From Parcubacteria group bacterium (lineage in GTDB: Bacteria > Patescibacteriota > Minisyncoccia > Phycocordibacterales > UBA2135): a stretch of 64,000 bases of DNA. The stretch covers positions 164,927 through 228,926 of the forward strand of contig JACQLQ010000004.1 in assembly GCA_016204045.1 (NCBI GenBank), in the 5' to 3' direction. Shown here piece after piece: positions 1-64,000 of this stretch (the stretch's first letter is position 1; each line of letters begins with the position of its first letter). A model generated the notes under the pieces. It saw only the letters and a list, made by a program, of their open reading frames with translations, had not been told where the DNA came from and ran no database searches. Both the position numbers and the translations under genes were made by a program.

Positions 1-271
1 TTTACGAGCGCTTACGAATAAACATAACACTTAATTGCCCCCTATAAGGGGCGAACCCGCAAAAACCTTAGAAACTATGGAGTTTTACACCCGCAACTCA
101 ATCAAGCTGAAATTATCTTCCCATTATAGTCAAGACAAGGAATTTGTCAAGAAAGTCAACCTTTGGCTGTGGATAACTGCATTGAGTGTCCGTAGGTAGA
201 CATGGGATGTTTGATGATTCCATAATGTTCTTGTATCATTGCACCAGCAATCAAAACTGTAGGAGAAGTGG

Positions 272-520
272 GTGTTCGACAAGATTATCGACATATTTAA
301 AAGAAAATGGAAACCGCCCATTATCCACCCAATAGGGTTACTGGGACGGCCTTTAGATTTTTACACCTGTACTGGTTGCGGTGGTATTGGTTTTTATGCC
401 AAGGATAAAGTTCTTCATCACGTCGGCTGCCCGCATTATCCTTCCGAGGGCGACCGTGAATCCCAAGAAATGTGGAAAGCGCGACCACTGCCCGCGGTGC
501 CGATTGATCGCGTTCCATAA
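272..520 (+). CDS. small Cys/His-rich hypothetical protein (GTG start), possible zinc-binding
   Basis: GGAG about 7 nt upstream of the GTG; CTGCGG...HHVGCPHYP Cys/His cluster; stop followed directly by a hairpin plus T-run. Confidence 0.4.
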   Translation: MFDKIIDIFKRKWKPPIIHPIGLLGRPLDFYTCTGCGGIGFYAKDKVLHHVGCPHYPSEGDRESQEMWKARPLPAVPIDRVP

Positions 521-542
521 ACCAGCACTGCTGGTTTTTTTA
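519..542 (+). terminator. rho-independent terminator
   Basis: aaaccagcaCTGctggttt hairpin followed by a T8 run. Confidence 0.6.
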
Positions 543-620
543 TTTCGTCGAGTGAGGATGCGAAATGAGAGCTTGTTCTCATTTTGTCCGAACGAAGACG
601 AAATATGAGACAAGGTGCTC

Positions 621-1304
621 TTATTTTCTCTTGCCTTTCCGCCACTCTGCTATCTTCTTATGATCTCCGGAGAGAAGAATTTTGGGTACGCGATACTTTT
701 TGCCCTTGTGTTCGAGCACTTCTGGGCGCGTGTAGTGAGGATACTCGAGCACTCCCCCTTGTAACTCCCCTTTCAACGTTTCACTCCAAAAAGATTCTTC
801 TTTGAGAGACTCAAGTGTAATGACGCCAGGTATGAGACGCGCAACAGCAGAGACAATAATCATCGCTCCCACATCGCCGTCGGTGAGTACGTATGGTCCA
901 ACGGAGATTTCCTCTGCTTTGAGTATAGTCTTCACGCGCTCATCGATTCCCTCGTAGCGGCCAGCGATCAAGATGATGCGGTCAAAGTCCTGTGCCAATG
1001 CATGCGCGCGCTTTTGTGTGAACTGCTTACCTTTTGCGGAGAGAAGTATGATTCTAGTTTTTTGTTTACTTTTCTTTTTTGTGATCGACTCCACTGCTCG
1101 CAAGATCGGCTCCGCCTTCATGACCATCCCCGCCCCACCGCCATAAGGCTTATCATCAGCGACCATGTGCTTGCCATGAGTAAAGTCGCGAAGGTTGTGC
1201 ACCTTCACGATAATTTTTTTCTTATCTTGAGCACGCTTCAAAATAGATTGCTCTAGATATGAAAAAGCTTCTGGGAAGAGGGTGATGATGTGGAATTCGG
1301 TCAT
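621..1304 (-). CDS. trmD: tRNA (guanine37-N1)-methyltransferase
   Basis: Full-length TrmD-like sequence (MTEFHIITLFPE..., YGGGAGMVMK, LLSAKG); adjacent to rpsP and a KH protein as in the conserved operon. Confidence 0.93.
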   Translation of the reverse strand: MTEFHIITLFPEAFSYLEQSILKRAQDKKKIIVKVHNLRDFTHGKHMVADDKPYGGGAGMVMKAEPILRAVESITKKKSKQKTRIILLSAKGKQFTQKRAHALAQDFDRIILIAGRYEGIDERVKTILKAEEISVGPYVLTDGDVGAMIIVSAVARLIPGVITLESLKEESFWSETLKGELQGGVLEYPHYTRPEVLEHKGKKYRVPKILLSGDHKKIAEWRKGKRK

Positions 1305-1386
1305 ACTCTATACCCTATACTAAAGGTTAGACGCCGCAAAACAAAACTCCCCCGATCTAAATTGAGGGAGTTTTGTTTTTGAAAGT

Positions 1387-1713
1387 TTAAAGTTTGAGGT
1401 CTTCCATCGCCTGGTCAACGCTTCGTGAAGCGCTTCCCGGAGCAGTACGCGGTGGTCGTGTAGAACCCTCTGGCTCGTTAATCTTAAGGTTAACGCGCGC
1501 GTGGTTCTTCAAACCAACGATGCGAAGAAGTGTGCGGATCGCCTTTGCAGTTGCACCTCCGCGACCAATAATAGTACCCATATCCGTTTGAGCTACATCA
1601 AGCGTCAAGAGAACGCCCATTTCGTCGACTTCGCGCTTCACTTTCACTACGTCAGGACTGTCGACTAATGCCTTAACAACATACTCAAGAAACTCCTGGT
1701 CTCGTTCTGCCAT
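1387..1713 (-). CDS. KH-domain RNA-binding protein (YlqC/UPF0109-like)
   Basis: IGRGGATAKAIR KH GXXG motif; position between rpsP and trmD. Confidence 0.8.
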   Translation of the reverse strand: MAERDQEFLEYVVKALVDSPDVVKVKREVDEMGVLLTLDVAQTDMGTIIGRGGATAKAIRTLLRIVGLKNHARVNLKINEPEGSTRPPRTAPGSASRSVDQAMEDLKL

Positions 1714-1817
1714 ATGAATAACAACAATTGCTTAACTATTAATCGGCCCACTAGGGATAGAAAAGCCCGCGTGGTTATGACAAGTATACACAAATGAGGA
1801 GAAAAGTCAACCCCTTT

Positions 1818-2162
1818 TTACGCCTTCGGCGCTTCTGCTGCAGGTGCTTCGGGTGCAGCGGCTGGAGCTGCGGCTTCTTCTACCACTGCTCCGGCAATAT
1901 TCTTCTTTGACGCGACATCGCGCTTCTTGCCCTTAATGACGCCTGTGCGGACGAGGAGGTTGTGCACAGCATCTGATGGGTGTGCCCCTGTTTTCAAATG
2001 TGTTTCTACGCGGTCTTTCTGTATCTCTGTCTTCCCAGTCATTGGGTTGTGCCAACCCAAAACCTCCAAGAACTTTCCGCTCTTGGTGCTGTGGCGTTTG
2101 TCAGTCACAACAACCCTAAAGAAGGGCTGGTTTTTCTTTCCGAAGCGCTGAAGACGAATCAT
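1818..2162 (-). CDS. rpsP: 30S ribosomal protein S16, with Ala/Pro-rich C-terminal tail
   Basis: MIRLQRFGKKNQPFFRVVVTD... S16 signature; start taken at the third Met of the ORF. Confidence 0.93.
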   Translation of the reverse strand: MIRLQRFGKKNQPFFRVVVTDKRHSTKSGKFLEVLGWHNPMTGKTEIQKDRVETHLKTGAHPSDAVHNLLVRTGVIKGKKRDVASKKNIAGAVVEEAAAPAAAPEAPAAEAPKA

Positions 2163-2198
2163 TAACATGAAAGTGATGGTAGCAAAGACTTAAAGAGT

Positions 2199-2328
2199 GG
2201 TCAACCCCGTACGAAGTCGCGAACGCCACGAACCTTGCGTCTAGTGGAATGCTACGTTTTCCATAAACAGGTACTCTGTTGCGGGTAATGCATAATCCGT
2301 TCGCGTTCTACTTCGTACGGGGTCAACC
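2199..2328. repeat. long imperfect inverted repeat (about 26-bp arms, about 75-nt loop) between pepA stop and rpsP start
   Basis: ggtcaaccccgtacgaagtcgcgaacg at 2199-2225 pairs with cgttcgcgttctacttcgtacggggtcaacc at 2298-2328 (14-bp perfect core). Confidence 0.6.
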
Positions 2329-3738
2329 CTATTTATATGTCTGGAGTAATTTGACGAGGAGGCGCACCGGAACCCCTGTCGCCCCCTTCCCTAGATAATC
2401 GCTCGGAATTGAGGTCATACGTGGGGCAATATCGATGTGCACCCACGGATATCCTTCCGCAAATTGGAGCAAGAACACGGCGCCATCGATGACATCACCT
2501 CCTTGTGCCCCATTTGTGGGAATGTTTGCGACGTCTGCAAAAACACCCTTCACATCTTCCTCATATTCCTCCCAGAGTGGCATGGGCCATACATAGTCCC
2601 CACTCTCTTCACCGAGTCGCACAAAAAGTTTCTGAAGATTCTCATCTTTGGTGAGAATAGCTGAGGCCTTCTGCCCCAAGGCTGCAATGGAGCTCCCCGT
2701 GAGCGTCGCAACATCGACAACAAGTCGCGGTTTGTATTTCTTTGCATACGAAAGCGCGTCAGCCAGGATAAGCCGTCCTTCTGCGTCAGTGTTCAGCACT
2801 TCTATGGTCTTCCCAGAATGCGAGCGCACAATGTCGCCCGGACGGATGCTGTCTCCCGAGACTGCGTTCTCCGCGGCGGGAATAAGCGCAATAACATTCC
2901 TCTTAATCCCGAGCTTCTCTGCAAGCACAACCGCGAGCATGACTGCGGCACCTCCCGACATATCCATGTGCATGTCGGTCATGGCACGTCCCGGCTTCAC
3001 ATTGAGCCCACCCGTGTCAAAGGTGATCCCCTTCCCAACGAGGACGATTGGCTTCTCACTCTTTCGCCCTCCGCGATAGTCCATGATGATAAAGCGAGGT
3101 TCCGCTTTGGCTCCACGCCCAACACCCAAGATTGCACCCATCTTCTCGCGCTCGAGCTCGCTCTTCCCAAATACAGTGACCTTGATCGATGTGCCGTGCG
3201 ATAGCGTCTCTGCCGCTTCTGCAAGCTTCTCGGGAGTCATATCTCCACCTGGAGTGTTGGATAATACACGAGCTTCGTTAACTCCCATGCCAATGATTGC
3301 TCCGCGCTCAATGCCACGGGCAAAATTTTTGGAGCGTTTGAGATCGACAATGGTGAGCTTCTCCACATCTCGCCATCCTTCTTTTGGTTTTGTTTTAAAA
3401 AGATTGAAATCAAAATTCGCCAACTCGGCTTCGCGAGCAATGAGCACGCCGAGCTCTTCTGCCGAAAGCTTGAGCTTGGGAAATACAAATTCCGAGAGAG
3501 TGAGTACTACCTCGGTCGAACGATTAGCTTTTGCGGTCCGTATGATACGACGAATGAGGGATATTAATTTGCGAGGGGTCATGTCTTTGCGCTCACCAGT
3601 GCCGACACGCATGATGCGTCGTCCATCCTCGCGAATGTTTTCCCACTCCTTCGTGCTATAATCGAGCGTTACAAAAACACGCTTTTCTGTTTCGCGTTTA
3701 TCCGCTACTAATTTCTTGTGTTGAATGGAAATTTGCAT
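2329..3738 (-). CDS. pepA: leucyl aminopeptidase (M17 family)
   Basis: NTDAEGRLILADAL M17 signature; VGKGITFDTGG. Confidence 0.93.
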   Translation of the reverse strand: MQISIQHKKLVADKRETEKRVFVTLDYSTKEWENIREDGRRIMRVGTGERKDMTPRKLISLIRRIIRTAKANRSTEVVLTLSEFVFPKLKLSAEELGVLIAREAELANFDFNLFKTKPKEGWRDVEKLTIVDLKRSKNFARGIERGAIIGMGVNEARVLSNTPGGDMTPEKLAEAAETLSHGTSIKVTVFGKSELEREKMGAILGVGRGAKAEPRFIIMDYRGGRKSEKPIVLVGKGITFDTGGLNVKPGRAMTDMHMDMSGGAAVMLAVVLAEKLGIKRNVIALIPAAENAVSGDSIRPGDIVRSHSGKTIEVLNTDAEGRLILADALSYAKKYKPRLVVDVATLTGSSIAALGQKASAILTKDENLQKLFVRLGEESGDYVWPMPLWEEYEEDVKGVFADVANIPTNGAQGGDVIDGAVFLLQFAEGYPWVHIDIAPRMTSIPSDYLGKGATGVPVRLLVKLLQTYK

Positions 3739-4050
3739 ACAATAAGTAATTCGTATGTTCTAGATAAAAAAGAAGGGCGCCACAATCCCAGGAACTTCCA
3801 GGAATCGCGGCGCCCAGTCCCGAACCGCGGGAGGTCGTGAACGGCTCGGCTGCGAACACTCAAGCGTACCTCGGAATGTCCAACCAAGGAGCGAGCGTCC
3901 GGAGAAGGCCCGCCGGAGCGTGCGCCTGCGGCAGATGGGAGGGGGTCCACCGCTAGCGCACAGCTCCGACGGAACTGTAGAACTGCTTGGCGTAGTATAG
4001 CAAAAAGCGTTTCTGTTGTCAAGAAGAATAAAAAATGTAACAATACCCTT

Positions 4051-6003
4051 ATGAAAAAAGAAGAGAACGGAAGGAAAAAGCTTGAAGTGCAAGGAAATAT
4101 CAGAATTAGCTCACGAGGAATAGGCTTTCTCAGTGCGGAAGAATCTCCAGACAAAGACATCGAGATTGATCCCGCATATTTGAATACTGCTCTCCATGGA
4201 GACCTTGTCAGAGCGCTTGTCCACCCAGGACCAGGCACGACAAAGTTGGCAGAGACAACGCGAGGCGAAGTGCTCGAGGTGCTCATGCGCGCACGACAAG
4301 AGTTTGTCGGCACCATAAAGAACGAGGGAGGACTTTTCTTCCTTGATCCGGAGTCTCGCAGGATGTATACCGATATCGCTATTCCCCAAGACAAGCTGGG
4401 TAAGGCGCAAGCTGGTGATAAAGCTATTGTCAAAATCACAAAATGGACTGACTCCAAGAGACCTCCGCTCGGAGAGGTGTTGGAAGTCATTGGTCAGGCT
4501 GGGAAACACGAAACCGAGATGCGCGCCGCGGCGCTCGAGCGAGGATTTCGCCTCTCGTTCTCCAAAGAAGTACTTGCCGAAGCCGATGATATCAAAAAAA
4601 GGGCGGCGGAAATCTTTGCGGACGAACTGTCGGTACGACGCGACCTTCGTGATCTCCCGACATGCACCATTGACCCGGCAGATGCCAAGGACTTTGACGA
4701 CGCACTATCGATCGTGACACTTCCTAATGGCGACTTCGAGATTGGCGTCCATATCGCTGACCCGTCTTTCTATGTGAAGCGCGGCACAGCAATCGACAAA
4801 GAAGCTTCGAGGCGTGCCACATCCGTCTATCTCGTCGACCGCACCATACCGATGCTCCCTGAAGTGCTCTCCAATGACCTGTGTAGTTTGAACCCCAACG
4901 AAGACAAGCTCGCCTTCTCGGCTGTCTTCGAGATGGACAAGCATGCAAACGTGAAGAAGCGCTGGTTCGGTAGAACAATCATCAATTCCAAAAAACGTTT
5001 TACGTACGAAGATGCGCAGAAGACGCTTGACGAAAAGAAGGGTGTCTTTGCGGCAGAGCTTGCCTTGCTCGACATGCTCTCAAAAAAGCTTGGGGAAAAG
5101 CGCAAAGAAGCAGGTGCACTGTCGTTCGAAAGAGACGAAGTGCGCTTCGAGATTGATCGCGATGGAAAACCTGTCCGTATCTACAAAAAGCCCCGCCTTG
5201 AGACAAATAAGTTGATTGAGCACTTCATGGTGCTCGCCAATACTGAAGTCGCACACTTCATGGCCTCTGTTAGCAAGCGCATCGAAGAGTCCTTCGTCTA
5301 TCGAGTCCACACTGTGCCCAAAGAGGACAAAATGCGGGAAATCATAAACCTCATGCACGCGCTTGGCTACCAGGTACCACGTGGCAAAACCGACTGGACC
5401 GCAAAAGATGTCGGCAAACTCCTTGAGAGCGTTAAGGGCCAAGAACACGAACAAATCATCCAGATGGCGACCATCCAGGCAATGGCGAAGGCTGTTTATG
5501 CAACAAAAAACATTGGACACTTCGGTCTGTCTCTCTCGCACTACACACACTTTACCTCGCCCATCAGACGCTACCCCGACACCATGGTACATCGCATGCT
5601 AGGAGACTGCTTAGAGAAAAGGGAAATCCCCGATGAAGAGCTCGCCGAATATGAAGCAATGTCTCGTTATGCCACCGAACAGGAAATCGCCGCCAATGAA
5701 GCCGAGTGGGCATCGGAGCGATTTAAGCATGCGGAATATCTTGCAACCCGCATCGGCACAATCTATGAGGGGACGATTACTGGTCTTATGGAAAAGGGTA
5801 TCTTTGTCTCTGTGAATGAGACACTCTCTGAAGGAATGGTGCGGCTCCGCGATATTAGAGACGACTTCTACCTCTTAGATGAAACAACATTTAGTATTGT
5901 TGGACAAAAAAAGAAGCGTAAGTTTTCACTTGGCGATAAGGTGAAGATAAAGGTAAAAAAAGTGGATGTCGAGAAGCGACTCATCGATTTCGAGTTTGTC
6001 TAG
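4051..6003 (+). CDS. rnr: ribonuclease R (RNB domain plus C-terminal S1)
   Basis: HFGLSLSHYTHFTSPIRRYPD RNB motif; C-terminal S1-like GTITGLMEKGIFV. Confidence 0.93.
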   Translation: MKKEENGRKKLEVQGNIRISSRGIGFLSAEESPDKDIEIDPAYLNTALHGDLVRALVHPGPGTTKLAETTRGEVLEVLMRARQEFVGTIKNEGGLFFLDPESRRMYTDIAIPQDKLGKAQAGDKAIVKITKWTDSKRPPLGEVLEVIGQAGKHETEMRAAALERGFRLSFSKEVLAEADDIKKRAAEIFADELSVRRDLRDLPTCTIDPADAKDFDDALSIVTLPNGDFEIGVHIADPSFYVKRGTAIDKEASRRATSVYLVDRTIPMLPEVLSNDLCSLNPNEDKLAFSAVFEMDKHANVKKRWFGRTIINSKKRFTYEDAQKTLDEKKGVFAAELALLDMLSKKLGEKRKEAGALSFERDEVRFEIDRDGKPVRIYKKPRLETNKLIEHFMVLANTEVAHFMASVSKRIEESFVYRVHTVPKEDKMREIINLMHALGYQVPRGKTDWTAKDVGKLLESVKGQEHEQIIQMATIQAMAKAVYATKNIGHFGLSLSHYTHFTSPIRRYPDTMVHRMLGDCLEKREIPDEELAEYEAMSRYATEQEIAANEAEWASERFKHAEYLATRIGTIYEGTITGLMEKGIFVSVNETLSEGMVRLRDIRDDFYLLDETTFSIVGQKKKRKFSLGDKVKIKVKKVDVEKRLIDFEFV

Positions 6004-6046
6004 AAAAAACCCGCCAGAGGCCCGGAGGCATGGCGAGTAACTTTAT

Positions 6047-6997
6047 TTAACCGCGGAGATGTGCGGCGGTAACTTCGTGCGGCCACGGGAGTGTGATCGG
6101 CCCGCCCTCAAAGTGGGCAAGCGGATATTCCATTGCACCCCACATGCTAAGGATTGGGCAATAATCCGCGTAGAGGAACGCGCCTTCGGAGGAAATGCGG
6201 ACCAAGACAGTGAACTCCGGCGGCATGCCTTGTGTGCTCATCCACTTTTCGTTGCCACGCTTGACGATCCAATCGATGATGCTGGCAACATCAAAAGCGG
6301 TATGAACATCAAACTTTGGAGGGTAAACTTTTTTCGAAACGATCATGCACTCGCCCGCGCGTACACCCAGAGCGCGAACCTGGAGATCGTGCTCCTCGTG
6401 AACGAAGAGCGGAGAAGGCACATCATAATTGACTGCCCGTGTCTTGAGTGGACGCTCCGGCCGTACCTCAACCACGTGCCAGTGCAGATGTCCCACGTTT
6501 TGACCGGCGCTCGCCCCGACGTGAACGAACGCAGCCATTTCGGTTTTGGCACCCTCCGCCATGTCTTTCTCAATGACCATGCGCACAGCCTGGAGTGCCC
6601 CGATAATCCCGACGCCACCACCCAATGTTTGCACCATCTCTTCGTCCCAACATGCGTGCGGGATGACGAGCCGATGACGACGGTGGGGTGTGAACGGATT
6701 GGAAACCGCTCGCCAACCATACGGAATCGCGGGAATGTCTACTTCCTCTTGCGGCTTGGTGCAATATGGGCACGTCTCCTTTGCGATTGGCAAGGGTGTC
6801 TGCCACGGCCGAGACAACCTGATTTGGTTTCTCGTCCCACCACTCACAAGACGAGTGAAGCCACCAATGAGTCTTTCCGCAAAAAACGGATCGTCTGCTT
6901 CTCGTGTCTTTCCCATTTGCTTCTCTTTGTCTCCCCACGCCGTCGGGATGACAGCTTCGACTGCGCAGAACATACCATCTTTTGCATGACCTGTCAA
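6047..6997 (-). CDS. HIT-superfamily nucleotidyltransferase (GalT / Ap4A-phosphorylase-like)
   Basis: CPYC pair plus GHLHWHVV His-triad about 113 aa later, GalT-like spacing; the true start may be an internal Met. Confidence 0.55.
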   Translation of the reverse strand: MTGHAKDGMFCAVEAVIPTAWGDKEKQMGKTREADDPFFAERLIGGFTRLVSGGTRNQIRLSRPWQTPLPIAKETCPYCTKPQEEVDIPAIPYGWRAVSNPFTPHRRHRLVIPHACWDEEMVQTLGGGVGIIGALQAVRMVIEKDMAEGAKTEMAAFVHVGASAGQNVGHLHWHVVEVRPERPLKTRAVNYDVPSPLFVHEEHDLQVRALGVRAGECMIVSKKVYPPKFDVHTAFDVASIIDWIVKRGNEKWMSTQGMPPEFTVLVRISSEGAFLYADYCPILSMWGAMEYPLAHFEGGPITLPWPHEVTAAHLRG

Positions 6998-7037
6998 ACT
7001 CTAGATAGATACTACTCCGACAAACAAAAAAGCGGGG

Positions 7038-7349
7038 TTAGCCCGCAATTTTGACTTTCGTATATGGTTGCCTGTGTCCCCTCTTTTTGAATTGACGTAC
7101 TTTTGATTTGTAGCGGATGACAACTACCTTCTCACCCCTGCCGGTCTCCAGGACTTCTGCCTTCACGGTAGCCCCTGCTACATAAGGAGTCCCGACTTTA
7201 ACCTCTTTACCGTCGTCCAAAAGGAGCACCTTGTCGAAGGTGATGGTGCTGCCGGCCTGCTCATCTGTGGCAAGCTTTTCAATAATAAGTTGTTCTCCCG
7301 GGGCTACCTTGTACTGCTTGCCGCCGGTTTCGATAATTGCGAGCTTCAT
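7038..7349 (-). CDS. rplU: 50S ribosomal protein L21
   Basis: MKLAIIETGGKQYKV... canonical L21. Confidence 0.95.
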   Translation of the reverse strand: MKLAIIETGGKQYKVAPGEQLIIEKLATDEQAGSTITFDKVLLLDDGKEVKVGTPYVAGATVKAEVLETGRGEKVVVIRYKSKVRQFKKRGHRQPYTKVKIAG

Positions 7350-7447
7350 AAATATGTTTTTTGTTCAAATGACTATACCAGAAACCCCTAAAAAAAGCAA
7401 AAGCCTGTTCTGTAAGCGAGAGAACAGGCTTGTATATCGTTGTCCAT

Positions 7448-7894
7448 TTACCTTCGGATGCCAGTTTTCCGGCTACTCCCGCGTGTAACAGCAGCCATAT
7501 CACCCATAAGGACAATTAGGGCAATAAGACCGGGGAGCAACGCTGCAAACGATTTGTTAAACATCTCGTCAGCCATCTGATTGAGCGGAGGAATACCTGA
7601 CGCGGCAATAGAAAGCCCGACGCCCAGCAAGACGAGACAAAGGGAAGTATTTCCCAAAAAGCTGTCGTTCACCTTAAGCATCAACGCGACCTTATACAAG
7701 AGCGAAACGAGTAGCCAGCAAAACACAAGAAGAGCTGGTAAGCTCTGAAATCCCGCAAAGGCGCGCTCAGCAACTTCAAAAAAGCCGCCGCCGAGGTTAA
7801 AGATAAAGATGATGAGAGCAAGCCCGACCCATCCCCACAGCACATCGAAACGATCTGCGGGGTGCTTCATGCGCAGCCTAGCAAGTGTGCCCAT
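7448..7894 (-). CDS. hypothetical membrane protein
   Basis: Several hydrophobic segments; no recognised motif. Confidence 0.4.
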   Translation of the reverse strand: MGTLARLRMKHPADRFDVLWGWVGLALIIFIFNLGGGFFEVAERAFAGFQSLPALLVFCWLLVSLLYKVALMLKVNDSFLGNTSLCLVLLGVGLSIAASGIPPLNQMADEMFNKSFAALLPGLIALIVLMGDMAAVTRGSSRKTGIRR

Positions 7895-7957
7895 TCATTC
7901 ACCGATCAGGTGTTCTGAAATAACAGTATTGGAAAACATAAGCCTCGTCAATTGAGG

Positions 7958-9013
7958 TTACTCTTCCTCCCGCGCTGGCTTCTCGAGTGCAAGTGGCTCC
8001 ACACCTGCCGCCTTGCCGGTAATGCGGAGCACGTCTTTGTCCACTTTGCCGAACTCTTTGTAAGCATTGTTGTAGTGCGAGACTGTGGTGCCCAGGGCGC
8101 TACCCAACTTCTGCATATACTCTTCGTACCTCCCCACGTGTTTCCCCAGCTCCCCCACTCGCTTCGTAATCTCCTGCGCCTGCTCCTCAATCTGGAGCGC
8201 CTTCAATCCTTGCAGCACTGTCTGCAGATACGCAAGGAACGACGTTGGTGAGACAATAATCACTTTATACTTCCCTGCCGCACGCTGGATTAGGTTCTCT
8301 GTGTCTTCTGTCACGGCCCCCACTTTGTTGACTAAAAGGTCGTAGTAAATCGCTTCGTGTGGAATAAACATAAAAGCAAAGTCCATTGTGTTTTCAGAAG
8401 GGCGAATATACTTCGATGTCTCGACGATTCGGTTTTTGAGGTCATTCACAAAGAGTTTCTCGAGACGGTCCTTTTCCGAAGGGTCTCGCGCTTCAACAAG
8501 TCGGTTATAATTCTCGAGCGAAAACTTCGAGTCGATGGGGATTACTTTGTCTTTTACAAATACAGCGGCGTCAACTATCTCACCATTGGCGAAGGCATAC
8601 TGCATCTGGAAAGCGCCCGGTGGAAGCACATTCTTCAAGAGTGTCTCGAGGTAATACTCTCCTAACACCCCACGCTGTTTGGGGTTCTTTAAAATGTCCT
8701 GGAGATTCTTTAATTGATCGGCAAACGACACCACCTGCCGGTTTGTTTCATCGAGCTTGGTCAAGCGCTCCGTGACATCGCGAATAATGTTCGATGATTC
8801 GCGATACTGGTTCCGCATGGACTCCGTCATGGTCTCATGCGAACGCGTGAGCTTTTCATCCATGACCCTGGAGAGCTCCTGCATCTGCTGTTGGAGAAGG
8901 AGGAAATTGTCAGCACCAGGTTTTTGAGTCCGAGTCCGTAAAAAAAGCCAGAGAAAAGCTCCGACAACGGCACCGCCGACGATGAGACCAATTATAAGAG
9001 GAAGAAAATTCAT
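7958..9013 (-). CDS. rmuC: DNA recombination protein RmuC
   Basis: N-terminal TM segment, long coiled-coil, then RmuC nuclease-like C-terminus (FMFIPHEAIYYDLL). Confidence 0.88.
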   Translation of the reverse strand: MNFLPLIIGLIVGGAVVGAFLWLFLRTRTQKPGADNFLLLQQQMQELSRVMDEKLTRSHETMTESMRNQYRESSNIIRDVTERLTKLDETNRQVVSFADQLKNLQDILKNPKQRGVLGEYYLETLLKNVLPPGAFQMQYAFANGEIVDAAVFVKDKVIPIDSKFSLENYNRLVEARDPSEKDRLEKLFVNDLKNRIVETSKYIRPSENTMDFAFMFIPHEAIYYDLLVNKVGAVTEDTENLIQRAAGKYKVIIVSPTSFLAYLQTVLQGLKALQIEEQAQEITKRVGELGKHVGRYEEYMQKLGSALGTTVSHYNNAYKEFGKVDKDVLRITGKAAGVEPLALEKPAREEE

Positions 9014-9070
9014 AGAGATCAGGGAAGGACGTCATTTAATTGTATCACAGACGATGGTATACTTGTTTCT

Positions 9071-9520
9071 ATGCATGAGAAGATAAAAAGTGATGTTAAA
9101 GAAGCACTTAAAGCACGTAACCAGTTAAAACTTTCTTTTGCGCGCAACCTCCTCGCCGCATTTACTAATGAGCTTGTGGCAAAGCGGCAAAAGCCAGATG
9201 GCATACTCTCTGATGAAGACGCCCTTGCGGTCATACGACGATTAGCAAAACAACGACGCGATTCCATCGAGCAATTCCAGGCGGGTGGACGAAACGATCT
9301 TGTCGAAAAAGAGCAAGCGGAGCTTGCGTACTTAAACGCCTATCTCCCACAGATGATGAGCCGCGAGGAAGTGCTCGCTGTCGCAGAGAAGAAAAAGACG
9401 GCACTAAGAGTATCTCAAAAAAGCGACATGGGCAAGCTCATGGGTGCGGTTATGGCCGAATTGCGAGGAAAAGCAGACGGTATGGTTGTGAAAGAAGTTA
9501 TTGATTCGCTTTTGACCTAG
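9071..9520 (+). CDS. yqeY: GatB/YqeY domain protein
   Basis: About 149 aa; AELAYLNAYLPQ and MGKLMGAVMAELRGKADG YqeY motifs. Confidence 0.85.
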   Translation: MHEKIKSDVKEALKARNQLKLSFARNLLAAFTNELVAKRQKPDGILSDEDALAVIRRLAKQRRDSIEQFQAGGRNDLVEKEQAELAYLNAYLPQMMSREEVLAVAEKKKTALRVSQKSDMGKLMGAVMAELRGKADGMVVKEVIDSLLT

Positions 9521-9595
9521 CCTCATCTCGAATAGCTAGCTCCTAATGAGCCCACACACCGAAACAACGAACAGTCCGCATGATTGGTTGAGTTT

Positions 9596-9624
9596 GTTGA
9601 CTTTAGTTAAAAAGACTGTTATAG
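9596..9624 (+). promoter_or_regulatory. sigma70-like promoter (TTGACT-17-TATAGT)
   Basis: -35 TTGACT at 9596-9601, 17-nt spacer, -10 TATAGT at 9619-9624, upstream of the 9661 ORF. Confidence 0.45.
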
Positions 9625-9660
9625 TTCTTTCGGAAGCAGAGCCTTGAAGAAGGGTAGCCG

Positions 9661-10278
9661 ATGCGCACCCCCACACTTATTGGCACACCGAGCGTTTTAG
9701 CCGAAACATCTGACCGTTCACTTGTCTCGCAGGGTTTCAAGAACCCGCGTACAGACGGCATCGATCATGCCTCCGTGTCGCACATGAAGGCCTGTCCGGT
9801 GCTTACCCTTGCAATCACGCCGAGGCATGACGTCCTTGTCATAGAACGATTCCGCCACCAGGCAGCGTTTGGCACAACTGACGCGGCCCGTCATTCTTTG
9901 AATACCCTTGACCTAAAGGACGCAACAACGCGCGAGGTACCGGGTGGGAACCCCGAAGACGGACAATCGCTGGAAGATACCGTGCGTGCTGAGGTGGAGC
10001 GACAGACCGGATACAAACCCGGTGAGATCATCCGTCTTACAGAGAAGCCGCTTTGGGTCGACCCGGGCACGCTTTCATTCCCCTGCCAGCCGATGCTCGC
10101 CCTTGGTTGTGTACGCGTGGGAAACCCGAAGCCAAGCGCAACTGAGTTTTTCGGATTACGGCTAGTGCACATCATGAGCTGGCTCGACATGATTGACGAG
10201 GGCGGAGTGAATGATCTTCGGACAATAGCAGTCACCAAACTCGCAGAGAAACATTTGTGTAATCGAGGATTTATCTAA
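9661..10278 (+). CDS. Nudix-like hydrolase with a degenerate Nudix box (the start may be an internal Met near 9784)
   Basis: GGNPEDGQSLEDTVRAEVERQTGY aligns with the MutT box GGKIEMGETPEQAVVRELQEEVGI (E5, G7, E11, R, E17, E, G23 conserved). Confidence 0.45.
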   Translation: MRTPTLIGTPSVLAETSDRSLVSQGFKNPRTDGIDHASVSHMKACPVLTLAITPRHDVLVIERFRHQAAFGTTDAARHSLNTLDLKDATTREVPGGNPEDGQSLEDTVRAEVERQTGYKPGEIIRLTEKPLWVDPGTLSFPCQPMLALGCVRVGNPKPSATEFFGLRLVHIMSWLDMIDEGGVNDLRTIAVTKLAEKHLCNRGFI

Positions 10279-10415
10279 TAAATATGGACAGTATACGACG
10301 CCAGGCCTAGACCTGCGCGTCGTTTTAATGTGTAGTAGTAGACACATCCCCACCCTTGTGAGACACTCTGATTAGAAGTGAGCGGCTCCGCCGCTTGTCG
10401 TGAAAAGGAAATCCA

Positions 10416-11114
10416 ATGCGTGTCTTGTCAGCAGCTATTCTCGCCCCGTTACTTGCGTTCTCCCTGTTCGTGCACGAAGCCTCTGCCGCCAGTGCCTCCT
10501 CGGAGACGCGCGCGAGGGAGTTCATGCGCACGGTCACCGCAAAGCAATTCGGCGGTGTACGCGAGACGACCTGGGACCAGATCGGTCTCATCTTTTCTGC
10601 CCGAGAGATTGGCCTCGAACCTACTGCGACGCTCGAAGACATCGGGTACTCTCTTTTCATCGCGTGGGATCTTCGAATCGAAGCCGCATCGCGCGTCATG
10701 GACCAAATGCGTACACGCGTCTTCGAAGCCCTTGTCGACGGCAGGCACGCAGAGATTTCCCCCATGCTTGAAGAGGCAATGGAGTTGGAGCGTCGCGGCC
10801 TTGCACAGGTGCTTGGCGTACCAATAGGCACCCCGTGGACCGAGCTCAACCATCGCAACATTTCTCAAGCTTTCGATATCTCGATCGAAACAGTTGCAAC
10901 AATGACACCGATCAAATTTGGCGAACTCCACGTGGAAGAGACACGGCGAGAGACAGCCCTGGGGCTCGACCTGCCGCCCGACGCCCCTTGGTCGGAGATC
11001 TTCCGCGGCCTCTGGGCTTCAACGGTCATCGGCGCTGATCCTGCCGGCATTACCTGGAAGAATATTTCCGAAGTATTTAACGCCTGGCGAGAAAAGCAAG
11101 GCGTCACTCCTTAA
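10416..11114 (+). CDS. secreted hypothetical protein (signal peptide), GC-rich
   Basis: MRVLSAAILAPLLAFSLFVHEASA signal peptide; internal PW(T/S)E(L/I)...NIS(Q/E)(A/V)F repeats; terminator right after the stop. Confidence 0.5.
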   Translation: MRVLSAAILAPLLAFSLFVHEASAASASSETRAREFMRTVTAKQFGGVRETTWDQIGLIFSAREIGLEPTATLEDIGYSLFIAWDLRIEAASRVMDQMRTRVFEALVDGRHAEISPMLEEAMELERRGLAQVLGVPIGTPWTELNHRNISQAFDISIETVATMTPIKFGELHVEETRRETALGLDLPPDAPWSEIFRGLWASTVIGADPAGITWKNISEVFNAWREKQGVTP

Positions 11115-11129
11115 CGATATAAGTTTTTG

Positions 11130-11158
11130 AGCCGCCCCTTCTCCAGGCGGCTTTTTAT
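11130..11158 (+). terminator. rho-independent terminator
   Basis: agccgcc-ccttctcca-ggcggct hairpin plus TTTTT. Confidence 0.65.
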
Positions 11159-11172
11159 CTATTCTCTTTCCT

Positions 11173-11201
11173 TTGACAAATATGACTGAATATGTTAAAG
11201 T
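11173..11201 (+). promoter_or_regulatory. sigma70-like promoter with extended -10 (TTGACA-17-TGtTAAAGT)
   Basis: TTGACA at 11173-11178; TAAAGT at 11196-11201 preceded by TGT; a GGGGAG Shine-Dalgarno precedes the ATG at 11229. Confidence 0.5.
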
Positions 11202-11228
11202 TTTAATTGGTACAACGGGGAGACGAAA

Positions 11229-11456
11229 ATGGATCAAGAACTCCTTGGTCGAATGGTGACCGAAGCCTCAGCAAAATATGGCCGACTGCGTCCTCGCTTG
11301 GGCCATAAAACTGCCCTGAAAGATGCGATACGTTTCACTTTGAATGAATCTGGTGTTCAAGGTTCGAGACGCAAATCGTATTGGGGTGCCATGAGTCGGA
11401 AACTTGGGGCACGAGGTGGGCAAGTTACCGCAGCGAAACACACTAAGGGTAAATAA
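11229..11456 (+). CDS. small basic hypothetical protein
   Basis: Own promoter, strong SD and a downstream terminator. Confidence 0.45.
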   Translation: MDQELLGRMVTEASAKYGRLRPRLGHKTALKDAIRFTLNESGVQGSRRKSYWGAMSRKLGARGGQVTAAKHTKGK

Positions 11457-11478
11457 TTTCAATAGTCATTATACATGG

Positions 11479-11511
11479 GCCGTCCCACAAGTGGGGACGG
11501 CGTTTTGTTTT
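11479..11511 (+). terminator. rho-independent terminator
   Basis: gccgtccc-acaagtg-gggacggc hairpin plus GTTTTGTTTT. Confidence 0.7.
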
Positions 11512-11519
11512 AAACATCC

Positions 11520-12101
11520 TTACTCAAGCTCGAGAATAAAGCGATAGGGTTTGTGCGCCCACACCTTCCCCGCATACGCCACCCCGACACGCGCGGTCCG
11601 CCTTACAGCGGACCTTTTTATTTTGACTCCCCTGTCTTCGACCCAGAGCCCCGTTTTTGTACCGAGCTTTTTTGCGTTGAGCTTTTTATCAATCTTCAAC
11701 CCCTTAGTCAGACGTGCGGGGCCTTGTATGGTATCTACGGCACGAATAAGCACAGCTGCCGGGTATTCTTTCTCCCCCGTCACGATGTTGAACATCCAGT
11801 GCATGCCGTAGGTAAAATAGATATATATGGCACCAGCCTCAGTAAACATAACTTCGTTTCGTTTTGTGCGCCCACGTGAGGCGTGAGACGCCTTATCGTG
11901 CGGACCATCATACGCTTCTGTCTCGGTAATCATGTAGGCAACTTCGCGTCCACGAATCTTGCGCACCAAAAACTTGCCGAGCAGTTCTTCGGCAACCCTC
12001 GTCGTCGAACGATTAAAAAAGGTAAGAGGCAATCTTTTTCGCATACCAATATTGAACAATACTTTCATAATCCTGGCAAGGGTGTCTAAAAAAATTTTCA
12101 C
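11520..12101 (-). CDS. mpg: DNA-3-methyladenine glycosylase (Mpg/AAG family)
   Basis: ETEAYDGPHDKASHASRGRTKRNEVMF signature of the AAG family. Confidence 0.88.
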   Translation of the reverse strand: MKIFLDTLARIMKVLFNIGMRKRLPLTFFNRSTTRVAEELLGKFLVRKIRGREVAYMITETEAYDGPHDKASHASRGRTKRNEVMFTEAGAIYIYFTYGMHWMFNIVTGEKEYPAAVLIRAVDTIQGPARLTKGLKIDKKLNAKKLGTKTGLWVEDRGVKIKRSAVRRTARVGVAYAGKVWAHKPYRFILELE

Positions 12102-12156
12102 GCTACTATGTGGGAAGAAAGAAGGAGGATTTGTCGTACATTGACAAATCAGAGCA

Positions 12157-15015
12157 ATGGCTAAGGAAAAGAAGCAGACTGTGTGGGACCTTCCCCGATT
12201 GCGGGAACGTGCTAAGGAGTTGATTCAGGGCGGCCTTCTGGTGAAGGAAAAGGACCCTGAAGTTGCGCTCGCGAAAACACTCTCCGATGAATTCAAAGAT
12301 GCCCTGAAGAAACAGGGCCTTGTTTTGAACGCTGAAGCGGTTAAGGACGCACTGCCTACCCTCATCTGGACAGAGGGCAAAACCGGCACGCTCACTGCCC
12401 TCAAGGGTGTTGTGCGGCGCGGTGGATCACCTGGACGTCTCGAAAAATTCCAGAGTGCACATCCGTACATTCCCCTTCCCATGGTAGAACAGCGGGTACG
12501 AGATCTTTCGGGTATGACGCAGGTTGAGGCGCACGCGCCTCTCTTGTTACACGGCATCAACCGCATCGGCGGTGAAGGTGGTATCAAGCGGGTCGAAGAT
12601 TTCGAGATCCCGTCGGCAACCACTTCCCGTCCTTTCGTCATCCAACCAAAGGATACTAAGCATTGGCGATTCATGATCATCAACGGTGCCAATATCGGCT
12701 TGAAGCATGCGCGCGTCATGGAAGACAACCCCGTGCGGCAAGCGCTCTCGACGGCAGAACGTCTCGGGTGTGACACTGTATTTTTGACCAACCTGCTTGA
12801 CCTCGATCTGACAAAAGCAGGCGGCCCCCTGAAGGCGCTCCGCGCACTTTCTTCGGGACGCAACGTCAATGTGGCGATCCTTGACCCTTCATATCGTGAG
12901 GAGGCAATGAGAATCCTGAACACTCTTCCTGATGATGAGGTTATCTATGAAACCGCCAATGAGGTGTTCGAAGACCTTCTCACTGGTTGGGAAAAGATTA
13001 CCCATCTTCCGAAGCGCAAACCTTACGAAGGACGACCTGAATTCTCGGGAAAGACCTATATCGTCCTCGGCCGTAAGGAAGAAGACTTCATCGTCGCCGC
13101 GGCCTATTGGGACATTCGTTATGCGACTATCAAGAGACAGCAAGCAAACGAAATGGCTCTCAAGACTGCGAGGAACGCTCTCGGCAAAGCCCAGAAAGAG
13201 GGCAATGAGTCGCAGGTGAAGCGCCTCACTAAGGAAATTGAGAGATTGGCAAAGTTGAAGGCGCGATTTGCGACAACTGCTGTTCGCGACCAAGATTTTG
13301 TCCGTAAGTACCTCGCTATGCTTGCCTATGTTATCGGACGCTTCGAACAAAGCATTCCGAACTGTAAGGTAATCGGTGTTAATACTACGCACATTTCGTT
13401 CGGCGGAAAGACAATCGAACTCTCCGTCCCGGACCATGTGAAAGTGACCGACATGCTCCTCTCGAACCGAGTGGGGGCCCATGGTCCGCAAGTGCTTCGC
13501 AAAGATCTGGCTGATGCAATCATTGTGTGCCACCCTTATCCTCTGAACGCGCGCTTCACAGCGCGCGAGCGCGATGCAGACGGCAAGCGCGGACATTCGT
13601 ACTTCGCAGTAGCGCCCATGTGCGTGGACAGCAAGTTCTTGAGAGAAGCATTGAGACATATCATTCGTAAAGTGCACCCGATTAACAAGGCAGTCTTTAA
13701 CGAACAGTTCCAGCCGGGAGTACTCCTGGTTGAGACTGTGAACGGCGTACTCATGCCTCCGGAGCCTATCTCAATCGGCGCATTGGACAAGTTCCGTATG
13801 CGCACGAAGGATTTCGGTGAAGAAGGCACGTGGGGTGTTCGAAACACCACCTCGCCAATTCTGTTCCCCGCCACGCGCTACCTCTGGTATTTCATTTCGA
13901 CAGACATCCACATCGGTTCGCGCAACCGTGCAATCGTGTGGTGCAAAGAGACAGGCACGTACCTCGGAATGTTCGAGGCAGTCTGCTATATGATGCGCCG
14001 TGAAGGATTGTTGGGCAATGGTAAGATGCCGCCTGTGCATATGTTCAGTTCAAACGACGACGTAACACAGGGCAACCACTTCGAGACGCATCTTCAGCCG
14101 CACGTGCATGAACTTTCCCGTACACAGATTGAAGACACGTGGCGTAAGGAAATGGACAAAGCGAAGCGTGCCCCGAGCAAGGGCGCGGCGCTCGAGATCT
14201 TTGCCAACATGCGCGAGCTTATGCTCTATCAGTTGGAAATCCGGGGTCTCGACTGGACGCAGCAACAGGTGCTCGAGGTATTCGAAAAGTTGGTTGAGCA
14301 GAATCTCGATATGTACCGCGGTATCTTGCAGCGCGCAGAACATGCGAAGCTAAAGATCCGTGGCGTCTCCAAGTTTGCTGGGGTCCCCTACGACTCACGC
14401 GACCCAGGTGTCATCAATATCGGCACCGGCAACCACTTTGTGAAGACGATTGATCGCCGCATGGCAGAAGGTCCGCTCTATGCGGACAAGATTCGCGCAC
14501 TGCTCCGGACATATCCTGAATTTAAGGATGAGGGCGACGCGCTTCGAGATCTCGTCAAAGCTCCGCTCGACGGAAGCCGATTCATTAGTTACGGAACGGT
14601 TAAGGTCAACGGCGGCTATGAATGGGGTCTCGATATGCGCGATACCCCCACTGGCGGCGTTGACTGGAATGACCCACTTCGCCCAACGGTGCTCAAGGAA
14701 ATGCGCCGAGGCAACCCCTCGCGTGTCCTTGAGGGTCGGATGATTGTCCGTACCTATGGCGATAAGCACTTCTTGTCGTTCATCATCACTCCCGGGGCCA
14801 TCTTCCTGATGGGTCCTCCGGGTACGCACACGGACGTCTACGGCGAACACGGTTTCCCGCCCAACAACACAGGTGTGGTGTTCTTGGGACTCCCCGTTGA
14901 TGGCCCCGATGGCGGCCCAATCCTCGTCCGCCCGCTCCTCTTTGATGACATCAAGCGCATCATTGAGAGCAAGGAATCGTTTGATTGGGAGAAGTTCCTC
15001 CCCAATCCGGCATAA
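12157..15015 (+). CDS. large (952 aa) hypothetical protein, GC-richer than its flanks, no recognised domain
   Basis: Long uninterrupted ORF followed by a strong terminator; only weak and inconsistent phosphoesterase-like motifs (DIHIG, GNHF twice). Confidence 0.6.
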   Translation: MAKEKKQTVWDLPRLRERAKELIQGGLLVKEKDPEVALAKTLSDEFKDALKKQGLVLNAEAVKDALPTLIWTEGKTGTLTALKGVVRRGGSPGRLEKFQSAHPYIPLPMVEQRVRDLSGMTQVEAHAPLLLHGINRIGGEGGIKRVEDFEIPSATTSRPFVIQPKDTKHWRFMIINGANIGLKHARVMEDNPVRQALSTAERLGCDTVFLTNLLDLDLTKAGGPLKALRALSSGRNVNVAILDPSYREEAMRILNTLPDDEVIYETANEVFEDLLTGWEKITHLPKRKPYEGRPEFSGKTYIVLGRKEEDFIVAAAYWDIRYATIKRQQANEMALKTARNALGKAQKEGNESQVKRLTKEIERLAKLKARFATTAVRDQDFVRKYLAMLAYVIGRFEQSIPNCKVIGVNTTHISFGGKTIELSVPDHVKVTDMLLSNRVGAHGPQVLRKDLADAIIVCHPYPLNARFTARERDADGKRGHSYFAVAPMCVDSKFLREALRHIIRKVHPINKAVFNEQFQPGVLLVETVNGVLMPPEPISIGALDKFRMRTKDFGEEGTWGVRNTTSPILFPATRYLWYFISTDIHIGSRNRAIVWCKETGTYLGMFEAVCYMMRREGLLGNGKMPPVHMFSSNDDVTQGNHFETHLQPHVHELSRTQIEDTWRKEMDKAKRAPSKGAALEIFANMRELMLYQLEIRGLDWTQQQVLEVFEKLVEQNLDMYRGILQRAEHAKLKIRGVSKFAGVPYDSRDPGVINIGTGNHFVKTIDRRMAEGPLYADKIRALLRTYPEFKDEGDALRDLVKAPLDGSRFISYGTVKVNGGYEWGLDMRDTPTGGVDWNDPLRPTVLKEMRRGNPSRVLEGRMIVRTYGDKHFLSFIITPGAIFLMGPPGTHTDVYGEHGFPPNNTGVVFLGLPVDGPDGGPILVRPLLFDDIKRIIESKESFDWEKFLPNPA

Positions 15016-15037
15016 CTATAGATTGTTCTTTTTTGAA

Positions 15038-15066
15038 GCAATCCCGACATCTCGTCGGGATTTTTC
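15038..15066 (+). terminator. rho-independent terminator
   Basis: aatcccgac-atctc-gtcgggatt hairpin plus TTTTT. Confidence 0.7.
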
Positions 15067-15123
15067 ATATCCAAAAATACTCCGACAATCTTGAGATTAT
15101 TGCGGTGTTGTATGTGTAGATAT

Positions 15124-15150
15124 AATAAAACCACCGCAACGTGCGGTGGG
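15124..15150 (-). terminator. rho-independent terminator (minus strand)
   Basis: cccaccgca-cgtt-gcggtgg hairpin followed by a TTTTATTAT run on the minus strand. Confidence 0.6.
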
Positions 15151-15156
15151 TAACCA

Positions 15157-16533
15157 TTAAGCTTTCTTCGGCTCCGGGGGGACATCCATGACAGACGTTA
15201 GGTACTTTTCAACGCGCTTTGAGAGCTCCTGCGCCCACAGTTGACCCAGGGCCGCCCCAAGCATTGCAAGCGGAATCAAATCCACAAAGTGAGCATTCAA
15301 GATTACAAACGTGCCCATAGAGAAGTGAACAATGCCGTGCGGTATGCACGTCACTGCGTGGTAGCCAGCATGGTTCCTGTTCCCCGCCCTACTTGAGAGT
15401 GTGTGGGTCATATTCACGAGGAAAAAGAGTAGTCCACCAATTGCGAGCGCGGCCGGACGTACAAGGTCCTCGCTAAGCCATTGGATTAGCGGAACGGGTA
15501 GCACGATGTCATTCGCGACAATACCGAGAGCAGACAAGATCTGCGTGTTCCAAATGACATACCCGACAGTTAGGATTGCTGTGACCCAAAGCAGCTTCTT
15601 GTGCCACGTAACAGTCTTGTATACATCCTTGCCCTTCACATGGGCATCGGCCTTCAACTTCAGAGCTCGCTCGATTCCCATCGAAAGAAGGGCGCCGAAA
15701 TTACTCCCGGCAACAGTTGCGATTGTGTACGGAACGAGGAGGATAAGCGGCATGACCCCACCTACCGTTGTGTAGGAAATAAGGAATGCCCAATGAATGA
15801 CGAAGACCACGCTCCCGATGAGCCCCGTCACGACAGGCCACCCAGGATGGTCTCTGTTTGCGAGACGTGTGTTTATGGCGTAGACACCGTTTTGGACAAG
15901 GCCCAAGCTCATAACAATGAGTACGTCCACAAAGAATTGCGGGAAGAAGATGAGGTAGACGGCCAAACATTTCAGGACCGCCCCCCACAAATACCACGAA
16001 GTGTATTTATCGAGCTTCCGCAAACCGGCCGAACCAACGCTTTCTGTGTTCACCTCCCAGCGTGCTTCAACCCACTGCATCCACTGCGCACCCACCAGAC
16101 GTCCGGAAAGCGCGCCTGCCACAGCAATGACGAGTAATACCAAGAACTCTTCGGTGAAGGCCAGTCCTCCCCATACACCCTTCGCATATTGGTTCACTAG
16201 ATAAACCTCCGAGAGGATCCACATCGTAATGAACCATTGTCCGTTTGAAGGAATACTCGTCAGGGCGTGCAGGAACTGCGATTTCCTTTGACGCATCCGG
16301 GAGACCGCGATGAACGAGAAGAAGAGCAGGAACTGGAAGAAGAGAAACTGCATCAGGACGTTTGCTGGAATACCCTCTAACCGAAAGAGGGAGGCAATGA
16401 ACGCAGCGCCCAGAAAGACGCCTCCGCCTATACTAAGACTTGAGAGGTCAACCTTTCCCTTTGGCAGCAATGGGAGAAAGATCGGGCTTACTACACAAAA
16501 GAGTGTCAGAATGAAAAAAATGCCGAGCCCCAT
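15157..16533 (-). CDS. polytopic integral membrane protein, function unknown
   Basis: At least 10 hydrophobic segments; no transporter signature recognised. Confidence 0.6.
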   Translation of the reverse strand: MGLGIFFILTLFCVVSPIFLPLLPKGKVDLSSLSIGGGVFLGAAFIASLFRLEGIPANVLMQFLFFQFLLFFSFIAVSRMRQRKSQFLHALTSIPSNGQWFITMWILSEVYLVNQYAKGVWGGLAFTEEFLVLLVIAVAGALSGRLVGAQWMQWVEARWEVNTESVGSAGLRKLDKYTSWYLWGAVLKCLAVYLIFFPQFFVDVLIVMSLGLVQNGVYAINTRLANRDHPGWPVVTGLIGSVVFVIHWAFLISYTTVGGVMPLILLVPYTIATVAGSNFGALLSMGIERALKLKADAHVKGKDVYKTVTWHKKLLWVTAILTVGYVIWNTQILSALGIVANDIVLPVPLIQWLSEDLVRPAALAIGGLLFFLVNMTHTLSSRAGNRNHAGYHAVTCIPHGIVHFSMGTFVILNAHFVDLIPLAMLGAALGQLWAQELSKRVEKYLTSVMDVPPEPKKA

Positions 16534-16751
16534 TATCCGCTCTCTCCTTCCGCTTCATCGAGATTCCGAAGTGCGCCAGTGCGCATGCGCTCAAGCCTCT
16601 TGCGAAGATCTTTTGCGCCGAGCCGGTCTTCTGGACTATTGCTGGGGAAGCGCTTATTGACGATGCTCTGGATCAGCCTGTTACGAGTGGTCTCTTCGAG
16701 CATATTACCCATGACAAAGACCTCTGTTTTTCTCCCCGTATCGTATATCAC
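16533..16751 (-). CDS. small hypothetical protein (stop/start overlap ATGA with the downstream membrane gene)
   Basis: Translational coupling with the 15157-16533 gene. Confidence 0.3.
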   Translation of the reverse strand: MIYDTGRKTEVFVMGNMLEETTRNRLIQSIVNKRFPSNSPEDRLGAKDLRKRLERMRTGALRNLDEAEGESG

Positions 16752-16844
16752 CGCGCAATGTCTTGCAGTATTGACAAGACAGGAGAAGCGTGAATATCTG
16801 ATCCTTTGCTTGAGTAGAAACGCGCAAAAGAGTGCAACAAGCTT

Positions 16845-16874
16845 TTGGCACTACGGACAGATCTGGCATATAAT
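16845..16874 (+). promoter_or_regulatory. sigma70-like promoter (TTGGCA-18-TATAAT)
   Basis: TTGGCA at 16845-16850, TATAAT at 16869-16874, upstream of 16913. Confidence 0.45.
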
Positions 16875-16912
16875 TAACACACGCTAGCTACAATCTAAGT
16901 TTTTAAAAAAAC

Positions 16913-17314
16913 ATGGACATATCAGCACAACTTGAGAGTTTGAAGAGGGAGCTCGCAAGTGAGCAACAGAAGCTCGAGGGAAAAGAACGGGAGCTCGAAA
17001 GAAAGGGGCAGGACATTGCGAGGCTAAAACGCGAAGCGACGACTATTGAAAGCGCGAAAAAAGCGAAGGATCAAGAGCTCGTAAAGAAGAACCAAGATAT
17101 CGCACGACTGCAAGGCGAGGCGAAAAATATTGAAGCCGCGGCAAGCGTGAAAGGACAAGAACTTGCAAGAAAAAACCAGGAGGCTGAGAGACTTGAGAGT
17201 GAGGCAAAGAGTATCGAGGGCGAAATAGGTAGGATGAAGACAGAGATGCAACGACACGAACAAGAATTGGCAACTTTGCAAAGAGAGGTTGCGGAGATGG
17301 CAAAGAAAAAATAG
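16913..17314 (+). CDS. coiled-coil protein with an approximately 28-aa (84-nt) tandem repeat
   Basis: Repeating K(K/R)NQ(D/E)IARL..EAK.IE.A units; the stop sits inside a terminator hairpin. Confidence 0.6.
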   Translation: MDISAQLESLKRELASEQQKLEGKERELERKGQDIARLKREATTIESAKKAKDQELVKKNQDIARLQGEAKNIEAAASVKGQELARKNQEAERLESEAKSIEGEIGRMKTEMQRHEQELATLQREVAEMAKKK

Positions 17315-17336
17315 GCGTACAACGCCTATTTTTTCT
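17311..17336 (+). terminator. rho-independent terminator
   Basis: ataggcgt-acaa-cgcctat hairpin plus TTTTTCT. Confidence 0.7.
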
Positions 17337-17358
17337 GTTTACCGCGTTCCCCAATTTG

Positions 17359-17371
17359 TGACCCTACCGGG
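17359..17371. repeat. 13-nt copy of the tRNA-Glu 3' end (tgaccctaccggg)
   Basis: Identical to 17547-17559; by a random-match estimate this is not expected by chance in 64 kb. Confidence 0.6.
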
Positions 17372-17478
17372 GGACGCTTTGCTATCTCACTCTTTGGAAA
17401 CCCACGGTTTTCCAACGCCCCTCGACAAGCTCGGGGCTGCCTTCCTCCACGGGAAAACAAGTGTTTTCCCGACCCCTT

Positions 17479-17493
17479 TCCGGTTCGATTCCC
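17479..17493. repeat. 15-nt copy of the tRNA-Glu T-arm (ggttcgattcccggt) in the opposite orientation
   Basis: Matches the T-stem-loop of the tRNA at 17547-17618, but the T-stem is broken (one G missing). Confidence 0.55.
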
Positions 17494-17546
17494 GGTGCAA
17501 AATAATAGCCAAATTCCAACATCAAAAAGAGGTTGGAATTTACCTA

Positions 17547-17618
17547 TGACCCTACCGGGAATCGAACCCGGGTTTGAGGCTTGAGAAGCCTCCGTCCTAG
17601 CCGCTAGACGATAGGGCC
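17547..17618 (-). tRNA. tRNA-Glu (anticodon CUC)
   Basis: Reverse complement is GGCCCTATCGTCTAGCGGCTAGGACGGAGGCTTCTCAAGCCTCAAACCCGGGTTCGATTCCCGGTAGGGTCA; folds as a cloverleaf with a 7-bp acceptor stem, GAGGC/GCCTC anticodon stem, TTCTCAA loop and CCGGG/CCCGG T-stem; no encoded CCA. Confidence 0.9.
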
Positions 17619-17627
17619 TTTTTGGGA

Positions 17628-17661
17628 AACGGCTATCTCAAATACATGAGATAGCCGTTTG
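17628..17661. repeat. perfect 13-bp inverted repeat hairpin next to the tRNA 5' side
   Basis: aacggctatctca-aatacat-gagatagccgtt; T-runs on both sides but spaced 10-13 nt away. Confidence 0.5.
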
Positions 17662-17709
17662 TACAATATCACTTTTTTTTCTTTTACTCAAACGAATCTT
17701 GAGACGAGT

Positions 17710-17928
17710 TTACTTCCCCTTCTTTTTGTGACCTTGGAACATGCCCGAGTGCGAGAAGCTCTGGAATGCGAGCACGCCCGTGATGATGACGGCAAGCCAC
17801 GAGCACCACATTGGGATTTCCCAACCAGCAATCATCGCTTCCCAGCCATAGCCAATGCGAAAGGCGTGAAGCGTGAAGACGATAACGAATACCACACCAA
17901 CGAGTACGAAATAGTCGTTTTGTTTCAT
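17710..17928 (-). CDS. small membrane protein, hypothetical
   Basis: Two hydrophobic segments, Trp-rich. Confidence 0.35.
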   Translation of the reverse strand: MKQNDYFVLVGVVFVIVFTLHAFRIGYGWEAMIAGWEIPMWCSWLAVIITGVLAFQSFSHSGMFQGHKKKGK

Positions 17929-18018
17929 TGAAGTTAAAAAATTATTTTATATGCGTCGACCTTTGGTGAATAAAAAGTTGAATCCCTCGACGTTGCTCCT
18001 GGATAAACGCTTGCGCGT

Positions 18019-18489
18019 TTACATCTCTTCATCCCATTTGCCCGACCACTTCTTGACCCCGTACTCGAGGAACCAGACGAGCGTAAAGATGAGAAAGGCC
18101 AGGATGGTTGAAAACACCGCAATCGCATAGAGCCCAAACCCGCTCGCAATACCGATGCCAGCGGTGACCCACAAACCAGCGGCGGTCGTAAGTCCTCGTA
18201 TGGTCTTGTCTTTGAAGATAATGAGCCCGGCCCCTATAAACCCAATGCCCGTCACAACCGCCGCGGCCATTCGAATAGGGTCTGCACTGGCTCCCGACGC
18301 ATATTGGTGCAGGATTGCCTCGGACACAATGACAAACAACGCAGCGCCGAGGGAAATGAGTGCGTAGGTGCGCATGCCAGCCTGCTTGTGCGCCAACACG
18401 CGTTCTGTGCCAAGAATAAGCCCCAAGAATGCGGCAGTACTCAACCGAAAAAAGGTGTCCTGCATTCCTGGATCAAGTATCTCTATCAT
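18019..18489 (-). CDS. mgtC: MgtC/SapB family membrane protein
   Basis: FLGLILGTER motif (GxxxGxER) and hydrophobic profile of the MgtC family. Confidence 0.82.
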   Translation of the reverse strand: MIEILDPGMQDTFFRLSTAAFLGLILGTERVLAHKQAGMRTYALISLGAALFVIVSEAILHQYASGASADPIRMAAAVVTGIGFIGAGLIIFKDKTIRGLTTAAGLWVTAGIGIASGFGLYAIAVFSTILAFLIFTLVWFLEYGVKKWSGKWDEEM

Positions 18490-18541
18490 TCTCTATAGTA
18501 TAACTCCAAAAGAAATTTCAAAAAAGTAAAGTTTTCCCCAT

Positions 18542-18605
18542 CCCGATAGTGTTCGGGAGAAAAAGGCACCCGGCGGGTCTCTAGGGAAACCCTAACACTA
18601 TCGGG
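18542..18605 (-). promoter_or_regulatory. 12-bp perfect inverted repeat enclosing a 40-nt structured loop, just upstream of mgtC and downstream of the nuclease gene
   Basis: cccgatagtgtt at 18542-18553 pairs with aacactatcggg at 18594-18605; the loop has a GGGU/ACCC sub-hairpin. Confidence 0.45.
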
Positions 18606-18615
18606 ACAGGGCGTA

Positions 18616-19452
18616 TCAGAAGAGTGTGTTTTTTTCTTTCTTCTTGCGCGTCGAGACGGCAGTGGCAGTCGGCTTTGCTATTTCTTTCTTTGCGTTTGCG
18701 CCACGAATCACTTCGACAGCCGCGTTCCTGTACGCGCAATAGTCGCACTCGGGTGAGGCGTCGGGGATGGCGTCTGCATCAAGTGTTTCTTTGGCATCCT
18801 TGAGCGTCCTGTCTACCCAATCACTCGAGCCAATGTAAGGAATGATCGTCACCTTAAACTCAAGGACACCATCGAAGGCCGCCTTATCCCGTCCGGCATT
18901 GGCGTATACGAAATAACCGGTCTTGGAGACTTTAAAATCATTTTGACGGAAGAGCCACTGATATATCTCCATCTGGCGTTTGTATCCCATCTGCCATTCT
19001 GCGTCTAGAGTCACCTCCGCATCTTTGCTTGTCGCTTTATAGTCGACAATATGGAGCTCGCCTTTGGGATTAACCCACACATCGTCAATCGCGCCATACA
19101 CATGGAAGTTCGTTGGCTTGTGGTAGTAGGCTATTCCCTTAAAGACGTCCCGCCAAATCTCGATGTTGTCGTGCGCCATCGGCACAGCGTCGATGTTGTA
19201 TGTGCTCATGAGTGGGTGCGGTTCACTCCTCTTTCTGTGTGTATCAAACTCTTTTTTCAAAAGCGCGTCGACTGCGCTGTTTAAGTTAAAGGGGAAACCC
19301 GGCGGACGTCCTACGCCAAGACGCCTGTCTACATAGAAACACCGCGGACACTCGATGAAGAGATCAATTTTACTCCGGCTTAATTTGAACGGCTCATTGC
19401 TCCCTGGGGTGTAGAACCCGCTCTTCCGTTTAGCGTTGTAGTATTGCGACAT
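18616..19452 (-). CDS. PD-(D/E)XK nuclease superfamily protein (Cas4/RecB-like fold) with a C-terminal Cys cluster
   Basis: GAIDDVWV...ELHIVDYKATSK (D...E-x-K) and C-terminal CDYCAYR; start taken at MSQYYNAKRK, because the upstream in-frame GC-rich extension looks non-coding. Confidence 0.55.
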   Translation of the reverse strand: MSQYYNAKRKSGFYTPGSNEPFKLSRSKIDLFIECPRCFYVDRRLGVGRPPGFPFNLNSAVDALLKKEFDTHRKRSEPHPLMSTYNIDAVPMAHDNIEIWRDVFKGIAYYHKPTNFHVYGAIDDVWVNPKGELHIVDYKATSKDAEVTLDAEWQMGYKRQMEIYQWLFRQNDFKVSKTGYFVYANAGRDKAAFDGVLEFKVTIIPYIGSSDWVDRTLKDAKETLDADAIPDASPECDYCAYRNAAVEVIRGANAKKEIAKPTATAVSTRKKKEKNTLF

Positions 19453-19544
19453 TGCTGTATCGTACCATCCCGCGCAATAACTTGACAAATCACTAAAATT
19501 GTGTATACTGCAATGGTAACGCAATTGATCCCAGGAGACCAAGA

Positions 19545-19793
19545 ATGCAGGGTACATGCGAACTGTGCGGACACTCCGTCGGTAGCGGCGGCAACCGCCA
19601 CGCCAAGGGCCACTGTCCGCCGATGCGTGGGCGTAACCCCGTCGATGGTGGCCCGAACCGTCGTGCGCGCAAGCGTACCGCGCGTGCGAAGGCGAAGCCG
19701 CCGACGGTCGACATCGCTCGTGGCGCGCCTGTGAAGGGAACCGGCAAGATCGCCGCGTCTTCCTCCAAGTCGCGCAAGCAGAAGACCGAGTAG
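19545..19793 (+). CDS. small highly basic zinc-ribbon-like protein, GC-rich
   Basis: AGGAG 6 nt upstream of the ATG; CELCGH...HCPP; followed by a 10-bp-stem terminator. Confidence 0.45.
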   Translation: MQGTCELCGHSVGSGGNRHAKGHCPPMRGRNPVDGGPNRRARKRTARAKAKPPTVDIARGAPVKGTGKIAASSSKSRKQKTE

Positions 19794-19813
19794 CCCGCAA
19801 GGGCTTCTCAAAG

Positions 19814-19853
19814 AGAGCCGGACTCCACGTGGGTCCGGCTCTCATACTTTTTA
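19814..19853 (+). terminator. rho-independent terminator
   Basis: agagccggac-tccacgtggg-gtccggctct hairpin, then a T5 run. Confidence 0.65.
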
Positions 19854-19870
19854 GAGCGACAGTCACGCTA

Positions 19871-20308
19871 CTAGCGAGCGTATCTTCCTACCAACTCTGC
19901 CCTCTCAAGCACGTGTCCCACCATCTCCTCTTCTAGAGTTTCTTTGTTACTAATCTCCGGAATGCGCAATTCGATATCGAGCGCGTATAGTTTAAAGAAG
20001 TAATGATGCTCATCACGAGGAGGGCACACCCCGCCGTATTCGCGCTTTCCAAAATCATTCCTCCCCTCTACTGCCCCCGGAGGCACCTTGCCCTCTGTAA
20101 TCCCCTTAAGCTTCGGGGAGATGTTCCACACAATCCAATGCACAAAGACCCCATCCGGAGCATCTGGGTCATCTACAGTGAGTACCAAGGTCTGCGTCTC
20201 CTTGGGCACGCCACTCCACGAAAGCGGCGGATTCACTCCCTGTCCGTCGCACGCATATTTGGAGGGCATGGAGGCGTCGTGTTCAAATGCGCTACTTGTT
20301 AGTTGCAT
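19871..20308 (-). CDS. YbhB/YbcL (PEBP / Raf-kinase-inhibitor-like) family protein
   Basis: DPDAP...HW motif pair and CPP...HHYFF typical of bacterial PEBP proteins. Confidence 0.88.
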   Translation of the reverse strand: MQLTSSAFEHDASMPSKYACDGQGVNPPLSWSGVPKETQTLVLTVDDPDAPDGVFVHWIVWNISPKLKGITEGKVPPGAVEGRNDFGKREYGGVCPPRDEHHYFFKLYALDIELRIPEISNKETLEEEMVGHVLERAELVGRYAR

Positions 20309-20320
20309 AGTTGTAGTATA

Positions 20321-20596
20321 TCAAATTACGCCCGGATAACCTTCTTTCTTGAGAAGCTCTACCTTCCTTTCTCGACCCCGATTATACCCGCCCATACTGC
20401 CGTCGGAACGAATGACGCGGTGGCACGGTATCGCGGGGTCATAGTTTGTTTTTAAAATAGCACCCACAGATCTCGCCGCACGCGGAGCCCCCGCGCGCTT
20501 TGCGACTTCGCCATACGTCATCGCCTCCCCTCTCGGGATTTTTGAAACAACAGCAAGTACTTTTTTGCGAAATGTTATTTTCGATATTTGAGCCAT
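20321..20596 (-). CDS. methylated-DNA-protein-cysteine methyltransferase domain protein (MGMT C-terminal domain only)
   Basis: IPCHRVIRSDGS active-site motif; the protein is only 91 aa. Confidence 0.85.
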   Translation of the reverse strand: MAQISKITFRKKVLAVVSKIPRGEAMTYGEVAKRAGAPRAARSVGAILKTNYDPAIPCHRVIRSDGSMGGYNRGRERKVELLKKEGYPGVI

Positions 20597-20829
20597 AGTC
20601 TTTTAAACAACGGCATAGTGAGTGTGGAGATCATAAATGCCACAGCGGGCACGATGGCGTGGAGCCATGGCCTCGGAATATCAATCACCCACAGATAAAC
20701 ACCCACCGCGAGATAGGTGAAAAGCAAAAGTAAGAGGCGTCGCATCAAAGACGTCTCCCACGCCTTGTCGGCCTCCACCTTTTCATTTCTCTCTTCTATT
20801 TGTTTGACCCGTGTTTCTATATCTGTCAT
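20575..20829 (-). CDS. small membrane protein, hypothetical
   Basis: Hydrophobic core; overlaps the downstream gene by 22 nt. Confidence 0.35.
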   Translation of the reverse strand: MTDIETRVKQIEERNEKVEADKAWETSLMRRLLLLLFTYLAVGVYLWVIDIPRPWLHAIVPAVAFMISTLTMPLFKRLWLKYRK

Positions 20830-20831
20830 AT

Positions 20832-21251
20832 CTATTTCACAATACTCCCCGGAGGAACTTCCTCCGCTGGGTGAAGCAGTGTAGGGCGACCCGCATTATC
20901 TGCGGCGAGCATCATCCCCTGACTCTCGTAGCCACGGAGCATCCTCGGCGCAAGGTTCACGATCACGGGCACTTCTTTGCCAATGAGTGACGCCGGGTCT
21001 TCGATGAACTCCGCAATCCCTGCCATGATTTGCCTCTGCTCACCCCCAAAGTCAAAAATGATTTTGATAAGCTTGTCCGCATCAGGCACTTTTTCTGCTG
21101 AAACGACTTTGCCAATTCTGATATTCAATTTTTTGAAATCGTCTATAGTCACCGTCTTGTTGGCGGGCGCTGCATTTGCAGTATTTGCGTCTTTTGCACT
21201 CGTTGACCCGCCTGCGCGCGGCGCGCCGGCAGGTATATTGGTAGGTTCCAT
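20832..21251 (-). CDS. tRNA-binding domain protein (CsaA/EMAP/MetRS C-terminal-like)
   Basis: KIGKVVSAEKVPDADKL...GEQRQIMAGI OB-fold tRNA-binding signature. Confidence 0.82.
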   Translation of the reverse strand: MEPTNIPAGAPRAGGSTSAKDANTANAAPANKTVTIDDFKKLNIRIGKVVSAEKVPDADKLIKIIFDFGGEQRQIMAGIAEFIEDPASLIGKEVPVIVNLAPRMLRGYESQGMMLAADNAGRPTLLHPAEEVPPGSIVK

Positions 21252-21307
21252 ATTTGCTTATCCTAGCAAAAAGATTATGCTTGGTGAAGAAACTATGGGG
21301 ACATGAC

Positions 21308-21931
21308 ATGCGTGCTCTGTCTTCAGGACTAACCATCCCCTGGCGTGCAAGTGAGGCGGTACGACGCCTCAAAGAAGAGAGCGCTTTTTCATTCAGGCTC
21401 TGCGACGAGATGCTACTCCGGAGACTCGTGGGAGAAGCGTTGAGCTATGAATATAACGATCAAGATGAGCGAGTCAATAAACATGGCGTACGTCAAAAAC
21501 TTGGAACTTTCGAGGCGTTCCCCACACAGAGTCTTTTCCCTCGCCTTCGAGATCTTGTCTTAGCACTCCTTCAGTCCAAGTTTGAAACTCTTTCGGAGTA
21601 TCCATTCAAGACCCCACTCTTTTTGAACAGTGTTGTTCTTCAGCGTTATAAAAAGGGACCACTCGGTATCACTCCTCACATTGATGGCCCGTCGAGACGC
21701 AACCTCGTCTGCGTCCTTGTGCTTGCTGGTGAAGGCGATTTCGCGCTTCACGACGACAAGGACGGTAAAAATACACGAACGATTGAGGCACCCCCGGGAC
21801 ACATGATCATGATGCGAGCCCCAGGTTTTCTTGGGGAGGACTTCCAACCTGTTCATTCTATTACCAACATAACCGAAGATCGGTATATTGTCGGGTTGCG
21901 CGAACGCGTAGCCCCACCAAGCAGCGTCTAA
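21308..21931 (+). CDS. 2OG-Fe(II)-oxygenase-like protein (AlkB-like?); an alternative start exists at 21254
   Basis: TPHIDG (HxD) ... PPGHMIMMRAPG (distal His) with spacing like 2OG oxygenases; sits near MGMT. Confidence 0.4.
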   Translation: MRALSSGLTIPWRASEAVRRLKEESAFSFRLCDEMLLRRLVGEALSYEYNDQDERVNKHGVRQKLGTFEAFPTQSLFPRLRDLVLALLQSKFETLSEYPFKTPLFLNSVVLQRYKKGPLGITPHIDGPSRRNLVCVLVLAGEGDFALHDDKDGKNTRTIEAPPGHMIMMRAPGFLGEDFQPVHSITNITEDRYIVGLRERVAPPSSV

Positions 21932-22278
21932 GAACGCTGTTTTTTAATGACGACACCCGGGACTCCATTGTCCCAGATCTTCATTTTCTCAATAGAGACC
22001 TGCACCGAAAGAATGCGTGGATTCTCGAGAATCTTTTCTGCAATGCGATTTGCTAATGCTTCGAGGAGAAAGAAGGACGGTCCACGCACAACGCTTTCTG
22101 CTATATCCTTGACCTCTTTGTAATTAATCGTGTCGGCAAGATCATCCGACTTTTCTGCTTTAGCAGTGTCTGCCTCAAGCTCAATAGCAATACGAAATGG
22201 CTGTTCGCGTTCTTGTTCTTTGGCATTTACTCCATGAATGCCGGAGACTATGAGATTTCGCACAAAGATAGTACTCAT
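21928..22278 (-). CDS. folB: dihydroneopterin aldolase
   Basis: About 116 aa; IGV..E......V.I.LE.D....DDLADTINYKEV pattern. Confidence 0.75.
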   Translation of the reverse strand: MSTIFVRNLIVSGIHGVNAKEQEREQPFRIAIELEADTAKAEKSDDLADTINYKEVKDIAESVVRGPSFFLLEALANRIAEKILENPRILSVQVSIEKMKIWDNGVPGVVIKKQRS

Positions 22279-22294
22279 GATCGTTGGTGAACCC

Positions 22295-23362
22295 TTATCT
22301 TACCTCACCAATAACACCTCCGCCAAAACACTCTTCGCCTTTTGCGTCATAGATAACGAGCGACTGCCCAGGCGCAACACCACTCTGTGGTTCTGTGAAA
22401 GTAACCGAGGTTCCCTTTACGCTCGCTCTAACCAAAGGCTGCCGATAGCGATACCTCACCATATACTCTGCGTACCCGTCGAAGGGGCGCCCCTGAATCA
22501 TGTTCGCATCCTCAAGAATAATCTCCTTCACCTTCCCAGGCATTTCTGGTTTCCTCGGCGACACGGTGACGGTATTTTGAGCGATATCTTTCGCGACTAC
22601 ATAATGCGGTGGATCATTCGGAGTTTTTTTGGTCAGCGTGAAGCCGTGCCGTTGTCCTATCGTAAGGTAGAATGCCCCCTCGTGATGCCCCACTACCTCC
22701 CCCGCCTCATTCAAAACATCTCCGCGCTTGGGCGGCATAAAGTGCCCGAGAAATTCCCGCATGGGAAACTCGCCGACAAAACAGAGTCCTTGGCTGTCTC
22801 TACGTAGAGCATTCGGAAGTCCGCGCTCGCGTGCCATCTCACGGACCTTACTCTTCTCGTAGTCACCGATGGGGAATAAGACATGCTGTAGTTGGTCTTG
22901 TGTGAGAGTCCAGAGAAAATACGATTGATCTTTAGCTCCATCGCGACCAGAGAGCATAGACACAACCTCGCCATTCGTCATGACTCGAGCATGGTGTCCC
23001 GTAGCGATAAAGTCGGCACCCATAGCGCGAGCTTTTTTAAAAAAAGAGCCGAATTTAATCTGTCGATTGCACATGACATCCGGGTTGGGGGTTCTGCCCG
23101 TTTTGTATTCGCGCACCATGTAGTCCACTACCTCGCGCTTGTAATCGTCTGCAAAATCAAAAACAAGAAAGGGAACGCCAATGTGCGCCGCAGCACGACG
23201 CGCTACTTCTTCGTCATCTGTCCGCGTACACTCGAGGAAGTCCGGTTTCCAGACACGGATAAAAACGCCAGTTACATCGTAACCCGCTTCTTTGAGGAGC
23301 GCCGCTGATACCGAACTGTCGACGCCACCACTCATGCCAACAAAAACCTTCTTCTTCTCCAT
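22295..23362 (-). CDS. mnmA: tRNA 2-thiouridine(34) synthase
   Basis: VGMSGGVDSSV PP-loop; full-length MnmA. Confidence 0.93.
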   Translation of the reverse strand: MEKKKVFVGMSGGVDSSVSAALLKEAGYDVTGVFIRVWKPDFLECTRTDDEEVARRAAAHIGVPFLVFDFADDYKREVVDYMVREYKTGRTPNPDVMCNRQIKFGSFFKKARAMGADFIATGHHARVMTNGEVVSMLSGRDGAKDQSYFLWTLTQDQLQHVLFPIGDYEKSKVREMARERGLPNALRRDSQGLCFVGEFPMREFLGHFMPPKRGDVLNEAGEVVGHHEGAFYLTIGQRHGFTLTKKTPNDPPHYVVAKDIAQNTVTVSPRKPEMPGKVKEIILEDANMIQGRPFDGYAEYMVRYRYRQPLVRASVKGTSVTFTEPQSGVAPGQSLVIYDAKGEECFGGGVIGEVR

Positions 23363-23429
23363 GGGTCAATTCTACAGAACTTGACAACCTTTGCAAATGT
23401 TGCCACTCTTCCTTTAGAAGATACTGGCG

Positions 23430-23846
23430 GTGTGCATGTTCAGACGATTCCTGAATCTCTTCTTTTGGGAAGTGTTCGACGAAAAAATTCCGGATGCAAA
23501 GGAAATCGCCAGGTATATTCAAAGGCGCTCTCTTACCCTTAACCACGCCGAGCGTGCTGAGTGGCAAAAGGCGGTGCAAGGCTATCATTTACGAACCTTT
23601 ATATTTGCCGTGTGCGGATTTGGCTCTGGCATGTACCTCGCTTTCTGCCTAGCCAACGGATACCTGACATTGTTGCTCGGATACCCGTTGCTGCCCTGGG
23701 CACTCCGAGGCATTATGGCACTGCTCCTTGTTATTGGTATGTCGGGGTTAGTGCGGCAACAATTACTCAACCTCTCCCGCGCCGCCGGGATGACAATACA
23801 ACGATTCGACAGTGACAAAAAGGATAATTGGGAGAAACCTGCCTAG
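23430..23846 (+). CDS. hypothetical membrane protein
   Basis: Three hydrophobic segments; terminator directly downstream. Confidence 0.5.
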   Translation: MCMFRRFLNLFFWEVFDEKIPDAKEIARYIQRRSLTLNHAERAEWQKAVQGYHLRTFIFAVCGFGSGMYLAFCLANGYLTLLLGYPLLPWALRGIMALLLVIGMSGLVRQQLLNLSRAAGMTIQRFDSDKKDNWEKPA

Positions 23847-23861
23847 AAAGGCAGGTTTTTG
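23836..23861 (+). terminator. rho-independent terminator
   Basis: aacctgcc-tagaaa-ggcaggtt hairpin plus TTTTT. Confidence 0.7.
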
Positions 23862-23907
23862 ATTGGAGACAATCTGTGGACATGCGCTGCCGATGCGGCA
23901 AGAACAC

Positions 23908-24933
23908 TTACGGCAAGTACCTCGCCTTTTTTACCTTGTGCTCGTCGAAGGTTCGACTGAAATGGATGTTTGAAGCGAGGTCCGAAAGGTAGAACAGGTA
24001 GGGTGTCTCCCGAGGATTGAGCGTCGCGCGTATAGCAAGCAACCCTGGGTTCACGATAGGGCCAGGCGGAAGACCTTTATGTTTATACGTATTGTACGGA
24101 GATTCGTTCTTGCGGAGGTCTTCGAGGGTGAGATCGAAGGTCGTCTTGCCGTTGATGTAGAGAAATGTTGCATCGACTTGAAGCGGCATCCCAATCTCGA
24201 TTCTCTTCCAAAGCAACCCGGCTATCACCCGCATGTCCTCGTATGTGTACGCTTCCTTCTCTAGGAGTGACGCCATGGTCAAAATCTCATGAATAGTGTG
24301 TCCGCTCATGAGCACTTCCTCTTCGAAATCTTTGAGCTTCAACTTGAAGTTATTGGTAAGGGCCAAGAGGACAGTTCGCGGTTCGACTTTGGGTAAAAAG
24401 TAATAGGTATCCGGGAAAAGATACCCCTCGTCATTATCCGCAATGCGCAAAAACTCTTCGTCATCAAAATTGGGGAACTTTTGTTTCATGACAAGCGCAA
24501 TTTCCTTGTTCGAGACGCCTTCAGGGAAAGTGACTCTGATCGGGTTAAGCCCATGCTGTCCGTGTGTGAGACGCCATGCAATGGTAAGGACGTTTTGCGG
24601 CTTGGGTAGGAAGTATTCGGCTGATTGGATGCCTCCTTCCCCCCTCAATACAAAAACAAGCGCCTTCAACATAAACGGGGATTGAACAATCTTTCGCTCA
24701 TCCAACACCCGCGCGGCTTCAGTAAGGGTCATCCCTTTTTCGATCGAGATCAAGGACCCGCTTGGGAATCCAATAGGGGCGCTTATAAAAAAGAAAAAAA
24801 AGACGAGGACGAGGGTTGCCCCACCGTAGACGGTTATTCGCATCCGTTTGCTCTGGGGCAAATGGAGATACCCTTTCGCTCGGTCTATATACGGGCGGAG
24901 TGTTTGTGAGAGATTTTTGAGATTAGAAAACAT
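23908..24933 (-). CDS. mltG: endolytic murein transglycosylase MltG (YceG-like)
   Basis: N-terminal TM segment; GLPPGPIVNPG and YLFYL YceG motifs. Confidence 0.88.
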   Translation of the reverse strand: MFSNLKNLSQTLRPYIDRAKGYLHLPQSKRMRITVYGGATLVLVFFFFFISAPIGFPSGSLISIEKGMTLTEAARVLDERKIVQSPFMLKALVFVLRGEGGIQSAEYFLPKPQNVLTIAWRLTHGQHGLNPIRVTFPEGVSNKEIALVMKQKFPNFDDEEFLRIADNDEGYLFPDTYYFLPKVEPRTVLLALTNNFKLKLKDFEEEVLMSGHTIHEILTMASLLEKEAYTYEDMRVIAGLLWKRIEIGMPLQVDATFLYINGKTTFDLTLEDLRKNESPYNTYKHKGLPPGPIVNPGLLAIRATLNPRETPYLFYLSDLASNIHFSRTFDEHKVKKARYLP

Positions 24934-24950
24934 GTCGTAGGAGTTGGAAC

Positions 24951-26294
24951 TTATGTCGGTAAATTAGTCGGCGGTTCTGCTCTCCTCGACTCAATACGCG
25001 GGTATGACGGAGTCTCTGCAACACTTCCTGGGAAGTGGAATATTGAAGCGAGCTCTTCCACGTTCAAGACAAACATCTTACGTTCGTATGGAGGGTGGAC
25101 CCAAGAGCGTTTTCGATATGCGTCAAAAAACGTCCATTTTTTGTATGCTTGTCGAAATCCCCGCGGAGAAAAAGGTGGCACACCCAAGTTGCCGCCTGGC
25201 TGCACGGGAATGTTGACGTACTTCTGCCATGGATAATCGAGTTCTGTGTGGTCCCGCGGGACAAGGGCGTTTATCCCGTTAAACGGCCTAGGAAAACCAA
25301 AGAGCCCTCCGGAGTTTGCGGGATTAAACACCTCCTTTTTCCCGAGGTAGAGCGCACGAACGCCGCAGTCAAAGCCGAGTTTGCCCACCTTCCTGCCGAT
25401 TGCCTTGATGACCTCGCGCTCCCCCTCGGTCAAAGAGGAAAAACGAAAATCCCCTTCCGCGTCTTCGGGTAACGGCCCCGAGCGCTCCTTTGCCTTTTCC
25501 ATAATACCTTCAATTGCCTTCTTTCCCTCGTCCTGCCAGTCTGACGCCTCACCAAAGAGTGGCGTCGGGTCTTTCTTGCCCTTGGTCGCTCGAACAAAGA
25601 TTTGTATCCAAATCTGTTCACCCCTTCCGATTCCTCCCAAAAATTCGATGAGTGGCGTCATGGGGTCAATCTTAAACTCCTCCTTCGGGTCCTTGTTCAG
25701 GTTGTAATCGATGTAGGTTGAAAGCGGGAACGGATCAGGACTACGAAGTTTGAACTCAACCCCCACAAGGTTCCAGTCGCTATCTTTTTTTGCGAAGGTG
25801 ACGCCGGGTGTGTAATCCTCGACCACCTTCACCTCGGCGGCCGGGAATTGGGAGTAGATCTGTGTCTCGATGTACTTCACGAAACCGGCCCGTGTCCAGA
25901 TGTAGAAGTGGATTGCCCCTTCTATCGAAACCGCCTCGAGAGTAAAGTAGGTTCTCGTCTTGCCCAAGATAAACTTGTCGTACCACGTCGTCTCACCGAT
26001 CGTCACATAGAGCGCATTCAAAACGACCTCCATGGCAAGCGGGGATTTCGGCTGTTCACGAGGAACCTTGATCTCGATGATTGCGTATTTCTGCTCCGAG
26101 AGAAACCGGGCACGGACATATGGCACCCAGACACTCCAAAACACGAGGAGGAGCGCTGGCGGGAGTGAAACCGGCGCCATGACAAGCGCATTTGAAAACA
26201 CTACCGCAAATGCGTCGCGCGCAAAGAATATGAATGTCAAAAGTGTCTGGAGCGAGACGAGACCCATTTCCATATTGGTTTTATTATACCCCAA
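24951..26294 (-). CDS. conserved hypothetical protein with an N-terminal TM segment
   Basis: Long ORF with no recognisable domain. Confidence 0.55.
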   Translation of the reverse strand: MGYNKTNMEMGLVSLQTLLTFIFFARDAFAVVFSNALVMAPVSLPPALLLVFWSVWVPYVRARFLSEQKYAIIEIKVPREQPKSPLAMEVVLNALYVTIGETTWYDKFILGKTRTYFTLEAVSIEGAIHFYIWTRAGFVKYIETQIYSQFPAAEVKVVEDYTPGVTFAKKDSDWNLVGVEFKLRSPDPFPLSTYIDYNLNKDPKEEFKIDPMTPLIEFLGGIGRGEQIWIQIFVRATKGKKDPTPLFGEASDWQDEGKKAIEGIMEKAKERSGPLPEDAEGDFRFSSLTEGEREVIKAIGRKVGKLGFDCGVRALYLGKKEVFNPANSGGLFGFPRPFNGINALVPRDHTELDYPWQKYVNIPVQPGGNLGVPPFSPRGFRQAYKKWTFFDAYRKRSWVHPPYERKMFVLNVEELASIFHFPGSVAETPSYPRIESRRAEPPTNLPT

Positions 26295-26364
26295 TAGAAA
26301 AATCGAGACAACGAAAAACCGACCTGATGAGCATCGGGCCGGTTTTTCGTTGCTATTCTAGATG

Positions 26365-27399
26365 CTAGACAAGTCTGTATTTGCCATCTCCGTCCTTCTT
26401 GAAATATTTCTTGTTCTGGAGGTTAACGACAACAGTGTTCTCTTTGACGTAGCGCTCTTTAAGCACTCGCTCGACGAGCTCCTCGCGCGAGAGACACTCT
26501 TCTTCTCCCAGGATGCGACAAATGATGTCGCGCACAATCCCGTTTGAGTACCCCCATTCCGAGAGACCATAGAGTCCACGTCCTACCAATACGAAACGTT
26601 TCTTGTCCTTAATGAGTTCGTTGTGGCATGTGGCAACGTGAGCTGACCTGCCAAAGAGTTTCTCGATTGCTTTCGCCACTTCAGTGAAGTGGAGTGGTGA
26701 ACCGTGTCGGCGAATTACCAAGTATGCGTAGTCGCGGATACCGCGTGCGCGAATATTAGGTGAAGACGCAAGACCCCATTCTCCAAGCGGGTTTGAACCA
26801 ATAACTTTAGAGAGTGCGAGCCAGCGTTTTGCTACTTCGGGGTTGTCCTTGAATTCAGCGGGGACACCAGCAAGTCGGCGTTGGAACGAGTTGAGCAACT
26901 CTTCTTCCGGAATCAAATCGTCTTCGCCGAGTGTTTGGAAGAGTCCGTGGAGTGCTTGGTGCACGATCTTTGAAACCCCCTCGTCGACACTCCAGCGGTG
27001 TGTGAAGTGTTGATCTTCTTTTCTTCGCTCAAATGTTTCTCCTAGTACGAGAATGAAGTGGAAGTGGTTTTGTGTGCTTTGATCTTTCGCCAAGAGTTCC
27101 AATAGGTGCTCCTCAGGGAGGACTGCGCCGTGGGAGTAGATGTGTGAGCGCAATCCCTCGAGCATCTCTTCTTCTGTTTTGTAGGCTTCGGACTTCTTAA
27201 TAGTCTGGAGTGCGAAGTTTTCAATCTGACGCACTCGTTCGCGAGTAATACCGTATTGCTGTCCAATTGATTCGAGTGTGCGGCGTTCCGGCGAAGTGCC
27301 CAAGCCAAATCGGGAGACGACAACATCGCGTGCTCGGTCCGGGAGGACGCTGAGCAAGTTTTTATTGAGCTGTTTTGGTTTGAAGCTAGATATCTCCAT
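26365..27399 (-). CDS. sigma-70 region-4-like HTH domain protein
   Basis: TLESIGQQYGITRERVRQIENFALQ near the N-terminus resembles the sigma70 region-4 HTH. Confidence 0.6.
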   Translation of the reverse strand: MEISSFKPKQLNKNLLSVLPDRARDVVVSRFGLGTSPERRTLESIGQQYGITRERVRQIENFALQTIKKSEAYKTEEEMLEGLRSHIYSHGAVLPEEHLLELLAKDQSTQNHFHFILVLGETFERRKEDQHFTHRWSVDEGVSKIVHQALHGLFQTLGEDDLIPEEELLNSFQRRLAGVPAEFKDNPEVAKRWLALSKVIGSNPLGEWGLASSPNIRARGIRDYAYLVIRRHGSPLHFTEVAKAIEKLFGRSAHVATCHNELIKDKKRFVLVGRGLYGLSEWGYSNGIVRDIICRILGEEECLSREELVERVLKERYVKENTVVVNLQNKKYFKKDGDGKYRLV

Positions 27400-27527
27400 G
27401 AACGATTAGATTACACCACGCTATGTATAATATTTGAGAATACCCCATTACATCTATACCTGTCAAGCCCCCCTCCCCAAAGCACTGGTTCTGCCCCTTC
27501 CGCCTTTTATTTCCTTGGATTTCTACC

Positions 27528-30383
27528 CTAGACGGCAACAATATTGACCAGCTTGCCTTGTACGTAAATCACTCGTTTCACCTCCTTGCCAAGCGTCCAT
27601 TTCTTGACCGACTCTTCCGCGAGTGCCTTCTCTTTTACCGCATATTCTTCTTCTTCCGGAGAAATGTCAAGTTCTCCGCGCACTTTGCCGTTCACTTGTA
27701 TGACGACGGTGATTTTTCCCTCTTTTATTTTTGTTTCATCATGGTTCGGCCAACTCTCTGTATACAGAGATTTTTTATTTCCAAGCATGTGCCAAAGCTC
27801 TTCGGTGATGTGCGGCGCAAAAGGGTAAAGCAAAAGAAGAAGGGTTGTGTACGTCGCGAGCGGCACCTCCCCCATTGTCTCAAGACTGTTTACAAAAACC
27901 ATCATCGCTGATACTGCGGTGTTAAACCGAAACGCCTCGATGTCTGTCGTCACTTTCTTTATTGTCTTGTGTGTCAGAATGTCTATCTCTTCTGTGTGCA
28001 GAGCGTCTTTGTTCACCTTTTCTTGCAGACGCCACACCTTCTCCAGGAACCTCCGTGGCCCGATAATGCTTTCCGCACTCCACATACTACTCTCTTCAAA
28101 GGGCCCCATAAACATTTCGTAGAGGCGTAGTGTATCTGCTCCATAGTTCGAGACCACATCGTCGGGATTCACGACATTCCCCCACCGCTTCGACATCTTG
28201 CGCCCGTCTTCGCCATAAATAAGTCCGACACCCTTCAGGCGTCCGAAGGGCTCCCGATAGTTCACAACACCAATGTCATAGAGAAACTTGTGCCAGAAGC
28301 GTGCATAAATGAGGTGACGCGTTGCATGCTCGACTCCTCCTTCATAGAGATCGATCGGCGACCAGTATCCCTCTTTCTTTTTATCGACAAGTGCTGAGTT
28401 ATTGTGAGGGTCGATAAAGCGAAGGTAATACCAAGAAGAGCCGGCCCACTGGGGCATAGTATTTGTCTCGCGCTTTCCCTTGCCTCCACAATTAGGGCAT
28501 GCAACATTGACCCATTCCTCGATTGCCGCAAGCGGAGACTCCCCCGTCCCTGTTGGTTCGTACGATACTACGTCAGGAAGCACCACGGGCAGATCTTTCT
28601 CCGCGACAGGCACAACACCACACTTGCTACAGTGGATCATTGGAATCGGCTCACCCCAATACCTTTGGCGAGAGAACACCCAATCGCGCAGTTTATAGTC
28701 CACTTTTCTTTCGCCGCCAACAAATTCGGTGATACTCCACTTCGCTTCTTCACTTGAAAGACTGTCGAATGTACCCGAGTTCTTGAGTATGCCTCCGCCC
28801 GTATATGCACAGACTCCGTTGCTACAGAGCATCTCGAGGGCATGTTGGTGCGAGTCGGGTGTCAGAAAAGTTTTAAGCTCATTGAGGGTAAGCCACAAGA
28901 CTTCGTGCTTTGCTTGTTCCTCCTCGGTCACATCTACCCGAGCATCGCCTTCTAACTGAAAGAGGAGTACTCGAGAGTGAGCAAAACGATTGACCTTTTT
29001 GGGCACATGATAGAACTTCCCGTGCACTATACCGAAATCGTGTACCAACCGGAGACTCTGATAGCCTGTTTCTTCTTCAATCTCCGCACGCGCAGCGCTC
29101 TCCGCTGTCTGCCCCTTCTCAATACCTCCGGTAATAAAGGTACCCCAAGCGACCTGCTTCCACTTGAGCGCCATATACTTCTCTTCTGACCAATGCTTCA
29201 CGATTGCGATGATCGCATCGCGGTGGTCAAAGGGCAAGCCCTCTTTCACCTTCCCTGGCTCTGTAGATTGGGTAAAGACAGGCTCTATGACTTCGCGTAT
29301 AGGCAATCCAAATTTCTGCGCAAATGCAAAGTCGCGCTCATCATGCGCGGGTACCGCCATAATGGCTCCCGTGCCGTAATGCGCGAGAACATAATCAGCG
29401 ATCCACACAGGCAACGCCTCCTTGTTCGCTGGGTTTATAGCCTTGACCCCCTTGAGCTCGACTCCCGTCTTTTCTTTTTCTCCCGCCGTCCTCTCCAGGT
29501 CTGTTTTCCTCTTCGCTTGCGCTACGTATTCATTCACCTCTTCTGTATTCAAAATGCTCGATGCCAACTTCGTAACCAACGGATGCTCCGGCGAGAGTAC
29601 CATATATGTCGCACCAAAAAGCGTATCTGGCCTCGTCGTAAAAACTTTTATTCCAAATTCTGAATTCTGAATCTTAAATTCTATTTCTGCTCCTTCGCTT
29701 CTGCCAATCCAGTTTCGTTGTGACTCCTTGATGTGCTCTGGCCACTCAAGGTCGCTCAAATCTTCCAACAGTCGATCAGCGTACTCACGAATCTTCAACA
29801 CCCATTGTCGTATCGGTCTCTGCTCTACATCACTCCCGCAGCGCTCACACTTACCCGCCTCCAGATCCTCGAAAGCAAGCCCCGTCTTGCATGAAGGGCA
29901 CCAGTTAATCGGCTCGTGGGACTCGTAGGCAAGCCCCTTCTTCCAAAGCTGGAGGAATATCCACTGTGTCCACTTGTAGTACTTTGGGTCGGTTGTATTT
30001 ATCTCGCGCTCCCAGTCATAGTTAAGTCCGAGTTTCTCTAACTGCTCTTTGAAGTGCGCAATGTTTTTTTCTACTGCGACTTTGGGGTGTATTTTGTTCT
30101 TGATGGCATAGTTTTCTGCGGGCAAACCAAAAGCATCCCACCCCATGGGATGCAATATGTTGTATCCGCTCATCTTCTTGAAGCGAGAATAGATGTCGGA
30201 GGCAATATAGCCCTTCGGGTGCCCCACATGAAGCCCCTCCCCCGAGGGGTAGGGAAACATGTCGAGCACATAGGCCTTGGGCTTCTTGGGGTCCTCCTCG
30301 GTTTTGTAGAGATTCTCTTTGCGCCAAGCTTCCTGCCACTTCTTTTCTATTTTTTTATGGTCGTACTGACGCATACCCGCCAT
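27528..30383 (-). CDS. leuS: leucine-tRNA ligase with an inserted Nudix-like domain
   Basis: HVGH, CP1 editing motif TTRPDTLFGATY, KMSKR; about 150 extra residues (approx. aa 370-530) containing GGIEKGQTAESAARAEIEEETGY. Confidence 0.93.
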   Translation of the reverse strand: MAGMRQYDHKKIEKKWQEAWRKENLYKTEEDPKKPKAYVLDMFPYPSGEGLHVGHPKGYIASDIYSRFKKMSGYNILHPMGWDAFGLPAENYAIKNKIHPKVAVEKNIAHFKEQLEKLGLNYDWEREINTTDPKYYKWTQWIFLQLWKKGLAYESHEPINWCPSCKTGLAFEDLEAGKCERCGSDVEQRPIRQWVLKIREYADRLLEDLSDLEWPEHIKESQRNWIGRSEGAEIEFKIQNSEFGIKVFTTRPDTLFGATYMVLSPEHPLVTKLASSILNTEEVNEYVAQAKRKTDLERTAGEKEKTGVELKGVKAINPANKEALPVWIADYVLAHYGTGAIMAVPAHDERDFAFAQKFGLPIREVIEPVFTQSTEPGKVKEGLPFDHRDAIIAIVKHWSEEKYMALKWKQVAWGTFITGGIEKGQTAESAARAEIEEETGYQSLRLVHDFGIVHGKFYHVPKKVNRFAHSRVLLFQLEGDARVDVTEEEQAKHEVLWLTLNELKTFLTPDSHQHALEMLCSNGVCAYTGGGILKNSGTFDSLSSEEAKWSITEFVGGERKVDYKLRDWVFSRQRYWGEPIPMIHCSKCGVVPVAEKDLPVVLPDVVSYEPTGTGESPLAAIEEWVNVACPNCGGKGKRETNTMPQWAGSSWYYLRFIDPHNNSALVDKKKEGYWSPIDLYEGGVEHATRHLIYARFWHKFLYDIGVVNYREPFGRLKGVGLIYGEDGRKMSKRWGNVVNPDDVVSNYGADTLRLYEMFMGPFEESSMWSAESIIGPRRFLEKVWRLQEKVNKDALHTEEIDILTHKTIKKVTTDIEAFRFNTAVSAMMVFVNSLETMGEVPLATYTTLLLLLYPFAPHITEELWHMLGNKKSLYTESWPNHDETKIKEGKITVVIQVNGKVRGELDISPEEEEYAVKEKALAEESVKKWTLGKEVKRVIYVQGKLVNIVAV

Positions 30384-30955
30384 TACTCTTCCTTTTTACC
30401 AAACCACCTAATACCTGCGTAGACGAGCGCCGCGAGTGCAAGCCCCAGGATCCCGACACGGAGATAGTCGGGCATGTCAGCCCAGTAGCGCATAGAAGCG
30501 ACAATATAGGTCAAGATACCGCCGAGCCCGAAACCGATGGAGACAATTTCATACATTCGGAGGAAGAAGCTCCCCAAGAGGGCTACCGTACCAAGAATGA
30601 CCAAAACTATGAAAGAGTTCCTGTTATAGAGCTGGTGTGCATCCTCGAATTCTTTCCGACACGTAAACTCGGGGTCACAGTACCCCTCCTTCAAAACCTC
30701 AATAGGAGCTGGCTCTGTATAGCCTCGCGGGAATCCTTTTTGCAGGAACTGATCGTCCACCCACTGTCCGCCCACGGCGACACATTCATCTTTTTTCTGC
30801 GGCACAATGCGCACCTGCTCTTGCTTACAAAAGTTGGTGTACTCTGGCGTTTCATAGACGAGCTGTACGCCAAAGACAAAGAAAAGGTCGAGTACGATGA
30901 CAGTGGCGGCGACGAGCCCCCATTTGAGGAAGGCGTGGGGTTTGAGGTGTAACAT
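30383..30955 (-). CDS. hypothetical membrane protein
   Basis: Several TM segments; 1-nt overlap with the leuS start. Confidence 0.5.
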   Translation of the reverse strand: MLHLKPHAFLKWGLVAATVIVLDLFFVFGVQLVYETPEYTNFCKQEQVRIVPQKKDECVAVGGQWVDDQFLQKGFPRGYTEPAPIEVLKEGYCDPEFTCRKEFEDAHQLYNRNSFIVLVILGTVALLGSFFLRMYEIVSIGFGLGGILTYIVASMRYWADMPDYLRVGILGLALAALVYAGIRWFGKKEE

Positions 30956-31016
30956 AAGGTTTGTGTGTTATCTATTTGTCTCTATGATACCACAGGCCAA
31001 TGCCGTTTTTAAGACG

Positions 31017-32093
31017 TTATATTCTAAACTCAATCACGTCCCCATCCTGCACTACATAGTCTTTCCCCTCGGTCCTTACCAAGCCCTTTTCTCTTGCGAC
31101 CGGGTACGAACCAGAAGAAAGGAGATCTGCCGAGCTCACCACCTCCGCGCGTATAAACTTGTCGTGGAAGTCGGTGTGGATGGCGCGCCCAGCTTGGGGT
31201 GCAGTTGAGTCACGCTTTATCGTCCACCCCCTCGTCTCATCGGCTCCAGTGGTAAAAAAGGTGATGAGGTTCAAAAGCTCGTAGCTTTTGCGGATCAAGA
31301 GGTCGAGCCCCTCTTCGGAGACGCCGAATTCCTGCCGAGCAATTGTCTTTTCTGTCTCACTGAATTCCGCAATGCCCCGCTCGAGCGCCACATCAAACGA
31401 AACCCACTTGGCTCCTGTCTTGTTTACAAAATCCACGACTTCGTCAGGAAGCTCTGCTTGATCTGACTTACGGTTAAAGCAGTAGAGTATCGGCTTCATG
31501 GTGAGGAGGTTCAAGGATTGCACCAATATGAGTTCGTCTTCCGAAAGAGCAACATTTTGCGCAAGTTTCCCGCCATCAAATGCTGCTTCCAACTTCTGTA
31601 GTACTTCGTCTAAAGCGACTGCTTCTTTTTTCCCTGCTCGTTTTTCTTTCTCTAAACCTGCTCGACGTTTCGAAACAACTTCGTAATCAGCGAGGATGAG
31701 CTCGAGGTTAATGACTTCAATATCACGAAGTGGGTTCACCTCTCCGGAGGTGTGCACAATATCTGGGTCTTCGAAAATCCGAACCACCTCTGCAATGGCG
31801 TCTACTTCACGAATGTTTTGGAGAAACTTATTACCGAGCCCTTCGCCTTTCGAGGCACCAGCGACGAGACCAGCGATGTCAGTGAATTCAACAACCGCGG
31901 GGATAGTTTTTGCAGAGTTGGAAAGCGCAGACAATTGGTTGAGCCGTGGATCGGGGACAGGCACAATACCCACAGACGGGTCAATAGTGCAAAACGGATA
32001 ATTCTCCGCAGGCACACTTCGCCCCGTCAATGCATTAAAGAGTGTGGACTTCCCCACATTCGGCAAACCTACAATTCCTATTGAGAGAGACAT
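31017..32093 (-). CDS. ychF: redox-regulated ATPase YchF (Obg-family GTPase)
   Basis: GIVGLPNVGKSTLFNALT P-loop; TGS C-terminal domain. Confidence 0.95.
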   Translation of the reverse strand: MSLSIGIVGLPNVGKSTLFNALTGRSVPAENYPFCTIDPSVGIVPVPDPRLNQLSALSNSAKTIPAVVEFTDIAGLVAGASKGEGLGNKFLQNIREVDAIAEVVRIFEDPDIVHTSGEVNPLRDIEVINLELILADYEVVSKRRAGLEKEKRAGKKEAVALDEVLQKLEAAFDGGKLAQNVALSEDELILVQSLNLLTMKPILYCFNRKSDQAELPDEVVDFVNKTGAKWVSFDVALERGIAEFSETEKTIARQEFGVSEEGLDLLIRKSYELLNLITFFTTGADETRGWTIKRDSTAPQAGRAIHTDFHDKFIRAEVVSSADLLSSGSYPVAREKGLVRTEGKDYVVQDGDVIEFRI

Positions 32094-32123
32094 AAGAGCA
32101 TACTATACCACACTTTCAAAACT

Positions 32124-32152
32124 TAAAAAGAGACGTCTTACGCGTCTCTTTT
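32124..32152. terminator. bidirectional A/T-flanked hairpin terminator
   Basis: aaaaagagacg-tcttacg-cgtctcttttt (11-bp stem). Confidence 0.65.
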
Positions 32153-32208
32153 TAAGTTTGTTACGCGAGGGACGAGGAGAAAAAAATACATCACGAAACT
32201 TTAGATTA

Positions 32209-32457
32209 AATCGTGACTGTCCCCATTTCTTTTACGGCATAACTGTGTACGCAAGAATGCGCATGTCGATAAGCTCCTTGGCATCGAGCATAAGTTTCTC
32301 AAACCGTCGATAGTCTTCGGGGGCGTCGAAGATCTGCATACGACCGTTTGCGCGATTGATGACGTGATAGACCTCATTACCAACGTCGACGCGAGCTAAT
32401 CGTGGCATTCAATAATTATATCATGATTTGCAGAAAAGAATCGTGACTGTCCCCATT
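32209..32457. repeat. 19-nt perfect direct repeat (aatcgtgactgtccccatt) at 32209-32227 and 32439-32457, bracketing the transposase fragment
   Basis: Exact match seen in the sequence. Confidence 0.8.
32232..32408 (-). pseudogene. truncated IS200/IS605-family (Y1 HUH / RAYT-like) transposase, N-terminal 58 codons only
   Basis: MPRLARVDVGNEVYHVINRANGRMQIFDAPEDYRRFEKLMLDAKELIDMRILAYTVMP then a stop, exactly where the HUH motif (NHxHLL) should follow. Confidence 0.7.
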
Positions 32458-32521
32458 ATTCTTGGATACTTTTTATCTCATTCCTCGTTCAAGCACTCAT
32501 TTCGCATGACCTATCTTCTTA

Positions 32522-33199
32522 TTATTTTGTCTTGACGATTGTATATCCCATAGAAAATATCAACAAAACTATACTGACAGGAATTAAGAATTTGATTGAT
32601 GAAGAAGAATTCCCTTCGGCTGCAAATAATCCGACGAAAAAGAGCACTGTGCTTAATAATATTGCTCCGCTCCCTATGAGCTTATGCTTATTTGCAACTA
32701 AGTAACCACGAGAGCTTTTTATGTCTGATTCTTTTTGCAAAGCTTTCGTTATGGCTATCTCATTTGTCGAAGAGATTTTTCCTACTCCGAGTACTCTGCT
32801 TACGTGAGCTATGGCTTCTATTCCGTACAGATTTTCCCCAATACTAGTAAATTTACTTTTCCCGTTAACTACAAACCGTATATTAAGACCATTCCCATAA
32901 CCCAAACCGCCACGAAAAAGTTTTCCATACTGGATTGCTTGTACGTCAGAAATCTGTATGGTAGTGACAGGAAAATTCAAAAAATAAGTTCTCGCATAGT
33001 TGCTTCCAACTTCTAGTTTCCCTGCAAAAGGAATCAGGGCGATCAAAATCGCCATTCCTGAAAGAATCGAAAATCCAATCCATTTTTCTGTTGTCATTGG
33101 ATTATCTCCCAGTAGAAAAACTACTCCTAAGAAAATTGGAACGAACAGTAGCGCGATAGTATAGTATTTATTTGCTTTATAAACTTTGATGTTTGTGCT
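32522..33199 (-). CDS. membrane protein, candidate immunity protein for the orphan RHS toxin
   Basis: Lies immediately downstream of the RHS-CT gene; multi-TM; AT-rich; start taken at MSTNIK. Confidence 0.45.
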   Translation of the reverse strand, partial: STNIKVYKANKYYTIALLFVPIFLGVVFLLGDNPMTTEKWIGFSILSGMAILIALIPFAGKLEVGSNYARTYFLNFPVTTIQISDVQAIQYGKLFRGGLGYGNGLNIRFVVNGKSKFTSIGENLYGIEAIAHVSRVLGVGKISSTNEIAITKALQKESDIKSSRGYLVANKHKLIGSGAILLSTVLFFVGLFAAEGNSSSSIKFLIPVSIVLLIFSMGYTIVKTK

Positions 33200-33209
33200 C
33201 ATATAATTT

Positions 33210-34613
33210 CTATTTACTAGTTGCCGGCGTTGACTGCCCGCCAGATACCCACTCATCTTTACCAAAATCATATGTTCCAGCTCCGGGTCCAAAGTTATAA
33301 GTACCAACAAAATTTCCACTTCCGGTATTCCCCACGCCTATAGCCTTAGCGGCATCTTGAGAAGTAGACGTAAAATTGTGGCTACCTATTAGCTGACTTG
33401 TGTAATCTGAAATTCCTCCAATACCAAGTTGCAGAGCACTTTGTTGTGTATGTTTTCCGTAAAGCCATGCATTCGTTCCAAAGTCTGGTAAACGTCCTGG
33501 AACCCCTGGCACAAGTTTTCCCGCTCCAAACGTAAGACCTCCGATTACGGTGTCTGCGGCAAATGATTGCCATGAAACTACTTCGCCAAGCGCATAGTTG
33601 CCTCCTGCGCCAGTTAGACCTGAGGCAAGGCCAACAGCCCCAATTTGAGCAGTAATTCCGTACGCCGCCGCTAAACCGCCCGTGCCTCCAACAATTGCAC
33701 CTTGTATTGCACGCACCGCATAAGTTTCTGGACTGGATAGACCACTATAAAACGCACTGGCACTGAAGCCATTTGCACTAATGTTGTTATATACATCATA
33801 GCCATATTGGCCTAGCATCCCTGCTCCCGCACCTATTATACATTGCGGGCATTTGCCAGTAGGATCACTTTTATTTATAGGGTTATTTTCCCCATACGAG
33901 TATGAATTTAAACTCTGTGGATTTTCAAGGTTTTGATTTGCCGGATTACCCCAGAATATTGGATCTTGACTTAAGAACTGTCCTTGCAGACTTCGATAGT
34001 AGCGTGAGTTCAAATAATTGAGCTCTGTCTCTGTATCAAGTCGTTCTCCGATAAAAGCACGCTCAAGTGGGTCGCCAGTTGAAACTCTTTCGCTACCAAA
34101 AGGATGATAATCTCTCGCGGAAAGAACGTCGCCGTCTTCGTCTGTAGTCACGGTCACGCTTCCAAGGTGATCGTTGTGCGCAAAGCTCGTTGTTGTCGCA
34201 CTTCCGTTTCCGTCGACGGTAGCTAGTAATACACCTCGGTTATCAAACACATGTTTGGTAGTCGTTGCAGAAGCCACCGTGTAATAGCTACCCACGTAGC
34301 CAGACACTGCATCACCGCCACCTTCGTTTTCAAAAAGCACGGGAGAGATACCTTCGGGAGTTATGACAAAACATTCAAGACCTTGGGAGGTCTCTTGGGT
34401 ACCTTCCGTCTCCTTTGTATCGATAGGGTCTCCAATACACCCTATCGCCAATTCTGTCGTTAATGGGGTTAATGCAAGAATTTGGCTGGTTTCGGTGAGG
34501 TAAAGGTAGGTGGGAAATTCCACCTGTGTCTCAAGGGCTTCTTCTTGAGCTCCCACAGAAAGTGGGATGCTTATCAGGAAAAAAGCGAGGAGTAGTAAGA
34601 GAGTTCGTAGCAT
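33210..34613 (-). CDS. orphan RHS repeat-associated core protein with signal peptide and a distinct C-terminal toxin domain
   Basis: RYYRSLQGQFLSQDPIFW...NPQSLNSYSYGENNPINKSDPTG core; about 150 aa close to the main RHS C-terminal region (SYYTVASATTTKH...TTDEDGDV...GSERVSTG); then an unrelated Gly-rich CT. Confidence 0.85.
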   Translation of the reverse strand: MLRTLLLLLAFFLISIPLSVGAQEEALETQVEFPTYLYLTETSQILALTPLTTELAIGCIGDPIDTKETEGTQETSQGLECFVITPEGISPVLFENEGGGDAVSGYVGSYYTVASATTTKHVFDNRGVLLATVDGNGSATTTSFAHNDHLGSVTVTTDEDGDVLSARDYHPFGSERVSTGDPLERAFIGERLDTETELNYLNSRYYRSLQGQFLSQDPIFWGNPANQNLENPQSLNSYSYGENNPINKSDPTGKCPQCIIGAGAGMLGQYGYDVYNNISANGFSASAFYSGLSSPETYAVRAIQGAIVGGTGGLAAAYGITAQIGAVGLASGLTGAGGNYALGEVVSWQSFAADTVIGGLTFGAGKLVPGVPGRLPDFGTNAWLYGKHTQQSALQLGIGGISDYTSQLIGSHNFTSTSQDAAKAIGVGNTGSGNFVGTYNFGPGAGTYDFGKDEWVSGGQSTPATSK

Positions 34614-34970
34614 AGTATGCTTTCAATTGTACCAAAATGAGACAAATGCGACACCACAGTGGCATTTTGATGTAGTATCGCGTCTTACCTGTGGATTATT
34701 CTTCTTTGACGACTACAAATATGTGTTAATATATAAATACACTTGGATATATGTGAGTAACCTCACATGAATCCGTAAGAGACTCTCTGAGTGGAAGGAA
34801 TGGCATCATTCCTCCGCCGAAAGCGGTTAAAGCCTTCTTTGGCTTACCCGCTTTTTCAATGTCATGTGATCACGGGTAGTCATAGGCAATGACTGCTTTT
34901 TTGATTGGTGGTCGATACACTCAAAAAAAGCTTTCATGGATGCTAATTAAAAATTAGCCACAAAGCAACC

Positions 34971-36305
34971 ATGAAAACAAAACACTTAGACTTAAAAATT
35001 GAGCATGTCTCAATTGATCTCCTCAAGCCCAGCGAGCACAATCCTCGCCGTTGGGCGGAAGACAAAACATCAACGCTTCGCGAAAGCATCCGTCGTTTCG
35101 GATTGGTAGACCCGATCATCTGCAACAGCGCCACAGGACGGGAAAATGTCGTTATCGGTGGAAACTTTCGATTAAGCGTAGCAAAGGAACTCGGTTTTAC
35201 GGAAGTACCCGTCGTATTCGTAAAAATAGAAGATCTCGAAAAGGAACGCGAGCTAACGATCCGACTGAACAAGAATACTGGCGAGTGGGATTTGGATCTT
35301 CTCGCCGCATTCGACGAAGCACTCCTCAAAGATATCGGATTCTCATCCGAAGAACTCGACGACGTATTCGCAGACCTCGACCCAGAGCCGGAAACGTTCG
35401 ATCTCAAGCACGAGCTCGAGAAAATAGGCATCGAAGAAGTGACCATGCAGAAGGGTGACATCTTCGATCTCGATGGGTCGCGCCTCATGTGCGGCGACTC
35501 AACAATCAAAGAAGATATCTTAACGCTCATGAACGGCGAGAGGTCTGACCTGTGCTTTACTGACCCCCCATATATTCTCGACTACACAAAGGGCAAAAAA
35601 CGGCACGGGAAAGCGACGGAAGGATTTGGTTACAAGCGCGATCGAAAATATCTTGAAACAGATGTGTTGCCGGAAAACTTTACCGACCTTTGGATGGCGA
35701 ACATTGCCGAAGTCCAAAAAGAAAACTTCTCCATCGTTACGTTCGAGAATCCGAAGAATCTCAAAACCATTTGGGAGGCATTGGAAAAGTACTGGAAATA
35801 CCGCAATACAATTGTTTGGCACATTCCGAACCGAGTACAGGGATTCGCCGCTAAGCACAGACTGTTCAACAAGCATGATGTCGCGTTGGTTGGGACATCG
35901 GGAGATGTCGCCTTGAACCAAGAACCCGAAGATGAGTTGTTCCAGAACGAATACGAAACTGCCATTTTCGCGACCGGGGGAAAACCTCACTGGGAAAGCT
36001 ATGGAAAGGGCAAAGAGTATTGCCCTACGGATTTCGTCGAACACATTGCTTCGGATGAGAAGAATTCAGGACAAGGAATCATCTTCGGAACGAAACCAGT
36101 CGAGATACTGATTCCCTACATCAAGGTGCTTACGAAGCGCGGAGATCTTGTGCTAGAACCGTTTGGCGGTTCCGGATCGACGCTCATCGCCTCTGTATCA
36201 CTCGGACGGCGCTGTTACGTCATGGAAAAAGTTCCCACGTACGCCGAGGTCATTATCGCTCGCTGGGAAAAGCATACCGGGAAGAAAGCGAGGAAAATAA
36301 CTTAG
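34971..36305 (+). CDS. ParB-like nuclease domain fused to a beta-class N6A/N4C DNA methyltransferase (orphan, phage-type)
   Basis: N-terminal LKPSEHNPRR (ParB/Srx); CFTDPPY (motif IV) precedes EPFGGSGST (motif I). Confidence 0.85.
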   Translation: MKTKHLDLKIEHVSIDLLKPSEHNPRRWAEDKTSTLRESIRRFGLVDPIICNSATGRENVVIGGNFRLSVAKELGFTEVPVVFVKIEDLEKERELTIRLNKNTGEWDLDLLAAFDEALLKDIGFSSEELDDVFADLDPEPETFDLKHELEKIGIEEVTMQKGDIFDLDGSRLMCGDSTIKEDILTLMNGERSDLCFTDPPYILDYTKGKKRHGKATEGFGYKRDRKYLETDVLPENFTDLWMANIAEVQKENFSIVTFENPKNLKTIWEALEKYWKYRNTIVWHIPNRVQGFAAKHRLFNKHDVALVGTSGDVALNQEPEDELFQNEYETAIFATGGKPHWESYGKGKEYCPTDFVEHIASDEKNSGQGIIFGTKPVEILIPYIKVLTKRGDLVLEPFGGSGSTLIASVSLGRRCYVMEKVPTYAEVIIARWEKHTGKKARKIT

Positions 36306-36314
36306 CAACGCATC

Positions 36315-36938
36315 ATGGCAAAACCGGAACGCACATCTCCAAACAAAATGCCGTTGCGGCAGCCGCCGAAGCGGGAATTAAAGATGCGCCAGATCGTCCG
36401 GCAATTGCAGATTACCCCGATTCCTCAGATAGCATGCGAACGCACGGGGGTATCCCGCGCAACGTATTACCGATGGAGAACCAATGACGTCGTTTTTTCC
36501 CGCGCTGCCGACCACGCGCTTGAGGCCGGACGGTTTTTCGTCAATGATGTTATCGAGTCGCAACTTATTCGAAAAGCAAAAAATGGCGATGGGGCATCCC
36601 AGAGATATTGGCTTTCCCATAACCATCCGAAATACTCGAAAAAGCAAATTCACGAACACTGTCATATCTGCGAAGTGAAAAGTACAGAAGAAAGACACAG
36701 GGACTCTAGGCGCGATCGACGAGGGTACGAAGTCGTTTATGGCGGTATCCTGAAAAATATCGGGGCAGACGAGGTTGACGAACGAATGGAAAAGGATGCC
36801 CACAAGATCGAGGACTGGATGTTTGAGAGATTCGAGATGCTGGGTGAGGATACATCTATTGAAAATGACGGCAACGATCCATCAAACAAATCCGGTCATC
36901 AAAATTCGAACGCGCCTACACCGCCGGATCATTCGTAA
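36315..36938 (+). CDS. HTH protein (phage terminase-small-subunit / HTH_23-like)
   Basis: ACERTGVSRATYYRWR helix-turn-helix near the N-terminus. Confidence 0.5.
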   Translation: MAKPERTSPNKMPLRQPPKRELKMRQIVRQLQITPIPQIACERTGVSRATYYRWRTNDVVFSRAADHALEAGRFFVNDVIESQLIRKAKNGDGASQRYWLSHNHPKYSKKQIHEHCHICEVKSTEERHRDSRRDRRGYEVVYGGILKNIGADEVDERMEKDAHKIEDWMFERFEMLGEDTSIENDGNDPSNKSGHQNSNAPTPPDHS

Positions 36939-37375
36939 ATCTCAAGGCCGAAGATTTCTTTTTTGAGTTTGCCGTAATCCTCCAGCGTATTAACGGGCTC
37001 CCACTGCTCGCCGCCTTCATAAGCCCAACTGCTCACGATATCCTCTTTAAGAACATCGTAAATTCTCCGCACTCTAAAATCTTTGTAGGGACTCTGAATA
37101 TCGTCAATCTTTACTGCAACATCCATCTCTGCAAAGCAGGATTTTCGCTTCGCATCATACGTGCTGTGCAGAACCTGAAGAACTGCCGTGCCAAGATTAT
37201 CTTTGCCGGACTGCTGTTCCGCAAGCTCTCTTGCTTTTGCGGCACATTCTTCGTTGAGGCTAAACAGTTCTCTGTCGCCTACTTCGCTCTTATTCCAGAG
37301 TAATCCGTACGAGACGATTGCCGCGGCGACAATCAATGCGGCAACGATTATTTGATTTTGTTTTATCCAATTCAT
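36929..37375 (-). CDS. membrane-anchored hypothetical protein
   Basis: N-terminal TM helix; no motif. Confidence 0.45.
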   Translation of the reverse strand: MNWIKQNQIIVAALIVAAAIVSYGLLWNKSEVGDRELFSLNEECAAKARELAEQQSGKDNLGTAVLQVLHSTYDAKRKSCFAEMDVAVKIDDIQSPYKDFRVRRIYDVLKEDIVSSWAYEGGEQWEPVNTLEDYGKLKKEIFGLEIYE

Positions 37376-37377
37376 TG

Positions 37378-37530
37378 CACTCTAGCGGGTTTTAGTGCGA
37401 CGGAGTGAGCCTAAACAAAAGGCTCCTGGCCATCGCAACGGAACCTTTCGGCCCCGCCCATACAGGTTTCCCCATATGACCCGCTAGAGTGACTCTGACC
37501 AGGAGTCCTTTGTTCTCTAGCGGGATTTTT
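37378..37530. promoter_or_regulatory. three copies of a 10-13-nt element (two direct, one inverted between them) that can form mutually exclusive hairpins; the second alternative is followed by a U-run on the plus strand
   Basis: cactctagcgggt at 37378-37390, acccgctagagtg at 37479-37491, ctctagcggg at 37515-37524 followed by attttt; copy 1 abuts the start codon of the minus-strand gene. Confidence 0.5.
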
Positions 37531-37657
37531 GACCATGCCACCGGATTTCTCCGAGGGTTTAGGTCACCGAATCGTTATTCAGTTGTAAAAACATTTTAAC
37601 GCAAATCGACCGTTGCGTCCATGGAACCTTAGCTTAGATATCGGTCTTTGCGAAGCC

Positions 37658-37671
37658 TGAGTTACCAACAG
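37658..37671. repeat. 14-bp direct repeat tgagttaccaacag (copy 1, 5 nt beyond the OLD gene stop)
   Basis: Exact match to 39627-39640. Confidence 0.8.
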
Positions 37672-37676
37672 GTCAT

Positions 37677-39578
37677 CTAAAATGCTTTTTGAGCAATCAC
37701 AGAGAAAAGTTTTGAAAAGTTATCTTTTGTCTCTTGCGACACAGCTATCTGCCCGGAAGACACTTTCTCATAAAACTGTCTCGAGAGGGGTGCTTTACTC
37801 GAGTCCGGTATTACACTGGAATTCAACTCTGACGATCGATAAGATTCATCTTTCTCAAGGACAAATTTGTTAAAGTCTGATTTGGCAATTAAATCTTCAA
37901 CTTGATGTCCATCTGTTTCGGAAACGAACGAAATATTTTCGTCTGTTAAAAGTAACTTCTCCTGCAAAATAGTTTTAATCTCCTTACCCTTATCGTCATT
38001 ATCCAATAAAGCATGAAAACCGAGTTTCCATCCGATGAGCAACGACACGATAGGTGGGGTATTATCAGCACCTTTGAGCGGAATAAAATGGACTTTTTCT
38101 AATTTTTTACTTGTAGATGCTGAAACAAATTTCAAGGCGGCTTGAAGATAGTAGTAATCTGAAATACCCTCCAGGATGAGATTGTGATCAGCTGCAATCG
38201 TCAATTGCTTGGTAACATCCAAGCCGATTGCAGTAATTATGGGCATAAGCGTAGTGCGGTCTGCGGCGGCATCAGAGGTCAAAGTAAAAACCTTAGTACC
38301 ACGGTTTTTTCTTTTGTCGAAATCTTTAATGACAAGACGAATACGATCAAGCCGGGCGGGATCAATCAGATAGGGAGAGTGGGTCGTTAAAACAATCTGA
38401 TTTTCCTTCGAAAGATCTGTAAGAACCTCGAGGATATCGTTCTGCGCCTGTGCGTGAACAAAGAGGCCTGGCTCATCAATTAATACGATGCTTTTATAAT
38501 CTTTGGCTTCTGCCTTAAGCAAGAGATAGAAGGCTAGAAACCACTGCAACCCCTTGCTCCTTTGTTCCATTCTGAAGGGTTCTTTTTTACCCTTTTCGTA
38601 GAAAGCAAAAACGAGCTTGTCGCCATTTAGCTCAACACGAAGGTCGATTTTATCTTGCTGCCAGCTACCTTTAAAATCCCCTTCTAGAACTGCCGATGCC
38701 TTCTTGGTATGAGCTAGTTTGTTTTGTGTTGTGATGCTGGTATCACTAAGTTTCTCGAGATCCAAACCTGAAATAGTGCAGTAACGCTTAACGCTAGTAT
38801 GTGTTTTTGCGGTGGTAAGATTAATTTCAAACGGCAGAGCATCTTCCTTATCAAAGGCTTCAAAGTAGACGAGGTTGGGTACCAGTTCCCAAATCTTTTC
38901 CTTATTTTCCTCACGTTCCTTTCCCAACAGATCGTACTCAGCTAAGGCTGCTTCTACTTTTGCTTTAAAATCTTTACCCTTCGTCTGCTGTTCAACAGAC
39001 AGTTGTGCTAAAGCTGCTTCAATTTGTGGTAAGAAAATTGTTCGCAGTTTCTCGGCATCTTGAATAGTAATCTTTTGTAAATCCTTAAGCGGATAGTTTG
39101 CAATAGGTTTCTCGTCGAACGCTGCCTTGAGTACGATAAAACCATCGCTAAGTTTTTCAATGCACTGACGTCTTTTTTTTGTTTTGTTCGTGAGCAGGAG
39201 ATCGATTACAGAACCATTGATACTATCGAACGTATAAGAATTATCGAAATGTTTTGTTATCGAAAATGGCGTAGCCAAAAGTGCTTCTTTACTGATTCCG
39301 GTCGGTAACCGGAGTCCATTTAGCAACTCGGCAAGGTCATCTTTTTCGAGTTTGAAAGTAAGAGTGATATCAGGTTCAATTCCTTCCGCCCCCATTGGAA
39401 GATCATCCTCGTCGAGGTTGGTTTCTTCCCCACGATTAAACGTCTCTAGCGCCTTGAGCAAAACGGTCTTCCCGGCCTCGTTTTTGCCAGCCAATACGGT
39501 GACATCTGAGGCAAGCTCGACATCACCGGAGTCGGCAATAGACCTAAAGTCCGTGATTTTGAACTTGAGTAGCTTCAT
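37677..39578 (-). CDS. OLD-family ATP-dependent endonuclease (ABC-type ATPase plus C-terminal Toprim); PARIS AriA-AriB-fusion / GajA-like defense candidate
   Basis: Walker A LAGKNEAGKT; Walker B VLIDEPGLFVH; IVLTTHSP; C-terminal LILEGISDYYYL Toprim-like EGxSD. Confidence 0.75.
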   Translation of the reverse strand: MKLLKFKITDFRSIADSGDVELASDVTVLAGKNEAGKTVLLKALETFNRGEETNLDEDDLPMGAEGIEPDITLTFKLEKDDLAELLNGLRLPTGISKEALLATPFSITKHFDNSYTFDSINGSVIDLLLTNKTKKRRQCIEKLSDGFIVLKAAFDEKPIANYPLKDLQKITIQDAEKLRTIFLPQIEAALAQLSVEQQTKGKDFKAKVEAALAEYDLLGKEREENKEKIWELVPNLVYFEAFDKEDALPFEINLTTAKTHTSVKRYCTISGLDLEKLSDTSITTQNKLAHTKKASAVLEGDFKGSWQQDKIDLRVELNGDKLVFAFYEKGKKEPFRMEQRSKGLQWFLAFYLLLKAEAKDYKSIVLIDEPGLFVHAQAQNDILEVLTDLSKENQIVLTTHSPYLIDPARLDRIRLVIKDFDKRKNRGTKVFTLTSDAAADRTTLMPIITAIGLDVTKQLTIAADHNLILEGISDYYYLQAALKFVSASTSKKLEKVHFIPLKGADNTPPIVSLLIGWKLGFHALLDNDDKGKEIKTILQEKLLLTDENISFVSETDGHQVEDLIAKSDFNKFVLEKDESYRSSELNSSVIPDSSKAPLSRQFYEKVSSGQIAVSQETKDNFSKLFSVIAQKAF

Positions 39579-39626
39579 GGAAATATCCAGTATGTTAGCA
39601 CTTTTTTGAGAAAAATGAAGGGCCTA

Positions 39627-39640
39627 TGAGTTACCAACAG
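39627..39640. repeat. 14-bp direct repeat tgagttaccaacag (copy 2, in the divergent OLD/recombinase intergenic region)
   Basis: Exact match to 37658-37671. Confidence 0.8.
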
Positions 39641-39684
39641 CTAGATCTGGACTTCCCCAGCCAGGGCGTCATTGATGTTGATAT

Positions 39685-41427
39685 ATGAGAAAAGCGGCAT
39701 TATACGCCCGTGTGAGCACGGCGCTTCAAGAAAAAGAAAAAACAATTGAGAGCCAAATCGCTGAACTAAAAAAACAGATACAAGTGGCTGGAAATGTTCT
39801 CGTTAAAGAATATGTTGATAATGGACACAGTGGAGCATATCTTGATCGACCCGCTCTTGATGAGCTACGTGCGGCACTCAAGACAGATAGCTTTGATGCT
39901 GTCTACTTTCATTCAACCGATCGTATAGCGCGAGATGTAATGCACCAAAATATTATCATTAGTGAACTTATCAACAACAAAAAACAAATCGTTATCAACG
40001 GAATAGATTATGAGAAAAATCCTGAAAATGAGTTCTCTCTTACGGTGCTTGGAGCTGTCTCTCAATTCGAGCGAGCAAAAATCATGGAACGAACGCGACG
40101 AGGGTGGTTACATCGTCTACGCCAAGGCCAGCTTGTCTCTCAAGGCCGGGGAACGTACGGGTATGATTACATGCGCAAGACTCCAACCAGTCCTCCAGCG
40201 CTTGTCATAAACGAAGAACAAGCTAAAACAGTGCGTTATATATTTGAACAGTATGCAAACAATTTGAAGGGTGTTTGTGCAATCTCACGTTCGCTCGAGC
40301 AAAAAAATATTCGTACTTGTAGGGGAAAGAATTTGTGGAATAGAGAAATATTAATTCGGATGCTTCAAAACAAGACATATATTGGTACGCGTTATTTCAA
40401 CACACGTACTCGAGAAAAAACCGCAGACGGAACACGCAAAAAGAATTGGAAGATCGTTTATCGTGACCAATCGGAATGGATCGCTGTAAAAGTACCTACG
40501 ATTGTATCGCAAGATCTTTTCGATAAAGCACAGGAGAGGATTAAAAAATCTCGCGAACGATACTGCCAACCTGATGTTATATTTCTCTTGCGTGGGTTAG
40601 TAGTATGTGGGGAATGCGGCCGTAGGTACTGTTCATGTCGCTGGTATGAGAAAAGAAAGCTTCAAACAGGAGAACTGCGAGTGGTCCACTGGGCCGCATA
40701 CCGATGCAATTCAGGGTCTAGTCTTGCACAGCATGATATCTCCAAACTTAAACGTTGTCGCAACCCTCGAATTTCAACTCACATCCTTGATGACAAGATC
40801 ATGGTGATGATCCAAAATATTATGCTGGATCCTAAAAAACTTTCTCTCTGTATGGAACGAGGCGGGCATGAACCAGATGTAAATGCCGCACGAGAAATCG
40901 CACGTATTGCACGGCGAGCAAAGCTACTCGACAATCAAAGACGACAAATAATTGATAACTATGCACACGGACGCATAGGAACTGAAAAGTATATAAAGAG
41001 AAACCAAGCGCTTGATACTGAGCTTAATCGGCTCACAGACAAAAAAAGAGAGCTTACTAACGCGGTATATACCCAAAGCGGCTTCGCTGAAAAAAGTATC
41101 CAACAATTCTGCGCAAATGCACGAATGGAATTTGTAACCTGTAATGATTTCGACACGAAGCGAAAATTTCTACGCGACCATATTGAGAAGATAATTTTTA
41201 ACCGTGATAGAGTGACCATCATTGGTTCTGTCCCTGCTAAAAATGCGCCAGAAAATACCCCATTGTCCTTTCGGATAGAGGATGAGATTGATAGAAAAGC
41301 AATACGATCAAAAACAGGACGTAAAAATGCTTTAAATTGGCCGAAGAAACGCGCAACATGGAGAGCGGTATTCTCTGAGACTTCAAGTAAGGTAATGGAA
41401 ACCAGACGAAAGCGTAGAGCCGGCTAA
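39685..41427 (+). CDS. large serine recombinase (resolvase catalytic domain plus recombinase domain plus zinc ribbon)
   Basis: AALYARVSTALQ catalytic Ser motif; DRIARD; CGECGRRYCSCR zinc ribbon; C-terminal coiled coil. Confidence 0.93.
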   Translation: MRKAALYARVSTALQEKEKTIESQIAELKKQIQVAGNVLVKEYVDNGHSGAYLDRPALDELRAALKTDSFDAVYFHSTDRIARDVMHQNIIISELINNKKQIVINGIDYEKNPENEFSLTVLGAVSQFERAKIMERTRRGWLHRLRQGQLVSQGRGTYGYDYMRKTPTSPPALVINEEQAKTVRYIFEQYANNLKGVCAISRSLEQKNIRTCRGKNLWNREILIRMLQNKTYIGTRYFNTRTREKTADGTRKKNWKIVYRDQSEWIAVKVPTIVSQDLFDKAQERIKKSRERYCQPDVIFLLRGLVVCGECGRRYCSCRWYEKRKLQTGELRVVHWAAYRCNSGSSLAQHDISKLKRCRNPRISTHILDDKIMVMIQNIMLDPKKLSLCMERGGHEPDVNAAREIARIARRAKLLDNQRRQIIDNYAHGRIGTEKYIKRNQALDTELNRLTDKKRELTNAVYTQSGFAEKSIQQFCANARMEFVTCNDFDTKRKFLRDHIEKIIFNRDRVTIIGSVPAKNAPENTPLSFRIEDEIDRKAIRSKTGRKNALNWPKKRATWRAVFSETSSKVMETRRKRRAG

Positions 41428-41597
41428 GTCTATAATAAGATACTAAAAATACTTTTTATCGGAGGGAACTTGAAATGGTTTTTTTATTATTTCGTGAGTT
41501 CGGCCTTCCTCGTTTCCCCCACTTAGGGCATGCAGGAGATGAAATTTGAAACACGTGTGCTTTTTTGCGTCGGCCGAGCTAAATGATTTGTCGTGCG

Positions 41598-42719
41598 TCA
41601 TTGTTCAATCTCATATTCAAGATCCAGTATCCAGGGTTTATAAGGAGGATTATCATTATTGTTCACATTTTTATTGCGCTGCAAGACACTTTTATGAACA
41701 ACGGGTTTATCTTTTCTATTTGAATCCCAAGAACGTTGTTTCTTGTGATAAGATGAGTTAACCAAACCATTACGTGAATTGTGCATATAACCATTCACGT
41801 CGCCGTTAATAGAAAGAGAATTTTCAGGATTTATATGAAGACCGTGATTAACAGCCTTCTTCTTCATCCAGACAAGCGGAATGTCTGATAATTCCTGTTC
41901 ATCATAACCACCACCAACATCGGTATGCATTCCACAGAACCATACTTGCTTAATGGTTTGGTGTGGCAAAACATCTGGGTCCCACAAAATAGGATGAAAA
42001 GTTTTTCGTTCATCATCAATTGCTAATGCCTGATAGGCATTTTCAACAGATTCACTCAATTTAAAATCATGGAATTTATACTGAAGTCCGTAGATACTAC
42101 CAAGAGATTTTTTCTGAAATCTGGCTTTCGCCTTAATAATCATCTCAATAAATACATTAACTAGTGTAGTTTTTAGGTCAGTCAATTCATCTGGTAGACC
42201 CAGCGCATCAACGGTATCATAGCAACCGAGAAATTTAATTCTTGTCCGTATTGTGTGTTGTGTGGATAGAAACTTTTTTACTTCGATTTTACGCTTAGAT
42301 TCGTCTTCATATTCATAGATTTCATAAGCTTTCTCTACCAGATTAGGGCGAGATTCGGGTATTATGCCAAAGTAGTGAATAAAACTTGATAGGCTGCGAA
42401 CTGTCGCGGCACCACGACTAAAACCAAACAAATAGATCTGGTCACCTTCTTTAAAGTTTTTGGAAATAAATGTGTAGCAATCCAAAATGTTTTTTGACAT
42501 ACCCGCACCGACAACGTTGCCAGCAACCCTTTGCCCCCAGTTAGTACCTAATCCTGGATCATAGAATGAAACCTGTCGTGAGGTAGAATTTTCAATTATA
42601 TTGAATAGCTTATAAATATTTGTACTCGGTCCCTTGCCACCTTTCTGCCCCGTACCGTCAGAAAATATCACAATATTTTTGGGCATATTATTTTTACTTA
42701 TGGAATTGGGAACAGTCAC
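41598..42719 (-). CDS. DUF2235 alpha/beta hydrolase (T6SS Tle1 phospholipase-like)
   Basis: IVIFSDGTGQ and GFSRGAATVR motifs characteristic of DUF2235 / Tle1. Confidence 0.75.
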   Translation of the reverse strand: MTVPNSISKNNMPKNIVIFSDGTGQKGGKGPSTNIYKLFNIIENSTSRQVSFYDPGLGTNWGQRVAGNVVGAGMSKNILDCYTFISKNFKEGDQIYLFGFSRGAATVRSLSSFIHYFGIIPESRPNLVEKAYEIYEYEDESKRKIEVKKFLSTQHTIRTRIKFLGCYDTVDALGLPDELTDLKTTLVNVFIEMIIKAKARFQKKSLGSIYGLQYKFHDFKLSESVENAYQALAIDDERKTFHPILWDPDVLPHQTIKQVWFCGMHTDVGGGYDEQELSDIPLVWMKKKAVNHGLHINPENSLSINGDVNGYMHNSRNGLVNSSYHKKQRSWDSNRKDKPVVHKSVLQRNKNVNNNDNPPYKPWILDLEYEIEQ

Positions 42720-42727
42720 GATTATCT

Positions 42728-42976
42728 CTAACTAATGAGTGAATATATTGCTGCTGCTATGAACGCAACACCAACCACTATCCATCCTATAGTTCTTACA
42801 TATCTTTCGGTGTTAATTTCTTGTTTAGAGATACTCTCGTATTCTTTATCGATATTTGTACCGGGCATTTGCTCCCCCCTCAAAAAGTGTTTTTTTGACA
42901 CCATTCGAACAACACCCTGGTATATTAGGTAGCTTCCAATGAGGATTAGGAAGATTTCGAAGATTATACTTGTCAT
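42728..42976 (-). CDS. small two-TM membrane protein, candidate immunity protein for the main RHS toxin
   Basis: Immediately downstream of the RHS C-terminal toxin domain; two hydrophobic helices. Confidence 0.4.
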   Translation of the reverse strand: MTSIIFEIFLILIGSYLIYQGVVRMVSKKHFLRGEQMPGTNIDKEYESISKQEINTERYVRTIGWIVVGVAFIAAAIYSLIS

Positions 42977-43015
42977 ATTATCTTTGGTTTGTATTTGTAC
43001 AAATATTTTGAATGA

Positions 43016-46000
43016 TTATTCTTCTTCATTATCTTCGTTATTATCTGACGATGGTGCTGTAATAATATTACCATGCCAATCTACAACAGCGCCACTTGGT
43101 GTTGTGTAGGTTTGTTTTGTTGGATCTGTCATTGGTGCTTGCTGTGGTATCTGTACCTGCCCCTCAAAGACACTGATCAATATTTGTCCAACATCAAAAA
43201 GTGTTCTTTGGTATTTATTAACTTGAGTTTTCGCAAATTCAACTGCCGCATCAAGCCCTAATACACCCTTAGAATTATCATCAAAATCTGACTTGTAACC
43301 CTCAACAACATCTTTTACTGTTAACAGATTTGAGGTACCGCTTATTATTTTCCGAGCTGCTTCTCTAGTAGCAGGTGACAGTAAGAATTGAAGGACCCTC
43401 TGGGCAATCTGAGCAACAACTTCACCGCTGGGGTCACTCATAGTTATCGGATTATTCCCAGAATAACTATATGAATTTAAGAGTTGCGGATTTGAAAGTA
43501 CTGCCTCTCTGTTAATTTCTCCCGGTTTTTTATTAACCGTCAGAATATATTCCAACATCGGTTTCATCATCGCAACATCTCGCGCTACTGGATCCTGGCT
43601 CATAAACTGACCTCTTGAGTTTTGATAATATCGTGCGTTCAAATAATTCAACGAAGTTTCAGTGTCAAAGCGCTCTCCTATGTAATGCCGGTCGGTTGCA
43701 TTGGAGCCAGTAGAAACTCTTTCAGATCCGTAAGGATAGTAATCTAATGCTTGTGTGACATCACCATCTTCATCGGTTGTAATCGTCGTTGAGTTTAAGT
43801 GATCAGCGTGTGAGAAATTGGTTGAGGTTGCAGTGCCATTTCCTTCGACAGTGGCGAGCAATGTCCCGCTGGTATCAAAGATATGTTTGGTGGTTGTTGC
43901 AGAAGCCACCGTGTAATAGCTACCCACGTACGTCGTCGTCGCTGTCCCATTTCCTTTGGTGACCCTGTCATTCTGGAAATCATACCCATAGAACGTCGTT
44001 ATACCTCCCACCGTCGACGACGCCATCCTGTCTCTGTAATTCCAACCATAAATATCTGAACCGAAGAAGATCACATTCCCGTTGTTGTCGTAGGTTACAC
44101 TTACTCCGCCAATCGAAGTCGCCGCATGCGGATTCGCATAGTTCGTCTCGGCGTAGGTGTAGTCCCCCAACCTGGAAGTTGTCGCTATGTTCCCAATACG
44201 GTCGTAGGTGAATGTTTGTCGGTAACCGCCATCAACAGGGACGGTCGTTGAGGCCGTGAGGAGCCGGTAGAGATCGTCGTAGGTGTAGTTCACCACCTTT
44301 CCCCCACCGAAGCCGGAGAGGTCTTTGACTTGGGTAATGTTGCCGGCAGTGTCGTAGGTATACGTCAGCGCTTGCAGTGCGTTGTGCGCCGCCGTCGTCG
44401 TTCCTACGTTGTTTATTGCCACGTTAATCCTACAGAGACACGGTGTGCCGGTTGCGGAGTAGGACGGTGTCAGCTCGACCTTGAGCCACAGGAACTTGCC
44501 GTAGAGATTGGAACCTGCCGTAACACCCGGGATTGACGTGGTTGACGTCGCAATGGCGGTGGTGAAGTCGCTCGCCGCCGGGGTTGTGGTGGACGAGGTG
44601 ATGAGGGTCTTTACCTTTACGTCGGCGCCGTTTCTGGCGCAGACACAATACTCAATGAAGCTGTCTTCAACGTTCGTGATGGGAGAAAGGTCCCAGGGGT
44701 CAGAGATCCAGTAGCCGGCTTGGTATTGCGGAGTAGAGGTCGAGCCGAAGTTGTAGAGTTTGAGATACTTTGCCGGTGTTGTAGTGGCAAGCGAAGGGCC
44801 GCCGACAGTTGTGGAGGCATGTGTGCCATCCGCGTCATACGTCCGAAGTGGCCACGCCCTCTGGTCTCCCTTATACGTCGGCATAGACATGGTGAGGTCG
44901 CCCGTGTAGAAGCGGTAGCGGTCGCCGTAGTAGACAGCGGTGGACGAAGTCGACATGAATGCCTGAAAACTATAGTCCTTGAAGTCCTGGAGGCCTAAGA
45001 GGGAGATGGAGAACGGCCCCGTTGAGGTCGCGGCCATGGTCGTTGTCGTCGCGGTCCAAGGGTCATCATTATCAAGGAGAAGCCCGTAGCGGAAACCGAC
45101 GGTGACGGTCGAGGTTGTGGCCGTCCCCATGAGGTTAATGAGGTTCCCCACAAGGTCAGCGCCGTCTTGTTGGACGTTTGTCGAACCCATGGTAAGAACA
45201 GGGTTTTTCCCGCTAAAGGGTGTCGTGGTGCCAACAAGAGTCGTGATGGTGGAGAGCCGGTACAGCGCGTGCTCGTCGTAGTCATACAGCGACGTGTCGC
45301 CGTTACCAAAGTGACGCGCGGTGACGCTCTCTCCGGGGTTGTAGTTTGCGTTGTGGAGAACGAAACGCGAAAGGGTTGAGGTCGAGGTCGGGAGAAGGTC
45401 CACTGACTCAAGGAGCCCCGCGGCGTTAAAGCGATACGAGGCGGTTGCGGCGTCGGGGTAGACGATACTCGTCATATTCCCCTGCCGATCGTAGGCAAAG
45501 GAGGTCAGATAGCGCGTGCTATTGATTGTCTTCTCCTCGCTTGCTATGTTCCCCAGCGCATCATAGACAAAGTTTGCCGCGGCCGCGGTCGTAGTGGCAG
45601 AGCAGAGGCGCCCGATGCCCTCGGGACAGGTGTCGTACGCGAAAGCGACTTCGGTCCCCGCCTCGAGTGTGTAGTTCTCGGTCAATACTCGGTTAATGTC
45701 GTCGTAGGTGAAGTTCACCGTCTGGTTTTTGCCGTCTATCTTTGTCGTGACGTTCCCTGCCGCATCGTAGAGAAGTGTTGTTGATGCAAAGCCGGTGTCC
45801 GCCGCATCATGCAAGTCCTCTGACTTGGTGAGGCGGGAGAGGTTGTCGTAGGTGAAGTTGCGCAAGTTTCCAAGCGAATCGGTAATCTTGGTGAGGTCGT
45901 TCCGCGCATTGTATTCATAGGTGGTGGTGTACTGGCTCCCGTCGTCATGCTCTATCACGGTTTTGAGGTTCCCGAATGCGTCATTCGTGAATTGCTTCGT

Positions 46001-49000
46001 ATTGTTAAGCGCGTCTATGACGGTCGTCGTCCAGTCATCATACGCCCTGGTCGTCGAACCGACGGCGTTTAATTCGTTAGTACTACGCTTAAGCGCATCG
46101 TAGGTGTAGGTCGTGTAGAACGTCGAGTCGCTGGTGGAGGCGGCACGTGAGGAACCAATGCCAAAGTAGGGAAGCGATTCGCGCTTCAAGAGGCCTACGA
46201 GGTTGTATTCAAAATCGCGGACAGCGTAGGTGTTTCCATCTTCCGCTTCTTTACGCGTCTGCAGCTTGCGGTCGAAGCCATCGAGATAGGTATACAGTTC
46301 TGTCGAGGTGGCGGAGTTTAGATAGTTGGTTTCGAGTGTCTTCCTTGAACCTACGGTGTCGGTATAGGCAATGGTCTTTTTGTTAACCAAACTCGAAGGA
46401 GATGCGACATCTGGGATCTTTTCTACTGTCACACGGTCAAGGCCGTCAAAAGTCGTTTCAAATGATCGTCCGTTCGGGTCAACAAACTTCTGCACTTTCC
46501 CGGACGAATAGTCGAGGTAGCGCTCGGTAATGTGGCCATCGGGGTTCGTGGTGGTGGCAACATGAATGTTTTTCGCTTCATACACAAATGTTGTCGCCTT
46601 ATCACGAGGATCCTTCTCTTCTGTGACGAGACCATAGGTGTTGAAGGTCTTTTCAAAATCAATGTAGGTCGAGCCCGTTTCCCATTCTTCGCGCTTGGTC
46701 TGGTTACCTTTTTGAACGCTCCCCAACCCTAGTGAATCGTAGTAAAAAAGTTTTTGACTTAGCGTTGTCGAGGCATAGTTAGTGAGCATTTCTTCATACG
46801 GGAGCCCGGTAATATCGGTTGACGTGGCATACGCGTATGAGAAGACACTCTTGTCAGTGCCCGAATCCGTAAACGTGCCCGCGTCCGCGCCCACAACCTC
46901 CCCCCAGAGCGATTTTTGCGAGAGGTTGCGAGAGGTATTGTTGTAGACGTACGTTTCCGCCATGTCTTTGTGGTCGGAGTCACCGTCGTAGTCAAACGTG
47001 ATTGACTGGATCAGTTTGACGAAATTCCTGCCTTGCCCCTCTTCATACCGGTCCCATTTGTTGATGGTCTTCTTCATCAAGGCGCCCGCGCTGTTTTTCA
47101 CTTCAATGCGATACGGTTTGCCCGCTTTTGCGATATGATCGTCGTACTCACCGAGCACGGAGTTTGTGGTCGTGCCTTGGTGGAAGTAGGTGATTGTTTT
47201 TGTACCCGCTCCGTCTGTGGAAGTCGCAATATGGAATCCCGCGAACTGCCTGTCGTCCGCGCCGCTGAAATAGTAAAAGGCGCCGGCGTATTCACGCGTT
47301 TCAGTTGTCGGTGTGCCAAAGCCATCGTTCCTTGTAATTGTTTGCACCGTCTGGATGGGCGCGGGCATTTCCGTATTCAAGACATGTCCCCCACCGTCTT
47401 TGTACTCAACCGACGATTTGTATGTAAAGGAAATGGTGCCCCCTTGCGCAGTCGTAACTTGCGTGAGAATGTCATTGCGATTGCCGTCATTGATGTAGGT
47501 CTCGACACGAATTTCTCCGCTCGGATCGGCATAATAGTATGTACCGACAAAATCGGTAAGCCCGTCGCCGTTTGCATCCGTAGCTCGCCAACCGCCGTCT
47601 CGGTTGATACTATTGTAGTAGTGAGTGAAGTAAATATCGGGCAACGCGGAAGAGAGCGCAGAATCATAGATCCAGTTAGGTGAGGAGGTGCTCACATTTT
47701 TGTATACTTCATACACACTGCTTCCTCCGAGTGTTTTGTGCCCTTTAATAATATCCGGCAACCCGTCGTTATTTACGTCGGTAACACGAACACCAAGGTC
47801 TGTGCTGCCATTTTCATAAAAATACACAGGTATTGTCGAGGAAGAAACTTCTGTAAAACCAGTTCCATTATTAACATACGCTTTTTTTACATTTTCAGAA
47901 GGACTGTCATCGTACGCAGCGACAATGCGGTCAATGAGCCCATCGCTATTCAAGTCTACGAGCGTTTGGCCTCCGGGGTCTTGGGATTGAGTGCCGATTC
48001 CACCGTAGAGGTTAGCGTCAGCATCCCAGCCCGTGGTGGTGGCACTAAAAAGATATACGCCACCACTCAAGATAAAATCTTCTTGTCCATCGGTATTTGC
48101 ATCCAACAAAAACGCATCGGAGTACCCGCTTCCAGTACTATAGAAGTACCCCGGCGCATTCCAAATGTTGTGATCTTCAAAGCCGAGACCTTTGTTGTAT
48201 AAATTGAGATAAAAGTTTTCCGTCGTGGATGCCTCGCCGGAGTTATATCTCACTTTTGCGAGATCAGTGATGCCATCACCGTTAAAATCCCCCATGCGGG
48301 CTCCTGTGTCATCAAGGCCTGCATTTGGTATCGCGAAACATTCGGGAATGTTGTGGCCCGAGTTCGCCCACCCTGCTCCGATATTAAAATACGTCGCTTG
48401 TTGGTCACACGCTCCCGTTGTAGGACCGTGAGATTTAACGATATCGATAAGCCCATCACCATTCATCTCCGCAAAACGAACACCTACATCGCCTCCGTTA
48501 ACTGTACGTATGAAATCAGTCGGCGCATCCCACGCCGCGTCAATTGTCCATGTTGGGCTCGTTGACTCATAGGTAAACGATATGGCGGGAAGTACCACAG
48601 TATTTCCGTCTTTGTCTTTTCCTGTTTCGGTAATGGAGCTTAAAAGGGAGCGGCTACCATTTACTCCCGTCGTATACGCAAGGTCGTATTTCCGCACCCA
48701 CACACCGTCAATTTTGACGAGTATTTGATTGATACGATACCGAGACTCTACAGAAAAGGCGGCGTTGTACGAAGCAAGGTAATCTAGGCGCGACTCTGTG
48801 CCAAATGAGATTTCAAAATCGCCTGCCGTTGTACCATTTCCGGTATAGGTAATGGTTGCGGGGTAAATCTGTCCGTTGTCTTTCGTATAGGTATAGGTAA
48901 TGTAGTTGTTGTTTTTGTCGCGGACCTCCTGCAGCATCCATTTGAAAATTTTCGTGCTGTCAGCTGGGTTGCTTTGGCGAGCGGCGGTCGTCGAGCCAAA

Positions 49001-49513
49001 GGTATATATGGTGCCAAATGCATCTACCGCTTGCCATGCGTCATCGGTGTCAAAAAATGTGTAGTCATAACTGCGTTCATTGGAAAAACGTGGTCCATAA
49101 TCTTCCGTTACCGTTGTTGAGGCGACAAAAGCCAGTTCACCGTCAAAGGACGACGTGAAATGGCGAGCTGTGTAGAGATTCTCTGTTCCCGTCTTATTTA
49201 CCCGCTCAATGGAAGGAATGGGGATGTCCCAGCCATAACCCACAATGTTCGTGTTGTTATTTCTCTGGTTGTTGTACTCTAGGGCAACTTCAGGTTGCAG
49301 ACCATTTCTTCCTGGTGGAATAGAGAGCGGAATCGTGTGAATCAAGGCGCCCGATGACTCACTTGCGCTAACGCTTGGGCGAAGGACGTTATCGGCCGTA
49401 ACGAAAAACTTTGCGTTAAAATCCGCATCGGCAAAGACGGAGAGTGGTGTGCTCACTAAGAGAAAAAACAGGGCAATACCACTAAGGATTGTTTTTGAGT
49501 ATGGGGATGTCAT
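43016..49513 (-). CDS. secreted RHS-family polymorphic toxin (SpvB-N, FG-GAP propeller, YD/RHS shell, RHS core, variable C-terminal toxin), TcB-TcC-fusion / WapA-like
   Basis: Signal peptide; SpvB motif PLSIPPGRNGLQPEVALEYNN...GYGWDIPIPSIER; DxNxDGxxD FG-GAP repeats; many YD repeats; RYYQNSRGQFMSQDP...NPQLLNSYSYSGNNPITMSDPSGE core; unique approx. 130-aa CT. Confidence 0.9.
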   Translation of the reverse strand: MTSPYSKTILSGIALFFLLVSTPLSVFADADFNAKFFVTADNVLRPSVSASESSGALIHTIPLSIPPGRNGLQPEVALEYNNQRNNNTNIVGYGWDIPIPSIERVNKTGTENLYTARHFTSSFDGELAFVASTTVTEDYGPRFSNERSYDYTFFDTDDAWQAVDAFGTIYTFGSTTAARQSNPADSTKIFKWMLQEVRDKNNNYITYTYTKDNGQIYPATITYTGNGTTAGDFEISFGTESRLDYLASYNAAFSVESRYRINQILVKIDGVWVRKYDLAYTTGVNGSRSLLSSITETGKDKDGNTVVLPAISFTYESTSPTWTIDAAWDAPTDFIRTVNGGDVGVRFAEMNGDGLIDIVKSHGPTTGACDQQATYFNIGAGWANSGHNIPECFAIPNAGLDDTGARMGDFNGDGITDLAKVRYNSGEASTTENFYLNLYNKGLGFEDHNIWNAPGYFYSTGSGYSDAFLLDANTDGQEDFILSGGVYLFSATTTGWDADANLYGGIGTQSQDPGGQTLVDLNSDGLIDRIVAAYDDSPSENVKKAYVNNGTGFTEVSSSTIPVYFYENGSTDLGVRVTDVNNDGLPDIIKGHKTLGGSSVYEVYKNVSTSSPNWIYDSALSSALPDIYFTHYYNSINRDGGWRATDANGDGLTDFVGTYYYADPSGEIRVETYINDGNRNDILTQVTTAQGGTISFTYKSSVEYKDGGGHVLNTEMPAPIQTVQTITRNDGFGTPTTETREYAGAFYYFSGADDRQFAGFHIATSTDGAGTKTITYFHQGTTTNSVLGEYDDHIAKAGKPYRIEVKNSAGALMKKTINKWDRYEEGQGRNFVKLIQSITFDYDGDSDHKDMAETYVYNNTSRNLSQKSLWGEVVGADAGTFTDSGTDKSVFSYAYATSTDITGLPYEEMLTNYASTTLSQKLFYYDSLGLGSVQKGNQTKREEWETGSTYIDFEKTFNTYGLVTEEKDPRDKATTFVYEAKNIHVATTTNPDGHITERYLDYSSGKVQKFVDPNGRSFETTFDGLDRVTVEKIPDVASPSSLVNKKTIAYTDTVGSRKTLETNYLNSATSTELYTYLDGFDRKLQTRKEAEDGNTYAVRDFEYNLVGLLKRESLPYFGIGSSRAASTSDSTFYTTYTYDALKRSTNELNAVGSTTRAYDDWTTTVIDALNNTKQFTNDAFGNLKTVIEHDDGSQYTTTYEYNARNDLTKITDSLGNLRNFTYDNLSRLTKSEDLHDAADTGFASTTLLYDAAGNVTTKIDGKNQTVNFTYDDINRVLTENYTLEAGTEVAFAYDTCPEGIGRLCSATTTAAAANFVYDALGNIASEEKTINSTRYLTSFAYDRQGNMTSIVYPDAATASYRFNAAGLLESVDLLPTSTSTLSRFVLHNANYNPGESVTARHFGNGDTSLYDYDEHALYRLSTITTLVGTTTPFSGKNPVLTMGSTNVQQDGADLVGNLINLMGTATTSTVTVGFRYGLLLDNDDPWTATTTTMAATSTGPFSISLLGLQDFKDYSFQAFMSTSSTAVYYGDRYRFYTGDLTMSMPTYKGDQRAWPLRTYDADGTHASTTVGGPSLATTTPAKYLKLYNFGSTSTPQYQAGYWISDPWDLSPITNVEDSFIEYCVCARNGADVKVKTLITSSTTTPAASDFTTAIATSTTSIPGVTAGSNLYGKFLWLKVELTPSYSATGTPCLCRINVAINNVGTTTAAHNALQALTYTYDTAGNITQVKDLSGFGGGKVVNYTYDDLYRLLTASTTVPVDGGYRQTFTYDRIGNIATTSRLGDYTYAETNYANPHAATSIGGVSVTYDNNGNVIFFGSDIYGWNYRDRMASSTVGGITTFYGYDFQNDRVTKGNGTATTTYVGSYYTVASATTTKHIFDTSGTLLATVEGNGTATSTNFSHADHLNSTTITTDEDGDVTQALDYYPYGSERVSTGSNATDRHYIGERFDTETSLNYLNARYYQNSRGQFMSQDPVARDVAMMKPMLEYILTVNKKPGEINREAVLSNPQLLNSYSYSGNNPITMSDPSGEVVAQIAQRVLQFLLSPATREAARKIISGTSNLLTVKDVVEGYKSDFDDNSKGVLGLDAAVEFAKTQVNKYQRTLFDVGQILISVFEGQVQIPQQAPMTDPTKQTYTTPSGAVVDWHGNIITAPSSDNNEDNEEE

Positions 49514-49516
49514 GTC

Positions 49517-51295
49517 CTAGTCAGTACACAGCGCCGTGGAGGTTGTATTGAATTGCTTCTCAGTGCTTGTCGCTATGCCACCAGTGCCATTCACCGATGT
49601 GACGGTGTAGTAATATACTGCGTTGTGGAGAAGTCCTGATAGGTAGAGTGAGTGACTCGTGGTATTCGCGCTTGTACTTGCCACTTCGGTAAAATTGGTT
49701 GCTGAAATCGGGGAAATGAGGCTGTACCACACCTTGCTGTTTGAGTTTACAGAGGTCGTCCATTTGATGTCTGTCCAGCCAGAACCAGTGTTTGCGGCAT
49801 GGATATTCATAAAATCAAAGGCAGTGGTTGTGAATGAGGATTCCGTAGAAGTGCCTGTTGCGCCGCTACTTTGCGTTGAAGAAGCAAAAAAGTAATACGT
49901 GGTGCCCGGAGAGAGGCTGGACAAGTTAATTGTATGGCTCGTCGTTGCGGTGCCATCGTAGACACTCGAATCAGCAACCGTAACACCAGCCGTGGTGTCA
50001 TAATGCACTCCGCTAGTAGAGGAGAGATCAGTCGTCCAGGTAATTTGTGCCGTACTTGCGGTAATGTTCGACGATTGAAGACCGGAAAGCACCGGAGCGG
50101 CCGCTGAATGTTCTACGACTAGTTTCGGATCATTTGTCGTTCCCGTTTGGTCTGCGTGGTAGGAAGTAATATTATTAAATCCTGTTGGTGCAGAGTTATT
50201 AACATCAATGGAAGTCCTTACCCCAAACTTTATAATTCCGCTACCGGTTGCCGCACTCTCAATCGCGGAAATCCCGGTACCATTTATCGTTATATCATTT
50301 GCTGTACCGCCCGTGGTTACCCAGCTCGAGTGCGCCATTGAACCATACTGGGTTGTACCAAACTGATCAAAATCTGCCGTGCCAAGTGCTGTGTCGCTCG
50401 CTGGTGTAGATGCAACAACAACCATATTCACTGTATCCGCGTTATTTATACCGTCTCCATTCCCATAGAATGTAAGTGTTGCGGAGGTAACATCGTCGGA
50501 TCCTATGGCATCTCCATCGTCAAAAAGAAAGGCGCCACGCTTTATATAATATGTGGCCCCTGAAAGCGAGGTCACTTCTATGTTGTTACTTGTCGTGCTG
50601 TCGGTCACTTCATCTCCGGTACTTGCATCGCGTACGGTCGAAAACGTTGACCCAGAATTCCCTACATATCCGTCAACTGTGGTCGATTCGGGATGAGGAT
50701 CTGGTCGTATGGTCGTGGTGGTATTCCCAATTTTCCCTTTGATAATGTACCCTGATGCATATTTTTCTTTCTTTACTGAAAGGGTGTGGGCCAAATCTTG
50801 GAGGAGCGCTTCCTTTGGGTCCTCGCGAAGTTTGCGGGTCTTAGTCGTAATTTCTTTGGTAACTAGATCCTCTTCTTGCCACTCTCTCACAATAGGCCCG
50901 TTGGGGTCATCAACAAGGACTGGGGGGTTAATCATGACAAACCGCTCAATCTCTACTGTGCCGTCTTTACCAAAGCCGATTTGATTGCCATTTTTGTCCC
51001 ATGCTTTTGCAAAGACCTCGACACCACCTTTCCGCGCTTTCATATCTACAACCTCAATCGCATAATCCCCCCGTTCTGTTCTTGGAATTGTTTTAATTTT
51101 TGCAATCTGCTCCCCCTTCACTGTGCCACGATCTTGGGGAAGCGTGAATCCGAGAGCTTCCTCCAGAGTGTTGTAGTAGGCACCATTGACCATGACCGCG
51201 GTTTCGGCAAGTGCTTGCATGTGTACGACAACCCCAAGCACGAGCGTGAAGGAGAAAATCCCGAAAATCCCTAATAGTTTTGAGCGTATGCTCAT
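49517..51295 (-). CDS. secreted surface protein with C-terminal fibronectin-III-like repeats
   Basis: Signal peptide; Thr/Ser-rich; two ITWTT...TTYYF / IKWTT...AVYYYTV Fn3-like units; stop 4 nt before the RHS start. Confidence 0.55.
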   Translation of the reverse strand: MSIRSKLLGIFGIFSFTLVLGVVVHMQALAETAVMVNGAYYNTLEEALGFTLPQDRGTVKGEQIAKIKTIPRTERGDYAIEVVDMKARKGGVEVFAKAWDKNGNQIGFGKDGTVEIERFVMINPPVLVDDPNGPIVREWQEEDLVTKEITTKTRKLREDPKEALLQDLAHTLSVKKEKYASGYIIKGKIGNTTTTIRPDPHPESTTVDGYVGNSGSTFSTVRDASTGDEVTDSTTSNNIEVTSLSGATYYIKRGAFLFDDGDAIGSDDVTSATLTFYGNGDGINNADTVNMVVVASTPASDTALGTADFDQFGTTQYGSMAHSSWVTTGGTANDITINGTGISAIESAATGSGIIKFGVRTSIDVNNSAPTGFNNITSYHADQTGTTNDPKLVVEHSAAAPVLSGLQSSNITASTAQITWTTDLSSTSGVHYDTTAGVTVADSSVYDGTATTSHTINLSSLSPGTTYYFFASSTQSSGATGTSTESSFTTTAFDFMNIHAANTGSGWTDIKWTTSVNSNSKVWYSLISPISATNFTEVASTSANTTSHSLYLSGLLHNAVYYYTVTSVNGTGGIATSTEKQFNTTSTALCTD

Positions 51296-51408
51296 AGAAA
51301 AAATATGCTAGTTAAAGACAGTAAAAATTACTTTCATTGTATCTGTTGAAAGAACACCGGGACAGATGTTGATAAGCAATCAACGACAGAACGGAGTTTG
51401 AGTCAACA

Positions 51409-51437
51409 AAAGAGGCGCCTCTGGGGCGCCTCTTTTT
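51409..51437 (-). terminator. rho-independent terminator (bidirectional hairpin)
   Basis: aagaggcgcc-tctgg-ggcgcctctt hairpin with T-runs on both strands, 5 nt after the stop of 51441-51665. Confidence 0.65.
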
Positions 51438-51440
51438 AAT

Positions 51441-51665
51441 TTATTGAGCTGCTTTTTTGAGTTCGTTTTGGTATTTAAACATGACCTGGAGCGTTGCTGA
51501 TTGCTGGTCCTGTCCTCCCTTCACCTTCTCTTGGATCTCTTTACCGATCTTTGCAAAAAGCTCGGGGTTATTCCCCACCACCGCAAGGATCTTTTCTTGC
51601 TGATCCGCTGGGAGGTTCTTTAACTTTGATTGGATAAGCTTTTTTAAGAAAAACTGTTTGAACAT
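51441..51665 (-). CDS. small hypothetical protein
   Basis: 74-aa ORF bracketed by terminators. Confidence 0.4.
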   Translation of the reverse strand: MFKQFFLKKLIQSKLKNLPADQQEKILAVVGNNPELFAKIGKEIQEKVKGGQDQQSATLQVMFKYQNELKKAAQ

Positions 51666-51703
51666 AAAAAGATTTTAGCACCCTAGTCCCTATTTTCCTA
51701 AAG

Positions 51704-51730
51704 AAAATACCCGCGAAGCGGGTATTTTCT
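51704..51730 (-). terminator. rho-independent terminator
   Basis: aaaatacccgc-gaa-gcgggtatttt hairpin plus a U-run. Confidence 0.65.
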
Positions 51731-51823
51731 CAGACATTCGTCTAGTCGAAGCTCACTGACACTCACCAAGGCAGTATAGCAAAGGCCCTTTTAAAAGTCA
51801 ACTCGGCTGTGGATAAAGGCCTT

Positions 51824-54046
51824 TTATCGGGGCTTTCTCCCCGCCTTAAGCTCGCTTATCCAATAGTCTGCCTGTGACTTGACCGCCGGGTCAACCGCAA
51901 TGGCCCTCTCAAGAGCATGAATTGCATCTGTGGCCCTACCGAGCTCCATATAGGCAGCGGCGAGGGATATAAGGTGCTGTGCGTTCAACGGCTCTTTCGC
52001 CGCTTGCGCCTCCCACAGCGCCACAACACGGTCAAACCGGCCTATCGTGACATATGCGTTTACGAGGAGTGGAGCATTAACAATAGGACGATGCTCTGTG
52101 TGGTACTTCTCGAGCAATGCCTCTGCTTCGGCGACGCGGCGAGCGTAGATGAGTGCCGCGGCATACGTCTCGAGTGCTGTCATGTTTTCTGGGGCGACTT
52201 CCCACGCTACTTTCGCAACAGCTACCGCTTTCTCATAATCGCCGGTGTTCGCATATATTCCGAGGAGGACGTAGAGCAAGTGTTGTTTCTTCGGGGAAAT
52301 CGCACGCGCCTCTTCCAAAACAGTCGCCGCCTCCGCATATCTACCAAATCGAGCATAGAGCGACCCCAAGAACATTTGATACCGCGTGTTCCCAGGTGCT
52401 TCTTCTATTTGCTTTTTCATTTCCTCTTCCGCAAGGGTTACAATACTTTCGCGTATTTGGGGAGCGTTGATCTGAAAACCTATTTGGCTTGCAAACTGTA
52501 CGAGTTGTTCGCGTGCCTCGGCGCGCCCCAAGTAGCCGCCGCGAACCGCGTTTTCGAGTTGTGTAATCATTTCTTGCAGTGCCACCATTTGTGCTTCAGG
52601 TGTCTTTGCCGCCGCAAGCGGGCGTGTATCAATGCCGTCGATAATTGCGCGGGCTGTTCTGATGCCTGTGTGTACTCCATAGAGGGAGAGCAGGAGACCT
52701 ACGATGACCCCAACGGGAACGAGATGCTCTAGTACCCCCCTCCCCACTGGTCGCGCCCCCACTGAATCGCTGGGGGTGCCTTCGACTGCTGCTCGATGAA
52801 TAAATGCGAGCACGCCAAAAAACAGGAGGTAGCTGGTGATGTTATCAAACACGAAAAGATTCTGGAAAAAATACGCCGCAAAAAGCCCGGTGAAAATGCT
52901 TTTTTGAGCAAGGGTCAACTTCTCTCTCCTGTAGAACCAGAGACAGTAGAGCGCCGCCGCAAACATGGAAAGGTACGCGAAGAGACCCAAGAAACCACCG
53001 GCGACAAGCCAGTCCATAAAGACGTTGTGCGCCCGGTCGAACCACGCCTCTTCTCCATACAACCTCGCATCGTAATACTTGCTGAAAGGAAGAATAAAGT
53101 TGTCCTGCCCCCACCCCAAGACGGGGTGTTCTTTGACCCCCTCCCACGCAACACCCCAAATCTTGAAGCGTGCTGATCCTGCCTCAAGAGTAATATTGCT
53201 GAACCGAGACAGCACCGGGTGTGTCGCTATGAACTCCGTATTGCGCAAAAGGAAGAACCCGCCGATAAAGAGGACAATTCCCAAGAGCACCCCTGTAGTG
53301 ATTTTGCGGAATTTCGGATGTTCGCGGTCCAAGAGCGCCAACAAAAGAGCGACTACAAGTACCCCACCCATAAAGCCGAGAAGGGCCCCTCGTGTTGCGG
53401 TGTTGAAGAGCATGAAGAAGTTCAGCGCAATGACAGCGCCGTACATGACCCCGAGCCACACTCGCCCCCGTTGTTCTGTGAGCAAGATGAGCGCGATAAA
53501 AATGTGGAACAAGGCATACGCCGCCAAATATGTGGCGTTGCCGAATGTCGCGTCAATACGGACACCTCCTTGGTTAATGACAATATACCCAGCAAGCTGG
53601 AACATGGTATAGACGCTCAAAATCGCGGAAACACCGAGAGAGGTGTTCGCAAACCACCACCACAGTTTCCTTGTGGCGAGCACGGAACCGGCGACGAGGA
53701 AGTAGGCAAAGAGGTGGAGTGTGGTCACAAACCCTTCCATGCGTTCAAAGTTAGACCAAAAGCTGCGAAGTGGATCTTCGCTAAATATTGTTGCGAGTCC
53801 CATCACACCGACAAAGGCACCCGTCGCTCCGAGAACCCATGACCATTGGGGTCGGTACGCGGAGTCTCTCCATGCAAGAACAATCCACGCGGCGAAAATG
53901 ATCTCGACGATAATTCGAAACGCAAAGTTCTTCCCCGTGATAAACGGAAAGAACATATCCTTCGCGATGATGAGCGGGATGAGCGGCAAGAGAAAGATGC
54001 CAGCAAGTACGACGTACCGAAGCCACTTATTTATTTGCATTTCCAC
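51824..54046 (-). CDS. O-antigen ligase (Wzy_C)-like polytopic membrane protein with C-terminal TPR repeats
   Basis: At least 10 TM helices with a TATRGALLG loop motif; C-terminal third made of TPR-like Ala/Leu-rich repeats. Confidence 0.65.
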   Translation of the reverse strand: MEMQINKWLRYVVLAGIFLLPLIPLIIAKDMFFPFITGKNFAFRIIVEIIFAAWIVLAWRDSAYRPQWSWVLGATGAFVGVMGLATIFSEDPLRSFWSNFERMEGFVTTLHLFAYFLVAGSVLATRKLWWWFANTSLGVSAILSVYTMFQLAGYIVINQGGVRIDATFGNATYLAAYALFHIFIALILLTEQRGRVWLGVMYGAVIALNFFMLFNTATRGALLGFMGGVLVVALLLALLDREHPKFRKITTGVLLGIVLFIGGFFLLRNTEFIATHPVLSRFSNITLEAGSARFKIWGVAWEGVKEHPVLGWGQDNFILPFSKYYDARLYGEEAWFDRAHNVFMDWLVAGGFLGLFAYLSMFAAALYCLWFYRREKLTLAQKSIFTGLFAAYFFQNLFVFDNITSYLLFFGVLAFIHRAAVEGTPSDSVGARPVGRGVLEHLVPVGVIVGLLLSLYGVHTGIRTARAIIDGIDTRPLAAAKTPEAQMVALQEMITQLENAVRGGYLGRAEAREQLVQFASQIGFQINAPQIRESIVTLAEEEMKKQIEEAPGNTRYQMFLGSLYARFGRYAEAATVLEEARAISPKKQHLLYVLLGIYANTGDYEKAVAVAKVAWEVAPENMTALETYAAALIYARRVAEAEALLEKYHTEHRPIVNAPLLVNAYVTIGRFDRVVALWEAQAAKEPLNAQHLISLAAAYMELGRATDAIHALERAIAVDPAVKSQADYWISELKAGRKPR

Positions 54047-54132
54047 ACTATAGCAAAGAGGAGGTTTCGACGCACGCTATTGACATGACCTGATTTTTAA
54101 TGAACCATCTTCATAGACGTTGAGGAATAGTA

Positions 54133-55206
54133 ATGGAACAAAGAGAGCTTGTTCTCGTTGCGAGAGACGTAGCACCTTCAAAAGCACTTTTGAAACTTGG
54201 AGAGGCGGGGTGGCCGCTCGGAATTGTTCAACATCGGATATTGGGTAACGGCACCTCGATCGACACCGGCGTCGTGCACACAACCTTGAATGGGTTGCGC
54301 TACAAGGCATGCCTTGTGAGTGCGTTGTCGTCGCATCCGCACTTTGCTGAAACGGAGATTCGCGCGTGCGAAGAAGCATTGCGGCGAGGCATCCCCTACG
54401 GCTTTTATGCCGACACGTGGGGCATTGTCGCAGGAAGGCCGCACTTTACGGAAAAGATTAAGCATGGCGCGTCATTCTTGTTTGTCGTGAACGAAAAAGA
54501 GGCGCGGCGCGCACGAGAATATTTTCCCAACGCAAAAATAGTCGCGTCGGGAAATCCGATGCAGGAAGATTGGTTCTTCCCCAAGAGAACATACATCGAC
54601 GTCCGTCTCCAAATGGGCGTTCTGCCGGAGCAGATCGCGATTCTCTGCCCGTCAGGAAAAGACTTGGCGGTGAACCTGATCCACTTCAGCGGAGCGATAG
54701 AAGCGGCAGGGAAATTGAACGCAAAGGCAATCGTATTCCTTGCAATCCACCCAGGTGACCCGCCAGAGCATCTGAAGCACTATGAATTCCTCGCTAAGTA
54801 CGCCGGATTAGTCTCGGGGACATCTATTCGTTTGGTTACGAAAGATGCCATTCCTTGTTCAGAGCTTTTGGTCGGGTGCGATGTGGTTGTCGCTTCAATG
54901 TCGACCATTGATTGCGAAGCCGCATGCCAAAGGAAACCCGTCATCGACTTTATGTCGCAGACGGCGCTCGGTGTCCACAGTGTTTTGGATGGCGGATGGG
55001 GCTGGGAACTAGCAACCGAGGGAGCGTCTTTTCCCATCTACGGTGATACCGGGAAACTAAGGACGGCAATCGAACTGCTGCTCAACAAAGAATCGAGCAT
55101 GCGCCGAGAGCAGATCCGTTTCCAAAAGCGCCTGTTCCCCACCCCCACCGAACGCGGGGTCGCAGTGCGCCTGATGCGAGAAACTGTTCTTGGATTCTTA
55201 AAGTAA
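54133..55206 (+). CDS. hypothetical protein, possibly a GT-B-like glycosyltransferase
   Basis: No clear motif; sits in the glycan locus; terminator downstream. Confidence 0.45.
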   Translation: MEQRELVLVARDVAPSKALLKLGEAGWPLGIVQHRILGNGTSIDTGVVHTTLNGLRYKACLVSALSSHPHFAETEIRACEEALRRGIPYGFYADTWGIVAGRPHFTEKIKHGASFLFVVNEKEARRAREYFPNAKIVASGNPMQEDWFFPKRTYIDVRLQMGVLPEQIAILCPSGKDLAVNLIHFSGAIEAAGKLNAKAIVFLAIHPGDPPEHLKHYEFLAKYAGLVSGTSIRLVTKDAIPCSELLVGCDVVVASMSTIDCEAACQRKPVIDFMSQTALGVHSVLDGGWGWELATEGASFPIYGDTGKLRTAIELLLNKESSMRREQIRFQKRLFPTPTERGVAVRLMRETVLGFLK

Positions 55207-55210
55207 CAAC

Positions 55211-55234
55211 AACCGCCATTTAGGCGGTTTTTTA
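55211..55234 (+). terminator. rho-independent terminator
   Basis: aaccgcc-attt-aggcggtt hairpin plus TTTTTT. Confidence 0.65.
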
Positions 55235-55242
55235 CTTGCTTC

Positions 55243-56187
55243 TTATGCAGAGTAGTAGTCTGTATACCAACGGACAAATCGCTCTACCCCTTCCTCTACC
55301 GCAGTCTTTGGTGTATACCCAAGAAGTTTTTTTGCCTTAGCAATATCTGCGTACGTCTCTACCATGTCCCCTGCCTGAAGCGGGGCATATTTTATTTTAG
55401 CTTTTTTTCTGAGCGCGCTTTCAAACGCGTTCACAAAGTCCCGGAGCGATGTTGGGTTGCCACAACCAAGGTTTATGATTTCAAACCCTTTTGGTTTGCG
55501 AAGTGCCGCCATAAGACCTTCGACGATGTCATCGACATAAGTAAAGTCACGCTTCATGCGACCTTTGTTGAAAAAGGTAATCGGCTTTCCCTCGAGAATA
55601 GCTTTTGTAAATGTGTGTGGGGACATGTCGGGCCTTCCATACGGACCATACACAGTGAAAAAGCGGAGGCATGTGATATTCATACCAAATAGATGCGCGT
55701 AGGAGTGTCCGAGAAGCTCCCCTGCCCTTTTTGATGCGGCATATATGGAGACGGGAGTATCAACCTTCATGTCCTCACGAAAAGGCACTGCATCTTTCCC
55801 ATACACCGAAGAGCTTGACGCGAACACAACACGCTTAATACCATGCCTCCGCGCAAGCTCAAAGATATTAAGCGTCCCTTTGTAATTGGCATCCGCATAT
55901 ACAAAAGGATTCTCCAGTGAGTACCTGACACCCGCCTGTGCCGCGAGATGGTAAATGCAATCAAACGAATGTTTCTGAAAGACTTTTTCTAATGCGTCTT
56001 CTTGTGCAATATCGATCCGGTAATTCTTCACCCCAGAGGCAATATCGCGAAGGCGTGCCTGTTTCAACTTCGGGTCGTAATAGGAGTTTAGATTATCAAT
56101 AGAAATAACATCGTGGCCGCTATCTAAAAGCCGACGAACCAAATGGCTCCCGATAAACCCAGCTCCGCCGGTTACTAAAATACGCAT
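55243..56187 (-). CDS. NAD-dependent epimerase/dehydratase (UDP-sugar 4-epimerase-like SDR)
   Basis: [12 protein letters not shown] Rossmann motif; YAASK catalytic YxxxK. Confidence 0.88.
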
Positions 56188-56197
56188 AGGGGTTGGT

Positions 56198-57280
56198 TTA
56201 GGATTTTGACTTTGTCTTGCGTAGCATTAGAGGAACATAGGATTCATATCTCCCCTCTGTGTGAGCAAAAGCGTCGCGTGAGGAATGGCGGTAGCGATAG
56301 CTGAATTCACGGACAAGTTTCGATCCGTCCATAACAATCGGGTATGAGTAGAAACGCCAGATGCCTTTTGAGGTTGGAACTTTACCTCTCGTAATGTGCC
56401 AGAAAACAAAATAAGCGAGTCGTACCATCCATGGAAAGACCGGAAGGATTCGTTTGCCGACGGTACGCGCCATTTGAGCCGCATAGACCGGCTCCCCAGG
56501 AGGGGTGATATTAAACACCTCATACGTCCCCGGTGTGTTGTTAAAAGTAAGGCGAGCAACGATGTCGCACACATCGTCTTCGTGGATAAACTGGCGCACC
56601 CACCACGGTGTTGCGGGTACAAATGAGACCATTGCAGAGATAATCTTATACACAAAGTCACCCCTTAATTGCCCTGAAAGGGCCGATTGCAACCCAAAGC
56701 GGACGCGCATGAACCGCCCACGTGGCCCTGTGATAGCTGCGGGGCGTACAACAAAAACCTGGGTCGTGCCGTGTGCACGGCTAGCACTTTTCTCCCACAT
56801 TCCGCGAAGCACTTTCTCGACAACCCCCTTTTCTTTCCCATATGAATATTCCTCCTCCCGTATTGGGTCTGTTTCCACAAAAAGCTGATCAAACGTATTT
56901 GTTTTTTCAGCTCCGTATATTGCCGCACTTGAAAAATAAACGAGCTTTTTGACCGAAGGAGTTTTGAGGGCAAAATCAAAAACATTTGCCGAGCCACGAA
57001 CATTCCAATGCCACTGACGAGCTCGTTGTCCGTATAGTTCCCGAATCTGCCATGCGGTGTGTATGACAATGCTTGGATTCTTCGCGCGCGCAGTCTCCTG
57101 CCATGAAAGTTCCGCTGTGTTCGCCTTGATCCAGTAGACCTTCGGATTGCCCTTCAGGAGTTCAGGCTGTTCTTCAACGTCTAAAGCCACTATCTCCTTA
57201 ACATCGGGGCGTTTCGAAAACTGGTCGCAAAGCATTGCGCCAACATATCCCGCAGCACCTGTGATGAAAAGTGTTTTCAT
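56198..57280 (-). CDS. NAD-dependent epimerase/dehydratase family protein (extended SDR)
   Basis: [12 protein letters not shown] Rossmann motif. Confidence 0.75.
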
Positions 57281-57296
57281 AAATTATCTAGTGAGG

Positions 57297-58649
57297 CTAT
57301 CTTCCGGTACGCGACAAAAGAGTTTTCACCGTTCGAAGCGCGATGACGATATCAAGAATAAATGATCGGTTCTTCACATAGAACAAGTCATACGAGAGCC
57401 GCACACGCATTTCAGGGATGGATTGCGGTTGCAGTTCTTGCTTCACCTGCGCCCACCCGGAAAGCCCAGGCTTTATGAGGTAGCGAGCATCGTAGTAGGG
57501 AACTTGCTTGCGCACCCGCTCGGCAATTCCCACTGCATCGGGTCTGGGCCCAATGAGCGAAAACTCTCCCTTGAGCACATTCCATAATTGCGGGAACTCA
57601 TCGAGTCGAGTCTTTCGCAATATCCTTCCGGCGTATGTAGGAACATTCCCCGCCTCTCCAGGCCAAGCGGTCGCGTGATTCACGCGCAAACTCTGAAACT
57701 TGTAAACACGAATGACACGCCCCCCTTTGCCAACCCGCTCATGTACATAAAAAATGCTCCGCCCCTCGAGTGCTGCGGCAAGTGCCACCACAGGAAAAAC
57801 AAGGACCGGTACGAGAAGAAGGACTGCGGCAATGACAAAGTCGAATACGCGTTTCAATATATCATACACCACTCGCGGTGAATGTGAAAAATTCTCAAGA
57901 AACCAGTTGTGTCGTACGAGGGGAAGGGGCACCCGGTCGAAAATTTCTTCATACACTTTTCCTAGATCAATGACGGAGACGCCGTTGAAAAACAGAGCAT
58001 AGAGTTCGGGAACCGCTTCTTTGAAAATCGGATGATTCATGTCTATGATAACGAGAGTCGCATTCGTCCGCTCAAGAATCTTTCGTATTTTGTGACCAAA
58101 GTCTTCGCCGCTTAACGTGTCGGGGTCAACGTCTTTTGCAATCTTCAAACCATAACGATCGTTGTTGTTCACCGCATACGTCAGCTCATCCGCTTCTTTG
58201 CCCTTTCCAATGATGACCGCCTCTGTCATTTTGCCACTCCGCAAAAAGACACTCCCGTATAATCGCCATATGAGGAGAAGGGTGGACGATACTATGAGGT
58301 ACAAAAAGAGATTCGCTTTCGGTGTAATACTGACAAAGGGTACGAGGTAGAAAAAAGCTGCCGCAAGAGCAACATTCACCACTTGGGCGCGCGCCAAAAT
58401 CGCAAAGAGTCGTTTGCGAGAAAAAGCCGCTTCCTTATCGTAAAGCCCGGCCCCCGTGAAAATGGCTATCCACAACACAAAGAGAATAGAGAACGGGACG
58501 ATGTGCTCTTCTATGTTGGAGCTCTTGAAGGAGGAAAAATAGCGGATTACAAGCGTCAAAACAAGGGCTACATACAACAAAACCACGTCTCCAAGGAGAA
58601 GCAGGATAGGTCGTAGATTTGATTTGACGGTCATTGTCCTATATAACAT
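57297..58649 (-). CDS. undecaprenyl-phosphate sugar phosphotransferase (bacterial sugar transferase, WbaP/PglC-like), the priming enzyme
   Basis: N-terminal TM segments; C-terminal RLDEFPQLWNVLKGEFSLIGPRP ... KPGLSGWAQV signature. Confidence 0.88.
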   Translation of the reverse strand: MLYRTMTVKSNLRPILLLLGDVVLLYVALVLTLVIRYFSSFKSSNIEEHIVPFSILFVLWIAIFTGAGLYDKEAAFSRKRLFAILARAQVVNVALAAAFFYLVPFVSITPKANLFLYLIVSSTLLLIWRLYGSVFLRSGKMTEAVIIGKGKEADELTYAVNNNDRYGLKIAKDVDPDTLSGEDFGHKIRKILERTNATLVIIDMNHPIFKEAVPELYALFFNGVSVIDLGKVYEEIFDRVPLPLVRHNWFLENFSHSPRVVYDILKRVFDFVIAAVLLLVPVLVFPVVALAAALEGRSIFYVHERVGKGGRVIRVYKFQSLRVNHATAWPGEAGNVPTYAGRILRKTRLDEFPQLWNVLKGEFSLIGPRPDAVGIAERVRKQVPYYDARYLIKPGLSGWAQVKQELQPQSIPEMRVRLSYDLFYVKNRSFILDIVIALRTVKTLLSRTGR

Positions 58650-58689
58650 ATAGGGTTTTGGATTAGTTATATAAAGGAAACCCCCATAT

Positions 58690-59853
58690 ATGCCTAAGGT
58701 AAAGATACTCTACGTCATCACGAAATCAAACTTTGGCGGTGCTCAACGCTATGTTTATGACCTTGCCACCTCCCTTAAGACGGGGGATTTTGACGTGGCG
58801 GTACTCCTTGGTGGGGATGGCTTACTCAAGCAAAAGTTAGAGCATGAAAATATACGGACGATCTCTTTGCCCTCACTACAGCGCGATATTAATATCGTGA
58901 AAGAAGTAAAAACATTCTTTGCGTTTTTAAAAATCCTTTACACAGAGCGTCCCGATATTGTCCATGTGAACAGCTCTAAGGCAGGCGGCTTGGGAGCATT
59001 TGCTGTTCGCTTTTACAACATGCTCGCGGTAAGTGGGTCAAAGACAAAAGTCATCTTTACTGCACACGGCTGGGCTTTTAACGAAGAACGTCCTTGGTTT
59101 CAGAAAAAGACGATTCTTTTCCTTCACTGGCTGACGATGCTACTCGCCCACGCGACCATTGCCGTATCAGAGGAAGCAAAAAGACAGGTGGACCACCTTC
59201 CTTTCATGAAAGAGAAGATTACCGTTATACCAAACGGCATAGGAGCATCTTCGCCACTCGACCGTGAGGGTGCGCGCCGAGCACTTGCGCGACGTGCAGA
59301 AGCCCTTACGGAGACCACTTCAGATACTATCTGGGTTGGAACCATCGCAGAACTCCATAAGACCAAGGGACTTGCCTATATGATTGAGGCGATGCGCCTT
59401 CTCTCTCAAAAGCCGATACCAATCAAATACGTGATTATTGGGGATGGGGAGGAACTGGGTACACTAAGCGCGCTCGCAAAAAAGCATGGCCTAGAAGACC
59501 GCGTCTTTTTGACTGGCTTTATTCCGGAAGCCGCTCTCTGTCTTTCGGCGTTTGATATCTTCGTACTACCATCACTTTCAGAGGCGCTCGGCTATGCCAT
59601 CCTTGAGGCGGGTAATGCCGGGGCGGCAACAATCGCTTCCAACGTGGGTGGCATTCCCGAAATAATCGAAGACGGTAGAAATGGCATTCTCGTACCGACA
59701 CGCTCCCCTGTTCATTTGGCAAATGCCGTAAGTACTCTTGCTGAAGATGCGGAAAAAAGAAAGCACTTCGGTGAAGCGCTCCGCGTGGCCGTGAGAGAAC
59801 AATTCTCAAAAGACAACATGGTGAGAGCAACTGTTGCCCTCTATAAGAACTAG
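58690..59853 (+). CDS. GT4-family glycosyltransferase
   Basis: GT-B architecture; EALGYAILEAGNAGAATIASNVGGIPEII motif. Confidence 0.85.
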   Translation: MPKVKILYVITKSNFGGAQRYVYDLATSLKTGDFDVAVLLGGDGLLKQKLEHENIRTISLPSLQRDINIVKEVKTFFAFLKILYTERPDIVHVNSSKAGGLGAFAVRFYNMLAVSGSKTKVIFTAHGWAFNEERPWFQKKTILFLHWLTMLLAHATIAVSEEAKRQVDHLPFMKEKITVIPNGIGASSPLDREGARRALARRAEALTETTSDTIWVGTIAELHKTKGLAYMIEAMRLLSQKPIPIKYVIIGDGEELGTLSALAKKHGLEDRVFLTGFIPEAALCLSAFDIFVLPSLSEALGYAILEAGNAGAATIASNVGGIPEIIEDGRNGILVPTRSPVHLANAVSTLAEDAEKRKHFGEALRVAVREQFSKDNMVRATVALYKN

Positions 59854-60803
59854 AGCGTTTCTACGAAGTTTTTGAGTTTCTCTGCGATAAACACGTCTGT
59901 CCTCTCTCGAGATTCAACGGTCATTCCACCGATGTGTGGAACAATGATGCAATTCTTATTGTTCTTAGCAAACTCGACAAGCGGGTGCTCATTGAAACCT
60001 TCTGTCTCAAAAGATTTTTCATCTGTGAGCACATCTGTGGCGTACCCCGCCATGCTTCCACGTTCAAGAGCCTGCACAAGAGCCGCCTCATCCACAATCG
60101 CCCCGCGCGAAGTATTGACCAGATACGCACCCTGCTTCATTTTTGCAAAGACGTCCGCATTAAACATGTTTTCTGTCTCAGGCGAGAGGTGCGCATGAAC
60201 TGATATCACATCACTCTCTTTGAGGAGCTCATCAAAAGAGACCCTCTCACAACCATCCACTGAGCACACCGTCACATTCGGGTCCGCGTACAAGACGCGC
60301 ATACCAAAAGCTTTGCCATAGCGCCCCATCCACGTACCAAGTCGCCCCATCCCCACAATGCCGAGTGTTTTTCCATACAGGTTACGTCCTCTAAAGTTTT
60401 CGCGATCCCATTGATAGTTTTTCACCTCTTCAAATGCATGCGGTGTCATGCGAAGGAGACTAATGAGAAGCCCCCATGCAAGTTCCGCGGTGCCAGTGAT
60501 TGTATTCAAAAATTCATCCTCGCCACGAAGGGAGAGAACTTCGATCCCCCGCTCTCGTGCCATCTCCAGGTCGATGTGGTCGAGCCCAGTCGTTGCTGTC
60601 GCAATGACCCGGAGCTTTTTTGCACCAGCAAGCACCTCGCTGTCAAAAGTAAGCCCGAGACCAATAATGACTACGTCATATTCGCTAACAAGGCGAAGGA
60701 GTTCGCTTTGTGTCGGAGTCACATAGTCCACCTCACCAAATTTGGAGAGGATTTTTTTTGCGTCCTCCGTGTATACCTCACCAATGGTATTTAGAATATG
60801 CAT
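59850..60803 (-). CDS. D-isomer-specific 2-hydroxyacid dehydrogenase
   Basis: GKTLGIVGMGRLG NAD-binding motif; catalytic R..E..H triad region. Confidence 0.88.
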   Translation of the reverse strand: MHILNTIGEVYTEDAKKILSKFGEVDYVTPTQSELLRLVSEYDVVIIGLGLTFDSEVLAGAKKLRVIATATTGLDHIDLEMARERGIEVLSLRGEDEFLNTITGTAELAWGLLISLLRMTPHAFEEVKNYQWDRENFRGRNLYGKTLGIVGMGRLGTWMGRYGKAFGMRVLYADPNVTVCSVDGCERVSFDELLKESDVISVHAHLSPETENMFNADVFAKMKQGAYLVNTSRGAIVDEAALVQALERGSMAGYATDVLTDEKSFETEGFNEHPLVEFAKNNKNCIIVPHIGGMTVESRERTDVFIAEKLKNFVETL

Positions 60804-60864
60804 ACGTATGTACCTTATGATAACCCCTTCAGTCGCCCTTTGGTGACCCAGGAAAACGCCAATC

Positions 60865-61815
60865 CTAAGCGCGTAGCAACCCCTTGGCCTTCCCTACAAA
60901 TACCTCCCACGTCGGCACATCAATCAGTACATACGCCGCCATAAATCCTGGGATACTTAGCAGTTTACCAAATGTTAGTGGCTCACCAAAAAAAGTGACG
61001 CCGACGATGACCATAGTCACCAATTGCCACGATGTCATAATGAGCGTTTTGAGCGAAAGGGTCGTCTTGCCCCCATCATAAGAGAGCAACTTGAAGGAGA
61101 TCATCATGATTACATTCGTGCCCGAGATGAGGAAGATGAGAACAATTACCGGAAGGATGGATGATAAGGAAAGTATGGTACTTACCCCGACAAATGAGAG
61201 CCCAATCAAAGCAAAAAACATTGTGGATGCTCCTGCCCAAAAGTTATGTACAAACGGATGAGCAATCTGCGACATGCTCATTTTCCTTGTAATGATTTCG
61301 TTCGCCGTAATGGTGACCGGGATGATTGTGGCAATGAACACCCAGACCGGAGGTTCTGTAAACGATCCAAAACCTGGAAAATTAAACAACGCATAACCGG
61401 CAACGAGATACACACCCACACCCATCCACTGCCGGAGATTGAGGACGTTCTTAAAAAATATCCAGTCTGCCAACGCCTTAAGCACAATTCCCATAGTAAA
61501 AATGAAGCCGACAATTCCCAATGCCGCATCTTCGTATGAGAACGTGAGTACGCCAGCAACACCCGCAAGAAATCCAAAAAAACCAAACCAAAGCGAGCCG
61601 AGGATAAGCTTTCGGTCGGTAAGGAGAGGCTTACGCAAAAGCGTTGCCAGCAGTGCCCCGCCAAGCATTTGTACTGTCCCTACGACAAGCGAGCCGAGAA
61701 AGGGCAATTCAAACGACCCAGGCACCTTTGCCACCATGCCCACCATCTTCTGGAGCACGCTAGAAAAAGTCTTTGACAGACCTTCTCCAATAGCAAACCA
61801 TTTCCATTTTTGCAT
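60865..61815 (-). CDS. polytopic membrane protein (possible glycan transporter / flippase-like), function unknown
   Basis: About 10 TM helices; start taken at MQKWKW to avoid overlap with neuA. Confidence 0.5.
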   Translation of the reverse strand: MQKWKWFAIGEGLSKTFSSVLQKMVGMVAKVPGSFELPFLGSLVVGTVQMLGGALLATLLRKPLLTDRKLILGSLWFGFFGFLAGVAGVLTFSYEDAALGIVGFIFTMGIVLKALADWIFFKNVLNLRQWMGVGVYLVAGYALFNFPGFGSFTEPPVWVFIATIIPVTITANEIITRKMSMSQIAHPFVHNFWAGASTMFFALIGLSFVGVSTILSLSSILPVIVLIFLISGTNVIMMISFKLLSYDGGKTTLSLKTLIMTSWQLVTMVIVGVTFFGEPLTFGKLLSIPGFMAAYVLIDVPTWEVFVGKAKGLLRA

Positions 61816-61850
61816 AGTTGTTGTAACCCCAGCTTGATTCGTAAAAAAGA

Positions 61851-62567
61851 TTATAGACCCTCGTCTTTTCGTCGTAGCCAAAACTCTGCCATCTCAAAAT
61901 CAATTGGCCTGTTTATGTCTACAGAGCGTTCCTCAGGCATACAATATGCCCGCGAGATTTTTCCGAATAAATCGCCCTGCTGTATGTATTCTGTTTTTGT
62001 GAGATATACAGCGCAATTCCGTTTATACATCTTTGCTAAATCTTGCCTCCGTGAAGACTCTTTGCCTTCATCCTCAAAATACGGAGCGATAACACCATCC
62101 TCAACTTTTTTAACCTTCTTCGGTGCAAAATCATCAAGCTCCTTCATGCTCATGACAGAGTCGGCATTCGTATCTACAGCAAGTACGATTGCGTTATCTA
62201 TATCCTCACTCGTCCGCAAGGGGGATGTGGGTTGAAGGATCATCACATAGTCATATACTTCCCCAAAATCACTGCGGAGTTTTTCTAGGGCGTGTTGGGT
62301 TACTTCCATAGCGGTCGATTTGTCTTGCGCTAATTCACTTGGACGCATGAACGGAATATCGGCTCCGTACTCACGAGAAACTGCTGCGATTTCTTCATCG
62401 TCTGTCGAAACAATGGAACGTGTTAGATACTTACTCTCTTTTGCAGCTTCAATGGTATACGCAATAAGGGGCTTTCCAAAAAGCTCTTTCACGTTCTTAC
62501 GAGGAATCCCTTTGGACCCTCCCCGCGCAGTAATAAGACCTAGAATTTTTTTGTCCTTATACGTCAT
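61851..62567 (-). CDS. neuA: N-acylneuraminate (nonulosonate) cytidylyltransferase
   Basis: ITARGGSKGIPRKN signature of CMP-NeuAc / CMP-nonulosonate synthetases. Confidence 0.88.
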   Translation of the reverse strand: MTYKDKKILGLITARGGSKGIPRKNVKELFGKPLIAYTIEAAKESKYLTRSIVSTDDEEIAAVSREYGADIPFMRPSELAQDKSTAMEVTQHALEKLRSDFGEVYDYVMILQPTSPLRTSEDIDNAIVLAVDTNADSVMSMKELDDFAPKKVKKVEDGVIAPYFEDEGKESSRRQDLAKMYKRNCAVYLTKTEYIQQGDLFGKISRAYCMPEERSVDINRPIDFEMAEFWLRRKDEGL

Positions 62568-62573
62568 GTTTGC

Positions 62574-63725
62574 TTAATCAACAAAATGCTTCTGCACATA
62601 GAGTGGGACCGTGGCGAGTGTTTTGGCAATGTTTTTGCTCGTCCCTGGCCTATGATAGATGCCACTTGATTCGTATTTGCCCCTCGCAATTTGCTTGTCT
62701 ATCGCCTTTTGGATCGAAGCCTTGCCATACCCAACATCAATGACGTTAGGGCCCCGCATGCGCCCGTGCTGCCTTGTCCCTATGTTCACAACAGGAATAC
62801 CGAGGTATGAACACTCCTTGATGCCTGCTGAGGAATTGCCAATGAGACAGGTCGCCTTTGAAAGAAGCCCAACAAACTGATCCGCCGGCAGGTATTTAAG
62901 AAAGCGCATGTGTTCTGGTTTTTTCTTCTCACGCCAAACTCGGATCTGACTTGCAATAGCATCAGTCCCCGCATCGGCATTGGGCCAAAACCAAACCGTG
63001 GGAATGCCCAACTCATGAATAGCCTCGAGTAGTACGCGCGCATTACGACCGTTCTGCTCGTTACCCTCTGTCGTCACGGGGTGTGTCATAACAACAAGAT
63101 ACGGCTTCCTCATATCAACAATATCACCGACTCCTATCTTATTGACTAGGGCATTTGAAACGCGGAAGCGCTGCCCGGACAAATACTCAACTTCGGGACA
63201 CCCAAAATTGAACACAAAGCTTGGATCCTCCCCCATTCTTATGACACGCTCCTTGGCAAGATCATTTGTCACAAAGTGAATATGCGCGAGTTTTGTGACT
63301 GCGTGGCGCACGGATTCATCTATAGTACCAGTGACATCACCTCCTTCAAGGTGTGCAACGGGGATATTCAAATAAGCGGAGGCAACTGCCGCAGAGAGCA
63401 CTTCATATCGGTCTCCACGAATGACGACAATGTCGGGTTTCAAATTATCGAAGACGGTCGCGAACTCCGAAATGCCGATACCCGCCGTCTTTGCCATTGC
63501 GATTGAGTCCCCTCCCTCAAAGGAAAAGGTAAGCCGAGCATTGTGCGGAAAGCCATCTTTCTTCATAACGGAGAGCACCTCGCCGTATCTGTCTAATACA
63601 GCTGAACCTCCAACAACAATCTGTAAGTCAATGTCTGGCCTACGACGAAGCTCGCGGAGTATCATTTTACTCCTTGAGTAGTGAATATTTGACGTGATGA
63701 CGAAACAGACTTTTCGTTTAGACAT
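62574..63725 (-). CDS. neuC: UDP-N-acetylglucosamine 2-epimerase (hydrolysing), NeuC-like
   Basis: Epimerase_2 family (HLEGGD..., NIGTRQ); start taken at MSKRKV, 2 nt after the upstream stop. Confidence 0.85.
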   Translation of the reverse strand: MSKRKVCFVITSNIHYSRSKMILRELRRRPDIDLQIVVGGSAVLDRYGEVLSVMKKDGFPHNARLTFSFEGGDSIAMAKTAGIGISEFATVFDNLKPDIVVIRGDRYEVLSAAVASAYLNIPVAHLEGGDVTGTIDESVRHAVTKLAHIHFVTNDLAKERVIRMGEDPSFVFNFGCPEVEYLSGQRFRVSNALVNKIGVGDIVDMRKPYLVVMTHPVTTEGNEQNGRNARVLLEAIHELGIPTVWFWPNADAGTDAIASQIRVWREKKKPEHMRFLKYLPADQFVGLLSKATCLIGNSSAGIKECSYLGIPVVNIGTRQHGRMRGPNVIDVGYGKASIQKAIDKQIARGKYESSGIYHRPGTSKNIAKTLATVPLYVQKHFVD

Positions 63726-64000
63726 ATAGTGAATCTTCTGTGATTGGGTCGTACTTCTTAAACGCCACCTTTGTGCGCTTTCCAACGACATCATAAAACC
63801 TCTTCGAAGGAAGGCCGCCGGCATGCATGAATGGGCGCATAGCAAAGACCGTCTCTTTCGTAATCACGGTACCTTCGGGAATATCCTGCCCCGCCATTAA
63901 GGCTTTGTTGAAATACGGGCGAAACATGTTTTTTGCGCCCTCCAGTTCTTTCTCTTTATCTCCATAATACGCCAAGTGGTCGACGTCCTTATACTCGCCG
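63718..64000 (-). CDS. neuB: N-acetylneuraminate (nonulosonate) synthase NeuB, C-terminal SAF domain only (gene continues beyond the window end)
   Basis: C-terminal antifreeze-like / SAF domain sequence; position upstream of neuC-neuA. Confidence 0.7.
   Translation of the reverse strand, partial: GEYKDVDHLAYYGDKEKELEGAKNMFRPYFNKALMAGQDIPEGTVITKETVFAMRPFMHAGGLPSKRFYDVVGKRTKVAFKKYDPITEDSLYV

Follow-up and report, generated by a model that had tools for sequence, protein, structure and literature searches.

The locus raises the question of whether a Parcubacteria genome encodes a genuine RHS polymorphic toxin and, if so, which part of it would be the weapon, what would protect the producer, and what the neighboring genes contribute. 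In the 64-kb stretch of DNA analyzed here (the window), the four ORFs on which the original prediction was built were all present where it had placed them. The largest encodes an intact secreted protein composed of an SpvB domain, an FG-GAP propeller, an RHS shell, and an Rhs core (Table 1). Each of these had been claimed and was recovered by Pfam/NCBIfam HMM matches, which bear out the proposal that a Patescibacteria genome encodes an RHS polymorphic toxin resembling fused TcB-TcC. The suspected CPR origin is supported as well, the identical NCBI protein being [quoted passage not shown]. The locus is a real, fairly ordinary member of the known RHS polymorphic ("cocoon") toxin class, and we consider it quite likely that, as a whole, it represents a Sec-exported Parcubacteria RHS polymorphic toxin with a tip-immunity pair (CT1/imm1), an exchangeable second module (CT2/imm2), and an inserted island.

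Table 1. Features of the RHS locus, in order of position in the window
Feature	Position (nt)	Strand	Basis or remark
Other REP-like copies	32209-32227, 32439-32457		between imm2 and ychF
imm2, 225-aa four-TM protein, candidate CT2 immunity	32522-33199	-	hydropathy; homologue after P0095
Orphan mini-Rhs, 467 aa	33210-34613	-	NCBIfam Rhs_assc_core, E 6e-17
CT2, glycine-rich tip	33213-33851	-	20% Gly, pI 5.07
35-nt exact repeat, copy 1, within orphan gene	34264-34298	.	9632 nt from copy 2
Mobile/defence island	34614-41597	.	Pfam, NCBIfam, PADLOC, PHROG matches
ParB-N6/N4 DNA methyltransferase	34971-36305	+	phrog_498 methyltransferase, E 2e-81
HTH/small-terminase-like protein	36315-36938	+	
148-aa ORF in island	36929-37375	-	
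OLD-family ATPase-TOPRIM nuclease	37677-39578	-	PADLOC Old, E 5e-28
Large serine recombinase	39685-41427	+	phrog_95 integrase, E 9e-94
Tle1-like (DUF2235) alpha/beta-hydrolase	41598-42719	-	PF09994 T6SS_Tle1-like_cat, E 5.5e-72, full domain
REP-like 19-nt pseudo-palindrome	42705-42723	-	5 nt past imm1 stop codon
imm1, 82-aa two-TM protein, candidate CT1 immunity	42728-42976	-	homologue beside sole CT1 relative
Main RHS polymorphic toxin, 2165 aa	43016-49513	-	ORF; Pfam/NCBIfam matches
CT1, putative toxin tip, 135 aa, residues 2031-2165	43019-43423	-	begins right after DPxG
Rhs-associated core of main gene	43424-43741	-	NCBIfam Rhs_assc_core, residues 1925-2030, E 2e-12
RHS/YD shell of main gene	~43742-47416	-	Pfam RHS_repeat, E 7e-19
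35-nt exact repeat, copy 2, 5' edge of exchangeable cassette, main gene	43896-43930	.	sequence comparison
Shell insert, 289 aa, residues 1426-1714	44372-45238	-	family-wide insertion hot-spot
FG-GAP propeller of main RHS	~47444-48496	-	Pfam FG-GAP_3, E 4.4e-7
SpvB of main RHS	48869-49354	-	Pfam, residues 54-215, E 1.1e-16
Signal peptide of main RHS	49430-49513	-	by inspection
Accessory secreted protein, 592 aa	49517-51295	-	signal peptide, CBM, Fn3-like

The N terminus of the main RHS protein (MTSPYSKTILSGIALFFLLVSTPLSVFA, followed by DAD) resembles, by inspection only, a Sec signal peptide. The SpvB match is partial (Pfam model positions 4 to 183 of 287), and five DxNxDG motifs are found at residues 409, 471, 520, 579, and 646. 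The RHS region matched PDB 8cp6, a Tse5-type Rhs protein, and core residues R1961, Y1962, D1974, N2021, P2022, D2027, and G2030 are invariant or nearly so among 39 homologues. If it resembles the Tc BC and Rhs cocoons of known structure, the 2165-aa protein would fold into a YD/RHS cocoon closed by its SpvB/propeller end, the aspartyl protease of the core would cleave past DPxG at residue 2030 (DPSG, followed by E), and the cleaved 135-aa CT1 would stay within the shell until a target cell is met.

The same architecture was defined in 2012 as the "TcdB/TcaC" polymorphic toxin class (Zhang, de Souza, Anantharaman, Iyer & Aravind 2012, Biol Direct 7:18; PMC3482391), which shares with the present locus the signal peptide, SpvB, integrin-like beta-propeller, RHS repeats, Rhs core, hypervariable C-terminal toxin, and downstream immunity gene. 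Our locus differs in that Patescibacteria are missing from the lineages of the 2012 table, in that its tip and immunity families are undescribed, and in that it combines a large shell insert with a related CBM that has its own gene upstream. A Saccharibacteria genome had previously been noted to contain an RHS toxin with a neighboring immunity gene (PMC6031116). The rarity implied by the original prediction, which had stressed a complete delivery module in a minimal genome, was overstated, since the family is abundant in Patescibacteria. The main protein has about 990 homologues (38 to 45% identity), many of them named Patescibacteria, Parcubacteria, Ryanbacteria, or Kaiserbacteria, with varied known toxin Pfams at their C termini, and 303 relatives were found in GTDB genomes, the best 80 of the 303 being mostly Patescibacteria. 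The family tips diverge directly after the DPxG motif, and 90 of them include an antibacterial set of NlpC/P60, CHAP, M15, SLT, Tse3-like muramidase, RNase, HNH, and REase tips. Two or more Rhs-core matches occur at 23 of 72 related loci; at least 3 of the 23 represent one core split by an insertion, leaving true orphan copies at about 20. The gene order wzy - CBM protein - RHS - ... - ychF - leuS is common to the closest relatives L005/L006 (RHS 60 to 63% identical), and RHS-ychF-leuS is also found in L003/4.

An orphan core-CT2-immunity module (32522-34613), absent from the original prediction, is located downstream of the main gene. Its mini-Rhs protein has a signal peptide (nt 34548-34613), followed by about 75 aa of unique sequence and by a core 57% identical to main-gene residues 1853 to 2032 (E 7e-59 in a BLASTP comparison with the main gene). 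Related tips are found on the full-length RHS protein P0095 (55% identity to CT2) and on P0005 (31%), and the gene that immediately follows P0095 encodes a protein with 34% identity to imm2 (E 2e-19). CT2 and imm2 occur together in L003/4, L017, L058, L029, and L019, and the pair is present at at least six loci, at some of them on full-length RHS proteins. In being glycine-rich, CT2 resembles glycine-zipper pore formers.

The two Rhs genes share an exact 35-nt patch at the upstream edge of a roughly 430-nt imperfect direct repeat (D1-D3, blocks 74 to 78% identical); this core repeat, too, had been overlooked. Exactly at the patch, GC3 drops from 0.685 over the final 1 kb of shell sequence to 0.394 in the core, and it is 0.25 in CT1. 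The orphan, with its signal peptide, Rhs core, CT2, and four-TM immunity gene, may serve as a second, exchangeable module: homologous recombination at the shared repeat would replace CT1/imm1 by CT2/imm2 on the full-length gene, with the loss of 9632 bp. This would correspond to the classical scheme of rhs C-terminal displacement or orphan activation, the latter through a recombination mechanism reportedly described by Koskiniemi et al. in 2014. The enterobacterial rhs loci for which Jackson et al. 2009 (PMC2935791) modeled C-terminal displacement likewise place an orphan core-tip-immunity module downstream of a main gene, contain an AT-rich cassette whose composition breaks abruptly in the core, and have direct repeats permitting tip switching, and Koskiniemi et al. 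2014 (PMC3967940) has orphan activation by recombination as its subject. The present system differs in being Sec-secreted, whereas theirs follows a PAAR/VgrG T6SS route, and in having a recombinase/OLD/ParB-methylase island inside the array. In addition, its orphan starts from a separate initiation codon and signal peptide, which does not fit simple displacement; any order or direction assigned to past recombination at the locus is provisional.

The island between the two Rhs modules, of about 8 kb, had also been overlooked. It is missing from the syntenic closest relatives L005/L006, and we propose that it was inserted, with the Tle1-like hydrolase, serine recombinase, OLD nuclease, and ParB-methylase, beside a REP-like element. 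Alternatively, the 9.6-kb unit between the 35-nt repeats could be a present or recent circular episome, as predicted by Jackson et al. 2009 (PMC2935791), that carries the recombinase/ParB-methylase, an SP-core_B-CT1 mini-Rhs, imm1, and the Tle1-like gene and that integrated through one crossover within the core, with a reciprocal tip swap, making CT2 the original resident tip and now the orphan. The exact patch lies at the upstream edge of otherwise divergent repeats, with an estimated chance of about 0.01 for a perfect 35-nt run (0.77^35 x ~100 start positions), both ORFs are intact across the junction, the sharp GC3 break coincides with it, and CT2/imm2 is found on the full-length RHS of a syntenic relative. 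Elsewhere, signal-peptide mini-Rhs genes occur in L007 (three), L017, L046, and L054, recombinase genes 40 to 43% identical to the present one adjoin the 3' side of the RHS-immunity pair in both L037 and L071, with another located after the orphan array of L050, and 64 to 67% identical ParB-methylases lie downstream of RHS in L020 and L074. We nevertheless consider an episome unlikely. No displaced core copy was found past the recombinase elements in L037, L071, L020, and L074, the third codon positions of core_A/CT2/imm2 are as AT-rich as those of core_B/CT1/imm1, nothing related was found in IMG/VR, and a k=31 unitig running from one repeat copy to the other fully accounts for a 9657-bp Logan contig. 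Finally, L005/L006 have a signal-peptide orphan beside ychF without the island, which makes it probable that the orphan was there already and that the island was inserted separately.

A further question is whether CT1 and imm1 form a toxin-immunity pair. CT1 combines about 100 aa of helical sequence with a short beta-hairpin tail (TYTTPSGAVVDWHGN) and an acidic end. As predicted, it is uncharacterized, with no match in Pfam, PHROG, or PDB sequences; its sole real relative among 1.84e9 cluster representatives is P0121 (36% identity, E 1.9e-9), and no further relatives were found in GTDB genomes or in JGI metagenomes. At the P0121 locus, L002, the CT1 homologue is an orphan module within an immunity/orphan array, with an Imm33-like gene upstream, as expected for such an array, and an 84-aa two-TM ORF directly downstream that is 51% identical to imm1 (E 5e-27). 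In this comparison, fixed beforehand, the small ORF proposed as the immunity gene was kept with the tip at the only other CT1 locus. The two therefore behave like a toxin and its cognate immunity gene, their co-occurrence amounting to two loci in all. CT1 would be a rare helical tip and imm1, which gave no family match, its candidate cognate immunity protein.

CT1 is small and acidic (pI 4.55; family median, 8.87), has no catalytic motif and no strongly hydrophobic helix, and gave a poor AF2 single-sequence model (pLDDT 52), so that its toxicity is only putative. These properties and its two known occurrences would also fit a degenerate or structural extension, or a pre-toxin/linker remnant, with the 82-aa ORF unrelated and the weapon, if any, being CT2 or encoded at other loci; the missing Pfam match is neutral here, since about 70% of family tips have none and its absence is little informative either way. 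We regard a nontoxic CT1 as quite improbable: in L002 the small ORF tracks CT1 and not the RHS shell, imm1 is better conserved than CT1, and the tip starts exactly past the conserved cleavage motif, with a cassette-type compositional shift. With CT1 taken as a toxin, the properties of imm1, an integral membrane protein (hydrophobic segments at residues 1 to 22 and 62 to 82, by hydropathy) with a conserved, basic, juxta-membrane loop predicted to be cytoplasmic, suggest that CT1 acts at the cytoplasmic membrane, possibly by depolarization or pore formation. Membrane-depolarizing tips of the Tse5/Tsi5 type likewise combine an Rhs-delivered tip with a small integral-membrane immunity protein, but CT1 and CT2 show no detectable sequence similarity to solved structures, and delivery in the present case is not by a T6SS.

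The Tle1-like hydrolase had by implication been counted as part of the system, yet neither the other CT1 locus, L002, nor any of the 80 related RHS loci has it, and it lies at the edge of the island. Its start is more likely the ATG at 42686, its GC3 (0.32) is close to that of the recombinase (0.36), and it had no PADLOC, PHROG, or phage match. We regard it as belonging to the cargo of the island and not to the RHS system. That it is instead a second effector, a lipase acting with or delivered by the RHS protein, appears very improbable: the gene does lie 8 to 41 nt downstream of imm1 on the same strand, its Tle1 catalytic domain retains the GxSxG motif (GFSRG), and 4 of the 90 family tips are alpha/beta-hydrolases, but the protein has neither a signal peptide nor a fused core, the syntenic closest relatives also lack it, and a REP-like element separates it from imm1. 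This REP-like motif occurs 3 times in the 64 kb, against 0.03 expected; variants of it are found behind toxin-immunity cassettes in L005/6, L015, L029, and L070 and, in L003/4, on either side of a Y1 transposase gene.

As to delivery, the claim that no TcA-like gene is present was borne out both in the window, where no other ORF reaches 1000 aa, and in the large ORFs within 10 kb of 80 homologues, where no TcA-type Pfam domain was found; no delivery machinery (TcA, T6SS, or T7SS) is evident for the RHS protein. The Photorhabdus/Yersinia TcB-TcC cocoon has the same SpvB N terminus, propeller, RHS cocoon, and aspartyl-protease core with its conserved Asp residues, and natural TcB-TcC fusions resemble the fused B-C arrangement seen here, whereas the present locus has no TcA, an immunity gene, an acidic tip, and likely bacterial targets. 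In TcB, the SpvB domain and a six-bladed propeller make up the end to which TcA docks. That this end and the pI above 8 of 65% of the family tips, a value typical of Tc cargo (PMC7861908), reflect the BC part of a three-component, eukaryote-directed Tc toxin with a TcA injector encoded elsewhere in the genome is extremely doubtful, given that no TcA was found in the window or in the large ORFs near the 80 homologues, and given the acidic CT1, the pairing of tips with immunity genes, the peptidoglycan hydrolases in the family, and the treatment of this architecture as a self-contained export class by Zhang et al. 2012 (PMC3482391). The immunity genes and peptidoglycan hydrolases imply that the targets of the RHS toxin are likely bacterial. 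WapA of Bacillus subtilis, a bacterium that has no outer membrane, is similarly a Sec-secreted RHS/YD-repeat toxin whose tip is polymorphic and whose immunity gene lies next to it; the producer of the present toxin is presumably monoderm too. WapA contains cell-wall-binding repeats but neither SpvB nor a propeller, and as no repeats of this kind were detected in the main RHS protein, its description as WapA-like was imprecise.

Recognition of the target may be aided by surface-exposed accessory modules, namely, the 289-aa shell insert and the separately encoded DNRLRE-type CBM/Fn3 protein. The insert occupies a hot-spot at which insert length ranges from 8 to 1564 aa in 39 homologues; it gave no match in a Pfam search and is 70 to 72% identical to its counterparts in L005/L006 and 38% identical to that of P0002. 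The upstream product had been described as a secreted Fn3 surface protein, which holds for its signal peptide (residues 1 to 30) and Fn3-like region (two domains, ~residues 404 to 585, with weak Pfam matches at 404 to 490) but is incomplete, because an N-terminal alpha/beta domain is followed by a DNRLRE-type carbohydrate-binding jelly-roll (~residues 190 to 400, nt 50096-50728), making it an accessory protein with a CBM fold. In relatives, a DNRLRE-type module is fused inside the RHS shell. The spacer between its stop codon and the RHS start is 3 nt (TAG gac ATG), not 4 nt as had been stated, and translational coupling of the two genes is thus possible.

All four ORFs of the original prediction exist as described, the RHS start codon lying 3 nt, not 4 nt, behind the stop codon of the upstream gene. 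Pfam and NCBIfam matches confirmed the domain order predicted for the 2,165-aa RHS protein encoded at 43016 to 49513 on the minus strand, in which a Sec signal peptide-like N terminus (residues 1 to 28, judged by inspection) is followed by an SpvB domain (PF03534, residues 54 to 215, E = 1.1e-16), an FG-GAP propeller (FG-GAP_3, PF13517, E = 4.4e-7) with five DxNxDG motifs between residues 409 and 646 and an EMNGDG at residue 349, an RHS/YD shell (RHS_repeat, PF05593, E = 7e-19; YD_repeat_2x, TIGR01643), and an RHS-associated core (Rhs_assc_core, TIGR03696, residues 1925 to 2030, E = 2e-12). PF12256, PF01839, and PF13517 are present in homologues, and phmmer matched the protein to the solved Rhs proteins 7q97, 8h8a, and 8cp6 and to the SpvB N-terminal domain structure 6p0x. 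The core harbors the PxxxxDPxG motif and conserved aspartates, residues that fit a predicted autoproteolysis at DPSG|E. In an alignment of 39 homologues, R1961, Y1962, D1974, N2021, P2022, D2027, and G2030, like the shell, were invariant or nearly so, and all 39 diverged completely straight after the DPxG motif. An identical protein is recorded in NCBI as a MAG protein of "Parcubacteria group bacterium"; exact-sequence look-ups of the RHS, YchF, imm2, and 373-aa Tle1-like proteins returned no record, and that of the accessory protein encoded upstream returned solely 2- to 3-kb fragments.

The locus is a genuine, well-formed RHS polymorphic toxin locus of the SpvB/propeller ("TcdB/TcaC") class. 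The hallmark of T6SS Rhs effectors, a PAAR/VgrG-binding N terminus or vgrG, eagR, or T6SS neighbors, is absent here, and neither the RHS protein nor its neighbors gave a PAAR or VgrG match in Pfam. The label "WapA-like" is imprecise, as Pfam showed solely SpvB, FG-GAP, and RHS domains and none of the N-terminal cell wall-binding repeats that characterize WapA-type toxins.

Downstream of the main RHS gene lies a second module, consisting of an orphan "mini-Rhs" gene with a tip, CT2, and of imm2 (see the table). The orphan core (TIGR03696, E = 6e-17) is 57% identical to residues 1853 to 2032 of the main protein (E = 7e-59), and the N-terminal 100 aa of the orphan had no significant match among RHS homologues. 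CT2 shares 55% identity with the tip of the full-length RHS homologue P0095, whose gene is followed by an imm2 homologue, and 31% with the tip of another homologue, P0005. CT2 and imm2 occur together in the related loci L003/4, L017, L058, L029, and L019, imm2 homologues following CT2 in six loci. The stretch from 32522 to 34613 has the makeup of an orphan rhs tip/immunity module, with a signal peptide of its own as an atypical trait.

In the DNA, the main and the orphan core repeat each other imperfectly and in the same direction over about 430 nt, with blocks of 74 to 78% identity, and the upstream edge of this direct repeat is a perfect 35-nt match (34264 to 34298 and 43896 to 43930, a spacing of 9,632 nt). 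GC3 is 0.685 over the final kilobase of the shell and then, with the break exactly at the 35-nt patch, 0.39 over the core and 0.25 over the main tip, CT1; the orphan core, CT2, and imm2 are AT-rich to a similar degree. A conserved shell, an AT-rich, exchangeable core-tip-immunity cassette, and downstream orphans are the anatomy of rhs loci described by Jackson et al. 2009 (PMC2935791), and all are found in the window. Were the repeat copies to recombine homologously, the shell would be joined to the orphan core and CT2, and CT1, the small two-TM gene behind it (imm1), and everything in between would be deleted. Recombination of that sort reportedly activated orphan tips in Salmonella, in work of Koskiniemi et al. 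from 2014. We see in this locus the tip-swapping genetics known from enterobacteria operating in Patescibacteria. Orphan arrays are frequent in this family: of 72 related loci, 23 had two or more core hits, and once the cases of a single core split by an insertion, at least three, are set aside, about 20 loci have true orphan copies.

About 9 of 37 orphan-like core-plus-tip ORFs in related Patescibacteria loci have their own methionine and a strong signal peptide-like segment. In one locus (L007), three such genes stand in tandem and the signal peptide runs almost straight into the core. These mini-Rhs genes may encode secreted toxins in their own right or be internally deleted RHS paralogues, and a signal peptide joined to core and tip, devoid of a shell, is a possible functional toxin format in Patescibacteria.

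Features of the RHS locus and of related loci (L numbers; positions without a prefix are those of the window)
Feature	Position	Strand	Description
Serine recombinase	39685-41427		580 aa; PF00239, PF07508, PF13408 (resolvase, recombinase, zinc-ribbon); phrog_95 integrase, E = 9e-94
Island gene			OLD-family ATPase/TOPRIM nuclease
Island genes			Two small ORFs, one HTH/small-terminase-like
Island gene			ParB-DNA-methyltransferase fusion
Recurring recombinases/ParB-methyltransferases	L037:18582-21844; L071:14112-17506; L050:22932-23987; L020:19352-20677; L074:19999-21288
Orphan	33210-34613	-	467 aa; signal peptide-like N terminus, ~75 unique residues, Rhs core, 213-aa CT2 (33213-33851) with 20% glycine
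imm2	32522-33199		Four-TM protein after the orphan; candidate immunity protein
Shell-less mini-Rhs	L007:7992-11358; L017:19927-21501; L046:9908-11260; L054:18311-19453; L005:10244-11569; 33210-34613
Shell insert	44372-45238		289 aa, in the main RHS protein at the hot-spot; unrelated to the accessory protein
Tail motif	43019-43120 (CT1 tail); 33213-33330 (CT2 tail); L017:21400-21498; L019:16940-17014; L005:9706-9834
REP-like element	32209-32227; 32439-32457; 42705-42723; L003:19419-19437, 20134-20152; L005:10135-10192		19-nt pseudo-palindrome AATGGGGACAGTCACGATT (variant AATGGGGTCAGCCACCATT)

The DNA that separates the two modules contains the Tle1-like gene plus five others, listed in the table. 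The closest relatives of the main RHS gene, those of L005 and L006, encode products 60 to 63% identical to its own and share with the window the layout wzy, accessory gene, RHS gene, tip, small two-TM gene, signal-peptide orphan, ychF, and leuS, but the stretch of about 8 kb is missing from both; we therefore take 34614 to 42706 to have been inserted, with the Tle1-like gene as cargo. The order RHS, ychF, leuS is also seen in L003/4. Such an island lodged inside an RHS array is new in detail. Serine recombinases 40 to 43% identical to that of the island occur as tandem pairs in L037 and L071, where they adjoin the RHS-immunity pair on its 3' side; a further related recombinase follows an orphan array in L050, and ParB-methylases with 64 to 67% identity lie downstream of RHS in L020 and L074. 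That such genes recur in unrelated Patescibacteria genomes suggests either that the site is favored for insertion or that the elements are connected with the movement of cassettes.

A possible alternative is that the locus was caught in RHS tip exchange, the 9,632-bp unit between the 35-nt repeats being an excisable recombinase/ParB-methylase episome that mediates reciprocal tip swaps. Its circular form would encode a secreted mini-Rhs (signal peptide, core, and CT1) together with the immunity gene, and tips would be traded with full-length RHS genes by crossing over within the conserved core. If true, the unit would be the "episomal pool of dissociated tips" postulated by Jackson et al. 2009 (PMC2935791) and never observed. 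We consider such an episome improbable, since relatives free of the island already have the signal-peptide orphan, no displaced core was found in the available DNA past the recombinase elements of L037, L071, L020, and L074, and IMG/VR scans with the core profile and with the recombinase gave no viral relatives. Inverted-repeat scans at the same four loci gave AT-rich noise alone. A Logan contig of SRR12113384 is 100% identical to window positions 34269 to 43925, and we rejected it as evidence for a circular element: its 9,657 bp, made up of 9,597 unique nt and twice 30 nt of the 35-nt repeat, are those expected of a k = 31 unitig, so that de Bruijn graph behavior fully accounts for its size.

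On the reading as an insertion, the DUF2235 hydrolase gene, which the original prediction had included in the toxin locus, belongs to the island. Its assignment as Tle1-like stood (PF09994, E = 5.5e-72, model positions 1 to 285 of 287; GFSRG motif; no signal peptide), but its place in the locus did not, the gene being missing from all 80 related loci and from that of P0121, the single relative of CT1. Its GC3 (0.32) is near that of the recombinase (0.36), and a REP-like element separates it from imm1. The gene (41598 to 42719) shares the domain fold of the Tle1 T6SS phospholipase effectors but not their context of T6SS and Tli1; the window contains neither T6SS vgrG/hcp nor a periplasmic Tli1 immunity gene, and we regard a role of the protein as a co-effector as unlikely. 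It had no PADLOC, PHROG, or phage match, and a 52-aa ORF downstream of the gene had no match.

CT1 (residues 2031 to 2165) is as uncharacterized as predicted, searches of Pfam, PHROG, and PDB sequences giving no match; CT2 had none among PDB sequences either. When 1.84 billion cluster representatives were searched exhaustively with HMMER, P0121 (E = 1.9e-9; some 100 residues aligned at 36% identity) was the single real relative; the five other hits, low-complexity repeat proteins, were discarded. P0121 itself consists of an orphan Rhs core and a tip. Its 2.8-kb contig has an Imm33-like gene upstream and, directly downstream, a two-TM ORF of 84 aa with 51% identity to imm1 (pairwise E = 5e-27). 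The imm1 gene, at 42728 to 42976, encodes 82 aa with two hydrophobic segments and no family match. Loss of the small ORF from loci that keep the C-terminal domain would have refuted the original prediction, and the P0121 locus passes this check: the small ORF travels with the tip and not with the shell, and imm1 is a candidate cognate immunity gene co-varying with CT1. The two-TM ORF after the L005 tip is not significantly similar to imm1 (E = 0.17). Word-indexed searches with CT1 alone and with the two-sequence profile added no relatives, and profiles of CT1 or imm1 found nothing in JGI metagenomes and GTDB genomes; the pair is therefore rare, and the evidence comes from two loci.

Between these two loci, imm1 is better conserved than CT1. 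The loop between its TM segments, with the conserved pattern SKKxFLxxExMPxTxIxKEYxSI...ERY, contains most of the conserved residues and is basic, and by the positive-inside rule it is predicted to face the cytoplasm. Because this partner is an integral membrane protein, the activity of CT1 may be membrane directed, the weakest link in our explanation. CT1 is acidic (pI 4.55 versus a family median of 8.87) and mostly helical in a low-confidence model (AF2 single sequence, pLDDT 52) too poor for a fold search. About 70% of 90 family tips have no Pfam match, so that an unrecognizable tip is the norm in this family and not the exception. We consider a non-toxic CT1 unlikely. CT1/imm1 and CT2/imm2 represent two candidate toxin families paired with membrane immunity proteins. 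Unrelated tips, namely CT1, CT2-type tips, and that of L005, carry at their C terminus a short tail motif, TYTTPSGAVVDW(H/G)GN or its variant GTYDFGK(D/E)xW, in many cases with an acidic end behind it. In the CT1 model, this motif is the sole part with a pLDDT of >70.

A protein search retrieved about 990 homologues with 38 to 45% identity, many of them named Patescibacteria, Ryanbacteria, Kaiserbacteria, or Paceibacterota; all have SpvB, FG-GAP, and RHS domains and differ in their C-terminal toxin Pfams. In a scan of GTDB species genomes, the best 80 of 303 relatives were overwhelmingly from Patescibacteria, the others being a few Acidobacteriota, one Methylocystis, one Niastella, and one Methanoperedens contig. 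On the archaeon-assigned contig (L024; NZ_FZMP01000168.1, Candidatus Methanoperedens nitroreducens), the homologue at 7353 to 13346 is 41% identical over residues 43 to 2033; other homologues lie on Terriglobia, Bryobacteraceae, Methylocystis, and Niastella contigs. The homologues outside Patescibacteria could reflect wide horizontal spread or binning errors.

The 90 family tips have a mean column identity of 8%, and those recognized comprise alpha/beta-hydrolases, ribonucleases, Tox-REase-7, Ntox44, RNase-A-like, and HNH domains as well as NlpC/P60, CHAP, M15 peptidases, SLT, and a Tse3-like muramidase. With such peptidoglycan hydrolases and nucleases, the repertoire is therefore antibacterial. 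Patescibacteria are tiny bacteria, mostly attached to other cells, and how they fight hosts and rivals is, to our knowledge, largely unknown. The locus shows that they widely use a Sec-exported SpvB/propeller/RHS cocoon format, which carries antibacterial tips (peptidoglycan hydrolases and nucleases) and immunity genes, and it leaves the general picture of polymorphic toxins unchanged. The class was catalogued in 2012 and is abundant in Patescibacteria; new in detail are the CT1/imm1 family, known from two loci, the CT2/imm2 family with its membrane immunity protein, and the signal-peptide orphan. A 2,487-aa RHS/YD toxin with a neighboring immunity gene was reported in 2018 from a Saccharibacteria genome (PMC6031116).

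Tc (ABC) toxin complexes include a pentameric TcA injector (about 2,500 aa; VRP1/TcA domains), for which no gene was found in the window. The 64-kb window has no second ORF of at least 1,000 aa besides the RHS gene, its other large ORFs encoding LeuRS, RNase R, a Wzy/TPR protein, the OLD nuclease, the recombinase, and an unannotated 952-aa protein. TcA-type Pfam domains were found neither in the scanned window ORFs nor in the scanned non-RHS ORFs of at least 1,000 aa within 10 kb of 80 homologues, so that the predicted lack of a TcA-like gene holds for the window, and a distant TcA partner for the RHS protein is unlikely.

The upstream gene, predicted to encode an Fn3 protein, is present, but its product is more than Fn3. 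Residues 7 to 412 of this accessory protein are 31 to 43% identical (E down to 1e-81) to segments inside RHS homologues. The segments map to an insertion hot-spot of the shell, bounded by reference residues 1425 and 1714, and the inserts found there in homologues measure 8 to 1,564 aa. A model from 13 of the segments reached a pLDDT of 76 and a pTM of 0.80. The RHS-internal segments and this model together indicate that the upstream gene encodes, as a separate polypeptide, a predicted carbohydrate-binding module that in relatives is exposed on the outside of the cocoon, a split gene that is new in detail. The split-versus-fused pattern argues for a functional link between accessory protein and RHS, and the module may contribute to target selection by attaching to surface polysaccharides. 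Carbohydrate-binding accessory modules are an adaptation of the cocoon format and may set target specificity. Other hot-spot inserts include Ig_Rha78A_N (PF25788) and DNRLRE-like CBM modules, as well as PF13385 and PF10102, which we take to be LamG-like and DUF2341, respectively; the hot-spot is probably a surface loop displaying binding domains. Promoter and terminator scans did not rise above shuffled background. Just upstream of the accessory gene, a GC-rich hairpin with a perfect 13-bp stem is joined to a T-run (51408 to 51436); it is probably a bidirectional terminator isolating the accessory-RHS-imm1 operon from upstream genes.

The sequence AATCGTGACTGTYCCCA occurs three times in the window, compared to 0.03 expected. 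One copy of the REP-like element lies 5 nt past the imm1 stop codon, and two, inverted relative to it, lie between imm2 and ychF. Close variants follow toxin-immunity cassettes in L005/6 (two tandem copies), L015, L029, and L070, and in L003/4 two inverted copies flank a Y1 (IS200-like) transposase gene, the same arrangement as in the REPtrons described by Ton-Hoang et al. 2012 (PMC3333891). We rejected the 17- to 19-nt inverted motif at 32.2, 32.4, and 42.7 kb as a terminal inverted repeat or att site of the island, since close variants occur in recombinase-free loci and flank the Y1 transposase; the motif is therefore REP-like. In several RHS loci of Patescibacteria, toxin-immunity cassettes end at such an element.

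Elsewhere in the window, the second-largest ORF (12157 to 15015, plus strand; 952 aa) had no Pfam match at an E value below 0.01. The LeuRS orthologue of L003 (776 aa) lacks a segment of about 145 aa that in the LeuRS of the window (27528 to 30383, minus strand) carries a NUDIX domain (PF00293, E = 2.9e-10, residues 412 to 507) right after the editing domain.
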